64,000 nucleotides of DNA from Chrysemys picta bellii. Taxonomy: Eukaryota. Shown here piece after piece: positions 1 to 64,000 of the stretch (position 1 is the first letter of the stretch; each line of letters opens with the position of its first letter). The notes under the pieces were generated by a model. That model saw only the letters and a program-made list of their open reading frames with translations. It had not been told where the DNA came from and did no database searches. Position numbers and translations under genes: made by a program. The DNA lies in contig NC_088812.1 of assembly GCF_011386835.1 (NCBI RefSeq), positions 11,470,001 through 11,534,000 on the forward strand, read 5' to 3'.

Positions 1-724
1 TTTTTTAGCAGGTGTTTCCCTGAGCCGTGGCCGGTCAGAATCCCGTGGGGCTGGGTTCCCAGCCGGAGCTGGAGGGGACTGGCATGCGAAAGCCCCAGGG
101 TATTTTACATGCCCGTCTCCGCTGGCTCTGGGTATCCCCGGGCCCGAAAGCCGGAGCAGGGCGGCTGCCCTCAGCTATTGCTCATCTCTCGGTTCCGTTG
201 TGCCATAGCGCGGGGCGCTGCTGCCGCAGATGCTGTGGCGAGATAAGGCCGGGGGAAGCCATGAGGCGAGGAAAGCAACGAAACCGCATGGCTGGTGGGA
301 GGCCCCGTGAGGCCCCAGTGCGTCAGGGCAGGCGCCGTCATGGGGAGGTTCTGGGGGGGTCGGGGGGACTGACTCGCCCCAGAGGGGACCGTGCTGCAGG
401 GCGGCTCCTGGAGGGGCTGTCAGGCCGGGCGGCACAAGGGCCCCGCTCTGCACCCGCATGAGGCTGCCACCCACCTCCCACCCCATCTGTCTCCTGCGCT
501 CCCACCCAGCCCCAGCTGCACATTCCTCACTGCCCAGTCCTGCCCCTGGGGCCTGGGGCAGGGAGCCGGCTCTGTCTAATCCCCTGCACAGCTGCCTGTG
601 GGTCGAGGGCCGGGCACAATGGCTATGAATAGATCCCAGCCTGTGCACGTCTCTGGTGTGGGGGTGTGGAAGTGGGCGTGGGCTCTGCGTGACACCCTGT
701 ATGGGGCTAGTCTTGTGTGCATCC

Positions 725-750
725 GTGTGTGTGTGTGTGTGTGTGTGTGT
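725..750. repeat. (GT)13 microsatellite
   Basis: Seen directly. Confidence 0.95.
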
Positions 751-2249
751 ACATGGATGGGCTGGGGGAGGGCTGCTATCAGTGGGGGTGTTAAGGGAGA
801 GCAAACCCCCCCCCCAGCTCAGCAGTTCTCCCCCTCCAATTTCACTGGGCTTTAACACAGAGCCCGCCTGCAGCCAGAGCGTCAAAGAGCTCAGCATCCG
901 CCAGCTCCCATCTGCATGGGGGGGACTCGCCATTGACTCTGTGTACACGGCACGTCTAGCTGTGTGTGCGCCCCGGTGCGTGTACAAGGCAAGCGTGTCC
1001 TTGTGTCTCCAGCGGGCGCCGCTGAGCGTTTGGGGGCAGGCCGGGTGCCCGCGGAGCCGCTGGGGTGGGGGGGGGGGGCTGGGCCGGGCAGTGGGGTCTG
1101 TCTCCCAGCGGACTTGGGCGAGAGACAGAGAAAACAGGGGCGCGCCTGGGCCCGAGTCTCCCGAATACGAACAGGGGGATCTGAAGGAGGCTGAACCAAG
1201 GCCCGGCCCGTGCCCAGGCCCAGCCGTGCTGCCCGCAGCGCTGGCTGTTTACAAGGGCAGCTGGAGCTTCCAGCTCCAACCGCTGTGAGCAACCGGGCCC
1301 CAGGGCCTGCGGCTCGGGCAGGGGGTGGGCAGGCCGGGCCCCCCCCGTGGAGCAAAGGGCTGGGGGGTCTTTCGGAGCAGCCTCTGGCAGCCGCCTGGGG
1401 AGCTGAGGAGGGGGCGGTACCTTGGGCAGAGGGTAAAGGGCAGAGCGGGGAACTTAAACCAGGCAAAGAGAGAATGGGTCGGCAAGCGGGCCAGGGTCAC
1501 TAGGCACCTGACGCTACGTGAGGCCCTTTCCCTGCTCAAGGGCGGGCCCGTGGGCTGAGGAGAACGGCTGGTGGAGGTGGGTGGGGCCTCCCTGCCGGGC
1601 CGTATGGCTGAGTGCTCTGCTAGCATGCAGGTGACGGACGAGCGCACGGCTAGTGCACGCGGTGCGGGGCTGCAGGAGCAGGCACTGTGTGTGTTCGAAG
1701 GTGTTAGCCACTCCGAGCCTGTGACTTCCCCTCTCACAATACCCCAGCCCTCACCAGCCACAATAACCCACAACCCCGGGGCAGGCCCTACAGCACCTAT
1801 GGGCTCTAATCCTCACCCCTTCTCTGGAGCAGGTTCGGGTCACGGGCCCCATTGATAGAGGGCAAACAGGTGCAGAGGGGCGACTTGCCCATGGCTGCCC
1901 AGTGAGTCGGTGGCAGAGCTGGGGATAGGACCCAGGAATCCTGAGAGCAGCTGTAACATGCTGGTGGTGTGGGCGATGGCACTGCCCTCCCTGGCAGGCG
2001 ATGTCAAACCCACAGGGGTGCTGGTATGGGGCGGCACCATCTACTGGCTGCAGCCTGCAGGTGTCATAACCGCTGTGCTTCTGCCCTAGGTCAGGTAGCT
2101 GCAAACGGCTTCCCACCGAAGGATTTTTCTGTCTCGTTGAGCAGGTGAGGAAAGGTGAGCTGGCCGCCTGCTGCCAGGGAGCCATTCATCACCCAAAGCG
2201 CTTGCAGCATTGAACAGAGCTAGACCAGGATGTCTTTGCCCTGCACTGA

Positions 2250-2625
2250 GATGCAGCCACCTCTGGGGTGGGACACAGCAGCTGTTTAACTGCGACTTGA
2301 GACGCCAGTTTTAGGCCAGGAAGTGAAGGAGACAAGCTTGTGTCCAATTGAAACTGCAAAGGGAATTCAGGCCGCCGAATGGAATTAGCTGGATTGGAAT
2401 TTGGCAGCGTTCACGTCCCGCCTCCCTGTGCAATTAAATGCTCTGGGCTTTTGCCAGTCAGATGCTCAGGACCGTGGCTTTACATTCCAGTGCCCCCTAA
2501 CTGTGCATTAGGGCCTGGGTTCCTGCCCGGCTTAGAGGGCAGAGCCCTCCGACTGACTCAGCATCATTGGGTCTTCCTCAGAGGCCTCCTGTCCTAGCAC
2601 CGATCGTACGCTCAGCCTGGGGCGG
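2250..2625 (-). mobile_element. AmnSINE1-like fragment
   Basis: Recalled blocks gcagccacctctggggtgg, caggaagtgaag, tccaattgaaactgca and ggaatttggc, plus a degenerate reverse-complement 5S-like end near 2570-2610. Confidence 0.5.
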
Positions 2626-2871
2626 GGTCAGCTACCTTGGCAGAGAACAGAACCCATGTGTCTGTCCGGTCGAGCCTTTGTTCCATGGGCCGGGGGCTGC
2701 GGGATGGAGGCAGGCGCTGGGGGAGGGGACACCAAGGCACAGGAAATGCCGGGCTCTTGGCAGCCAAAAGAACTTGCTTCCTCTGTAACAGCCGTGGCTG
2801 CGAGGCGCGGAGGCAGCCTTCCTAGCAGGCGGTGGGGTTCCTGCAGCACGGGGCGGGTCCCTGGTGGGCAG

Positions 2872-2994
2872 CAGGGCGACCAGAGAGCAAATGTGAAAAA
2901 TCGAGATGAGGGTGGGGGGTAATAGGTGCCTATATAAGAGAAAGACCCAAATATCGGGATTGTCTCTATATAATTGGGACATCTGGTCACCCTA
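2872..2994 (-). mobile_element. Second copy of the TAGGGTGACCAG MITE
   Basis: Reverse-complement homolog of 28694-28816. Degenerate TSD GTGGGCAG / ATGGGTAG. Confidence 0.8.
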
Positions 2995-3019
2995 ATGGGT
3001 AGCCAGAGAGTGCGCCAGT

Positions 3020-3260
3020 AGGTGGAACTGGGGACTCCTGGGTTCTGTTCCCAGGTGCGGGAGGGAAGAGGGGGGCTAGCGGTTAGAGCAGGGGGGCTGG
3101 GAGCCAGGACTCCTGGGTTCCGTTCCCAGGTGCGGGAGGGGAGTAGTGTCTAGTGGTTAGATTGGGGAGAGGTAGGAGCCCGAACTCCGGCTCTGGGAGA
3201 GGAGTAGGGGCTAGGGGTTAGAGCAGGGGCGAGGCTGGGGATCAGGGCTGCTGGGTTCTG
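3020..3260 (+). mobile_element. Tandem (~3x, ~76 bp) tRNA-like SINE units; further multimers at ~16156-16295, ~36890-37020, ~37255-37385, ~43770-43940
   Basis: Repeated tagtggttagagcagggg...gggagccaggactcctgggttc, with A- and B-box-like motifs. Confidence 0.7.
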
Positions 3261-4538
3261 TCAGCATAGATGTCCTGTGTGATGTTAAACAAGCCCCTCA
3301 CCCGTGGGCCCAGCTGCCATGGGGGTGCTGGGGCCAGGAAGCCGTGCTTTGCAAAGCAGTTGTTTGCTCGCTGGATGCAGGAGGGGCTGCAGTGCATTAT
3401 GGGACAGCTCGTGCCCTCGCTCACCTCAGCACGTCTCGTGACCCCAGCGAGCGGAACCCGGCCCTGGCTGATTGAGCAGCCCCCATGCTCGGTGCCCTCC
3501 GACAGCAGCTCCCTGGGCGGGTGCAAACACCCGTCTTACCCCGCCCAGCCGGATGCTCCATTTATTTGGGGTTTGTTACTGGCTCTCCTCCCCCCCAAAT
3601 CCGGGTGTCTAGGAGGCAACAGGCGGCTCTGCCTGGAGCGAGGCTGATGGGGTGTCCCATCTCCTGAGGCCACGGCTGGAACTTGTGGAGCGTTTTTCTG
3701 GGCCTTCTCCAGGCCCTTTTCCTGTCTTGCTTCCTCTGGGATCTTGCAAAATATTCTGAAGGAGGTTCCCACCCCTGCGCCTTTCCTGCTGCAGGACGGC
3801 CCAGTCCTCCAAGGGGCTGCAGCCAACGGGAATCCGAGGGGCTGGGTTTGCTAAAAATGTCTGTAAAGCACTTTGGAGCCGGAATGCCTGTTCTTTGTGT
3901 AGCGAGGATTGGGGGCGGGGGGGGGACGACGACAAGTTTCTTTGCTTTAGTCCAGGAAACGTCCTCCCTGAGCATCTCCGCGCTGTCATTCCTGGTAATG
4001 CGGGAGTTAGGAAATCAGAATGCCCTGGTTTCCCCCAAGCACCGCACAGAGCCAGTGCTGACTGGAGGGAGAGCGCCCCCGCCCCACCTCCTGCAGTGCG
4101 TGAGATGGGGGGGAAGGGGAAGCTGGACCCCGTAGAAAGGCCCAGCTGGGCATGGCCCAGTACTACAGACACAAAGCCCCGCAGACACTGGGAAGGTTCT
4201 GAGCCGGGTCCCAGATTCCCAGTCCGCAGCACTGGACTCTGTGCTCAGAGCCCAGGGGGTGCTGGATTGGGCGCGGGGGGCGCGGGGGCGGGGGGTGGAG
4301 AGCCGGCATCTGGCCCCATCTAGTGGAGAAAGTGGAGGTGACATGAGGGCCTTGAACCAGCTGAGGGGCTGGGATGGGTGCAGATCAGGCCTCTCCTTGG
4401 ACCTTCTGAACCGGGGACGGGAAATCTCACAAGCTCAGGCCTCCTGATGCCTCTGCCTGCACCGGTGCCAAGGGACTGGCCGGCCCCCGTGTACTGTACC
4501 ATGGAGAAATGTGCAGGTTTGGTCCTCCTGGTCCCATT

Positions 4539-5053
4539 CGCCGGACGGCTCCGTGCAGCGCTGGGCGGTCGCCGGACGGCTCCGTGCAGCGCTGGGCGGT
4601 CGCCGGACGGCTCCGTGCAGTGCTAGGCGGTCGCCGGACGGCTCTGTGCAGCGCTGGGCGATTGCTGGAGGCTCCGTGCAGCGCTGGTCGGTCGCCAGAC
4701 GGCTCTGTGCAGCGTTGGGTGGTCGCCGGACGGCTCCGTGCAGCGCTGGGCGGTCGCCGGACGGCTCTGTGCAGTGTTGGGTGGTCGCCGGATGGTTCTG
4801 TGCAGCGCTGGGCGGTCGCCGGACGGCTCCATGCAGCGCTGGGCGGTCGCCGGATGGTTCTGTGCAGCGCTGGGCGGTCGCCGGACGGCTCCGTGCAGTG
4901 TGGTCGCTGGACGGCTCCGTGCAGCGCTGGGCGGTCGCCGGACGGCTCTGTGCAGTGCTGGGCGGTCGCCGGAAGGCTCCGTGCAGCATTGGATGGTCGC
5001 CGGACGGCTCCGTGCAGCGCTGGGCGGTCGCCGGATGGTTCTGTGCAGTGCTA
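4539..5053. repeat. 31-bp CpG-rich minisatellite, ~16-17 copies
   Basis: Unit CGCCGGACGGCTCCGTGCAGCGCTGGGCGGT. The period was measured at 4541 to 4572. Confidence 0.95.
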
Positions 5054-6749
5054 GGCTGCTCTGAAGCGCCCATCTCTGAGACAAGGCATCACCTCCACCC
5101 CCAAGTCTCGGAAGAGGGCTGCTCCAAGGCCTTGCCAGAGGGCTGCAGGTGTGTCCCTGTTTTTTCCTTCCAATTGCCCCAATTAATCACTTAAAAGGAA
5201 ATGGACGGAAGCCCTCAGTGAGCGCTGGGGTCTTCTCGATGCGCCTGCTGCAGTGGGAGAGGGGGCTGGGGTCATGGGGGGCTCCCGCCTCGCCCCCCAG
5301 CACTGCTCACTCAGTCCCGGGACAGCGGGCAGGTTCTGCCAGCACCAAGAGGGGCAGAAGCTGAAGGCAGTGGGGCAGCACAGGCTAACCGAGGAGGCGT
5401 CAGGCCCCAGGGTCCGTTGTCACGGGTGATGCTGCACCCCTCGAACAAGCCCAGCTGTAAGTGCAGGGCCGGCTGCTCCCTTCGCCTTTTCCCCCTGTAC
5501 ATCGAGCAGATTTGGACCCCAGCTCATTTCTGTTTGGAGCAGCCCCAGCCTTCAAGGATCAGGCCCGACGCCCCCTGGAAATCAATACACCAAATAAACA
5601 GCTCTGAGTTAAACGCTGACTCTGCCCACGAGAGGGCATCGCAGTCTCACAGTACAGGGCCGGCTGCCCTGCCGCACTCTGGGCTCCTTGGCCCCAGGGG
5701 GAGGGATGGGAGGGGGCTCTGTGCCCCAGTGCAACCCGCTGGTGCAGAGGTGCTGTGCTGGGGTGAGCTGCACCGGCGGCACCTCTGCACGAGGGGTTTG
5801 CACCCGTCCAGCGGGTGCACTGGCAGCCCTACGCTTGGCCCCTTGGCTTTTGTTCCAGCCGCCTCCACTACCAGAGGGCATCACAGGGGTCTGTGAGTCG
5901 AATACAGCCATGGGGGAGAGGGGCGGGGGGTGTTGGAGCGTACGTCACTGCAGCCCCGTCTCCATCCTCCACCGCGGCCACCCTTCTCTCCCTGCCCAGA
6001 CGTGCTCTCCAGAGCTGCACTGCCCCGTCCCAGCAGATATGCCCCGAGGGGGCTGGCCGGCCCTTTCACCCAGTCCTGGCTCGGGGTGGGGGGGGAGAAG
6101 AGAGGAGGGGGTAACACGGTGGGTCCCTACAGAAACTCCCCCGTTCTTCCCCCAGGAACTGGCCTCCTGCCTCAGCTTCCCCTGCGGCTGCCTGAGTGTG
6201 ACATTGCAGGCCGGTGGCCCCCTCCCAGCCCGTGAGCTGAGCAGGGTGAAGGGCTGTGGATATGCACGCGAGTGTGTGTGCGAGAGAGGCTGTGTGTGCA
6301 CGCGCACACCCCTGTGGGAGTCGCTCTGTGTGTGTCGGAGCATGGGCTCAGGGCAGCTCTTACGGCTTGTACTGGTTCCAAAACGACTGTGTGGCTGGAC
6401 ATTTATGGTATGGGTTACGGGTACGTTCTTCTCACAGTCAAGGGCACAGCTAAATCCAGAGCCAGTCATTTCCCTGCCAAGACTCCCAGCAGAACCCGCC
6501 GGCTGGCACCGAGCAGCAGACCCAGCAGTGGCAGCTCCCCCCGCGCCAGATACCTTTCTGATGACACTGCACCCCTTCGAAACAGGGCTTTTCCATGGAA
6601 ATTTCCCTTCGGAGCAGGTGACCTGTCACGTTAAGGGGATGGGCTTTTATTAGACGGGATTTCGGATCAGGCAACGCGCTGATGCAAAGTGTAATTTGGC
6701 TGCCTCCTGCCCAACCCCTTCCCCGGTCACAGGCAGCGTTGGCTGAGCG

Positions 6750-7881
6750 GTTAGAACAGGGGACGCAGGACTCCTGGGGTCCAGCCCAGCCCTGGAGGGA
6801 GTGGGGTGCAGTAGTTAGATCAGGGACGGATCGGGGTGCAGGACTCCTGGGGTCCAGCCCAGCCCTGGAGGGAGTGGGGTGCAGTAGTTAGATTAGGGAC
6901 GGATCGGGGTGCAGGACTCCTGGGGTCTAGCCCAGCCCTGGAGGGAGTGGGGTGCAGTAGTTAGATCGGGGACGGATCAGGGTGCAGGATTCCTGGGGTC
7001 CAGCCCAGCCCTGGAGGGAGTGGGGTGCAGTAGTTAGATTGGGGACGGATCGGGGTGCAGGACTCCTGGGGTCTAGCCCAGCCCTGGAGGGAGTGGGGTG
7101 CAGTAGTTAGATCAGGGACGGATCGGGGTGCAGGACTCCTGGGGTCCAGCCCAGCCCTGGAGGGAGAAGGGTGTAGTAGTTAGATCAGGGACGGATTGGG
7201 GTGCAGGACTCCTGGGGTCTAGCCCAGCCCTGGAGGGAGTGGGGTGCAGTAGTTAGATCGGGGACGGATCAGGGTGCAGGATTCCTGGGGTCCAGCCCAG
7301 CCCTGGAGGGAGTGGGGTGCAGTAGTTAGATTGGGGACGGATCGGGGTGCAGGACTCCTGGGGTCTAGCCCAGCCCTGGAGGGAGTGGGGTGCAGTAGTT
7401 AGATCAGGGACGGATCAGGGTGCAGGATTCCTGGGGTCCAGCCCAGCCCTGGAGGGAGTGGGGTGCAGTAGTTAGATTGGGGATGGATCGGGGTGCAGGA
7501 CTCCTGGGGTCTAGCCCCTGCCCTGGAGGGAGTGGGGTGCAGTAGTTAGATCAGGGACGGATCGGGGTGCAGGACTCCTGGGGTCCAGCCCAGCCCTGGA
7601 GGGAGAGGGGTGTAGTAGTTAGATCAGGGACGGATTGGGGTGCAGGACTCCTGGGGTCCAGCCCAGCCCTGGAGGGAGAGGGGTGCAGTAGTTGGATCGG
7701 GGTGCAGGACTCCTGGGGTCCAGCCCCAGCCCTGGAGGGAGTGGGGTGTAGTAGTTAGATCAGGGATGGATCAGGGTGCAGGACTCCTGGGGTCCAGCCC
7801 AGCCCTGGAGGGAGAGGGGTGCAGTAGTTGGATCGGGGTGCAGGACTCCTGGGGTCCAGCCCAGCCCTGGAGGGAGAGGGG
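6750..7881. repeat. 73-bp minisatellite, ~15 copies, SINE-derived
   Basis: CAGGACTCC recurs at 6766, 6839, 6912 and onward. Confidence 0.95.
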
Positions 7882-10587
7882 CCAAGTGGAAGGCAATAGG
7901 ACTGGAATTCAGGCTTTCTCTGGGTTCTGCTCCTTGCTGTTCCACCGACTCACTGCTTGACCTTGCAAGTAACCTTGCGTCAGCAGCCCCACCTGTGATG
8001 CACCAATACTCTCCCCTGCCTCGCGGGCGGGGCTGGTGGGTGGGAGGTTAATTCATTCCGATCAATGAATGGGTTCACCAGGTACCTGCAGAGCTCCTGG
8101 TACAGGCGGGGCTGGAGCTGTTACTGTGAGAGTCTTGCAGGTGCAGCGTCACCAGTCTGCCAGCTGCAGCCCTGGATGCACGTGGGGAGTTGAACCCTGT
8201 GTGCTGGGACACTGGCAGGCAGGAAGGGCTGTGTGTGTGTCGGGGCGATACCCAGAAGGGGAAGCTGGAGCAGTGAGGTAGAGGTGGGAGGGAGGCGGAG
8301 CAGCCGCAGAGCCAAGAGGGGCCCGTGCACCAGACAGAAGCCCCTGCCCTCGCGTGGAGTGGGGGGGTGCCGGCCAGCTCTGTGCTCATAAAGGACCTTT
8401 GTGATCTGGGAGTAGCAGCACATTGGCGCTAAAGGGTTAATGGGCTAGGGGGCGTGGCTCCGAACCTGGTGGCGATGGCAGTGCCCTTGGGGGTGTTCAG
8501 CAAAGAGCCAGCCCCCTCCCCGTGGTGCCCCACCCACCCCAGGGCCAGAGGCAGCAGGAGGGTCCCAGGAGCAGGACAGGTCGGTACCAGCAGCCACCGG
8601 ACCCCAGCCATTAGCACATGGGTGAGGCCGGGCGTGCTGCCCTCCCATCACACGCTGGGACTGCAGGTGAGTTGTGGGCCGAGGGTGGCCCGTGGCTCAC
8701 CGGGGCTGTGGCTGCGGTAGCAATCCGAGCTGGGTGCGCCCGCTCCGTGTGTGGTCACGCGGGACAGCGACAAAGGCAGTTCGAAGCCCAAGAACCAGCC
8801 TTTAGAAAAACCCCTGATGCGGCCCAGGGATTCCTGCTCAGTGCCCCCAATGCTGGGTCAGGACCCCATGGTCTGTTCCCCTGCAGCAGGCCATGTTAGG
8901 AAATCATGGCACATCGCCCCCATACCCCAGCATGCCCCCCTTCCTCAGGCCCAGCTGGACCCGGAATGCCCCCTGTCCAGGGCTGGCCTTCACCCAGCAG
9001 CAGGGGCACCTGTGCTGGGGCATCCCCAGTGTGAATAGCCCTGCCCCTGGCAATCAACATCTCCAGTGTCTCGGCATTGGGACCCAGGCATCTCCCTGCA
9101 CCCAGCCCGTTCCCACCCCACGGAGCTGAACGTCCAAGCTAGAGGGACCCCAAGGTGGGGGGTTATGTGGTTGGCAGTGGTGTGGACAATCCCGTTCTCA
9201 GCGGCTCCCTGGCCCCTCACAAGGAGATGGGCATGGCTGGGCCCTTGGCATGGCACCTTGGGAACGCCCCTCTGTCCCACACAAAGGGCCTCCAGGCTCC
9301 CCAGCTTGGAGAACCCGTAATTACAGACAAATATAGGCCCATGTCCATGGAGATGGCGCCAGGAGCCACGGTGCCTCCTGAACTGGCCAGGGAGTGCAGA
9401 GCTCTGGGCAGGATGCTAGGCCGCGGGCAGCCCTGTAATCAGCCTGGCGTTCTCTTCCCTGGGCACAGCCGCCTCCAGCCCTTTCTGTCTTTTAATTATG
9501 AAACGTCTCCCAAGGTAATTTGGGGGCTGGTGGAACAGGCCGGCCTGGCGGTCGGGGAGAACGGTGTCCTCGGGGATGGGCTCCCCCTAGCTCTCAGCCG
9601 CTGTGGCCCATTCAGCCCTTGGGCCCCTCCATGGGGGCTGTCAACAAAGAAGCCTGGGCTGAGACCATTCAAACTCATTGCACTGAAAGGGTCCTTGGCC
9701 AGTCCTGACCTGGCCTGGGTTGGAACAGGCGTTGTGAAAGCCAGGAGCTCCCTGTTCCAGCGACCGGCTCCCTGCACGCACAGCCCTGACCCCACAGGCC
9801 ACGTCCTCGGTTTGTCTGCAGTGATTTTAAACCAATGTCAGCAAACCGGGCCACCTCCCGTGTGGACGCTCTCCTTTTGGTTTAAATGAGGCTTATTTTC
9901 ATTGAACTCAAATCAGTTTGGAACTGGCTTAAGCTGAACCCGACAAAGCCCCTCCTGGAACCAAACTCAGAGCATCCACCCACTCTGGCACCAGTTTCAT
10001 ATTGGATTAAACTGGAGCAACTTCCGTGTGTAGCTGAGGCTGCCTTGCCCTGCACCTGGTGTAGTCTGAGCCCAGGGCAGGGCGAGGCGAGGTGAGGGCC
10101 CCGGACCCGCTCCCAGAGCAGAGCAGGGGCTTGTGATCGGTTTGCATCTCAAGGGTGGTGTTCTGCTGCAGCAAACGGGGTGTTTGTTCCCTTGGGGCGC
10201 AGGGGGGGCTGCTGGCCTGTGTCACCATAGGACTGAGCTGGACTATGGCAAACCGGATTGTAAGGTTTGGTTTATTAGCAGGAAACCCTACCTGTTCTGC
10301 TCTCACCTAGGAGATGGCTGGTTTCCTAGTAACTAGCCGGGACTGGAGATACAGTTAATCCATGCAACCTCAGGGACCCAGGGCAGGCTGCTACCGGCAC
10401 ATATTAACCCTTCGGGAGCTAGTGAGCTCTAGGATGGTGGGTCCCAATTCATGAGCCCCCCTTTCCCCCAAACATTAGCTGGTTTATTTTCTGGAGAGAA
10501 GCTGCCCCAAGTTTCTTATTAAATGAATGAATAAATAGACCCAAAGACAATGTGATTTAGGAGTCTCTGACCCCATCCCCACCCCAG

Positions 10588-10895
10588 CCTCTAGGTCACT
10601 GGTTCAAATCCAGCCTGGTTTGGTAGTGGCTGAAATGGGCTATTTTCTCATGGCTCATGAGTGCAATGAGTTTGATGAGTCTCAGACCAGTTCCTCGCAG
10701 AACAGGCGTGTCCACACCACTAAAGCCGCCCTCACCGGCACTGGCAATCCCCTCAGCGAGGCCAAGGACTGAATGGGCCAGGAAGAGGGCCCCTTAGGGC
10801 AGCAGCACACATGGGCAGTATGTGGCACTCCCGCCTGGAGCGTCCCTGGACAGAGGGTTTGGTCTCTGGCACTGCCCGTCCACCAGCTTTCTCCT
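10588..10895 (+). mobile_element. LF-SINE fragment
   Basis: Colinear recalled LF-SINE blocks: cctctaggtcactggttcaaatccagcc, gtctcagaccagttcct, gtgtccacacc, gaggccaaggactgaatggg. Confidence 0.7.
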
Positions 10896-11308
10896 GCACA
10901 CGTCTCACCGGGGTGTTCTGCAGAGCGGGGAATCTGGCAGGGGTCTGCCCAGCAGAAGCCTGGATTTGGGAGTAAAATATAAACCCAGCCTGAGCCCTCG
11001 GCAGCGGGCTGCACATGTGAGGGACAGATCGATTCCACGCAGGCCAGTGTGCATGGGGGGAATCTCCCTTTCATTCCTCCCTCCTGCAGGGGGACAGAGC
11101 TTCAGGAATTTTGCTTCTCAGGCATGTTTGGCCACAAAGTCCCTCCCCTCCAGGCACTTGTGCTGTGGCCGGGCTGCCAAGGGCTGCAGAGGCACGGCAA
11201 CTCGCCCGCACACCTTGGCCCCACGTGGCCACAGACATACACATCTATCACCTCCACGTGCACCCATCCACGCTCTTCCCCACAGCAACACACTCACACA
11301 CCCCACGC

Positions 11309-11741
11309 AGAATCATAGAATATCAGGGTTGGACGAGACCTCAGGGGGCATCTAGTCCAACCCCCTGCTCAAAGCAGGACCAACCTCAACTAACTCATCC
11401 CAGCCAGGGCTTTGTCAAGCCGGGCCTTAAACACCTCTAAGGATGGAGATTCCACCACCTCCCTAGGTAATGCATTCCAATGCTTCACCACCTTCCTAGT
11501 GAAATAGTTTTTCCTAATATCCAACCTGGACCTCCCCCACTGCAACGTGAGACCATTACTCCTTGTTCTGTCATCTGCCACCACTGAGAACAGCCGAGCT
11601 CCATCCTCTTTGGAACCCCCCTTCAGGTAGTTGAAGGCTGCTATCAAATCCCCCCTCACTCTTCTCTTCCGCAGACTAAATAACCCCAGTTCCCTCAGCC
11701 TCTCCTCATAAGTCATGTGCACCAGCCCCCTAATCATTTTT
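11309..11741 (-). mobile_element. 5'-truncated CR1 LINE (ORF2 C-terminus and 3' UTR), relatively young
   Basis: Stop-free [31 protein letters not shown]...[10 protein letters not shown]...[34 protein letters not shown] tail. Confidence 0.93.
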
Positions 11742-12329
11742 GCACACACACAGGCAGTTGCTCACTCACACACACGCATACCCCGGCCGGAGCTTCACCA
11801 GACTGTTTGCAACAGGACATTGTGTGGGGAAGATTGAATTCTTGGGATCAATTCTAGGAGTGAGAAGCCTCATTTTGACCATTAAACTGGGGTGGGTCTG
11901 AGCCATTAGGCAAGATATGGGGGGTGCTGGAGTTTTGGGGGACAGGCCTGGGGAGTTAGGGGTCCCCTGAGTTTTGAGGGTGAGTCTAGGGGTGCTCAGC
12001 TTGGGACAAACCTGATTTTGGAGGTTAATGTGGGGGGGACACAGCTCATGTTTTTGAGGTGAGCCTGGGCCACAGTGAAAAACAGGGAGTTGCACCTGCT
12101 CTGCTCTGGGAGAGCCCCAATGGGAGGTTGGGGGGGCCCTCACCCAACCCCCCTGGAAGCAAAGCAGTAAGACAGCTCTGTGTTAAACCCCCGTGTGAAT
12201 CCCAAGTAGCAGGAGAAAGACCCCGGCTGCCCCCCAGTGCACAGGGCTCCTCCAGCCTCTACCACTGCCCTGGGGTACTTTCTTCGCATCTGGCCCCAGG
12301 GGTGCTAGGGACTGGCGGGGGCTCCCCCA

Positions 12330-12829
12330 GGTCAGGCCAGTCACGTGCAGGGGAGGCAGGGTCAGGCCAGTCACGTGCAGGGAGGACGGCTGGGGGGCAG
12401 GGGCAGGCCAGTCACGTGCAGGGAGGGGCGCGGGGGGGGGCAGCCCAGTCACGTGCAGGGAGGGGCGCTGGGGGGCCCCTCCACCCCCGGGCTGCCCCCT
12501 GCCGGGCCCCGCCCCGCCTGGCAGGGAAACGCGCGCGGCGCCGGGGTTATTTCGGGCTCCGCGTCTATTTTTAGCGCTGCGGGCGCGGGGATTCCAGCGA
12601 CGTCAGCAGAGCCTGGGCTGACGTCACGGGGCCCCCGCCTCGCGAGCCGCGCCGGGCCGGGCCGGGCTGGGCCCCGCAGCGAGGCGGCGGATGGAGCGCG
12701 CGGGGCAGCCGGGGGTCCCCCAGGGGCGGGCAGCCGGGGGTCCCCCCACGCCGGGCGGGGCGCGCCGGGGGCTCGCGGGCCCCCGCCCCGGCAGGAGGCG
12801 GCGGAGGAGGCGGGAGCCGGCGGAGGCGT
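12330..12829 (+). promoter_or_regulatory. CpG-island promoter plus first exon, probably a distal NR4A1 promoter
   Basis: Four GTCACGTG E-boxes (12340, 12370, 12411, 12448), MEF2 CTATTTTTAG (12565-12574), CGACGTCA (12598) and a perfect CRE TGACGTCA (12619-12626). A GC-rich exon-like tract ends at consensus donor GCGT|gtgagt (12829/12830). The link to NR4A1 is inferred. Confidence 0.6.
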
Positions 12830-12837
12830 GTGAGTGT

Positions 12838-12942
12838 GCGCCCCCCCCCGTGTGTGCCCCCCCCGTCCGCCCCCCCCGTGTGTGCCCCCCCCGTCCGCCC
12901 CCCCCGCGTGTGTGCCCCCCCCCGGTGTGTGCCCCCCCCCCA
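12838..12942. repeat. Short C-run/GTGTGT tandem repeat just inside the distal-exon intron
   Basis: Repeated (C)7-9 GTGTGTG (C)7-9 GTCCG. Confidence 0.8.
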
Positions 12943-14135
12943 AGCTCTGAGACCTGAGTCTGTACAGCGGGGACATGAGCTGTGCGGGGTCTGTGCAGAT
13001 CGGGGGGGGGTCTCTGCCCCCCCCCATTTGCAGGCTGGGAGGGAAGCTGGAATAACCTGGGTCTGTGCTCTGTATTAATGGGGGGGGGGGCTGGATCTCT
13101 GCCCCCCATTGTCGCACTTCACATGAATCAGTACCCCCCCCAATTCGATTGTCACCCTGTGCAGCTATTTTTGGGGAGGGAGGGTCAGAAAGTCTCCTCT
13201 AATTCTCCCCTCCCCCAGCCTCATATCTATGGGACCTGCTGTCTTGGGTGGTCTCTTCCCCCTTTCCTGGCCCCCTTCTGGACTGAGGTTCCTGCCCCCA
13301 GTGCTCTGCCCCCCCCCCCCCCCATTGCATTTGCTTTTGCATTTTACTTTATTTCCTGTGCAAAGATTCAGCTCTGGGTGGAGGCAGCGGCTGCGGCAGG
13401 GGCCCACCGGGAATGGGCTACGGAGCCCCCTGTCCTTAGGTCACTGGTTGCAGTGGTGGTGGGTTGTCATGACGCTGCATGGAATGCGCTTGATGGGTCT
13501 CAGCCTAGTTCCTAATGATAGGGAGCCCCGGGCAGGGCTGGCACTGACTGCCCGTCCGCCCCTACCTGGCTGGCTGAGCAGTGAGACCAAGGAATTCACA
13601 GACTAGAGACTAAACCCCCGTGGGTGCTCTCTGCTGGGCACCCGATGCTTATCCGAAGCCCGTACAAGGCAGCTTGGCTGCTTATGCAAGTGGCACCCAG
13701 CCCGATGCTCACGTTGGCTTGGACGTGCCCTCGTGCCAGCCAACGCAGGCTGCTAAGGGAGCTGTGGAGTCCCTCTGAGCCCCTTGGGTCTCTCCACGCC
13801 TGATCAGGCTCTGGAGTACCTGCATTGTACCTGCGTTATGAGGGGAGAGACACCAGATTTCACGGCTGCTGCTCGCTGCCAGCCGGGCGGATTAGTACAT
13901 GGCAAGTCCAGCCAGTGTTAAAAGGCATGAAACAGGATACACATCCTCATAGGGACCTTCTGTGCACCGGCAGGAGGCAACAGGGGCAGTGATTTACAAA
14001 GCACCAAACCCCGGCACAGGAGCAGAGGGCTGGTTTCCAAGCCCCTTTTCACACCGGTGCAGCACGTTGCACTAGGGGCTTGCACCAGTGCAGCTGTATC
14101 GGTGCAAAAAGCCCCAGTGTAGACAAGCCCTAGAC

Positions 14136-14259
14136 CAGTGGTTCTTAACCTATTTACCTTTGTGGGCTGCATCCACACCATCCATATGCTACCTGTATGG
14201 CCTTGAGGATGTCACATGGGCTGCAGCTGTGTGTTGACTGGGCCATATGGGAACCACTG
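14136..14259. mobile_element. hAT (Charlie-like) MITE remnant, next to a Harbinger-like TIR (AGTGTAGACAAGCCC, ~14116-14130)
   Basis: Ends CAGTGGTTC... / ...GAACCACTG with CTAGA/TTAGA-containing flanks. Confidence 0.55.
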
Positions 14260-14529
14260 GCTTAGATGAACTGTACTGCTGGCCAGCTCAGCCGGGTTCC
14301 AGCAGCTTCACCAGGCCGAGAGATTGTTCCACGTGAGGCAAAAAGAAAACCGGGGGTTGCAAAGTCCCGGGCTAGGTACAGCAGGGCAGAGCAAAGCCAC
14401 GTCTCCCCTGCCTCCTAGCCAGAGTCCACATGTGATCAGCAGGCCAGCGACCATCCAGTAAGTGTCTAGCAGTTGCATTGGAGGGAGCTGGGCGTCCGGA
14501 CTCCTGGGTTCTATCCCCAGGCTCGGCCC

Positions 14530-14610
14530 ACGACTGGCTGCATGATCCTGAGCAAGTTACTTGACTTCTTTGTACCTGTTTCCCATCAGTGAAATGGGGA
14601 TGCTTGGCCC
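14530..14610 (+). mobile_element. MIR/CORE-SINE fragment (similar remnants at ~17085, 20030, 29960, 37590, 43960, 61520, 62990)
   Basis: tgatcctgagcaagttacttgacttctttgtacctgtttcccatcagtgaaatgggga is the CORE motif. Confidence 0.6.
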
Positions 14611-16494
14611 CAGGCACAGGAGATCTGTGCTGTCGGCATTGTAACATGAGCTGTCCCTGTGCTCCGTACCAGGGCAGCTCAGAACCGGTGGCCTCTGCCA
14701 CGGGAACGAGCTCACGGCCTTCCATGGGAGGGGCCTGGGTTCGGATCATCCCTCACCGAGCAGTGTTGAAACGTCTTGGGTGGTGGCTGAGTGCAGTCCG
14801 CAGGACGGGGGTACAGGCCAGCATTGGGACCCAGGGTTCTGCTGTCGTCTCGCTGCATAGCCTTGGCCAAGTCGCTGCCTCTCCTTACCCCAGTCTGTGT
14901 AGTGGGGGGAACTCAGCTGCGAGGGGCTGGAGGAGGGGCTTAGGACAAGGGGATTGGAGCGTCCACACAGGCACGTGGGGGGAGCCGGTCGCCCCAGGGT
15001 CGGTCACTCCTCCTCTGACAGTTCTGCCCTGCAGGAGCCTGGGCTGAGCGGAGGCCCTGAACCGGGCGGCAGGCTGCTCAGACCCCTGGGGGCCGTAGCA
15101 GTCCTGCCAACAGGTTCCGATCCTGTGGGGTCCAGCCAGGCTGGGACCTGACTCCCACCCCCAAATGCCGGCGGTGTTGTCGGTGCAGGCTGGTCTCCAC
15201 CATTAGAGGGCGGCAGGATCGGGCCCTTGATTCCCGGAGGCGAGAGCTGTCGGTCTCTGGGCTGTTAGCCAAGCAGCTGTGTGTTTGCAGTGCGTTGCTC
15301 CCGGGCGCCCTTTGGCCTGTCCCTACTGTGTGCGGCTGCTGGCTCCATTGCTGGGTGCATCAGCATTGCCAGCCCCGGTCTGTCATGTGCATCTCCGCAG
15401 CCCTGTGCCTGTACCATCACTCCGCTGCACGGGGGCCAGCCCGCGTCCTGTGCATGGGGTCTTGCTAGGGAGAGCGGAAAGCCAAAGAGAGAGAACCTTG
15501 GCTCCCCATTCTCTCCGCCCCATCTCTAGCGCTGCACTCAGAGCCCTAGCTATGGGGAGAGGAGGGGGCAGGGCTGAGGAGGGGTACCAGCGCTTCACCT
15601 ACCCCCTGCAGGGGGGCACTGGAAGCAAGGGGTTGGGTGGGGGTGCCTTGCTAGTGGGGAGCAGCCCAGCCCGAGCTGGGAATCCCGTTACCCTTCTCTG
15701 CCAAGCGACAGCAGCAGCTTCTCTTCTCCTGTGAGCAGGGGGGATCAGAGAGGTGGGGCTGGGGGTGCAGCTTCGCGGTTTGGTTCAGTGGCTTTCAGCC
15801 CCGCCCATGCTAAAACCTGGTCCCGCGCCCCCGGATGGAACCCGCTTACGGTGAAATGCGCCGAAGCGACGTTCTACGCGGGCTCCCCGGGCCAGTCTGG
15901 GCACTGCCCAGTGAATGCGTCCTGGCGTCGGGCAGGCCAGACGTGCATCCTGTGCTCTTCCACAGAGAGAGACTGCGGCTCTTCTCAGGCAAAGCCTCTC
16001 TGGTCAAACTGACGTGCAGCGCGCTCTGGGGACCGTCCCCGCCATGGGCAGAGCCCACAACGGGAGGGAGGCTGCCCCCTGCCTGAACATTGAGTTGGTT
16101 GGGCAAGAGGTTTGTGCCTGGCAACTCCTGGACCCCTGTAGTACAGAATGCAAATGAGTGGGGCCTAGCGGTTAGAGCGACGGGGTGACTGAGAGCCAGG
16201 ACTCCTGGGTTCTGTACCCAGCTCTGGGGGGACAGTGGGGTCTAATGGTTAGAGCAGGGGCTTACTGGGGACCAGGACTCCTGGGTTCTATTCCGGGGGT
16301 GGGGGAGGGAATGGAAGTGCTGCATTCTAAGGGGAGCTGTTAATCTCTCCTCTCTGCAGGCTGTTGGATTACAGCAGAGCATGAGACTTCCCAGGTGTGC
16401 GTGGGGGAGGGGTGTCACTTTTTGATCCCACTAAAGACCCTGCCCCCCATCTCCAGAGCCAGCGCAGCGCACAAAGCCCCCCCCCCCCCCCCCG

Positions 16495-16760
16495 TTGTGC
16501 CTATATATGGTAGTTGGCATGTTCTTGTAAGGCCAGCTGCCGGCTGACGCGAGCATGCGCCATCCGAGCGCTGACGTCCAGCGCCGGGGAGAACTCCCCA
16601 TCTCGGTGTGCGGCTGCCTGACAACGCCCCCGTGGGCCCCGTCCATGCATGCTTCGCGCTCGGCCTGCCAAGCTCCCGCTCCCGGCCACTTCCTGGCCAA
16701 GCCCCTGTGATTGGAACCTGCTGTGCTGCCGAGCCCTGCTTCATCCCCAGACCAAGGATG
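16495..16760. promoter_or_regulatory. Candidate upstream enhancer (local CpG cluster)
   Basis: CTGACG half-CREs, GCATGCGCA (NRF1-like) and CACTTCCTGG (ETS). Motif-only evidence. Confidence 0.35.
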
Positions 16761-18039
16761 GCAGCGGGCCAGTGGCTCTCCGCTGCTCCTTCGCCTGCAC
16801 CATGCGTGTCCAGGGGGCTTCTCCAGTGGGACAGAGGCCCCCTGAGCCCTGGCCCCCTGCCCCCTTAGTGTGCCCTGCAGGTGTCTCAGCCTGGCTGAAG
16901 CTGCAGCGGGCAGGTTCTCGTGCGTCCTGGTTCTTGGCAATCGGAGCAGCCGCCACAGGTGCACAAGGCCTGGTAGGGGAGGGTGGATACCTTACCGCAC
17001 CTGTACAGAGGGGCTGGGGCCAGTGGCTCAGGCAGGGGACTGGTCCTGCTGGGGAAACTCTTCACTCTGGGGGAGCCATGTTGCTATTCCCTGCCTCGGT
17101 TTCCCCATCTGTGAAATGGGGAGAATGTGAAACGGAACAATGGGCTTGTGGTTAAGGCATGCCTGGCCTGCAGGCTTCCTGCTCTAACCGCTGGTCCCTG
17201 CTCCCCTCCCAGAGCTGGAGATAGAATCCAGGAGTCCAACTCCTGCAGACCCACGTGGCTGGGCTGAGGGCACCCTCTGCCAGCTGCAGTCTCCAGCTCG
17301 TTCAAGACAATGGGGGAAGATTTCCACTGAAGTCACGAGGGCCAGGATTTTGGTCTCTGGTGTCAGTGCATGATGGCAGTGATGCTGCAGAGATGGGAGC
17401 TGGGCGGGGCAGCTGCCTTGCTTACCAGACCTCTACCCAGCAGATCCTGCGGTGTTTGGCTGTCCCAGGGAGCACAAACCACTGATGAGGAGGGAGAGAG
17501 AGACTTCTAAACCGGTTAAGAGTAAACCCAACAGCCAACTTGTCCCAGGCCCACCTGCAACATGGGGAATTCAGGCTGGCTTGTATCTCCTGCTGCCAGC
17601 CACACATCCCCTCCTGAGAGACTCCCCCCGGCCAAGCACTCGGGGCCCGCGCCACAGGCATTTTCCCAGCATGCTCAGGGTACTGGTGATGATTTAGCTC
17701 CAAGCTGCCTGAAATCTTCCTCTTCCTGTGCCCATGACGGGTGTTGACGCTGGGTTCTCGCTGGACGTGTAACTGTCACTGGTGTTCGAGATGCGCCGTT
17801 CTGCAGCAGGGGGCAGGAGACCCGGCATGCAAAGCTCCCGCACACGCCGCCTGCCGAGGCCTTGCAGCCTCGGGTCATGGTTGAGAGAGGCTCTGAGAGT
17901 CCACTGCTCTTCCTGCACCTTCAGCACTGCACCGTGACTAGGTTCAGCTCCTAGCCCTGCTCCCAGCTTCCTCGGGCAAACCCCTTCATCGTGCAGACCC
18001 CCAGCTGTAAAACAGGGTGGCGATGGTGCGTATCTACCT

Positions 18040-18150
18040 GAACTGTGAGCTCCTAGGGGCAGGGACTGTTTGGTGTGTGGTGTCTGTGCAGTGTCCAGCA
18101 CCACAGGGCCCAGATCTTACCCAGCGGCCTCTAGGGGCTAGCGTAATGCA
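18040..18150 (+). mobile_element. L2-type 3'-end fragment (others at ~44555-44630 + and ~45925-46020 -)
   Basis: tgtgagctcctaggggcagggactgt...tgtgcagtgtccagcac resembles the amniote L2/MIR 3' tail. Confidence 0.5.
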
Positions 18151-20144
18151 TCTAGTGATCTGGAACTTGTCCGAATTGCTTCTCAGATGTGTGGTGGGTT
18201 CCCCGCCCGCTCATGCTGGGGACTCTGACGGCACAGAGAGCCGGAACCTGCCGTTCCCCTGCAGTGCGTGCAGCCCGCAGGTGTGGTGCTGGCTTGGCGG
18301 CACGCTAAAGAGACAAGTGGAGGGAGCTGCCCCCCAGGGAACTGACCTCGGAGGGGGAGAGGCAGGGAGGTTTCAGCTGTCTGAGGGGCCAGCGGGAATT
18401 CCATAACCAGATACAGGTAGGAAGGGCCACCGTTTTCTGAAAGTGCTAACGGGTGCTGCCCAGCTTGGGACTTCACGGGCCCGATTCTGGGAGCAGCACC
18501 CTCTGGGAGCTAGGGTATCCCCTGTTCTAATCAACAGACCAGCCCCTGCTGTGTCAGCCAATCAGCTCTCCCCATTCGTCTCATTCATCTGCACTAACGA
18601 GGATGGTGCGAAATTAACACACATCCAAGATCATCTTTCTCTTTGTTTTTCTGGCTGAAGCAGTGCAACTCTGGGGCTGCTGCCAGCAGACACGAATGTT
18701 TCCATTTCCCCAGCCAGGGTCCTTCTTGCTCGGAGGAAACTCCACTGGGACCCCCTGATGCATCATTCACAGATTATTCCTGACCAAGCAGGAAGTGCGC
18801 TTGGCTGCTCCACTGACACTCACCAGCTTGCTCGGAGAAGCAGCGACGTGAGTGAACTCCCCGACCTGCTGCTTGCCTGGCACATGCTAGGTAGCTTGTG
18901 AAAGTGGGCCAGGAAATCCGACGCGGTGTCACAGTGCGCCCGTCGGCGGTGTCCCTCTCCTGGCTCGCCTTTCTTGCTCTGTGGCTCGTGTGAATGACTC
19001 AGAACCAGGCCGGCAGCTGCCCGCCCATCCTGCCTGCCTGCGCCCATTCACTCCAGGAACCACGGAGTCTGCAAACGGCACTTCAGCACTTTTGTGCTGG
19101 TCCAAAGGGGTAAGAGAGGCAGCCGCAGGGGCTGGCACCTTCTCTTTGCCCTTCTCTTCCTGTTCTGCAGACAAGCTTCCTGGATATGCAGCCTTCCCTG
19201 GGGACCGGTTATCTCAAAAAGCTTCTGTGCATCACACTGGGCAGCTGCTGGGGCCAGAGACAGGAGCCTCCTGGTCTGACCCTCAGAGGCTGTGCCATCA
19301 ATCTGCCTCTCCGGCCTTTCTAGAAGCCAGGGGGGTTGGGATTCTGTGCGCCACATAGTCCTTGGCATCTCTTAGCAGCAAGGCCACTCCCGTGCCCCAG
19401 TTGTCCATGGCCGTAGTGACAGGACTCGGCATTAATGTGCTCACCTTTCCAACCAGGGATTGCAAAGTGCTTTAATCAGGTGGGTGTCATTAGCCGTGCC
19501 CCACAGATGGAGAGACGAAGGCACTGGGAAGTAACTTCCCCGAGGGCACCTGGCAAGTCTGTAGCAGAATGGGCTAGGGGGCTAGTCGCCCAGAGTTTAG
19601 AGTCCATTACTTTTGGGTGCCAAACCTCCTGAAGGGGTCTCAAAGCACCTGAAATTAGTGACTATTTCTGAAGACATGGACCTGATCCCAGCTCTTACCG
19701 TTCGACAACACCGCCTCCCTGCGTCACTAGACTCCGTCTAACTCCGTGAAACCAGCCCCTGTTTGCCAGAAGGCACCAGACGGCCGGCCACCATTCCTTC
19801 GGCTCCTAGGCCACCTTTGCACTGGCCCCCTGGCAGTGAAGAGTTCAGAGTCCCCCAGCTGTTAGTGCTCAGGTTTCTGACACACAAATCGTGACGCAAA
19901 GAACACCCCGGGCAGTCAGGCTCACCGAGCGTCTGGTTCTTTGGAGTCTGGGATTGGATACGTTGCATTTCTGTAGCCGATTTCGGTCATCTGAGAATTG
20001 CAAAGCCTCTTCTGATTAGCTAGTAAGTCTTCAAATCCCATCTCCTCCCCTGTGAAATAGGTAAGTATCAACCCCATTTTAGAGACAGGAAAACTGAGGA
20101 ATGGTGAGGCAAAGGGAGTTGCTCAGTTCAGTTACCCTACGTCC

Positions 20145-20750
20145 TATTCAGACCATCATTAAAGATTCTGGGTGCCCCATCTCAAAAAAGATAGAATTCG
20201 GAAAAGTGCAGAGGGGTCTGCAACAGCTTCCATAGGAGGCAAGATTAAAAAGACTGGAACTGGTCATCTTAGAAAAGAGACGACTAAGAGGGGATGTGAG
20301 GTCTATAAAATCAAGCATGATGTGGGGAAAGTGAATAGGGAAGTGTTATTTACCCCTTCACATACCACAAGAACCAGGAGTCACCCAAGGAAATTAATAC
20401 TCATCAGGTTTAAACAAACAGAAGGAAGTATTTCTTCACCAACACGCAGTTAACCTGTGGAACTCATTGCCAGGGGATGTTGTGAAGGCCAAAAGTCTCA
20501 CTGAGTTCAAAGAAGAAATCAAGTTCGTGGAGGATGGGTCCATTGACTGCCATCCCCCAAGATGGTCAGGGACACAACCCCATTCTTTGAGTGTCCCTAA
20601 ACCTTGGACTGCCAGAAGCTGGATGGATCATTCGCTAATTGCTCTGTTCTGTTCATTCCCTCTGAAGCACCTGGCATTGGCCACTGTCCGGAGACAGGAT
20701 ACTGGGCTAGATGCACCATTGGTCTGACCCAGTCTGGCCGTTCTTCTATA
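20145..20750 (+). mobile_element. Older degenerate CR1 LINE 3' fragment
   Basis: Frameshifted ORF2 C-terminus (gaaaagagacgactaagaggggat...ttaacctgtggaactcattgcc), followed by a 3' UTR ending ggtctgacccagtctggccgttctt. Confidence 0.8.
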
Positions 20751-23700
20751 TTCCCACGAATGAACCCTGGTGTCTTGGCCAAATTCCAACCCTGCTAATT
20801 AAGTTCTGCCTCTTTAAATTCCCCGCTGCATGTCGCATTTTTCCTGTATTCAACTGCGCCACCCTCCCTCTCGGCTATAGCAAGTGCTCAGAGTGGCATC
20901 TCTGGCGGAAGCCCCGCAGCACAGTGGGAATGTCTGGCTTGGACGCACTCAGTTCCTCGGCGTACAAAATAAACGCTGTGACCTATCTACTTGCTAAGAG
21001 TTAAATTTCACCCACAGTTAAAGCCATGCAGCCTCTAACCCTGGATGTATATTTAGCAGCTTGTATATTAGAGGCTTCTCCATTTCCCTCCCCCCGCGCT
21101 CTGTTCCTCATTTTGTCTTTTCCTTATTTACCGAGAATACAATTTATTTACCGAGTGCAGGGCCCTCCTGAGCCAGTGGATTGGAACCGCTGGAAGGATC
21201 ACCGAGCAATCCAGCCCACAGACACATTCCCCAACCCAGCCGCCCTGGGAGGCCAGCCAGGAACTCAGCACAAACATGTAATAAAAACGCATCTTGTTAC
21301 GCAGTTGCTTTTATAAACGTGAGCATTTAAACAAATCCAGAGCTTGGGCTAAAAATATTTTAACAATAGGAAAATGCATAAATCTTTCCAGCCGCTGACT
21401 TACCAACCTGTGAAATCCCCCTTTCTGTCTGCTGGACTGGTGCTGCCTTAGCAAATGGGATGGGCTGCACCGTGAGAGGTGCTCGGGCAGAGAAGAGGGA
21501 CCCCAAAGGGGTAGATTTTAGAGGGATTGATCCTGCGAGGTGCTGTGTGAGTTCTGCAAGGGCAGTGAGATCTGAGGGCATTTGGTAACTCAAATCGAGG
21601 GTGCAAAAACCTCCTCCTAGAAGTGATTCTGCATCCTGACCTTGTCTACACACTGAAGCTGCAAACCAGCGTAGCTGAACCGGGGCAAACCACTGTGTGG
21701 ACACACTTACATTGCTTTAAAACTGGCTTGTGTCAGTTTAACTTGCATCAACGTTTCCCAATATGAACTGAATTTAAATTGAATTAAGAGCGTCCATACT
21801 GGGGCTTGCACTGGTTTAACTAAACTGACTTTTAAATGCACCTTTAATAAATGGGGACAGGTTTGTGTGTGGAGCTGACCGGATGCTGGGGTTCTCTAAA
21901 GGAGCAGAGGGTGCTGGACCCCTGAAATGTCTTGGCTTGTGGCCCCCCCCCTTTGAAAATGAAGCGAGGCCTGTCCCTGAGGGGAAGGTGTATCGCAGGC
22001 TCGCCCTGCGGGACAAGGCTGGTTAGTGTCTGAGTGTGCAGACCCCGGTGACCTGGGGGACTCTGGGAATGTCTCACTGCTGTGCTTAAAGTGAATAATG
22101 GCACCTTTTGACTGGGCTTCAGAGACTGGCCTCCACATGCAAAGCTGGTTTGGATCTGGGGCTGAATTCAAAGGGGGTGTCGGTGTTGGCACAATAGAGG
22201 CCTCACTGCTAACTGCAGCCGAGGGGTGCTATCCGACCTGCGGGGCTGTCTGAATCCAGATCCACACTCCCCAAACAGGCCAGGAGCTGGTGTTCTGCTT
22301 CTCCCAACAATTTCCTCGCGGTGGCTGAAACAGTGACTTGGCCACGCGTGCGAGGGTGACTGCTCCCGTTCGTCTGTCCCTAGAGCCCGGCTGCGCTGTC
22401 TTTCTGCTGAACTTGGTGGTTGCTTTCCGCTCTCATTGGCATGTCACTGGATTTAACCCCTGGGACCGAGGAAACCAGACCCTGCTCTCGCTGTTTTGAT
22501 GTCTGGGCTCCCAGAGCCCTGTGGGTATTGGATTCATATTTTCTCCTTGTTGTGCTGATGCAGCAAACAAGTGTCTCAAGTTACAGGGAAAGGAGCTGGG
22601 GTCTGTTTCCCTTTCACCAAGGCCTTCGCTTTGCTGCACGCCCCAGCCTCTTTTTCATGTCAGAGCGGCAGCCTGCACCGAACACGGCTCCTCCTTTTCT
22701 GGAAAGCCCAGGCCCGTCGCACTCAGTATGAGGGAGAATCCCCCTTTGCAGTGTGGGGCGAATGACACCTGGGAAGCAGTTCTGATTCTGTCCAGCAGAA
22801 GGCAATGGCCAGTAATCATTTGTCACCATTCGCATTATAGGAGCCTATTCTGCCTAGTGCAGGAAGGGAGCTGTCACGCAAGCAAGCTCGAGGCAAGGCT
22901 AGGGAACAGCCCACAGCAGGGGTGGACTCTGGTACCCTCCCTACACCATAAAGCAGGGGCTGTGGGTAGAGGAAAGGGCGTGGGGACACTCTGAGGAGGG
23001 TGGCGACACCAGGGCTGGGGACAGCCCAGAAGGGAGTGTACAGCCGCTGCAGAGGATACGGGTGGGGTGGGAGTCTTCCCCCCCCCCCCCCCCCCCAATG
23101 GCAGAGGAGTGGCTCTGGGGTGTGCCAGGGGCTGGGCTCTCAGAGGAGCCAGGGCCATGTTTCCTGTGTGACTTCAAAGGGGAGAAAGACTTGCCCATTA
23201 ATCCTGGGAAGCGACAGGTGCGGGAGGCCACGTGCTCCATACTGACCTAGTTTTTCAGAATCCTCCGTAACCCACATCCCTAGTTTTCCCTTCCTCCTTT
23301 GAGTGAACTCGCAGGGTTTCCACAGGGCTCTTTCCGACAACAAATGCGAGGAGCCCGGTGCTGCAGAATCATCTCCCCGAGAGAAGGAACAGGGAATTCT
23401 GCACTGCTGGAATTGCCCTCTTTGCGCTGGCGGGTCCTGAAAACACCCTGCTGCAATGCTGCCGGGCTAAAGCGAGTGCCGATGTTTATTAGGGAATCTG
23501 TATGGTGATAGCCCCTGTAGGCCCCAGGCTGGCCACTGTCCTGCTAGGCAGTGTACACACGTTTAACAAGAAAGATGGGCCCTGCTTCAGAGAAGCTCTC
23601 TGATGTGCTCATGTACAGTGATGGGCAGCAGTAGCAAACCAAAAGCAATTAGAAGTGAGCCCAGGTTTGCAAACTATCCCAGTTGTATTTCAGAGGGGCA

Positions 23701-24417
23701 GGAAACTGGAAATTACCCCAGTTTAGCAAAATGTTCTAGGTGACGTTGTTGGTTTGTTTTAGTTGGAGGGCAGTAAGTGTAAAGAGAGCCCAGTTTTGCA
23801 AAATATTCTGGGTGTGTTTTATGGAAGGGGGGCAGTAAAACTAGGTGTGTGTGTGAGTGCAAACCTGGGTGAGCTTAAAAACTTCCTATGTAAAGTTCAG
23901 GCCCCAATCCTGCACTAATACACAGACTTACATTTAAATAAGAGTAAATCCCTTTGAATGATCACATGGTTATTTTCAGCCTCTGCAGAAATGTTTGCAA
24001 GACCATAACCATTGAGTGAGATTTGCACTAAACGCTCATTCAAAGTACAGGAAGCATCGTCCATAAGGGTTAAAAACAAACAAAGGTGGCAGGGCGGAGG
24101 CGTGCCAGTTTGGTGTACCTGGAGGCAGTCCTAGAACTGGGTGTGGGGAAGTAGTTTTGCAATCAAACAAGGCGATTCTCCTCTAATCCCCTCCCCGCCT
24201 TGCTGCAGGGCCCGCAGCCAGCCGGGAGCCCCCTACCCTGACCCTACAGCAGGGCTGAGCCCGGGCCCCTCTGGGACGGCGGCATCAGTTATGAATGGCC
24301 AACAAGTGCTTGGGCCCGGCCCTTCTTTCCTGACCCATTTAGCCCGGACCCAACGTGGCTGTTTAAAATACACCCGCGGTGCCAGCTGCCCGCGGGCCGC
24401 CCTGTTCTGCCATAAAG

Positions 24418-25632
24418 CCCCCCCCCATTCACTGTCCACTTCAGTCTTTCCACCTGCCCCCCCCTTCCACCTGCACCCCCCAGTCCCTGCCCCCTCCCCC
24501 CCATTCACTGTCCACTTCAGTCTTTCCACCTGCACCCCCCTTCCACCTTCCCCCCCCAGTCCCTGCCCCCTCCCCCCCCTTCACTGTCCACTTCAATCTT
24601 TCCACCTGCGCCCCCCCTTCCACCTGCCCCCCCAGTCCCTGCCCCCCCTTCACTGTCCACTTCAGTCTTTCCACCTGCCCCCCCCTTCCACCTGCACCCC
24701 CCAGTCCCTGCCCCCTCCCCCCCATTCACTGTCCACTTCAGTCTTTCCACCTGCACCCCCCTTCCACCTTCCCCCCCCAGTCCCTGCCCCCTCCCCCCCC
24801 TTCACTGTCCACTTCAATCTTTCCACCTGCCCCCCCCTTCCACCTGCCGCCCCCCCCAGTCCCTGCCCCCTCCCCCCCTTCACTGTCCACTTCAGTCTTT
24901 CCACCTGCCCCCCCTTCCACCTGCCGCCCCCCAGTCCCTGCCCCCCTTCACTGTCCACTTCAATCTTTCCACCTGCCCCCCCCCAGTCCCTGCCCCCTCC
25001 CCCCCATTCACTGTCCACTTCAGTCTTTCCACCTGCCCCCCCCCTTCCACCTGCACCCCCCAGTCCCTGCCCCCTCCCCCCCATTCACTGTCCACTTCAG
25101 TCTTTCCACCTGCACCCCCCTTCCACCTGCCGCCCCCCCCAGTCCCTGCCCCCTCCCCCCCCTTCACTGTCCACTTCAGTCTTTCCACCTGCCCCCCCCT
25201 TCCACCTGCCGCCCCCCCCAGTCCCTGCCCCCTCCCCCCCTTCACTGTCCACTTCAATCTTTCCACCTGCCCCCCCCTTCCACCTGCCCCCCCCTTCACT
25301 GTCCACTTCAATCTTTCCACCTGCACCCCCCTTCCACCTGCCCCCCCAGTCCCTGCCCCCCCTTCACTGTCCACTTCAGTCTTTCCACCTGCCCCCCCCT
25401 TCCACCTGCCGCCCCCCAGTCCCTGCCCCCTCCCCCCCTTCACTGTCCACTTCAATCTTTCCACCTGCCCCCCCCTTCCACCTGCCCCCCCCTTCACTGT
25501 CCACTTCAATCTTTCCACCTGCACCCCCCTTCCACCTGCCCCCCCAGTCCCTGCCCCCCCTTCACTGTCCACTTCAGTCTTTCCACCTGCCCCCCCCTTC
25601 CACCTGCCCCCCCCCCCAGTCCCTGCCCCCCC
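24418..25632. repeat. Pyrimidine/C-run-rich variable-unit tandem repeat (~17 units, ~52-79 bp)
   Basis: The core TTCACTGTCCACTTCA(G/A)TCTTTCCACCTG recurs, separated by C-runs. Confidence 0.93.
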
Positions 25633-25709
25633 TTCTGTGTTTTGTCCCTCCCGGCTGCCCCCACTCTGGCGCGGTCTATTCCTGGCCCGCGCCCCTCCCC
25701 CTCCCTGCC

Positions 25710-25965
25710 CGGGGGTCTATTTTTAGCCAGGGGCAGCGCTGGGCTATTTATAGATCAAACACGGCGCAGGCCTGCGTCAATGGAACCCCGTGTGCGTCAC
25801 CCGCCCAGACATTCCAGCGCGCCCCGCCCCCCCGGCCCGCGGGGACCGGAACAGGCCGCCCCTCCGCGCCTTGTATGGCCGGGGCTGCAGCCGGCCCTGC
25901 GTCAGCGGGTCCCCCCTCCTCTGGCCCCGCCCCCGCGCCGTGCGTCACAGAGGGCTTAAGAGGAT
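25710..25965 (+). promoter_or_regulatory. NR4A1: NR4A1 proximal immediate-early promoter
   Basis: MEF2 sites CTATTTTTAG (25717-25726) and CTATTTATAG (25744-25753). Four TGCGTCA sites (25773, 25793, 25898, 25941). CArG-like CCTTGTATGG (25869-25878). TATA-like TTAAG (25956-25960). CpG-rich. This matches the known mammalian Nur77 promoter architecture. Confidence 0.9.
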
Positions 25966-25984
25966 CCCCCCGCGCCGGGCTGGG

Positions 25985-26064
25985 AGCCCCAGAGCCGCTC
26001 CGAGCCCGTCCAGCCGCGGGGCGCCCGCCGAGCCGTGCCGAGCCGAGCCGTCCCGTCCCGCCGG
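25985..26064 (+). other. NR4A1: NR4A1 non-coding exon 1 (start approximate)
   Basis: Lies about 25-30 nt downstream of TTAAG, contains no ATG, and ends at the strong donor CCGG|gtatgt. The TSS is inferred. Confidence 0.8.
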
Positions 26065-27017
26065 GTATGTGGCTTGCTCGGCCCGCGGAGCGCTCCGGAG
26101 AGCCGTGCCGCCAGGTGGGAGCGCGGGGCGGGCGGGGGGCGCTCACCTGGCGGGGGGGGGGGGTCTCCGGTTTATGTTGCATGGGGGGGCGGTGCCGCCA
26201 GGTGGGAGCGCGGGCCGGGCCGGGCGGGGGGGCGCTCACCTGGCGGGGAGGGGGGAGCTGAGGCATGGGATTGGCGGCTGGGGGGGGTCTCCGGTTTATG
26301 TTGCATGGGGGGGGGGGGTGTTGCTGTCTCCTGTGCAGAGTTAAAGTGCAAGGTGGGATGGGGGGGGGCGTTCCTGTCCATTGAACTGGGCTCCGTTACG
26401 GGCTGCATTGGCTTTGGCGTGGGGGAGTCTCAAGTTGCAGGACCCCGACCTGGGAGTTGTGGGGGTGCATGCAGGCGGCGCTGAGCGGGCTGTGTTTATT
26501 TTTCTAGTCTCGATTGACGTTGTGCTGGGGGCTGTGGAGGTTGCAGGGGCAGCGTCTGGTGCTGCTCTTTGCTGTCTGAACGCAGCGGTGTCCAGTGGAT
26601 TTGGAGGGTGGGGGGCTCTTGTGTTGGCGGGTCAGATTTGATGCTGTGTGTTGCGCTGAGCGCCGGCTGCGTGCCAAGGCTGTGTGAGAAGTGACCGTGG
26701 GTCAGGATTGCTGTGGGCATATGGCAAAGTAACGGGAGCTCTCCAACAGCTCTTTAAAGCCCCTCTGCAAATTACCACCTTGCCCGTGTCCAGAGCCCTG
26801 TCCTCCTTTCTGCAGTCACCTTGGCAGGTTGGCGCTCGGCTTCCTTGTTTTGCTGTTTTCAATGCAGTGCTTAAAGTGTGTAGGGGGCAGCAGGGGGGCG
26901 TTGCAAGGGGTTGCAGACCTGGCCCAGTCAAAAAGTTTGTAAATTGTGTTGAGTCCCTGAGGGGCTCACTTTTAGCATTGTTTTAGCAAAGCTGCTGCTC
27001 CCAGGTTAAGATAACAC

Positions 27018-27055
27018 TCACACACTAACACACACTAACACACACACACACACAC
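27018..27055. repeat. Interrupted (CA)n microsatellite in intron 1
   Basis: cacacactaacacacactaacacacacacacacacac. Confidence 0.9.
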
Positions 27056-27183
27056 TTTTTTCAGACTGCTTTAAATGTAATAAGTTGCAACTAATTCTTA
27101 TACTGTTATCTGACACTGCAACATAAACACACACCTCTGAAGTCCCCTGCCTTTAGCAAGGCATCCAGGAGGGCACTTTATTT

Positions 27184-27677
27184 CAGCGGTTCTCAAAACT
27201 GTGGGTCGGGACCCCATTTTAAGGGGGTCGCCAAGGGTTGACAGCCTCGCTGGGGCCCAGGGCCGAAGCCAGAGCCCCATTGCCGAGGGCCAAAGCCTAA
27301 GGGCTTCAGCCCTGAGTGTGTGTGGGGGGAGGCGCTCGGGTTCCAGGCCTCCCGCCTGGGGCTGAGGCCCTTGAGATTTGGCTTTGCCTCCTCCCCCTCC
27401 GTCAAGAGCGTTGGGGCTCTGGCTTTGGTTTTGTCCCTGGCCCCCCTGCCAGGGGCGGCAGAGCTGAGGTGGGGTCAGGTTTCGTTGTGTTCCCCCCCCC
27501 CCCCCCCCCCAAAATGCCCAAATAAATCGGTTAGTCTTTAAGGTGCCACCGGACTCCTCATTGTTTTTGTGGATGCAGACTAACGCGGCTACCCCCTGAT
27601 CCTTGGCCTCCCGGGGTCGTGTAGCAATTTTTGTTGTCTGAAGGGGGTCGTGGTGCAATGACGTTTGAGAACCCCTG
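27184..27677. mobile_element. hAT-type MITE
   Basis: TIRs CAGCGGTTCTCAAA / TTTGAGAACCCCTG (1 mismatch). No clean TSD. Confidence 0.65.
27520..27600 (+). mobile_element. Penelope terminal fragment nested in a hAT MITE
   Basis: ataaatcggttagtctttaaggtgccaccggactcc...gcagactaacgcggctacccc is homologous to the 52.7-53.0 kb element. Confidence 0.7.
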
Positions 27678-28693
27678 CTCGAATCAAATGGTCAGTTCGT
27701 TGGCTTTGCCAATATTATTCTGTGTTGACGATCCTGGGATGCGAACGGGGACCCTCCTTTGACCCGTGTGCAGAGCTGCTGTAGACTGTGGACTTTCTGC
27801 TGCGTGGCTGGTCTAGCCTCTGAACAGAGCAGCTGGGTTTTTGTTTCTTTTTTTAAATAAAAATAAAATCCCTCTGAATTTTGACTTGCAAAACAACTTG
27901 GCACCAGCAGGGTGCAGGGGAGCAAATCAGGAAAGGCCCCACCTTGCTCCCTTTTATATGGTTGCTGAGCCTGGACCCTGCTGGGGCGGGGGGGAGGAAT
28001 GCAGTTTCTGGCTGGACCCAAGCAACAGCCGCAGCTTTCCCTTGACACACCTGGCAACCAGATTCACCACCCAGGCTCCGTTCATTTCTAACGTGCTGAA
28101 AGGCTGGCAACGTCGATTTATTGCCCCCTGGGCGGAGGGGAGGCGAGGCGCTCTTGTGCTTTGGCTAAAGACTTGTGAACATGGTGCTATCACCCCCTGT
28201 GCGACAGTATTCGATCGCAGGGGGTCGTGCGTTTTTTTTACACCTTATAAATACTCCTTGTATCAAAAATTAACAGGCCTGGTCTTGAGCCATTATCTGC
28301 AGCATCTCCCTGGATCGGGCTACATATTAGAATCCTAGGAGAGTAGTTAGAGAGGGGAACAGATTCTGCTCTCCTTTACACGGCTGGAAATCCAGAGTGA
28401 CTTCAGTCGTGTTGCTCCAGATGTACATCGCTGCAACCAAGTGCACAAGTCCATAGTGCATGGTAATTTTTGAAGTACTATCTGGCAGACTGCAGGGGGC
28501 GCATGTGAGGGACTTTTCTATTGCTTTAAAACATCATCTGTGTATCGGTCTCCTTTAAGAAGAATTTTAAAATGAGGAAGGAATAAGCAAGCCGGGCCTG
28601 CGAAAACCCAGAGTAAGCTTTAATCGTCCAGGAAATCGACTTTTCCTGTTGACCATTCCCTTGCACATTTTTAAAACGCAGGCTGTGAAGGGG

Positions 28694-28816
28694 TGGGGTG
28701 ACCAGGTGTCCTGACTTTATAGGGACAGTCCCGATATTTGGGGCTTTGTCTTACATAGGTGCCTATTATCCCCCACCCCCGTCCTGATTTTTCACACTTG
28801 CTGTCTGGTCACCCTA
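28694..28816 (+). mobile_element. Short hAT MITE (TAGGGTGACCAG TIR family)
   Basis: TIRs TGGGGTGACCAG / CTGGTCACCCTA. Perfect 8-bp TSD TGAAGGGG on both sides. Confidence 0.85.
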
Positions 28817-30428
28817 TGAAGGGGAGAGCGAATGCTGACAAACCTTGTGGGGAGGCTCAGGCCACGCAGGCCGAGGCATCACCTATTTTGCCCGTGGTGG
28901 TGGTGGTGGTGATTTATACTCCAAGCAATTTGCATTGAAAAAAACCCCGACAACATAAAGGCTCAGCAGTGTGTAGCGTTGTTGTTGGGTTGCTATAGCA
29001 ACAACAAGCCAATGCAGTTCTTTCTGTTGATGTGACTACCACGATGGCAGAGCGGAGGTGGGGAACAGGTGTAGATGGTAGTAAATAGTGTGTGAGCGGG
29101 AGGGGTCCCTCTGCTGGTTAGAATTAGAATGACCCAACTGTGTGTCATAAGCCCTATACTGAAAACAGCTGATGGCTCAGGCAGCTGGAGCTTGGGCGTA
29201 TGGAGCGCAGGTGCCTTGAGTTTTCGCTCTGTTGCTGCTCACGAGTTCTGAATGGGTCTGTTATGCAGCGTAGTGACCGCTCTGGCTGTGGAGGTGTGCA
29301 TAGTGTGTCTATAGAATGTCTGTCATCCACAATGGTGGAAAATATGATCCGAACATAGGACTGGAGGAAAGCCGTCAGTACCATTGTTACTGATTGAGCA
29401 CCGGGTGCTTTTTAGCTGGCACCAAAGAGAGAGGGCAGCCGGGCTCTTGGCTCTCGGACGCCAGGGCCAGATCCTCAGCTGGTGTAAATCAACCTTGCAT
29501 GGACTTCTGTGGTGCCAGGGTGACGTACGTGAGCCGAGGACCTGGCCCTTTGCGCTTCAGATCTTCTCCAGAGACACCGTTAAGGGCGGGCGGAGCGCAT
29601 CTGTGACCGGCTTGGGCTACTGTAAATCCCAGCAAGTTGTTAACTGCCGAGAGCCAAGCCTCTGGTTAGGAGCCCAGAATAACTGGGCTGCACGTCGCGG
29701 TGGGGACAGGAGATCCTGCGAGTGCTTTGCTTGGCTAATGAGGCCACTTCACTGCTTTGTCCCTTGTGAAACACATTGACTGGGTCTCCCTTGACCAGGA
29801 AAAGTCCCCGATGAGCCTTTTGTTCATTCGTAGTCATTGTTTATTTGTATTCTACCCGCAGCTGCAGAGCCCAGCTGAGGTCCGGGGCCTATTGGGCCGG
29901 GTCCGGCACAAACGTAGAAAGAGAGGTTCTCTGCCCCAAAAAGCTTCCGCTCAAAATAGAATGATTATTATCCCCGTTCTTCATCTGGGGCACCCGGGAC
30001 CAGAGAGTCCCAAGGGAGATGTGGGAAATAAACCTAGATCTCCTGAGCGTTCGGTCGGAGCCTGACCTGCCAGGCCAACCCTTCTTTGCAGCTAAGGGGA
30101 CCCCAGCCGGGGCCTCTGAGTAGAGAACGTCGTTAAACTGGAGCAAATCCGTCTCCGTTGAGCTGGGTGGGGCGTGAGTTTGGCTTCTGGCTGAGGACAG
30201 TGGTCCGCTGATGCTATGAGCTGTGTGTGGATCGATCTTTTTAAATAACCAGGCTAGGTCCTGAGGTCTGTTCTCAAAGCCAATGGGAGTTTTGCCTGAA
30301 TAAGGAGCAGCTAGCCCCAGAAGAACGTTGTAACCTTGTTCTGATGGTGCAACCGTGTCAACGCTGCTGGGAATTCTTATGTCTCCACATTCCCGCCGTC
30401 CTTTGCAGGCCGTTAAGGACGGCTTCTC

Positions 30429-30458
30429 GGCCAATCAGAAGATGACCTTTAAAGGTCT
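30429..30458. promoter_or_regulatory. Intronic NF-Y box plus everted NBRE pair
   Basis: GGCCAATCAG (30429-30438), followed by TGACCTTT-AAAGGTCT (30443-30458). Confidence 0.45.
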
Positions 30459-32803
30459 GCGATATGAATTACATTATCATCTTGCTGCAAGGGGGACTTC
30501 TGTCTTGGCTTTCAGCTTGCCTGGGGACTCTTGTTACGTCTCTCCTCTATATGGCCCCGTCTGCTGCTCCAGCCCTGCTGTTCCCCGGGTTGAGCGAGGG
30601 AGGCCGGCCGGCGTGTCGGAAAGGAAAGCGAGCTGGCAAAGCGGCATGGGTCGGTTACCATTCTGCACCGGCAGTTATCAGACACCTCCCCTGCCGCAGA
30701 TTCAATGTGAGAACTCAAGAGCAAGATGGCTCCTCTGAAGCTGGGGGGTGGGGGGGCTGCATGGGTCCAGGTGCAAAACGCGAAGTGCTCGGGGCTGTGG
30801 TTGGGGGCATGCCAAGCCAATAGAGGTGTCTTTTGGTCCCCCTAGGAGGGAATGGGTGGTAACATGGAACCGGCCTGGTGGGGCACCGTGCCCTGAGCCA
30901 GCCTGCTGGTCCTGCCGCTGGCCAGCAACTCCTTCGGGTGCCCGGAGACAGGCACAAAACTCTGCCCAGTGAGGGGAGCAGGTCAGTCAGGGGGCACTGG
31001 GATGGGCCTGGAAAATCAGGGTGATAGGTTTGCAGGGACTCTCCTGAGTGTGCCCTCCCCACAATGTGGCAATGGGGCAGAATCCGTACGAATGGCTGCA
31101 GACACAGGACCCCGCTGGGCTGGGGTGCCGGACGCCGGCGTGGCCTTGGGCAGGTCCCTTCCCCTCTCTCTGTCTTGTCTGCCGAGACTGACCCCTCTGG
31201 GGCAGGGCCTGGCTCTTGCAATGTCTGTGCCGTGCCGGGGCTGCCGGGACGTGCTCCTCGGCTGCGGCAACCCCTCAGGTAGGGTCGACCCAGCGAGCTG
31301 CGTGTGCGCCGCAGGTCTGGGAGGCACCGTTCTGCGCCCTCGTCTGCCATCCGATCATAGCCCTGACGCTTTGCAGAGCTGCCGGCTCAGCCCTGCTTGG
31401 CCTGTTCTAGTCCGAAGTGGCCTCGTTTGATGCCGGTGAAAGTCGGTTGCTCCCTTCGCTGGCTGCCGGCGGGAGGGAACGCAGCAGAGACGCGCTCCAC
31501 TGTGGCGCTTGGGAGGCAGGAGTGTCCGAAGAACTCAGGCGAGCGGGTGCGTAGGACCTGCTGGGAGCCTGGCCCGTACTTAGCTTCCTAACCAGGACCC
31601 GAGGGATCCTGGAGTCTGGCCCGTGCTGTATGTTTGGCTTTTGAATGAGGATCAAAACTCTGCACCCGACGCTCCCACCCAGGAGGTTTGGAGCCTAGTA
31701 TTTTGGCCCAGCAAACCTTCCCCGCCAAGCCCCTGGGGTGGGGAGGCAGGGCCCCCCCAGGGCCCTTTGGCAGCTCTGCGATTCCCTCTGTTTGTGGTGA
31801 AAGCATTTCCGTCGATGGCCTTTCTGCCCAGTGGGGCCAGCTAAGAACGACCATTCCTCTCAGTTGGGGCTGATGGCTCAGCCGTGTGACTCCACCTTCA
31901 GCCCCGTCTCCAACACTAGCCAGTTCTTTAGCTCGGCTCCAAACACCTTGAGTGCAGCGTTGACAGGTGCTTAATTTGCGCTGCTCCATGGCCGGCTAAT
32001 GTCAGGCCCGTGTGAGATACAAGCTTGTCAAAACAGCCGTGTCCTCGGTTCCTTCTCACATACCAAGGCTCACGGCTTCTTCCTGTGAATTCCTGTCCCC
32101 ATTCACTCGTCGGGTCGCTGGGGCCAAGGTGGGGGTTGGCCTTACACCTCGGTTCACAGAGCCCACCAGGGGCTCGGGCAACACCATTGACTTGGGTGGA
32201 GTTACTCCTGATCTACACCACTGTGACCGAGGCGCAGTCGAGCCCCCACCTTGGCGCGGTGGAGCAGATGCTTCTAGCTATGTAGACCTCAGCATGCGGG
32301 TGGATTTTCGTTGAATTTGGTGAAATTTCCCTCTGTGGGTTTTCACCCTGAAGCACCTGGTTAGTGCGTATGGCCGTCTCCCCCCCGAGTTCAGGCAGCA
32401 GCAAGTCCCATGCCGTGCTCGGCCGAGGCACCGACTTTGAGGAGCAGTGGAGAGCTCGGCCTCCGTGGTCCAGCCAGCCTTGGCTTGTTGGCTTTGGGCC
32501 CCCCAGCGGGAAGGGCAGAGGGACCAGCTCATGCCACTCGAGGATAGAATTTCTTTCTCCCGCTTGCAATCTGGCCAGCCCAGAACTGCTCAGAGACCTG
32601 GCCAGCTCCTTTTATGCTCCGCACCTCTTGGGATCAGGGCCGTTCGTTCTTGTACAGCAAGTGTTGCCAAGGTGCCACCCCGGTGGCTTTAGGCCTGTCG
32701 CTCTGTTATGATGCAGATTACGGTAGGGGCTGGGGAGCCAGTCCCTCCCCAAATCGCTCGCAGGGTAAACACCGGCGTGGGAGGGAAGGTGGCTTGCCAA
32801 AGG

Positions 32804-33199
32804 CAGTGGTTCTCAACCAGGGGAACCTGTATCCCGGAGGCACGCAGCGCTCTTCCAGGGCCTACGTCAACTCATCTAGGTATTTGCCTAGTTTTACAAC
32901 AGGCGACATAAAAAGCACTAGCGAAGTCAGCACAAACTACAGTTTCATACGGACCATGAGTGGTTTATACTGCTCTATATCCCAGACACTGACATGTCAG
33001 TCCAATGTTTATATTCCAATGGATTTATTTAATAATTCTATGGCAGCCATTGTTCAGTGACAGCGTGCCTGGGACACTTTTGTATGTTTGTCTGGTTTTG
33101 GAAGCAAGTCGTTTTTAAGTAGGGTGAAACTTGGGGGTGCGCAAGACAAATTAGACTCCTGAGAGGGGTACAATAGTCTGGAAAGGTTGAGAGCCACTG
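32804..33199. mobile_element. hAT-type MITE about 275 nt upstream of the exon 2 acceptor
   Basis: 15-bp TIRs CAGTGGTTCTCAACC / GGTTGAGAGCCACTG. 8-bp TSD GCCAAAGG / GCCCAAGG (7/8). Confidence 0.8.
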
Positions 33200-33476
33200 G
33201 CCCAAGGCATCTGAGCTGGGAATAGAAGACAGGTCTCCTGGTTCCTAGTCCGGTGCCTTATCCATGGTTCGCTCTATACCCCCCGATCAGAGGCATTTCC
33301 CTGGGGCCCATGGGAAAGGCTAGAGCCCGCCTCCCGCGTGGCATGTGCTGCACATCTGAGCTGGTGCCCTGCGCAAGTTCTCTACCCGATGAATGGGGAG
33401 CCCTGGCCTGGGGAGCGGGTGCGGTTCCAGCCTGATGTTAACGCCTCTGCCTTTCCCTTTGCCCCCTTGCTCAGAG

Positions 33477-34274
33477 ATGCCCTGTATCCAAATGCAGCAT
33501 GGGACCTTGCCTCAGAGCGGAGGGCCCTGTGAGCGCTACCCGGCAGACTTCCTGACTCCCGAGCTCAGCAAGTTCACAATGGACCTAGTCAACACCGAGA
33601 TCGCGGCCACCACCTCCCTGCCCAGCTTCAACACCTTCATGGAGAACTACAGCGGGGAGTTCGACACGTTCTTGTACCAGATCCCAGCCTCCAGCCAACC
33701 CACCTCCTTCAAACTCGAGGACTTCCAGGTGTACGGCTGCTACCCCGGCTCCTTCAGCAGCCAGCTGGACGAGACCATGTCTTCGAGCGGCTCGGACTAT
33801 TACGGCAGCCCCTGCTCCATCCCATCCCCGTCCACCCCAGGCTTCCAGACCCCGCAGGTCTCGGCGTGGGAGAGCTCCTTTGGGCCCTACTCGCCCACTC
33901 AGAACTACGAGGGCATGAGGCCCTGGGCGGAGCAGCCGAAAAGCAACTCTTCCCAGCCAGCCTTCTTCTTCGGCCCCTCGGCTCCCAGCCCCGGGGTCTC
34001 CCAGAGCCCCCTCAAGGTGCCGCCGGCCGCCGCACACCGGCTGGACACTGAGGTCTTCGCGCTTTCCCAGAGCTCCCCGGTGGGCTTTTCCGGCCTGTCC
34101 CTGGGCCAGGCCTCCCCGCACTTGGAGAGCCCCGCCTTGATGGACGGCTCCCTGTCGCCGGCCAAGACACGCAGCCCCGGGGCCAACGAGGGGCGCTGTG
34201 CCGTCTGCGGAGACAACGCCTCCTGCCAGCACTACGGCGTCCGCACCTGCGAGGGCTGCAAGGGCTTTTTCAAG
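33477..34274 (+). CDS. NR4A1: NR4A1 coding exon 2 (A/B domain and first zinc finger, 266 codons)
   Basis: Polypyrimidine acceptor ...ttgctcag|AG ATG CCC TGT ATC CAA gives MPCIQ, the Nur77 N-terminus. Ends [26 protein letters not shown]|gtatgg, containing the NR4A P-box CEGCKG. Confidence 0.97.
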
Positions 34275-35390
34275 GTATGGGGCCGGGGGTGGGGACGTGG
34301 GGCCAGGGGAGACCCAGGGCAGTGCCTGAGAACCCACAGAGCCAACGGCCTCCCTCGCCAGCAGGCAGGCCCACAACCTCCCCGCTTCGCCCCCAGCGCA
34401 TGGCTGGTCTTGCTCCCAGATGGGCCCCAGAATCCTTTGCAGCCAGCGCAGAGGATTCTGGGATGCGGGTGGGGTCCCTGAGGGAGCCCCGATGGATGTG
34501 CTGAGTGAAGGAGTCTGTGGGTCTCCTCTTGGCCATTCTGCCTGGGGCGAGCCCCTGTGCGCCCCTGACTGGGCTTGGCTTGGGGGAGGGGGGGGGGGGG
34601 CAGAGTGTTGTGCAGAGAGCCATCACCAAGGCCCCCATTATGCAGAGCACCGGCCTCCGTGCGTAGCCCCAGCGGGCTCGGGCCGGGCCCAGAACCCCCA
34701 GCCATGTGGGAAGATCTTGGTGGCTCTGGTGGTTTCCCTCCCTTTCCCCTCACGCCCCTGGGCCCCGATTCGGCACGTTACACACGTGGGGAGGGGGAAG
34801 CCTGGCATAGCTTGTGCATCGGGGGCAGGGCTGGGGGGTGAGCTCGTGGCCCAGGGTCTCCAAAGCGGCTAGTGATTCTGGCCCAGCACCAGGCGCCTCA
34901 GGGAGGCCTCGGCTTGTGCTGAGATCCAGGCCCCTTCGGGGAGCAGCTGCGGTCCCTGCGCTGTGCAGCGCTGGCTCTTTGCGCGGGAGAGAAGCTGTGT
35001 CTGGGGTGGGGAGGATGGCGCCGAGTCCCCGGGGTGGGGGGCAGGGCAGGGGGATCGGGGCCCGGAGGGAGTGACCGCTCAGACCAAGAGCAGGCAGTCG
35101 AGTCTCCCCCCGTCCCTGCCTGCAGATGGACGTGTGCAGGTGTGGCTGGCTGTCCGGGCGCCCCCCCCCGGAGAGCAATGTGTTTCTCTCCCCCTCTCGT
35201 GTCCTGGGAACACGGCTCCTCGGATGTGAAACTGGAAACTGGGCGCCGTGGGGCGGGGACGCTGCTATAAAAATACCAGTGGGACAGAAGGGCTTTTGTT
35301 CCGTCCAGGCCCAGCTCTGGGCACCCGGGATCTCGCGCTCCCTCTTCGCCGGAGGCTGATGCTCTCCCTTGTTTCTCCTCCTCCATGCAG

Positions 35391-35520
35391 CGAACGGTGC
35401 AGAAGAACGCCAAGTACATCTGCCTGGCCAACAAAGACTGCCCTGTGGACAAGAGGCGGCGGAACCGGTGCCAGTTCTGTCGTTTCCAGAAGTGCCTCAC
35501 CGTGGGCATGGTCAAAGAAG
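35391..35520 (+). CDS. NR4A1: NR4A1 coding exon 3 (second zinc finger, 130 nt)
   Basis: ctccatgcag|CGA ACG GTG CAG reads [43 protein letters not shown], then G|gtacag. Phase 0 in, phase 1 out. Confidence 0.97.
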
Positions 35521-36453
35521 GTACAGAGCTCGACACGTGGTGTCCCCCTGCCAGGCCAGTTCTAGCTAGGCCGGGGCTTAGGGAAAACCCCTGGGTAGTG
35601 ACGGCGCCGGCTGGAGAGCCGGAGTTGTGTCCAGCCCCCATAACAAATCTGGTGTGTTCCTGGCAGCTGGGCCCTGACTCCTGCTATCCCCGTCCCGCTG
35701 CCGGTACGCCGCGCTGCTCCTTTGTCCCCAGGTGTATGGACGTCCAGACCCAGTCTCATGCCGCTGTTTTCGTGCAGCTCCCACCAATTTAGCATCACTC
35801 ACACATGCTCGCTTGCCTTTCCGTGGCTGTGATTCCAGGCTGGATCCAGAACACGATGGCCTGGGGGTGTGGGAGACGTGGCTGGAATCTCACAAGGAAC
35901 ACAGTAGCTGTTCTTGCGAGACTTGGACACTAGTGGGTGGACACATCATCACAGCCAGCTGATCTCCCCAGATTTTCCAACATTCTGGGGGCAAACGTTT
36001 GTGAGCCCCCGCCCAGCCCAGCCCCCAGCTCCTGTGTGTGCCTGCAGCCAATCCCCAGCCGTGCGCATGGATTTGTTTGTGCATGCCGTTCCCCCTGTGT
36101 TTTTTGCAGCCGCAACCAACCAGGGACGGGATGTGCAGAGAGCCGTCCCCACCCTGCTGAGTCTCTTCCCCGCCCCAGTGTCCCGTTTTCTCTGAACATG
36201 GCTCGCTCTCCATGGCGCGCTCGGTTCCGGCGGTGGTTAGGTAGCATTGCTTTTGCCAATGCTTGATGTGCTGGGGCAGCTTATGTGTGGGGCCAGGGGG
36301 CCGCTTAGAGCCGTGACGGCCTGTCCATTGCAAAGGGCCAAACCTCGTGCTCAGACGATAACATCCATCTCCTGCTGCCCTGAGCCGGATTCGCTCTGCG
36401 CCACCTACCCGCTTCCTCTGCCTGAGCCGCGTCCTCCTTTCCTCTCTCCCCAG

Positions 36454-36605
36454 TGGTCCGAACGGACAGCCTGAAGGGGCGCCGAGGTCGGCTCCCGTCC
36501 AAACCCAAGCAGGCCCAGGACGCCTCCCCCGTCAGCCTCATCACGTCGCTCGTCAGGGCGCACATCGATTCCGTACCCAGTGCCACCAAGCTGGACTATT
36601 CCAAG
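36454..36605 (+). CDS. NR4A1: NR4A1 coding exon 4 (T/A-box, hinge, start of LBD, 152 nt)
   Basis: ctctccccag|TG GTC CGA reads [19 protein letters not shown]...[13 protein letters not shown]...KLDYSK|gtacct. Includes the RRGRLPSK kinase site. Confidence 0.97.
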
Positions 36606-37973
36606 GTACCTGCAACTCGCAGCCGGGGGCCAGGATTCTGGGGTTCCCGGAGCTGGCTCCCTGCCACCCCCCAGCCCTGCCTGGGAAGGGAACCGTGTGC
36701 AGCCCACATGTCAGCAGAGCTTTGGGGGGCGAAGCCCTAGGGCCTGTGGGCAGTTAGAGAAGGGATCCTGGAGCCCTCGCCATCAATAAAAGGACGCGAA
36801 CTCCGGCGCTGTACGTCTGGGGCAGCATGGTCTGCTGGCTAGTGCGCGGGGCACACGAGTTCTCTTCCCAGCTCTGGGCAGGCAGTGTTCCCCAGTGGTT
36901 AGAGAGCTAGGAGGCAGGACTCCTGGGTCCATTCCCCAGCCCTAGGAGCGGGGCATGAGCTAGGGCAGAGTGTGGGGAGGCAGGACTCCTGGGTCCATTC
37001 CCCAGCCCTAGCAAGGGAGAGTGAGTTGGAGCAGAGCACCAGGTGGCAGGATTCGGAGGTTCTGTTCCAGGCTGTGCCACCTCCTGTCTGTGCCTGGCTT
37101 GTCCCATGGGGCCAGCCGTGCCCTGCCTCACTACGGGGCTCCCAGTGGCTTGGGAGGTCTCAGGCTCTTGGAGGAAAGCAGCCCAGTGCTCACGGGGCCG
37201 TGTGTGCTGACCACACACCCAGGCTTACCTGACCCCGTCAGCTTCCCCACACGCACGCAGGGTATCTAGCACCTCGCCCTGGCTGCAGGACTCCTGGGTT
37301 CTCTTTTGGGCCCTAGGAGGTTGTGTTGTCTAGTGGCCAAAGGGGGCTGAGAGTCAGGACTCCTGGGTTCTCTGCCCAGCATTCTGCACCCAGGTGGATT
37401 TGTCTGCAAATGAATCCCACCAACTGTGTTTCTGAGCCTGTCGTTGAATTTATCCAGGAGCTGGAGCCTTGGGCTCTGACCTCGGCAGTGAAATGCCGGT
37501 TGGCCTGGAGGCTCAGGGACCAATCCAGCTCCTTTCATCCAGGGAGTGCCGTGACCTTCAGAAACACTAAACCATTAACCCCCCCAGCGACTTAGGGGCG
37601 ATCCCCATTTTACTTGGCGGAAACTGAGGCAGGGCAGTGCAATGAATTGCCCAAAGTCACAGATTAAGCCAGTAGCAGAGAACCCAGGAGTCCTGACTCC
37701 CAGCCCTCCTCCCTTTAACACTAGGCACACTCCTTCCTGCAACCCAGACGAGAACCCAGGAGACCTGTAGTCGGTGCTAGGCAGCAGAAAACGCCCAGGC
37801 CCAGATGGGTGCGGGTTCCTGTCTCTCTGCTGCCCATGCGTTAACCTGGAGGGTGTATGATGGCTTTGAGAGACGCAGGCCCGGCCACTCTCCTGGGACT
37901 CATACTGCTATGAGTAGTTGCGCGGGCCGAGGCCCAGCCTGCGGGAAGCTAACCCTGCCCGTGTGCTCGGCAG

Positions 37974-38176
37974 TTCCAGGAGTCTCTCTCCTACCAGTTC
38001 GAGAAGGAGGACTGCGTGGATGTGCAGCAGTTCTACGACCTGCTCACCGGCTCCATGGATGTGATCCGCAAGTGGGCGGAGAAGATCCAGGGGTTCCAGG
38101 AGCTCCCCAAGGAGGATCAGGACCTGCTTCTGGAATCTGCGTTCCTGGAGCTCTTTATTCTGCGGCTGGCCTACAG
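37974..38176 (+). CDS. NR4A1: NR4A1 coding exon 5 (LBD, 203 nt)
   Basis: ctcggcag|TTC CAG GAG reads FQE...[52 protein letters not shown], then AG|gtaact. Confidence 0.96.
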
Positions 38177-38359
38177 GTAACTCCCCCTCTGCTCCGTAAC
38201 CCGCCCAGCCCAGCGGCTGCTGGACTCCGAGATTAGAGACACGGGATGGTGATGTGGCAGCCTGGGTCGGTGGATGGGCTCAGAGATCAGGACCTTGGGC
38301 AAAACCATCTACCGTTAGCGTTTCAAAGGAGGCTGTTGCTCAGGTCATCCCCTCCACTC

Positions 38360-38539
38360 GGACAGCCCAGCTCAGTGGTTTGAGCATTGGCCTGCTAAAC
38401 CCAGGGTTGTGAGTTCAATCCCTGAGGGGGCCATTTAGGGATCTGGGGCAAAAAACTGTCTGGGGATTGGTCCTGCTTTGAGCAGGGGTTTGGACTAGTT
38501 ACCTCCTGAGGTCCCTTCCAACCCTGATATTCTATGATT
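38360..38539 (+). mobile_element. Tortoise PolIII/SINE (tRNA head + CR1-shared tail) in intron 5
   Basis: A-box agctcagtggt, B-box gagttcaatcc, and the CR1-like 3' end gaggtcccttccaaccctgatattctatgatt shared with the CR1 at 11.3 kb. Confidence 0.85.
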
Positions 38540-38784
38540 GGTCCTGTGGTGCCAGTCTCTCTGAACGTCAGACCTGCTGCGTAGGGCCCCTAGTGCCTGG
38601 CTAACTGGGCCGGGATCCTGGCTGTTGTCACCGGTACTCCCTTCTGCTCAGGCTCCCTCTGTTACATCTCTGGTTTCTGCTCTGCCCCCACTCCCTGCCC
38701 TCCTCCCAATCTGCTGCCGGCAGAGCCCCTGGGCTGCCCTCCGTTCTCTCCTGACCACGCGTGGCTCTGCCCCGTCTCTTGCAG

Positions 38785-38963
38785 GTCGAAGCCGGAGGAA
38801 GGCAAGCTGATCTTTTGCAACGGGGTGGTGCTTCACCGGATGCAGTGTGTGCGGGGCTTCGGGGAGTGGATCGACTCCATCCTCGAGTTCTCCCAGAGCC
38901 TGCACCGCATGAGTATCGACGTCCCCTCCTTCTCCTGCCTCACAGCTCTCGTCATCATCACAG
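38785..38963 (+). CDS. NR4A1: NR4A1 coding exon 6 (LBD, 179 nt)
   Basis: ctcttgcag|G TCG AAG reads [40 protein letters not shown]...LVIIT, then G|gtgggg. Confidence 0.96.
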
Positions 38964-39840
38964 GTGGGGCGGCTTTGCACGGCTGCCGGGGGAGGGATGG
39001 GCAAGTCTGGTCACTGGACTGGGAGCCAGAGGGTCTGATCCCAGCTCGGACACGGGCTCCCTCTGTGGCAGTGGGCTGGGGGGTTATTGCACTGCTCACG
39101 CTGGGGGGGTGGTAACACTAGGAGAGCCTTCTACAAGCTGTGACCGGGGCCTCGGTGGGGTGGGGGGTTCGTGCTGTGGGAGAAGGCTCAGGAACTCTAG
39201 GCGAACTGGCTTCCTCCAGCTCTGCTCCTCAAGGGGCGGAATTCGCTCTGACCATTATTAACTTTCAGGAATGACTCCTGATTTCAGCACAATATGAGCC
39301 TCCTTAGAGGGGCCTGATTTCCGCACCCCCCTCCAAGAACCAGGCCCCGGGAAGATCTCGCGGGGGAGGGGGGGGCACCCCAAATCTCTAGGCAGGCCTG
39401 GACAGTTAGGCCTGTTTGGATCCCAGCAGCCCTGGAGGCTGCAGGCGGGGGGGCCGAGGCTCCGTCAGGATCTGCTTGTCTCTTTAAACCAGGCTTCCAG
39501 CACAACCTGGCTCCGTCAGCAAGGCATGCGGGGGCCTAGAGCCTGTATATACGCCGGCCCTTTTCCCAGCATGCCTTGCCATAGCCTCGAATTCCCAGGG
39601 GCCCGCTGCTAACTGCAGTTCCCAGAATGCCTTGCTGCTCGAAGAGGGTTTTGTGTTAAAGGGTGCAGAACGTGCCCGTACCCCTACCTCTTCGGGGTGC
39701 ATGAGACAGGCCAGGGGTTGGGGGGCTGTTCAGGAGGCCGCAGCGGGAGCAAAAGCCTGTTTTGCCGTGGCCCGGCTGTGCACACAACGCTATAGGATCT
39801 AGGCCGGGCCGGGAGTGACCGCCCCTCTCCTCCTTTCCAG

Positions 39841-40097
39841 ACCGCCACGGGCTGAAGGACCCCAAGAAAGTGGAGGATCTCCAGAACCAAATCGTCGGCT
39901 GCCTTAAGGACCACGTGACGTCCACCACGAGCGAGCAGACCCGCCCCAACTGCCTGTCCAAGCTTCTGGGCAAGCTGCCGGAGCTGCGCACCCTCTGCAC
40001 GCAGGGCCTGCAGCGCATCTTCTACCTGAAGCTGGAGGACCTGGTGCCGCCCCCTCCCATCGTGGACAAAATCTTCATGGACACGTTGCCCTTCTGA
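39841..40097 (+). CDS. NR4A1: NR4A1 coding exon 7 (LBD end/AF-2, 257 nt incl. TGA)
   Basis: tcctttccag|AC CGC CAC reads [16 protein letters not shown]...[45 protein letters not shown]. Exon sum 798+130+152+203+179+257=1719 nt = 572 aa + stop. Confidence 0.97.
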
Positions 40098-41060
40098 GGG
40101 GGGAGCAGCCCCCCGGGACCCGTGAGGCCCCTGCCACGGGGAGCTCGCTCGCTTTATAAAACGGGAGTTTTGACAGATACGTCTCCCCCCTGAGCGGAGC
40201 GGGTGGGACGATCAACGGAGCATTTCCAGAGACTGGGGGGGGGCGAGCCCCACAGCCAGCCGGGATTTCGGGGACTTGTCGGAAGTGGACAGAGCCCTTC
40301 GTACCTCCTGGTGGCTGACCCGCGCTCGGCCTCGGCATCCCGTCTCGTGTACCAAACCCGTGGATCGCGACGTATTTCTCTGTGGAGAACCCCGATGTGC
40401 CTTTAAGGTGATGCACTCAGACGCCCAATAGCCCTGTGCCCACAGCCAGGCTCTGTACTCACCGCTTGCAACGGCTGGCGCTTCACCACGCTGGGTAGGA
40501 GGGGCTGGTCCTGAGACACACGCAGGGGTGCCCTGCCCTGCCCGCCTGCTGCATCCTGTGGCCAGGCAGGGATGGTGCCGGGAGCGGGCTCCTCCATCCC
40601 CAGCTGCCAGAACCAAGCAGTTTCCAGACCCTCCCAGCGCTTCTTGCCTCCCTTGTGCTTTTGCAACGCTGCCCAGGGAGCGACGGAGCCGTGCCGTGGC
40701 CGTGGCACATGGGATGCGTCCCGCCTGTCCGCTGCAGAGACGTCTCTGTAAATAGAGGGGGGTTAAACCTTGTAAATACAGCTGAGAACTGCAGAGGCAG
40801 CGAGAGACAAGTAGGGGCACTGGGAAGGCTGGGAGGGAGACGCCTATTTTGTTGTTCTCTATCTGCTGACAACCATGTGGCTTTCTGTGCCTGGGAGGGC
40901 TTCCTCTCTCGTTTTGGCCTTTTCCTGTATATAAACTTGTACGTAAAACAAAAAATCAACATTTATATTTGTGTATTTTTTCGGGATTTACCATATGTGA
41001 CTTTTTTCTGATTAATATATATTTAATATATTGAAATAAAAAACATCCTGGTAGCCGTAC
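40098..41060 (+). other. NR4A1: NR4A1 3' UTR (end approximate)
   Basis: Follows the stop codon. Has an AU-rich distal part with ATTTA at 40961, 40986 and 41021, and three UGUAHAUA elements. AATAAA at 41035-41040. Confidence 0.8.
41035..41040 (+). terminator. NR4A1: Polyadenylation signal
   Basis: AATAAA at the end of an AT-rich tract about 940 nt after the stop codon. Confidence 0.75.
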
Positions 41061-44000
41061 CTCTCTCCCGCTTGTGCCGTACCGCTGCGGCTGGCAGTGG
41101 GGATCGCGCAGAGACGCTGGCAGGTTTGGGGCCGCGGCTCCATTGCGCTGGGCCCTGTACGAACTGAATGTTGGGGAGGGATACAGAACCTCCTGCTTCA
41201 GGGTGGAAGCTGGTCTCTTGGGGAGCGGGATGAGGCCTCGCAGGGGGCAGATGGATCGCACGCCTGCCAGCTGGGGGGTGTCCCGCCCCTTCCCCTGCGG
41301 TTGCTGTCGGAGATGGGACACTGGACGGACCTTGGGCGCTGATCCAGATGGTCTGAAGTGTCCCCAGATCCTGTTCTCGGGGGGACAGCAGGACCAGTGG
41401 CGTCTGGCCCGTGTTTTAAACGACTTCCCGTGGGCTGGAGGATGTCCCAGCTGCTCTGGTGGCCGACAAGCCGAGATTTACGTCCAGCCCCGCCCTGAAC
41501 GGTGTCTCCTGCCGGGCTCTTGGCAGGAGCTGGGAGCCCCAGATCTGTGCTGAGCTGCTGTCAATTGGCGGGCAGCACCGTCTCCGGCTGGTCGGTGGGG
41601 CTGACGAAGCGGCGACACAGGCTGCCCTGGCTGGCAGCCTGGCACAGTTGCTCCTTTCACATCCCCCTGGTGTAAATGCAGGGGGGGGGCTGGGCTGCCC
41701 TCTAAGGGGATCGAGCCCTGGAGACCGACCCCCTACGCAGCTCCAGTCCCAGGAGAGCCCTGCCCATGTGTCTCAAACCTCCCCTTCTGGGGCCAGCGGG
41801 ATGTTTAGTTCCCACAGCCCTTTGGGTCCCAGACCGGCCGGCAGTGGGGCTAACTGGGCCGAGAACCCTCATGACTCGTTCCACTCAACAGCAATGGCTA
41901 GCCAGCTGGCTTCCTGGCCCTCGGCGAGTTACTGAGCGGCCAAACCCAGGGCAAGCCCGGCCTGCGGATCAGCTGTCTCCCACGCCGTCCGCCTGCCTGC
42001 GCTCGTGATGTACGAGTGACCGTGCACCCGTGGCCTGCAGCCTCTGGTGAGCACCCCCAGCATTCGCAGCACTGAATGGCAGCGGAGCAGGAGATGAATC
42101 AGGGAGCCACATGTACCAACACGGGGAGCCGTGCAAGGCCTCTGGCGGGGCCCCGGCTCAGCGCTGCGTTTGGGCCGAGGCTCCCCTGCAATCCTGCACG
42201 GTCTGTAACAACCGCCCACCCGGCCGAGGGGCTCCGATTTCAGCTCAAGCCGGGCCGTAAGAACAGCTTGGACAGTGGGGCCATGTGGAAACTCTGATGC
42301 CCTTGGACGGTAACGAATATCCCCGGGCGGCTGCGGCGGGCTCGGCACCTGTCTCGCTGTTGATTTGTTCTCCCTGAAATAGCCTGGGAATCTCGATCTC
42401 CCCCGCCCCCCTCGCTCCAGCTGTAATGATTCCCTCTCTGGCGGGGCTCCCGCTGGCTGCCGAGCTGGGCCCGACTTTGCCGGGTTGCCCAAAGGCGGGC
42501 GTTTAAGTGCCGGGAGGCAGAGGCCGGAACCAGGCTGCAGCGGGGGGTCGTGTGCGGGTCTGACTTCCTGCTCTGTCCCGGAGCGGCCTGAGGAGCTGGG
42601 GAACCTGGCACAGCCGAGCGAGCGCCCGTGGGCACGGACCGGTCCGGCTGCCTTGGCCTCCCCCGCCCAGAGCAGGACACGCTGAGGTCCCCCACAGATT
42701 AGTTGTGGGTGCCCAACCGAGACACCTGGGCCGGGGCTGCAGAAGTGCACATGAAGACACTGGCCTAGAAACGGGGGTTCAAGCTGGGGGCCCCCCTGGG
42801 ACTGTCAGCCCAGCCCCTCCTCCACCCCCCTTCGTGAGGATTAATTGACGGGGGGACATCACGGCAGATCTGTCTCGCTTTGGGTCCACCCACTGCAAAG
42901 CAGGCAGGCTCGGCGTGTGTCATGCTGCGCTCGTTTGAGCTGTAATCTGGGTGTGATGGATCATCCCTCGGGAGCCCCTGGGGGTAGAGCCCTGCCCAGA
43001 GGCTGGGTGCGTGGCTGGGGCTTGGATCCTCTGACACGCTTGGCTGGGGCTTTGTGCATGGGGCTGCGTTACCTTCCCGCTGCATGTCTGGCACGGTAGG
43101 TGCGGCCGCCTGCCCGCTCTCTGCCCTCAACGTGTTGTGCTGTGTGGCTGCTGAGCAGCTGGAATGTTCCACCCCAGACAGGGCTGCATTTCAGCGCTGG
43201 GCAAGCAGTTCCCTTGGGGTGTTGCTGCGGGATGGTTAAACAGCGGCCGTGTCCCACCCCAGAGGTGGCGTCTCACCAATGCCACGTGAAGTGCCCCCCC
43301 CCCCCTTACAATGCTGGGCGCCTGCGGGCTGAAGAGTGCTGGACTGGCAGCATTGCGTCACTCGTGGCACGGCAGCGAGCCTGGGCATAATGGCCTCCTT
43401 TGATGCGGTGAGGCCTGCGATCGCGGCCTGAGGCATCCTGCTGCTCGGGGCCGGCTTCGTGGGCATGGAATTTTCCATCTGAATCCTGGGCCGGGCCAAG
43501 CGGCACATGGACAGTAACTCCATTGAGGCTCCGGCAGAACAGTGGGGGGGGAGGGGAAGGGGGTGACAGCAGGAGGAATAAACCAGCCCACACATCTGAG
43601 CCATACTGCAGCCCTGGGTGTGACGGGGGGGCCCGCGGGGCTGATCCTGGGCCCTTCACGGGAAGCAGGCAGAGCGCAAGGTGAGCAGGGTGCTGGCTTT
43701 AGAAGTGGTTGAGCAGGTTCCTAAACAATCAGGACACCTGGGTTCTCATCCGTGAGCTGGGAAAGGCGCATTGCTGGTGACAGAGCAGGGGACTAGGAGT
43801 CAGCATGTGGGGATCTAGTGGGTCAGAGCAGGGGGGGCTGGGAACCAGAACTCCTGGGTTCTATCCCAGCTCAGGGAGGGGGGTGGAGTCTAATGGGTTA
43901 GAGCAGGTGGCTGGAAGCCAGCCAGGACTCCTGGGTTCTCTCTCTAGCTTTACAATAGATTTTCATTGTGACCTTGTTCAAGTCTCTGTGCCTCCATTTC

Positions 44001-44632
44001 CCCACGGAGTGGTGGTTGCTTGTACCTCCTCTGCCTCCCAGGCTGAAGCTGCAGCTACTCACGGAGGTCGCTGGGTGACAGCTGGGCAGCTGTGAATAGA
44101 GACCAAATGCTGACACAAACACTGCCTCCCGCCCCCCCTCTCCCGCGTCATCTGTCCATACTGCACTGGGGTGGAAGCTGGACTCCTAGGAGAATGCCCG
44201 GGGGCCAGCCTGCCCAGATGGCCATGGGACATTTACACCCATGCTCAGATGTCTGCTCCCCCTTTCCCGGGGGCAGGGCCCCCCCATAGGCAGGGCTCGG
44301 GGCGGTGTCCCTGCTGCCAGGCCAGCACAAAGAATTCCAAAATGGAGCAATGGCGTTTTGCACCTTCCCCGTGGAGATCTCCAAGCACGAGCCCAATCCT
44401 GCTCTCGACTACGCCAGCGTGACGCCGCTGGCTGCAAGGGAGTTCCTGCAGCTCGGGAGCAGTTTGTCCCAGCACTTCTCCGGCCGGGGGATTGTTAGTA
44501 ACGCGTTTTTACGCGCCATTCTGAGAGCATTCTGCAAAGGGGCCCGTTGGAAGCCTTTTGGGGCAGGGACAGTTGTGTTCTGTGTTTGTGCAGCGCCCAG
44601 CACCCGTGTGTCCTCCTAGGCACTACTGTAAT

Positions 44633-44782
44633 GGATAGCTCAGTGGTTTGAGCACTGGGCCCCCTAAACCCAGGGTTGCGAGTTCAATCCTTGAGGGGGC
44701 CACTTAGGGATCTGGGGCAAAATCAGTACTTGGTCCTGCTAGTGAAGGCAGGGGGCTGGACTCGATGACCTTTCAGGGTCCC
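44633..44782 (+). mobile_element. Tortoise PolIII/SINE copy
   Basis: Same tRNA-like head (ggatagctcagtggtttgagca...gagttcaatcc) as 38360. 3' end truncated. Confidence 0.8.
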
Positions 44783-47700
44783 AGAGGGAGTGAACCTAAC
44801 AGGCAATGATCAAGTGATCTCTCTCCTGCCAGCGTCAATCCGGAGTGACTCTTTCAGACTCAATATGGTTACTCTGATTTTTAGCAGTCAGTCAGGGACA
44901 CGGAGATGATGTAATTTCCCTAAGGTTATGCAGCAAACCCAGGAGTCCTGACTGCCAGAGCACTGCTTGAATCACTCAACAGCAGCCACACTGCCTTGCT
45001 GGAAAAACCAATGAGGGAAATGCCTCTCAGCAGCGCGAACCCATGTTCCAATATCATAACCCTTAAAAACTAACAAATTAATTCATTTGGGGTCTGGTCA
45101 TTTCCCTGCTGGGTTTTGAGCCCCAGGAATCACATTTTCAAGATTTTCTTTGCAACCACGCGAGCTAGAAACGTTCTCTCTTTAGTAATGGGAGCTGAGA
45201 TGCTCACATAATCACCTGACTCCAGGAGGTGGGGCCTGAAGGAAAACAGGCAATATTGCCAGGCGCACAATGAAAGGCCAGGGTTGGCAATGCTGGCCTC
45301 TAACCTGGAGCAGAGCATGGTGGGCATCGAGAGAAGCCAGGGAATGAATTAATGTGATCTTTAGCGTCTCGGAGCCAGGCACGCCCTGGGAGACAGCTGC
45401 GTCGGGATCTGCCATAGGGTGCACGGCTCCTTTCCAAGTCTGTGGAATCTTTCTCCATCTGGGATTTTTATCCTTAATGTCCCCCTCCTCCCCGCTGTGT
45501 TTCTTTGTCACTGGCGGCTGAGATCGGTCCTGTGGGACAGTCTTGGCATCCTGGCTGGCTAAAGTGGAGCATTCCGGGGAGCCACTGGGACCGGTACTCG
45601 TAGGGGCTGGGGTTCTGGGCCCTGCTCTCTGTTCCAGACAGGACCATCTCCTCCTGGAGGTGGGCATGACCCTCATTGCTCGCTTCCTGGATGGGCCTGA
45701 GGGCCCTCCGCCAGCCACACTGCCTAGCAGCAGGCCCCCTGGGCCCTGCACAGGAGGTGTCTACAGCAGGCGGGGTGGGAGAGGAGGGCGTGTGGGGCTC
45801 TCTCTCTAGGCCTGGTTAGCGCACTCAGGGGAGGGGAGCGGTGGCCGTGAGTGAAGAGCGCGTTCCCATCACCCCTGTGCGAAGGACCGAGACGTTGGCT
45901 GGCGTAGCACTGAAGTGGTGTGTCAATTATTACTCGTTACATGTGTTATCATAGCAGCTGGGAGGCTCAGGCTTGGGCCAGGGCCCCATCGTGCAAGGCG
46001 CTGTACAAACCCAGAACAAAAAGCCTCCCACTTCCAATCTCCACTCAGGCCATGAGACAGATGGGGATGTCCATGGAAAGCAGGAGACAAATTGGCCGGC
46101 CCGCCTCGGGATCTCCAGCTGGCTGGTGGCCCCTAACCATTGGCAAGTTTTTTCTGGCTGCCGGGCCGAGGACAGTTGTGAGGAGAGGCTTAAGGAGGTG
46201 GAGTGAATTGTGCAGATGTTTCTGGGGAGCACCGAGGGGAGTTCCACCCAGGCCCATGGAACGGGCTGTGTCTGACTGCAGTCAGGTCCGGCCTCCGGCG
46301 TGCGCCAAGCAGAAGAAGCGCACGTTGGATGGACGCTTCCCGGCTCCATTTGCCAGTGGCCTCCATCTTGCTGCCCTTGCATGAGCTGTAAGAACACCCA
46401 GCGATGTACAAAAGCCGTCTGCCCCCCCCCATCCACCCCCTATGTTGCAAGGGGAATAACTGGCCCATAGAACAAATGTTAATGAATCTACCAAAGGCCC
46501 GCACCAAACAACAGGAGCATTGAGATGGGCTGGAATAAACAGCCGGCCTCTCACCAGCCGGGAGACAATGGCGGGTCTGTTTCGTATTGATCGTTAATTT
46601 CCCAAACGACAATAGTCAAAGGGGATGTGACGTAGCCGCCGCGGTGGAATCCCAGTGTGCGTTTTCCAGCACTGAATGCCGGGCGTTCTTGACTGCGTGG
46701 GTTTCGGAAAACCTTGTTCACCGGGAACACAAGAGCCCCCTTGCTGGTGCTTTGCGGCCTGTCAAAGTTCCCACTGCATCTGGGCTGCGGCCCCTCCTGG
46801 GCCGGCGCCTTGTTCCACCACCCGCTCCCGCCAGCTGGGCGTTCTGCTCCATGCCGCGCGCCCCAGTGCCTCTCTGTGCCCCCGCACGGGGCAGGAGGAC
46901 CATGACCCCATCCTCTGCCTGATGGCAAACGGGGTCGAAGCCTTAGCTCCATGGCCTGGTGGGCTCCCTCCTGCTCTGACTGTCCCTGGGCCACGTGCTG
47001 AGGTGGCGGTCAGGTGAGGCGAGCTCCCCGGCCTTCTGCTGGCCCAGCCGCGCGATCCCCTGACCTCCGGCAAGGCAGCTGGGCCGTGAAGTGCCGTGGG
47101 CTCAGCCACCTGTGCCCTGGGAGCAGGTGGGGTTTGAGGCAGAGAGAAGGAGGCTGCTTAGAGCAGGAGCTTGGGGTCAGAAGGACAGGTGGGGGGGCTG
47201 CTCTCCTGCCGTAGGCCCAGAGAGGGGCCTGGGGAAAGGCTGCGAGATGGGCGGGAGTGGTGCAGGGAACCCTGCTGTGCTTGCTCCAGGGTCCCTGGCC
47301 CGGGCCCGGGCCCGGGCTCTAAGGAAGGTGGGCAGCCCTGGGCGCAAGGGGCCGCGGGGGGCCTGAGCCTGGGGCCCCAGCGGGAGGTTGCTGGACGAGT
47401 GCTGGGTTTGCCGATGTCTTGCTCGCTCTGAAATGGAGGGTGGGGCTCTCTGATGCTGGCAGAGCGCCTAGCAAGAGTGGAGGTCAAAGACCCCAAAGAG
47501 GGAAACTGAGGCACAGAGCACCAGGTCCTGAGGCAATCCCGTCGCAGCATCTCATCCTCCTCCGGCAACGTGTCTGACGCCTGGACTGTGAGCGCTGCGG
47601 GGTGGGGCCTGGCGACTTGGCTGAACAGCCCCCACCCAAGAGTGCCCTGGCTGGGGCCACCAAGGCGCTGCCGTGACAAATAAACTCTGCAGGTGCCTTC

Positions 47701-48072
47701 ACAGCAGCAAGGCCCTGATCATTTCCACACCCTTCCTCGTCAGCCCTCTGGCTGCAGCAGGGACTCTCTGACCTGAGTTTGAACAGAGGCCCAGAGAGAA
47801 GGGAGGAGACCTGCCTTGCCCGAGGACATGCCTTTTCCCTGCTTTCTATGGATGCCGCCATTGGTCCCTGTGGACTCGCCACCTCGCTCGGTGTCCGAGC
47901 CGGGGAAAGCAGGAGCAGAGCCCTGGGCTAGAGCCCCTGCGGGAAGGGAGCCCCTGACACAGGGACAGCTCTGACTGACGGACGCAGCCTGAGAGCAGCT
48001 GGCACCGGACCCCGCGGGCATTCAACGGGCCACGTGCTCAGCTAGTGTAGATGGGGTAGCCACTGCAGCAGG

Positions 48073-49968
48073 GCCGATTTGCACCCGCTGGGGGTCCGGC
48101 CCCATTGACTCCAGTGGAGCTCTCGCTGATTTGCACCCGCTGGGGGTCCGGCCCCATTGACTCCAGTGGAGCTCTGGCTGATTTGCACCCGCTGGGGGTC
48201 TGGCCCCATTGACTCCAGTGGAGCTCCGGCTGATTGACGCCAGCTGGGGGTCCGGCCCCATTGACTCCAGTGGAGCTCCGGCTGATTGACGCCGGCTGGG
48301 GGTCCGGCCCCATTGACTCCAGTGGAGCTCTGGCTGATTGACGCCGGCTGGGGGTCTGGCCCCATTGACTCCAGTGGAGCTACGGCTGATTGACGCCGGC
48401 TGGGGGTCCGGCCCCATTGACTCCAGTGGAGCTCCGGCTGATTGACGCCGGCTGGGGGTCCGGCCCCATTGACTCCAGTGGAGCTCTGGCTGATTGACGC
48501 CGGCTGGGGGTCTGGCCCCATTGACTCCAGTGGAGCTACGGCTGATTGACGCCGGCTGGGGTCCAGCCCCATTGACTCCAGTGGAGCTCCGGCTGATTCA
48601 CACCAGCTGGGGGTCCGGCCCCATTGACTCCAGTGGAGCTACGGCTGATTGACGCCGGCTGGGGTCCAGCCCCATTGACTCCAGTGGAGCTCCGGCTGAT
48701 TCACACCAGCTGGGGGTCCGGCCCTATTGACTCCAGTGGAGCTACGGCTGATTCACACCAGCTGGGGGTCCGGCCCCATTGACTCCAGTGGAGCTACGGC
48801 TGATTCACACCAGCTGGGGGTCCGGCCCCATTGACTCCAATGGAGCTCTGGCTGATTGACGCCAGCTGGGGGTCCGGCCCCATTGACTCCAATGGAGCTA
48901 CGGCTGATTCAGACCAGCTGGGGTCCGGCCCCATTGACTCCAGTGGAGCTACGGCTGATTGACGCCAGCTGGGGTCCGGCCCCATTGACTCCAGTGGAGC
49001 TCCGGCTGATTGACGCCGGCTGGGGTCCGGCCCCATTGACTCCAGTGGAGCTCCGGCTGATTGACGCCAGCTGGGGATCTGGCCCCAGTGACTCCAATGG
49101 AGCTACGGCCGATTCACACCAGCTGGGGGTCCGGCCCCATTGACTCCAATGGAGCTACGGCCGATTCACACTAGCTGGGGGTCCGGCCCCATTGACTCCA
49201 ATGGAGCTACGGCCGATTCACACCAGCTGGGGATCTGGCCCCAGTGACTCCAATGGAGCTACGGCCGAGTCACACCGGCTGGGGGTCCGGCCCCATTGAC
49301 TCCAATGGAGCTACGGCCGATTCACACCGGCTGGGGATCTGGCCCCAGTGACTCCAATGGCGCTACGGCCGATTCACACCAGCTGGGGGTCCGGCCCCAT
49401 TGACTCCAGTGGAGCTACGGCCGATTCACACCGGCTGGGGATCTGGCCCCAGTGACTCCAATGGAGCTACGGCCGATTCACACTAGCTGGGGATCTGGCC
49501 CCAGTGACTCCAATGGAGCTACGGCCGATTCACTCCGGCTGGGGATCTGGCCCCATTGACTCCAATGGAGCTACGGCCGATTCACACCGGCTGGGGATCT
49601 GGCCCCATTGACTCCAATGGAGCTACGGCCGATTCACACCGGCTGGGGATCTGGCCCCATTGACTCCAGTGGAGCTACGGCTGATTGACGCCGGCTGGGG
49701 TCCGGCCCCATTGACTCCAATGGAGCTACGGCTGATTGACGCCGGCTGGGGGTCCGGCCCCATTGACTCCAGTGGAGCTCCGGCTGATTGACGCCGGCTG
49801 GGGGTCTGGCCCCATTGACTCCAGTGGAGCTCCGGCTGATTGACGCCAGCTGGGGGTCCAGCCCCATTGACTCCAGTGGAGCTCTGGCCGATTGACGCCA
49901 GCTGGGGGTCTGGCCCCATTGACTCCGGTGGAGCTCCGGCTGATTGACGCCAGCTGGGGGTCCAGCCC
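48073..49968. repeat. 51-52-bp minisatellite, ~36 copies
   Basis: Unit GGCCCCATTGACTCCA(G/A)TGGAGCT(C/A)CGGCTGATTGACGCCAGCTGGGGGTCC. The period was measured at 48101 to 48153. Confidence 0.95.
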
Positions 49969-51069
49969 TACGTTACACAGCAGCATCGGCTTCTTGGCAA
50001 GATTCGAGCTGGGTGGCTGCGTCTCGGTCGCTGCTGGGGCTGGGTCTCTGGGAATCGCAGCCCAGACGCCTCCCCGCGTCCTGCCCTGCATCCATCCTCT
50101 GTCCTCAGTGGCCCCGTTCCCCATCCTGCCTTGTGCCTCTTTGCACGCGGTCCTCTGGATTCTGACCAGCCTCCCCTGGGCCGTGCACTGCTTCTGCCCG
50201 GCCCTCCCGTGCTGACCCCGTCGCTGCTCTGGCCCTTGGCCCGTTGGGTATGTTCTCTGCCCGGGGGCGATGGTGCCTTCCCCCGGTGCAGGGCCCTGGC
50301 CTGGCCTGTGGGCCTGAACCTGCTCTTGCTTACCCTGGCCGGACGTGCGGTGCTAGCGAGGTGGGGCTAGGCCGTGGGGCTCGTACGGGGCCATGTGCGC
50401 GGAAAGGCTGCGGGAGCAACGAATCACCAGCCTCCGGTGCCATCCCGGGGGCAGGAGTCATTGGGGCCCAATGCAGAACCCTCCACTGAGCTGGTTCTCG
50501 CTGGCGGCTGCATGCGACCCGGCCCAGGTCAGCAGGGAGTGGGTTTGCTTCTGCAGTAAACGCTATTATTTTCTAGGCGGTCGCCTCCAGCCCGGCGCGC
50601 CCAGGAGGGGCCGGGGCATCGCCCGTCTCCTTGCCCCAGAGGCCTTTGGGCTCCCGGCTCGGAGGAGCTATTTTGACATGAATGCAACTCTCAGACTGCT
50701 GAGCGCTTCGGTTTCGTGCCGTGCAGTGGGGAGGGGAGAATCTTGGCTCCTACTAACCAGAGACGGGCTGGGCCCAAAGATGAACAGAAGGGACTGGAAG
50801 GGGAGGGATAGAATAACAGTGAAGAACAGCCTGTGCCTTCTATTTTCTACCCGCACAGCTCGCTGGCACATGCAGCCCTGCCCACAGGACACGCAGCTGC
50901 ATGGAAATACACACATGCAAACATCGGAGTGCGTGGCTACGCTACGCATATTGCACATGCACATTCGGTGCATACGTGTCTGGAAAGAGAGCTCTACACC
51001 TGCAGAGAAACATACAGGACACCTGGTGTAACTAAATAGCCATGCCCTTCTGCACACACTGTGCCATGC

Positions 51070-51200
51070 ATATATATATGCACATGTTGGCGGTGGGCGG
51101 CATTGAACCTGGCATCTCTGAAGCTAAATGCATGAGCCTCTACGGCACGAGCGAAAAGCCTCATGGCCGTTAGCTAAGGCTGTAGCAGACTCATTAACCC
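51070..51200 (-). mobile_element. tRNA-derived SINE-like remnant
   Basis: The reverse complement reads ggcttttcgctc...gtagaggctcatgcatttagc...ccaggttcaatgcc (B-box-like). Confidence 0.4.
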
Positions 51201-52733
51201 CGCTCTGCGTGGTCTCGGTGCTACAGGCGCTGCCCAAAACAGCTGGATGCAGGGTGAAGGTGCAGGCAGGGGGCCAGGCAATAGCAGGGAACGGCCCTGG
51301 GGATCATGACAGAGAGAGGCTGGGGGTACCCATGGGTCAGGGGCCCAGGGCTGGAGCTGGGGAGTCGAGGGAGGGCCTGTGTGGCAAGACCAAGCACTGG
51401 TGAGGGAAGGAAATGTGTAGCCATGGGGAGGGCCAGGGACCTGTCCCCCACACAGGCCTGAAAGGGTTAACCTGGGCCTGAGAGGCCAGTTACCTGGCAG
51501 CACCGGGAGAGAGAGAAAGCCAGACATGATGGAGACTGGCAGGGGCGGGGGCAGGGGGTGATTATAAAGCCAGGAAGTTTGCAGCAGAAAGGGGCTGCAG
51601 GGAGGATGCTGGCAGCCAGGCTCTGGGGCTAGATGAGGTAGGAAGCGGCCCAGAGAGGCAGGAGCAGACCCTGGCTGCCTGCGAAGGTTCCCTGGGGTGG
51701 GCGGACCGGAGGGCCAAAGCCTCAAACTGCCCTGCTAGCCTGAGGGAGCCGGCTGACCTCCGAGGGGGAACTGAGGCACGGCTACCGTGATGCCAGGCTG
51801 GGTAAGTGACCCCGTTACAGGCTGGATTCTCTGCTGCCGGGCGCTTGGAGCTGGCATTGCACCTGAACGGAGTGGGTGTAAAAATGCCACCAAACTGGAA
51901 TCCTCCCGTCTCTCCCAGCCACTGTGGTGACTTACACACCCCGTGCGTGCCAAGATCCACACTCCCCTGCAGAGACAGACACGCACCCGCCAGAGGAACA
52001 GGTCCTGGTTCTATCACCAGCTCCTTGGGCAAGTCACCTGGGTGCGGCCCCCTACAATGGAGGCCAGGCAGGCCAGGCTCTTCCACAGACCAACCCTGTT
52101 GCAGATGCCGAGTGTTAGAAAACCTGGGGGGCAGCCCTGGCCCTCCGGCTGTCAAGGGAATCTCACTAGTGTCTTCAGTGGAGTTAAGATTTCCCCTCCT
52201 TGCCCAGTTGGCACACCTGGGGTAAGGAAACACCCTTCGTCTGTCATGCCTCTGCAGAGGTGGGTTCTACGGGCAGCGCCCCCATCGCTACCCTTCTCCT
52301 AACAAAGAACTGGGGCTGCCCCTTCCTGAAGCTCACGGAGCTGCTGCTTTGTTACCGCGGCTCGTTGCCGTTGGTAGGAAGCCAAGCCCGGCGGGCTGGC
52401 GAGGCTCTCAAGGCGAAGAAGCACATGGAAATTCCGCCTGCCTGTTTCCAGCGAGCCCCAGGTACCAGCAGCTCGCGTTCCCGGGCACGCTTCAAAGAGC
52501 CCTCTGTGTGCTTAACCTTGAGCCCTTATCAGTACACAGGCCTGGCTGGGGCATGACCAGAACGTGGCACTTCTTGGGCTATGACAAGGCAGGAGATTCT
52601 CAGCTCTTCACTTTCTAATTCCAGGCAAACCGAGAGCCGTGGGAAGCCTCCTGCCCCCAACGGAGACGTCTCTAGGGCATTTCATCAACGGATCTCAAAG
52701 CAGTTCACAAGCACTTGTAACTAACCCTTCACA

Positions 52734-52989
52734 GTAGCAGCCGTGTTAGTCTGTATCCGCAAAAAGAAGAACAGGAGGACTTGTGGCACCTTAGAGACTA
52801 ACAAATTTATTAGAGCATAAGCTTTCGTGGACTACAGCCCACTTCTTCGGATGCATATAGAATGGATGTATGTAATATATATGTTCCATTCTATATGCAT
52901 CCGAAGAAGTGGGCTGTAGTCCACGAAAGCTTATGCTCTAATAAATTTGTTAGTCTCTAAGGTGCCACAAGTCCTCCTGTTCTTCTTTT
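52734..52989. mobile_element. Penelope-like element terminal (pLTR) fragment in inverted configuration
   Basis: Carries turtle-type Penelope terminal sequence (gtagcagccgtgttagtctgtatcc...ggcaccttagagactaacaaatttatt). Forms a perfect 105-bp inverted repeat (52762-52866 / 52885-52989), flanked by an 11-12-bp direct repeat (T)AACCCTTCACA. Confidence 0.85.
52897..52936 (+). ncRNA. Minimal type I hammerhead ribozyme-like motif (mirror copy on - strand at 52815-52854)
   Basis: Layout: GCAT (stem I), CCGAAGA-A (core, CUGANGA variant), GTGGGC-TGTA-GTCCAC (stem II), GAAA, palindromic AGCT (stem III), T, ATGC (stem I'). Confidence 0.6.
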
Positions 52990-53654
52990 AACCCTTCACA
53001 TGCTCCCCCTGGGGGGGGGTGTCAGTTATTAACCCTTTCCTACCGAGAGACAAGGTGAGGCACAGAAGTGAAGGGCCTGGGCACGGCTGCCAACTGAGGC
53101 AAGAACCCAGGTGTCCTGATTAGGAGACTAAATAAATTAGTATTTCACGCACGCTCCTTTATACGGTGCACCGGCCCCTGCAGCCCACTGCTGTCCACTA
53201 ACGAGGGCTTTGCCTTGTGCAGGGTGGTTCAAAGCCCCACTCTGGATCACCAGGGATGCTGTTTCCTCGGGATCCTTCGCCCGGCACCCAATTCCCAGGG
53301 GCTCCCTGGTAACTAACAATTGCTTCCTCCCTACGGGTATGTGTGGAGCTAAATCCACTGGCGCTAAATCCCGTCCCAGCCTCCCTACATCACAAGGTCT
53401 GCAACAGCTGCCGTGCTCGGATTTCTGCAGCCATCTTGAAATGCTCTCAGCTGCACAGATCTGCCTCTTCCAACCTCATTTGCACTTGCTCCCTTTCCTT
53501 GGTGAGCTGCTTGTCGCTCACTAATTAGGGCTGCATGACGATTGCTGGGGGCGGCTCTGCCATGGCCCTGCACCGGGGCAAAGGGTGTGACATGCTGCCA
53601 AAGCCGGAGGGGAGCGCTGCCAGGTACGGGGCTGTGACCTGTGCGAGGGACAGC

Positions 53655-54124
53655 TGTGACGAACTGGGACTGTTCTTGCTGGGGTGTGTGAATGCTGACA
53701 GGGGAGTGTGACTAGGATGGTCTGCATCGGGGGATGGGAGCCGGCCCAAGGGAACATACCTGAGCTTGTAACATGAGAACCCAGGAGGGGGTTGGAGGTC
53801 AGATGACTCCGGGGCCCGGGAAACTGAACAAAGGCGGTGGGAGGGGTCGCTAAAGGCAGAGTGCGGGAAGCAGGCTGAAAGGAGGCTGGAGAGATGGCTG
53901 GGAGGCAGAGATGGCTCTGACCCCCCAAGGGGGGTGGGCTGGCATGCCCTGGGACCCCAAGCTGGACCTAACTGAGGGGGGCCCTGTTGTCTGTGCCTGC
54001 AAGACCTGTCTTGGACTGTATTCCTGTCATCCAAATAAACCTTCTGCTTTACTGGCTGGCTGAGAGTCGCAGTGAATCTCGGGAAGAGGGGTGCAGGGCC
54101 CTAACTCCCCCACAATCCGCGACA
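53655..54124 (+). repeat. 5' LTR (470 bp)
   Basis: Runs TGTGACGAAC...ATCCGCGACA, with AATAAA at 54034-54039. No difference from the 3' LTR was found by eye. Confidence 0.95.
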
Positions 54125-54126
54125 AC

Positions 54127-54144
54127 TGGTGGCAGCGGCGGGAT
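54127..54144 (+). other. Primer-binding site, tRNA-Leu (AAG/TAG)-type
   Basis: TGGTGGCAGCGGCGGGAT lies 2 nt after the 5' LTR. It is complementary at 17/18 positions to the 3' end of vertebrate tRNA-Leu (...ATCCCACCGCTGCCA-CCA, recalled). Confidence 0.8.
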
Positions 54145-54464
54145 CTACTGCACCCCGTGGACGGCGCTTCCTGCAGTAAGTGACTGGGGAGCAGTAAAAC
54201 GAAGGGGGATTGACGGGGACCAGGCGTGCTGAAGAGTGAGAGAGAGACGGTTATTACCCCTGGGAGTGTGTGACCAGCGAGAAGGACTTTTGCAGTAACA
54301 GGGTCCCCCGGGGGGATCGCAGCGAGTGGTCCCAGGGGCGGAGGAGTCTGCAGCTCGACCCTGGCAGAGAGGTGGTGACCTCGAGAAGGGCTGGCACACT
54401 AGGGGTCCCCCTGGGAACTGTGGGGAGCTGTGAGCACACAGGCCGGTGAGTGGCCAGCAGGAAG

Positions 54465-57218
54465 ATGTATGCCAAGCGGCTTAAGAGCGACCTGGTGGAG
54501 CTGTGCAAGCAGAGGCGGCTGCGCATTGGGAGGCTCACCAAAGAACAGCTCATTGCCCAGCTGGAGGCGGAAGATCGTGCGAATGAACTGATCCCTGTGT
54601 CTCAGGGAAGCAGCCTGGCAAATGCAGCGCAGGCACCAGTGTCTGTCCCAGCTGGGAGTGGTCAGCCCGCTGCTGAGGGCTTCCCGAGACCCCTCCTTCC
54701 TATGCCTAGGGGAAGGGTGGGGAGGAGCCCAGCAAATACCGAAGGCGCCGTGACCCCCCCGGCCAGCAGGGGGTCCCCCCGGCGACGCTCGCCGGCCAGC
54801 AGAGGATCCTCCCGGCGACGTTCGGCATCCGGGGAGCGGAATTGGCTGGAATGGGAGAAAGAGCTAAAACTGAGAGAGCTGGAGGATCGTGAACAACAGA
54901 GACAGCATGAACGGGAGGAGAAAGAGAGACAGCATCAGCGTGAACGGGAGGAGAAAGAGAGACAGCATCAGCGTGAAGAGAGACAGCGTCAGCATGAACG
55001 GGAGGAGAATGAGAGACAGAGACAGCATGAAGAGAGACAGCGTCAGCATGACCTGGAACTGGCGAGATTGAAGGGCAGCGAACCCCCGGCTGCGGTGAGT
55101 GAGGGGGGACCCAGGACTGCACGGAGCTTTGATAAGTGCATCATGGCCCCATACAAGGAGGGGGAGGACATGGATGACTTCCTGGAGGCCTTTGAGACGG
55201 CCTGCGAGCTGCACCGGGTGGATCCCGCAGACAGACTCCGGGTCCTTACCCCCTTACTGGACCCCAAATCCGTGGCATTGTACCGCCAACTGGGAGAGGC
55301 AGAGAAAGGGGACTACGAACTATTCAAAAAGGCCCTGCTACGAGAGTTTGGGCTGACTCCTGAGATGTACCGGGAACGGTTCCGGAGTCAGGATAAAACC
55401 CCTGAGGTCTCATATTTGCAACTAGCCGTCCGCATGGAAAGATACGCCAGCAAGTGGGCTGGTGGGGCCCAGACGAAGGAGGACCTGATTAAACTGCTGG
55501 TACTGGAGCAACTGTATGAGCGGTGCCCATCCGACCTGAGGCTGTGGTTGGTGGACAGAAAGCCAGAGAACCCGCGACACGCCGGGCAGCTGGCTGATGA
55601 GTTTGTAAAGAGCCGGTCAGGGGGTGGCAGGGAGGAGCCCCAAAGGAACAGGCCCGCCGTGATGCAGAGAGAGAGTCACCCTGGGACCTCCCAAAGAGGG
55701 AATATGGGGAATCCCCTCCCACGGGGAATGCCCAGCGTCAGGGACAACCGACCGGCTCGAGGGGACCCACAGGACATGAGCTGCTATTACTGCGGCCGAA
55801 GAGGCCACGTTCGGGCCCAGTGCCCCAAGCTCAAGGACAGACTGAGCAGACCGAACCCGCATAGGGTTAACTTGGTAGAGGCCCAGACGGACGAGGGGCA
55901 GGCTTCTCACGCAAGAGGGGCTGGCAGCTTCTCAACTGCTCAAGAGAGAGAAGGGCCCCAGGCCAGCTCCTCTAGGGGGCTGGATGCCCCAGACTCAGGG
56001 TTTTTGGTTTATACGGTGGGCGCGGGGCTGTCCCTCCGGAGAGAGTACCTTGTTCCCCTGGAGGTGGATGGGAGGAAGGTCAATGGATACTGGGATACGG
56101 GCGCAGAGGTGACGCTGGCCCGGCCCGAGGTGGTGGCCCCAGATCAGGTGGTGCCCAACTCCTACCTGACCCTGACGGGGGTGGGCGGAACACCAGTCAA
56201 AGTGCCCGTGGCAAGGGTACACCTGAAGTGGGGGGCCAAGGAGGGCCCCAAGGATGTGGGGGTACACCCGTATTTGCCCACTGAGGTATTGATGGGGGGG
56301 GACCTGGAGAACTGGCCAAGCAACCCCCAAAAGGCACTGGTTGTGACCCGCAGTCAGAGCCGGCGAGGGGCCCTGCGCCCTGGCCTTGGGGGGGGTGCCT
56401 TGCCTGAGGCGCAGGACCCTAACCTGGTGGGGAGGGAACGCCCAGGGACACGGCTCAAGGAGGCTGCAGCTTCAGACCCAGCGGGCGAGAAAGAGCAGGT
56501 GGCCATCCCTGTCCCAGCTGCTGAGTTCCAGGCCGAGTTACAGAGAGACCCCTCCTTGCGGAAGATAAGGGACCTGGCCGACCTCAATGCGGTACAGACC
56601 ATGGGACGAGGTGGCCGGAAAAGATTCCTGTGGGAGAAGGGGTTCCTGTACCGAGAATGGGCTCCCCCAGGGAAAATGGAGTCAGGGGGGATCAGGAGGC
56701 AGCTGGTGGTACCCCAGAAGTATCGCCGCCAGCTGCTGTGCCGGGCCCATGACATTCCCCTCTCAGGGCACCAGGGAACCTGGCGTACCCAGCAGAGGCT
56801 GCTACGGAGCTTTTACTGGCCTGGGGTCTTTGTTACTGTCCGACAGTACTGCGGATCCTGTAACCCCTGTCAGAGGGGGAGGAAGGCCTGGGACAAGGGG
56901 AAAACAGCTTTAGGACCCTTGCCCAGCATAAAGGATCCTTTCCGGAGGGTGGCCAAGGTTAAAAGGGCGGCTCTAAACCAAGAGAGCCCAAAGCACAGAC
57001 CTCCAGACTGGAGCGCTGGGAGAAGACCACAGCCCAGTTGGAACCCCAGAGGTATGGGGGTGGGGAAAGGGCACAGGCCGCATAAACCTTCCCACATGCG
57101 AACTGCGAGTGCCATCAAGCACCCCCGACCTAAGGGGGGGCGTGGAACGGAAGGGGCCTGGTGTAACTCCCACCAAGGAACTGGAGGGATGCGGGGGCAT
57201 CCATGGGAACGGGGGTAG
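54465..57218 (+). CDS. Retroelement polyprotein: Gag (SCAN-type capsid domain, CCHC knuckle), aspartic protease, integrase H2C2 zinc finger; 917 aa from first ATG
   Basis: SCAN-like LTPEMYRERFR...TKEDLIKLLVLEQLY...WL...P...AGQLADEF (~55343-55610). CYYCGRRGHVRAQC (55782-55823). YWDTGAEVT with DTG at 56094. AHDIPLSGH...FYWPG...YCGSCNPCQ (56748-56870). No RT YxDD, RNase H or IN DDE core. Confidence 0.9.
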   Translation: MYAKRLKSDLVELCKQRRLRIGRLTKEQLIAQLEAEDRANELIPVSQGSSLANAAQAPVSVPAGSGQPAAEGFPRPLLPMPRGRVGRSPANTEGAVTPPASRGSPRRRSPASRGSSRRRSASGERNWLEWEKELKLRELEDREQQRQHEREEKERQHQREREEKERQHQREERQRQHEREENERQRQHEERQRQHDLELARLKGSEPPAAVSEGGPRTARSFDKCIMAPYKEGEDMDDFLEAFETACELHRVDPADRLRVLTPLLDPKSVALYRQLGEAEKGDYELFKKALLREFGLTPEMYRERFRSQDKTPEVSYLQLAVRMERYASKWAGGAQTKEDLIKLLVLEQLYERCPSDLRLWLVDRKPENPRHAGQLADEFVKSRSGGGREEPQRNRPAVMQRESHPGTSQRGNMGNPLPRGMPSVRDNRPARGDPQDMSCYYCGRRGHVRAQCPKLKDRLSRPNPHRVNLVEAQTDEGQASHARGAGSFSTAQEREGPQASSSRGLDAPDSGFLVYTVGAGLSLRREYLVPLEVDGRKVNGYWDTGAEVTLARPEVVAPDQVVPNSYLTLTGVGGTPVKVPVARVHLKWGAKEGPKDVGVHPYLPTEVLMGGDLENWPSNPQKALVVTRSQSRRGALRPGLGGGALPEAQDPNLVGRERPGTRLKEAAASDPAGEKEQVAIPVPAAEFQAELQRDPSLRKIRDLADLNAVQTMGRGGRKRFLWEKGFLYREWAPPGKMESGGIRRQLVVPQKYRRQLLCRAHDIPLSGHQGTWRTQQRLLRSFYWPGVFVTVRQYCGSCNPCQRGRKAWDKGKTALGPLPSIKDPFRRVAKVKRAALNQESPKHRPPDWSAGRRPQPSWNPRGMGVGKGHRPHKPSHMRTASAIKHPRPKGGRGTEGAWCNSHQGTGGMRGHPWERG

Positions 57219-57270
57219 GTTCGAACTTCCCCAGGTCACTGGCTAAAGTGACCCCGCTCAGTTCGGTCTC

Positions 57271-57284
57271 GAAGGGGGGAGAGA
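57271..57284 (+). other. Polypurine tract
   Basis: GAAGGGGGGAGAGA lies immediately 5' of the 3' LTR. Confidence 0.9.
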
Positions 57285-57754
57285 TGTGACGAACTGGGAC
57301 TGTTCTTGCTGGGGTGTGTGAATGCTGACAGGGGAGTGTGACTAGGATGGTCTGCATCGGGGGATGGGAGCCGGCCCAAGGGAACATACCTGAGCTTGTA
57401 ACATGAGAACCCAGGAGGGGGTTGGAGGTCAGATGACTCCGGGGCCCGGGAAACTGAACAAAGGCGGTGGGAGGGGTCGCTAAAGGCAGAGTGCGGGAAG
57501 CAGGCTGAAAGGAGGCTGGAGAGATGGCTGGGAGGCAGAGATGGCTCTGACCCCCCAAGGGGGGTGGGCTGGCATGCCCTGGGACCCCAAGCTGGACCTA
57601 ACTGAGGGGGGCCCTGTTGTCTGTGCCTGCAAGACCTGTCTTGGACTGTATTCCTGTCATCCAAATAAACCTTCTGCTTTACTGGCTGGCTGAGAGTCGC
57701 AGTGAATCTCGGGAAGAGGGGTGCAGGGCCCTAACTCCCCCACAATCCGCGACA
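57285..57754 (+). repeat. 3' LTR (470 bp)
   Basis: Direct repeat of 53655-54124, preceded by a polypurine tract. Confidence 0.95.
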
Positions 57755-59329
57755 ACAGCCAATGGTGACTCCAGGTGCTCTGCCCACCGAGGACACAAGC
57801 AGCCAAAGGCCGGGGGTGTGGGGGGCGGTGCCGGCGCAGGGGACCCGGATTCTGTTCCTGACGCTGCTGCTGGCTGGCCTCAGACGGGTCACTTAGGGTC
57901 AGACTTTTAAAGGTATTTGGGCAGCGTTTCCATCCCCCCTTTAAACGAGGGATTTCAGCCCTTCCTGCCTTGCGAGCCTGGCAGCGCTGTGGAGCCCGGA
58001 GCACCTGCATTCTGGGTCTGTCCAGCACCTCGTGCCCCAGGCTCCTCCCCACCGGGCCCTAGCAGAGGCTCTCGGTACAGCTGTGATACTGTCCATCAGG
58101 CAGTGGGACCTCTCTGGAGTCCCGCAGCTGGCTGGGGTGTGCTGGGCACACGCGTGTCTCGCCCCGAGACACGACGGGGTTTGAGGACAGCAGCCAGTGA
58201 AGCATAGGGGGCGCTCAGGAGACGGCGCGTGGGAAGCGGTGACGTTCCAGCGAGCTCACGCCCGGCCTCCTTTGCCTGCTTCAGGGACAAGCGCTAACTA
58301 GCCACAGGCCAGAGCAGCGTTAACTCGATTACCCTCCACCAGCCATGCACCAGGCCGGGGCTGGCACTGCCCCCGAGCCAGCGCGTTCCACGAGGAGCTA
58401 CTCAGCAATGCCATGATTGCGGCTGACGATATATTTAGCCTTGACCTGGCTATAAATTAATTTGTAAACTGCGACTTTAACAAATAAAGCAGCTGCAAGA
58501 CAGAGCGAGGGAGAGGAGTCGGGGAGCCTGCTGCTCTGGGCAGAAGAGGCAAACGAGTGTCCTTTTTCCGTACATGCTGTTCTGGAAAAAAGACCTGCTC
58601 CCCCCTGAGCCAGAAAGGCTGGCATTATAGGGCTCTGCATGGAGATTTGCTCCATCTCACGTAAATCAGGAGCTGCTTGGATCCTCTTGCACCAAAAATG
58701 CACAGGCCTCAAGCTGAAGGAGAATCCCTATGTGCTGGTAACAGTATAGGCCTTATGACACACATCAGGGTAGCCTGACTCCATTCAGACAGTGGTTGCC
58801 AGTTCATTGCACTGTTACCTCCGAAGTGGGCGCTACATCCAATCAACCCCCCTCCCTTCACCTTTCTGGAGGTCCTACAGTTGTGAATTGCTCCCTTGCC
58901 TAACAGCCATGAGCAACCCTTGCAGTGACCTAGAGCAGGGAGACAGTCCGCCCTATCCAGGGCTCGATTTGTACTGAAAGGGGTTCTGGGGCTCAGCCCT
59001 GACCTTGTCGTGCTACTCGGGTCGCTGAGGGGTACCTGGCGGCCCTGCAGGAACTCGCTGGGGCTGGGTCTTGGGTGGCCCCTGGGGAATGACAGAGCCT
59101 GAATCTTGCTGACCTCACCCTGCAGTAAAAATAGCCCCATGTTGGCGGGACGCTGCAAAGCCCTGGCCCGGCTGGGCCATGCTCGAGGAGAGCCAGGTCC
59201 AGGTTTGAAATAGAACAGACCAGCCGGGTGTGAAGGGCGGCTGCAGGGTCGTGCAGGCCAAGACCTGCTTTCTTAGGCCAGTGCAAAATAGGAGGGGCAG
59301 AGGAATGTTTTCTGCATGTAACTAAAATC

Positions 59330-59389
59330 ATGTCTGTCCCCACACATATCCTGTGTCTATCTGTCTGTCCTCGACTCCCCACACAGACC

Positions 59390-59420
<31 letters not shown>

Positions 59421-60417
59421 CCCAACTCCCCACACAGACCCTGTGTCTGTCTGTCTGTCTGTCCGTCCCCGACTCCCGACACAGACCCTGTGTCTGTCTG
59501 TTTGTCTGTCCCCAACTCCCCACACATACCCTGTGTCTATCGGTCCCCACACAGACCCTGTGTCTGTCTGTCTGTCCCTCCCCAACTCACCACACAGACC
59601 CTGTGTTTGTCTGTCTGTCTGTCCTCGACTCCCCACACATACCCTGTGTCTGTCTGTCCTCGACTCCCCACACAGACCCTCTGTCTGTCTGTCTGTCTGT
59701 CCGTCCCCAACTCCCCACACAGACCCTGTGTCTATCTGTCTGTCCTCGACTCCCCACACAGACCCTCTGTCTGTCTGTCTGTCTGTCCGTCCCCAACTCC
59801 CCACACAGACCCTGTGTCTGTCCTCGACTCCCCACACAGACCCTGTGTCTGTCTGTCTGTCCCCGACTCCCGACACATACCCTGTGTCTGTCTGTCTGTC
59901 TGTCCGTCCCCAACTCCCCACACATACCCTGTGTCGTCTGTCTGTCTGTCCTCGACTCCCCACACATACCCTCTGTCTGTCTGTCTGTCCCCGACTCCCG
60001 ACACATACCCTGTGTCTGTCTGTCTGTCTGTCCGTCCCCAACTCCCCACACATACCCTGTGTCGTCTGTCTGTCTGTCCTCGACTCCCCACACATACCCT
60101 GTGTCTGTCCTCGACTCCCCACACATACCCTGTGTCGTCTGTCTGTCTGTCCCCGACTCCCCACACATACCCTGTGTCTGTCCTCGACTCCCCACACAGA
60201 CCCTGTGTCTGTCTGTCTGTCTGTCCCTGACTCCCCACACATACCCTGTGTCTGTCTGTCTGTCCCTGACTCCCCACACATACCCTGTGTCTGTCCTCGA
60301 CTCCCCACACAGACCCTCTGTCTGTCTGTCCCCGACTCCCGACACATACCCTCTGTCTGTCTGTCTGTCTGTCCATCCGTCCCCAACTCCCCACACAGAC
60401 CCTGTGTCTGTCTGTCT
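59330..60417. repeat. Compound array: ~23-bp core (CTCGACTCCCCACACAGACCCTG) alternating with (TGTC)n tracts
   Basis: Seen directly. Unit length varies with the TGTC count. Confidence 0.93.
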
Positions 60418-63400
60418 TTCTCAGCACTCCCTCGCTCCTCTGTTTCTCCAGGATTCGATTTGTAGGGGAGGGAGTCTGGGAAATCGGCCCTTGTTCCCTC
60501 ACGTGATCTGCCTGCGGGTGAAATATCAGCTCTCCGCGTATGCGTCTGCACACCTGCGCTCACTAGCATTGTGCGTTCTCCTTCCGCTCTCTGCGTTGCA
60601 CCAGGCTAGTCACCATGGGCTGTCCCCAGTCAGTCATGGCTTGTGACTCACCCTGTACTCCCGACGGCAGCCCATGGCCACCGAGGCAGGGCTGGGGCCT
60701 TGGCTTGCAGCCCAGGGTCGGTGGTAGCCAGGGACTGGCTGCGTTTCAAGTGTCCTAACAGAGGCAGGTCATGTTCAAATGAGGCAGTCAGCAGTTCGGT
60801 ATTTTGGTCTATAATCAATCACCGCGCTGCTTCCCCGGGCACCAGGGCTCCAGGCTAGGCCAGGCATGCGTGAGGCCAGGACAGCTGTAGCCCGGGTTGG
60901 TACCTTTGGAAAATACTTTCAGAAGCAAATATGAGCCGCTCTTATCCAGCCCGGCTGCAACCTGCCAAACGTCTCGATACAGCATGAGACGTTTTCCTTC
61001 TGCCTCCTTAAAGCCCCAGGAGCAGAGGAATGACGCTGGCGTCTGTGCTCTGCTGCTCGGTATCTGTATTGTGTCTCCTGGGAGCAGGGCTGCACCGTGC
61101 ACAGGGTAACGATGTACCCGGACAGAGCTCCGCTGCGCAAGGTGCTGCCCAGACCATGCTGAGAGCCGCTAGGCCCCGCAGAGCTCGCGCGCCAAAGGGC
61201 TGGAGAAAAGGACTCAGCCCCATTTCACAAACCCACGGCACACAGGGAGTCTCTGGGAGAGATGGGAAGTGAACTGAGACCTCCAGGGCTTTTGCCCACA
61301 AGTGAAAAAGCTGCCAGACCTTCTCCAGCGTGTGTGACTGTCACCCCCCAGTGGTGGCCGCCCCGGCAGCGCTAACACCGGATGGTGCTAGACAAGGATC
61401 AGGGCCCATTGTACCAACCAGTGACACGAGCAGGACGCTTGGGATGTGGGTAATGGGTTATGCCCAGGGAGCGGGCGTCAGGGGAGCTGCATTCTAGGCC
61501 CAGCGCTGACAACTTCTCTCATTCTGTGACCTTAGCCGACGCTTTTAAAGTCGCCATGTGCCTCGGTATCCCCATCTCTAAAATGGGGCTAATACTGATC
61601 CACTTCACAGGGAGTAATCAGCTACCCACTTGTGACGGGGGCGTCCGAGGTGGGGCGGTAAAAACGCTCACTAGTTTTATCGTGACAGGGAGTGTTGTGC
61701 AAAAATAGCAGATAGGGCAGGCTGGAAAATTGCCCAAGGGAGACGGGCGGGTAAATGCACGAAAGCTGCTAGGGTGGTGATGGGTGCGAGTGAGTCCAGC
61801 TCTCTGCCTTCAGTGAGACACCAGCAAAGCCCTCCCTTGGGGCGAGCAGCCGGCACCTCGGCCCGCTCCCTGGCAGCTCCACGCTGGGGGGCCTGTCCCG
61901 GACTCTCCTCCCGCCCAGCGCAGGGCCTGTCCCCTTCCCAGCCGGGGCAGCGCTCTCTGCAGCGACGGCCCCCGAATTCCTTCCGCCTTGGCAGCACCCC
62001 AGTGAAATCCATCCCCTGGTACTTGTCAAACCCGGGCTCTCCTCACCCCAGGGCTATTTATACAGCCAGCATTCTTCCAGGGGCGCTCAGCAGCGCGCGG
62101 GCCAGGCCCGCCTGGCAGGCCGGATGAAAAAATCCAACAGCCTGTCAGCTTCCAACGCCCAGCCCTGCCCCTGCGCCGCCCCAGGCCTGGGCATAACACC
62201 AGCCCCCTCTGAATGCCTGTAAATGGCTGGGTGAGGTGCAGGGGGAACCAGGCCATAGGGCTGCATGGTCGTCCCAGCTAGGAGATGAGCGCACACCCGG
62301 CCTCCCCATTGGACCCCCCCAACCCCGCCAGCGGCTAACCGCCGGGGCTGCTCTCGTTGGCTTTGAGCTCCCCCGCCTGTCAGGGGCTGGCGGAGCAGGA
62401 CGCCTGGTCAGTGTCAGCGTCCCTGCTGCAGGCGAAGGAGACGGCTCAGCCGCAGTGAACGTAAAGAGGGCCCTGTGTTGCGGCTGCTGCTGGCCACGGC
62501 CAGACCCTGTGGCTCTCTCTAGGTCCCCGGCTCGCTTTGCCATTGCCCTGCGCCTGGCGCCGCTAGCTGGGCCCGTGCAAGGTGGCAGCAACTCACACCC
62601 ACTCCGCACTAGTGTAAATAATCCAAGGGGCGACAGAGCATCAGACTCAGGGGTCCCCTAACGCCTGGCGTGGACTGTGCCGCATTGGAAGGGACAACTG
62701 GCTACACTGCCCCTGCAGGGGCCCCGTCTCCGATCCTACCGGCGCCCCATCCCACGGGGCCCCAGGCTACTCCCCGATCCTACGGGGCCCCAGGCTGCTC
62801 TCTGACCCCTAGGGCGCTGTGTCCACAGCTCGCTCATATATACTCCAGCCAAGTTCTTCCTCTCTGCAACAGCGCCCTCGGCAGCTTGCAGGAGATGCTT
62901 GTGCTATAAGAACCGAACCCTGCAAGCAACCGCCCTTTAAAACTGGCTCCTTCCACTGAATGATCTTAACGCTCTTGAGAAATACCATACTGTCCCGGGG
63001 GGAAACTGAGGCACACAGAGCCGCAAAACGATTTGCCATAGGTCCTACAAGTCCCTGCTCGAGGCAGAAAGAGAATGTGGGTCTCCTGGCTCCAGTTCTC
63101 CCTATGCTAACCAGTGGACCCCACTCCCAGAACTGGGGCTAGGACTGGGCCACGGTTTATCCACAGGCTCAACCTTCCTCCTCAGTGTAAAATATAAAAG
63201 TAAGAAGTAACTCCGATGTAATGACGCAGCAGCAGGGGAGGAAGGGCGAGTCTGGGGCCCCCACCCGTCCACGACGTCCCTTCCCCAGATCACACCCTAA
63301 GACAGAGCTTCCCGGCCGGACGGGAGGGTTCCCATCGGAATGACCTCACTGACGGGCAGCCCAGAGCTCAGCGCTAGGAATAGCCCATTCGGGCATCACG

Positions 63401-64000
63401 TATAAATAGCCCGGCAGGACAGTGATAGCATAAGCCCTTGCCGGTGCTGTTTGCCCAGCACAGCCAGTGAGAGATGACACCCAGTTTGAGGAGGACCAGG
63501 GAGAATATTTGACACGCTACCAGGGCTGTCCCAGCTCAGACGCACAGCGCCTCGGGACCTGCACTGTGCTGGGGGGACAGAATGGACCCAGCAAAGGCCT
63601 CACCCCCGGCAAACTCCTACTGGTTTCAGTAGGACTCTTGTTTGAGTGAGGCCTGCACGATCCGGCCCCAGGTAGAAACTTGATTCCCCCCTCCTCCTAA
63701 GGGCAGCTTTGTAAAACCCTGGTTTGGATGCAAATGTAGGAGTTTGCACCGCAAGTAGGAACCTCTTCTGTAGTGTTTAGGAATAGGACAGTGCCCCGTT
63801 CAATGATTTGTGAACCTGCTAGTGGTGCTCTCCGTGTTGCTGACGTCCCAGAGCAGCAGTGTGTGTGGGGCTGGGTGTGACAGGTTTAGTGAGCCTGGTT
63901 GCTTGGGGTGGACTGTGGCAGTGGGGTTTCTTCACGGCGTTGTTTAAAGAGCAAAAGACAGACCATCTCCCTCTAAAAATTAAGCTGCCCTGTATTTTTC

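What the first reader, a model, noticed from the sequence alone, without database searches (positions are those of the whole stretch)
53655..57754. Very young non-autonomous Gmr1-like LTR element with an intact SCAN-Gag-protease ORF but no enzymatic pol
Seen: apparently identical 470-bp LTRs, a perfect 5-bp TSD, an intact PBS and PPT, and a stop-free ORF of over 900 codons. The ORF breaks at ...LPSIKDPFRRVA (~56954), right where the first Asp of the integrase DDE core should follow, and RT and RNase H are absent. Established: Gmr1-like elements place IN before RT, and their Gag is the proposed source of the SCAN domain of vertebrate zinc-finger factors. Inference: the element was mobilised in trans by a helper while supplying its own capsid and protease, a 'semi-autonomous' parasite. 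It could also be a source of free SCAN-domain protein able to heterodimerise with host SCAN-ZNFs.
Basis: partly seen in the sequence, partly recalled or inferred. Interest (0 to 1): 0.75.

Follow-up and report, generated by a model that had tools for sequence, protein, structure and literature searches.

The report
Turtle retrotransposon parasite with own capsid
This is a freshly inserted copy of a turtle jumping gene that has lost its copying enzymes. It still encodes its own capsid and protease, belongs to an old multi-copy lineage, and must borrow enzymes from full-length relatives, with which it repeatedly swaps sequence.

Summary
The two LTRs (53655-54124 and 57285-57754) are 470/470 identical. 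They are flanked by a perfect ACAGC duplication, with a primer-binding site and a polypurine tract in place. One 917-codon ORF (54465-57218) encodes a SCAN-type capsid, a CCHC knuckle, a retropepsin and only the zinc-binding head of integrase.

Homology to full-length relatives stops at 56954, one residue before the first integrase core Asp. It resumes only for the last 20 codons of pol, in another frame.

The deletion is not private. Sixteen annotated Chrysemys picta loci on 11 chromosomes, and a Gopherus tortoise protein, share the identical junction and filler. Chrysemys also carries at least 8 intact full-length Gag-IN-RT-RNaseH proteins, which are candidate helpers.

Segment trees show mosaicism. 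The gag-protease part groups with the local full-length elements in each host family. The linker, integrase relic and tail form one truncated-only clade (100/100; AU tests p about 1e-4).

My reading is an old helper-dependent lineage, still active, that recombines with its helpers. Use of its own Gag and protease is plausible but unproven. SCAN heterodimerisation was not tested.

The parts
53650..53654 (.). Target-site duplication, left copy (ACAGC)
   Evidence: Read directly. Identical to 57755-57759.
53655..54124 (+). 5' LTR, 470 bp, TG...CA termini, AATAAA at 54034-54039
   Evidence: 470/470 identical to the 3' LTR.
54125..54464 (+). Leader or 5' UTR. PBS-like sequence at 54127-54145, starting TGG two bases after the LTR
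   Evidence: Sequence. Assignment to a tRNA-Leu 3' end is from memory only. There is no tRNA gene in the window to compare.
54465..57218 (+). Single ORF of 917 codons: Gag (CA with SCAN-type C-terminal domain, NC), protease, integrase zinc-domain relic and an 87-residue foreign tail
   Evidence: 97-98% identical to annotated Chrysemys picta proteins P0001 and P0059, among others.
54867..55031 (+). In-frame 27/33-bp tandem repeat encoding an E/R/Q-rich stretch. Repeat number differs between copies
   Evidence: Length differences among copies map here.
55359..55616 (+). SCAN domain, i.e. capsid C-terminal domain (aa 299-384)
   Evidence: Pfam SCAN E=3.6e-11, 43.2 bits against cut-off 27. Sequence hits to ZNF24 SCAN 3LHR and PEG3 SCAN 4BHX. 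The model is helical with pLDDT 82-94.
55779..55829 (+). Nucleocapsid CCHC zinc knuckle (aa 439-455)
   Evidence: Pfam zf-CCHC 21.3 bits against cut-off 20.8. The CCHC residues are kept in all 17 copies.
56037..56324 (+). Retropepsin-type protease (aa about 525-620). DTGA at 56094-56105, GGD motif near aa 611-613
   Evidence: AlphaFold model beta region with pLDDT 84-92. Foldseek top hits are the Ddi1 RVP domain 7D66 and HIV-1 protease, E about 2e-6, prob 1.0. Pfam RVP only sub-threshold, E=0.04. 5/77 changes at sites invariant in full-length elements.
56709..56882 (+). Integrase N-terminal zinc-binding (H2C2) domain, a relic without the catalytic core
   Evidence: Pfam Integrase_H2C2 E=3.2e-17. 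14/63 changes at sites invariant in full-length elements. It evolves about 10 times faster than in full-length elements.
56952..56957 (+). Deletion junction: last pol-derived codon (Ala830, ends 56954) followed by the first filler codon
   Evidence: blastx homology ends at 56954. The same junction RVA|KVKRAALNQES is present in 17/17 copies and, diverged, in Gopherus P0014.
56955..57222 (+). 268-bp filler of unknown origin. It encodes the basic, Pro/Gly-rich tail of the ORF
   Evidence: No match to pol of any relative in any frame, to the rest of the window, to Pfam or to Rfam. The proximal 48 residues are 75% conserved in Gopherus P0014 in the same frame. The distal part is read in at least 3 frames among copies.
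57223..57282 (+). Remnant of the last 20 codons of pol, in a different frame from the ORF, with an in-frame TAA
   Evidence: blastx 90% to the C-termini of P0008, P0020, P0023 and P0072.
57271..57284 (+). Polypurine tract abutting the 3' LTR
   Evidence: Sequence. The C-terminal peptide ...EGGRDVT of full-length relatives is encoded across the same PPT/LTR-start sequence.
57285..57754 (+). 3' LTR, 470 bp
57755..57759 (.). Target-site duplication, right copy (ACAGC)

Best explanation
The feature is one recent insertion of a non-autonomous Gmr1-like (Ty3/mdg4-type) LTR retrotransposon in an emydid turtle genome. The closest relatives are in Chrysemys picta bellii.

**Origin of the lineage.** It arose once, when the region from the integrase catalytic core to almost the end of RNase H was replaced by a 268-bp filler. 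This left a single ORF for Gag (SCAN-type capsid, CCHC nucleocapsid), protease, a dead integrase zinc-domain relic and a foreign tail.

**Dependence on a helper.** The element has no RT, RNase H or integrase core. Its reverse transcription and integration must therefore be done by proteins of co-resident full-length elements of the same family. It keeps the cis signals those proteins need: LTR ends, PBS, PPT and presumably a leader or gag packaging signal.

**Recombination.** The truncated and full-length elements repeatedly recombine, most simply by template switching between co-packaged RNAs (inferred). As a result the parasite's gag-protease half stays matched to the local helper, while the 3' relic drifts.

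**Shown:** anatomy, shared junction, copy multiplicity, intact helpers, mosaic phylogeny.

**Inferred:** trans-mobilisation, co-packaging, use of its own Gag and protease.
For: **Structure.** LTRs are identical 470/470. TSD, PBS and PPT are in place.

**Domain content and order.**

**The deletion predates this insertion.**
- The identical junction and filler occur in 16 Chrysemys loci of 871-930 aa on 11 different chromosome-scale sequences.
- They also occur in Gopherus evgoodei P0014.
- An element without RT or IN that still shows a TSD and identical LTRs must have been copied by proteins made elsewhere.

**Candidate helpers.**
- At least 8 intact Gag-Pol proteins of 1552-1644 aa are annotated in Chrysemys. 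Two of them are each encoded identically at two loci.
- Their Gag is 97-100% identical to the window's in the N-terminal, CA and SCAN segments (aa 1-120 and 201-385), and 93% in NC.
- Their C-terminal peptide encodes the same PPT plus TGTGAC LTR start.

**Mosaicism.**
- In linker plus IN relic, all truncated copies including Gopherus form one clade (100/100), apart from the full-length clades of each host family.
- In SCAN plus PR, the Gopherus truncated copy is sister to a tortoise full-length element, and Chrysemys truncated and full-length copies intermix.
- AU tests reject the opposite groupings (p=5e-5; p=1e-4).
- NC and PR types occur in several combinations among copies.

**Gradient of decay at sites invariant in 10 full-length elements.** CA plus SCAN 0/68, NC 1/33, PR 5/77, linker 5/50, IN relic 14/63. 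Fisher test for CA plus SCAN against IN relic gives 1.5e-5.
Against: - A helper with matching LTR, PBS and leader is therefore not shown, and dN/dS and the ages of other copies are unknown.
- The species of the window is not established. Its exact protein is absent from the collection, so co-residence with the Chrysemys helpers is inferred from 97-100% identity.
- The copy census comes from gene annotation, which favours open ORFs.
- Mosaicism could also come from DNA-level gene conversion between genomic copies.
- Within the window-type subfamily, amino-acid variability is no lower in Gag-PR (23/420) than in the relic (13/297, p=0.6). There is thus no sign of protein-level constraint after insertion.
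- The AU groupings were named after the segment identities had been seen.
Confidence: 0.8

Rival explanations
1. Pure cis-parasite. The element is mobilised entirely by helper proteins, Gag and protease included. Its own ORF is irrelevant and is open only because the 5' half is continually refreshed from helpers and the copies are young.
For: - No within-subfamily constraint on Gag-PR relative to the relic.
- The window-type protease has 5/77 changes at otherwise invariant sites.
- The IN relic is decaying, and the distal tail is read in at least 3 frames among copies.
- One copy (P0051) has DTV instead of DTG.
Against: - The ORF is open over about 830 codons in 17/17 long copies and in the Gopherus protein.
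- It is open even through the fast-evolving relic and filler. A neutral simulation to the observed 25% residue divergence gives P(no stop)=0.015, and no indel is seen in 258 aligned codons.
- CA/SCAN shows 0/68 changes at invariant sites.
- CCHC is kept in all 17 copies, and DTGA and GGD in 16/17.
Confidence: 0.3
2. The mosaic pattern comes from ectopic gene conversion or unequal recombination between integrated DNA copies, not from template switching in particles. It would then say nothing about co-packaging.
For: Mosaic blocks alone do not distinguish the two mechanisms. Truncated and full-length loci are sometimes adjacent in Chrysemys: LOC135982107, LOC135982110 and LOC135982111 lie on one chromosome.
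Against: Template switching between co-packaged RNAs is the established main source of recombinants in retroelements (reviews PMC3187697 and PMC5086612, found). The same 5'-local / 3'-lineage pattern recurs in two host families. Recombinant types have themselves spread to several chromosomes, which requires later retrotransposition in any case.
Confidence: 0.2
3. A one-off dead deletion derivative, or an assembly collapse, at this locus.
For: Only one copy is present in the 64-kb window.
Against: The same junction and filler are found in 16 other loci and in a tortoise. There is no N or gap in the window.
Confidence: 0.01
4. A domesticated host gene family derived from Gag-protease (PEG10- or SCAND-like), rather than a mobile element.
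For: Long open ORFs are annotated as 'uncharacterized protein LOC...' at many loci. The ORF is kept open through non-conserved sequence.
Against: Identical LTRs, TSD, PBS and PPT. Many dispersed near-identical copies. Ongoing exchange with full-length elements. No evidence of orthologous single-copy conservation.
Confidence: 0.03

Closest known systems
[quoted passage not shown]
   Same: The capsid C-terminal domain scores as SCAN. Protease is followed directly by the integrase zinc domain. Full-length relatives in turtles have the order SCAN-NC-PR-IN-RT-RNaseH in one ORF.
   Different: This lineage lacks the IN core, RT and RNase H and carries a foreign 268-bp filler. It cannot be autonomous.
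[quoted passage not shown]
   Same: A deletion derivative with one shared breakpoint that still encodes part of the polyprotein. It is amplified as a family and depends on full-length relatives.
   Different: I-delta-1 is described as recent and keeps part of pol. The turtle lineage keeps Gag and protease, lacks RT, RNase H and the IN core (keeping only the IN zinc-domain relic and a 20-codon pol tail), is shared by two turtle families, and shows repeated exchange of its gag half with helpers.
ETn/MusD pair of the mouse (PMC1331978)
   Same: A non-autonomous family mobilised by proteins of a related coding-competent family that shares its LTRs.
   Different: ETn is non-coding. The turtle element keeps a 917-codon ORF. 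LTR sharing with the helper could not be tested here.
Plant helper-parasite LTR pairs (BARE-2/BARE-1, Dasheng/RIRE2, soybean SNRE/SARE with LTR swapping).
   Same: Long-lived partnership in which the non-autonomous partner stays matched to the autonomous one through recombination.
   Different: Different superfamily lineages and hosts. Here the exchanged part shown is gag-protease coding sequence. The LTRs could not be compared.
LARD and TRIM non-autonomous elements
   Same: LTR-bounded, helper-dependent.
   Different: By definition they lack coding capacity. This element does not fit that definition.

Membership tests
LTR retrotransposon (structural definition) | Two direct LTRs with TG...CA termini, flanked by a short target-site duplication | tested here: met
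   470/470 identical LTRs. TG...CA termini. 5-bp ACAGC on both sides.
LTR retrotransposon (structural definition) | PBS next to the 5' LTR and polypurine tract next to the 3' LTR | tested here: met
   A TGG-initiated 19-nt stretch lies 2 nt after the LTR. The purine run 57271-57284 abuts the 3' LTR. The cognate tRNA was not verified.
Gmr1-like clade of Ty3/mdg4 | Integrase encoded upstream of RT/RNase H | tested here: met
   In the element, protease is followed by Integrase_H2C2. In full-length relatives 64-86% identical to it, the order is H2C2-rve-SH3 and then RVT_1-RNaseH.
Gmr1-like clade of Ty3/mdg4 | Gag capsid C-terminal domain homologous to SCAN | tested here: met
   Pfam SCAN above the gathering score. 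PDB sequence hits to ZNF24 and PEG3 SCAN.
Gmr1-like clade of Ty3/mdg4 | RT or IN phylogeny groups with Gmr1 of Gadus morhua | not tested
   No Gmr1 reference sequence was obtained. The element itself has no RT.
Non-autonomous, trans-mobilised LTR family | Lacks RT, RNase H or the IN core | tested here: met
Non-autonomous, trans-mobilised LTR family | The same deletion is shared by many dispersed copies, i.e. amplification happened after the deletion | tested here: met
   17/17 long copies, on 11 chromosome-scale sequences, plus Gopherus P0014.
Non-autonomous, trans-mobilised LTR family | A coding-competent relative is present in the same genome | tested here: inconclusive
   At least 8 intact Gag-Pol proteins of 1552-1644 aa are annotated in Chrysemys picta bellii. 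The species of the window is not proven, and there is no helper in the window itself.
Non-autonomous, trans-mobilised LTR family | The helper shares LTR ends, PBS and packaging leader | not testable with these tools
The only indirect support is that the helper C-terminal peptide EGGRDVT encodes the same PPT plus LTR start.
Non-autonomous, trans-mobilised LTR family | Experimental mobilisation by helper proteins | not testable with these tools
   Bench step; referred.
LARD/TRIM | No protein-coding capacity | tested here: not met
   917-codon ORF with recognisable domains.
Domesticated Gag/SCAN host gene | Single-copy orthologous locus without LTRs | tested here: not met
   Identical LTRs, TSD, and many dispersed copies.

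The most novel reading that the evidence does not exclude
A Gag-protease-encoding parasite lineage of Gmr1-like elements has persisted since before the emydid-tortoise split. It has done so by serially replacing its gag-protease half with that of whichever full-length element is resident. It also keeps its reading frame open through a decaying integrase relic and a foreign filler. That would imply a translation-dependent (cis) requirement for propagation and a long-standing natural source of SCAN-type capsid protein uncoupled from pol. This is the kind of intermediate from which a host could capture a SCAN domain.
Probability: 0.4. Interest if true: 0.6.

Novelty: new member of a known kind. 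Interest (0 to 1): 0.45.

Why it matters
Helper-dependent deletion derivatives are well known in mice and plants. Active helper-parasite pairs are hardly documented for Gmr1-like elements or for reptiles.

Here both partners appear intact and recently active. This copy has identical LTRs, and two full-length proteins are each encoded identically at two loci. The parasite's junction is shared by two turtle families, which gives a natural long-term experiment on how a parasite stays matched to its helper.

The data point to recombination as the means of matching, with a 5'-to-3' gradient from helper-like to decayed sequence. Gmr1-like Gag is the accepted source of the vertebrate SCAN domain. A pol-less element expressing SCAN-type capsid is therefore a concrete model for how such a domain becomes available to the host.

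Practically, the family also contaminates turtle gene annotation, both as 'uncharacterized protein LOC...' entries and as chimeric models.

Tried and rejected
I therefore had no DNA of other copies, no dN/dS, no LTR/PBS comparison with helpers and no TSD check at other loci.
- **Metagenome scan** for a 26-nt junction pattern gave 0 hits.
- **Rfam** on the element gave only a chance-level miRNA hit at E=0.49.
- **ARAGORN** found no tRNA gene in the window, so the PBS could not be verified.
- **Origin of the 268-bp filler.** blastx against sea-turtle and Chrysemys full-length proteins in all frames, blastn against the window, and Pfam all gave nothing beyond the terminal 20 codons.
- **Within-subfamily variability** as a stand-in for selection was uninformative (p=0.6). 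It measures post-insertion decay, not selection on active lineages.
- **P0030 and P0036** (SCAN plus H2C2 only, about 24% identity) were considered as convergent truncated forms and rejected. They run into the integrase core, so they are simply cut-off models.
- **A SAP-like N-terminus** was suspected by eye, but Pfam finds nothing.
- **The capsid part of the fold search** was swamped by protease hits. The capsid fold therefore rests on Pfam, PDB sequence matches and the helical model.
- **The large representative-protein search** was not used. The word searches and family scans left nothing open that it would settle.

Full report
**1. What is in the sequence**

The window is GC-rich (about 60%), rich in minisatellites, and has no N.

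- **LTRs.** Two direct repeats, 53655-54124 and 57285-57754, are identical at all 470 positions. They begin TG and end CA.
- **TSD.** They are flanked by ACAGC at 53650-53654 and 57755-57759.
- **PBS.** A TGG-initiated primer-binding-site-like stretch starts two bases after the 5' LTR, at 54127. I recall that it matches the 3' end of a tRNA-Leu. That is memory, not a test, and the window has no tRNA gene to compare.
- **PPT.** A purine run at 57271-57284 abuts the 3' LTR.
- **ORF.** A single ORF runs from ATG 54465 to TAG 57216-57218, 917 codons.
- **Domains.** Pfam finds SCAN (aa 299-384), a CCHC knuckle (439-455) and the integrase zinc-binding domain (749-806). It finds no integrase core, RT or RNase H.
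- **Protease.** DTGA lies at aa 544-547. An AlphaFold model of aa 200-620 gives a confident helical capsid region and a beta-rich region. The best PDB matches of the beta region are the Ddi1 retropepsin domain and HIV-1 protease.
- **SCAN.** The SCAN region also matches the ZNF24 and PEG3 SCAN structures by sequence.

**2. The break**

blastx against full-length relatives shows homology ending exactly at nt 56954 (...PFRRVA). The relatives continue there with MDIVG, which holds the first Asp of the DDE triad. Homology returns only at 57223-57282. That stretch is the last 20 codons of pol, read in another frame and carrying a TAA.

The 268 bp in between (56955-57222) match nothing: not pol in any frame or strand, not the rest of the window, not Pfam, not Rfam. 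So this is a deletion with filler, not a clean deletion. The filler supplies an 87-residue basic tail to the ORF.

**3. Family and host**

The closest proteins are from turtles. Full-length relatives in sea turtles and in Chrysemys picta bellii have the order SCAN-NC-PR-IN(H2C2, rve, SH3)-RT-RNaseH in one ORF. That is the Gmr1-like order. [quoted passage not shown]

The window's exact protein is not in the collection. It is 97-98% identical to annotated Chrysemys copies. The host is therefore an emydid turtle, Chrysemys or a close relative.

**4. The deletion is family-wide and old**

Cluster look-ups give 16 Chrysemys loci with ORFs of 871-930 aa, on 11 different chromosome-scale sequences. 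All 16, plus the window, share the identical junction RVA|KVKRAALNQES. A search with the tail alone finds only these clusters and one more protein, Gopherus evgoodei P0014. P0014 carries the same junction and filler in the same frame, at 75% identity.

The lineage therefore spans Emydidae and Testudinidae. I recall this split as many tens of millions of years old; I did not check it here. A simulation equates the observed 25% residue divergence of the relic with about 14% nucleotide divergence, which is in keeping with an old, roughly neutral divergence.

This insertion, by contrast, is young, with 0 differences between its LTRs. The chance of seeing 0 differences is exp(-2 x 470 x mu x T). 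At an assumed rate of 0.5-1e-9 per site per year, the 95% upper bound is about 3-6 million years.

**5. Candidate helpers**

Chrysemys has at least 8 distinct intact Gag-Pol proteins of 1552-1644 aa. Two of them are each encoded identically at two loci, which points to recent activity. Their Gag is 97-100% identical to the window's in the N-terminal, CA and SCAN segments (aa 1-120 and 201-385), and 93% in NC. Their C-terminal peptide ...EGGRDVT is encoded across the same PPT-plus-TGTGAC sequence that the window has.

**6. Mosaic structure**

Segment identities:

| Segment | Pattern |
|---|---|
| N-terminal and CA/SCAN (aa 1-120, 201-385) | Truncated and full-length Chrysemys copies are 91-100% alike, against 65-78% to sea-turtle elements |
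| NC (aa 386-490) | Three types occur among the copies |
| Protease (aa 491-620) | At least two types occur, in different combinations with the NC types |
| Linker + IN relic (aa 621-830) | Truncated copies are 92-99% alike but only 68-77% identical to the Chrysemys full-length elements |

- **Local match in Gopherus.** The truncated P0014 has SCAN (88%) and protease (86%) closest to a tortoise full-length element. Its linker, relic and tail are closest to the Chrysemys truncated copies.
- **Trees.** In linker plus relic, all truncated copies form one clade (100/100), separate from the host-family clades of full-length elements. In SCAN plus protease, the truncated copies group with their local full-length elements.
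- **AU tests.** These reject the opposite groupings (p=5e-5; p=1e-4). The groups were named after the identities had been seen.

In both host families, then, the 5' half tracks the local helper and the 3' half tracks the parasite lineage. This is recurrent recombination. Template switching between co-packaged RNAs is the established route in retroelements (PMC3187697 and PMC5086612). It would imply that parasite and helper RNAs share particles. DNA-level gene conversion is not excluded.

**7. Which parts are constrained**

Changes in the window copy at positions invariant in 10 full-length elements from four turtle families:

| Segment | Changed / invariant sites |
|---|---|
| CA + SCAN | 0/68 |
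| NC | 1/33 |
| Protease | 5/77 |
| Linker | 5/50 |
| IN relic | 14/63 |

- **Statistics.** The Fisher test for CA plus SCAN against the IN relic gives 1.5e-5.
- **IN zinc domain.** It is 97.6% conserved between Chrysemys and Chelonoidis full-length elements, but only 74% between Chrysemys-type and Gopherus truncated copies. The Gopherus copy has lost the second His. The domain is a decaying relic.
- **Distal tail.** It is read in at least three frames among copies.
- **Open frame.** The frame stays open through linker, relic and proximal filler in both lineages, with no indel in 258 aligned codons. A neutral simulation gives P(no stop)=0.015. Something selects for an uninterrupted ORF without caring about the residues. 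One untested idea is avoidance of a long 3' UTR in an element type that normally has no gag stop.
- **Window-type subfamily.** Within it, residue variability is no lower in Gag-PR than in the relic (p=0.6). That is expected for post-insertion decay and says nothing about active lineages.

Capsid function is thus well supported as intact. For this subfamily's protease, function is uncertain: the catalytic motifs are kept, but there are five unusual substitutions.

**8. Comparison with what is known**

The closest analogues are as follows.

- **Mouse IAP I-delta-1.** It has a shared 1.9-kb gag-pol deletion, needs coding-competent IAPs in trans, and is the most active IAP subtype.
- **ETn/MusD.** This is the other mouse helper-parasite pair. 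Both mouse cases are taken from PMC1331978.
- **Plant helper-parasite pairs.** BARE-2/BARE-1 and soybean SNRE/SARE are recalled from my own knowledge.

LARD and TRIM do not fit, because this element codes for protein. It is not a domesticated gene, given its LTRs, TSD and many dispersed copies.

I file it as a new member of a known kind: a non-autonomous, partly coding LTR family. It is notable for being Gmr1-like, for retaining Gag and protease, for its age, and for clear evidence of exchange with its helpers.

**9. Limits**

- There is no nucleotide data for other copies, so dN/dS, LTR ages, TSDs at other loci and helper LTR/PBS identity remain open.
- The census depends on gene annotation, which favours open ORFs.
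- The species of the window is inferred.
- SCAN heterodimerisation with host factors was not tested.
One bench step is referred.

Noticed in passing
window 33393-34270 (+): An ORF with a long Ser/Pro-rich N-terminal region ends in the first half of a nuclear-receptor C4 zinc finger (Pfam zf-C4, positions 2-28 of 70, E=3e-11). By eye it looks like the first coding exon of an NR4A-type receptor. The element lies about 19 kb downstream on the same strand.
   Followed up: partly
window 48082-49968; 6765-7881; 24421-25638; 59337-60421; 4538-5056: Large minisatellite arrays: 52 bp x 36, 73 bp x 16, a C-rich 76-bp array that gives GC skew -0.52 at 24-26 kb, a 39-bp array x 26, and 31 bp x 17. They create long spurious ORFs, for example 24141-26261 and 59328-60646.
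   Followed up: no
Chrysemys picta bellii proteins P0005/P0067, P0017, P0031, P0194: Annotated 'host' proteins are chimeric with the element. These are CDK12-like / mucin-1-like with a SEA domain, an Ig-domain protein, GBP1-like, and a dystrobrevin beta isoform. P0005 carries the first 550 residues of the Gag-PR ORF at 97% identity, followed by unrelated sequence. This is either exonisation or annotation artefact.
   Followed up: partly
Lepidochelys kempii protein P0004: An independent deletion derivative in a sea turtle. It has SCAN, NC, the IN zinc domain and the start of the IN core, joined directly to the RNase H region (...YPEAVP|HFSAIATP...). The breakpoint differs from the one studied here.
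   Followed up: partly
Chrysemys full-length proteins P0182 and P0186: Each exact Gag-Pol protein of 1619-1644 aa is recorded under two different LOC ids, which suggests very recent transposition of the autonomous partner. Truncated and full-length loci are also adjacent: LOC135982107, LOC135982110 and LOC135982111.
   Followed up: no
window 54867-55031: The in-frame 27/33-bp repeat in the Gag N-terminal region (E/R/Q-rich) varies in copy number between element copies. It accounts for most of the ORF length differences (871-930 aa).
   Followed up: partly
window-type subfamily, 8 copies: Residue diversity is higher in the N-terminal, CA and SCAN segments (pairwise 2.3-3.2%) than in protease, linker and tail (0.4-0.9%). 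This is as if the 5' parts of near-clonal copies were drawn from several gag alleles.
   Followed up: partly
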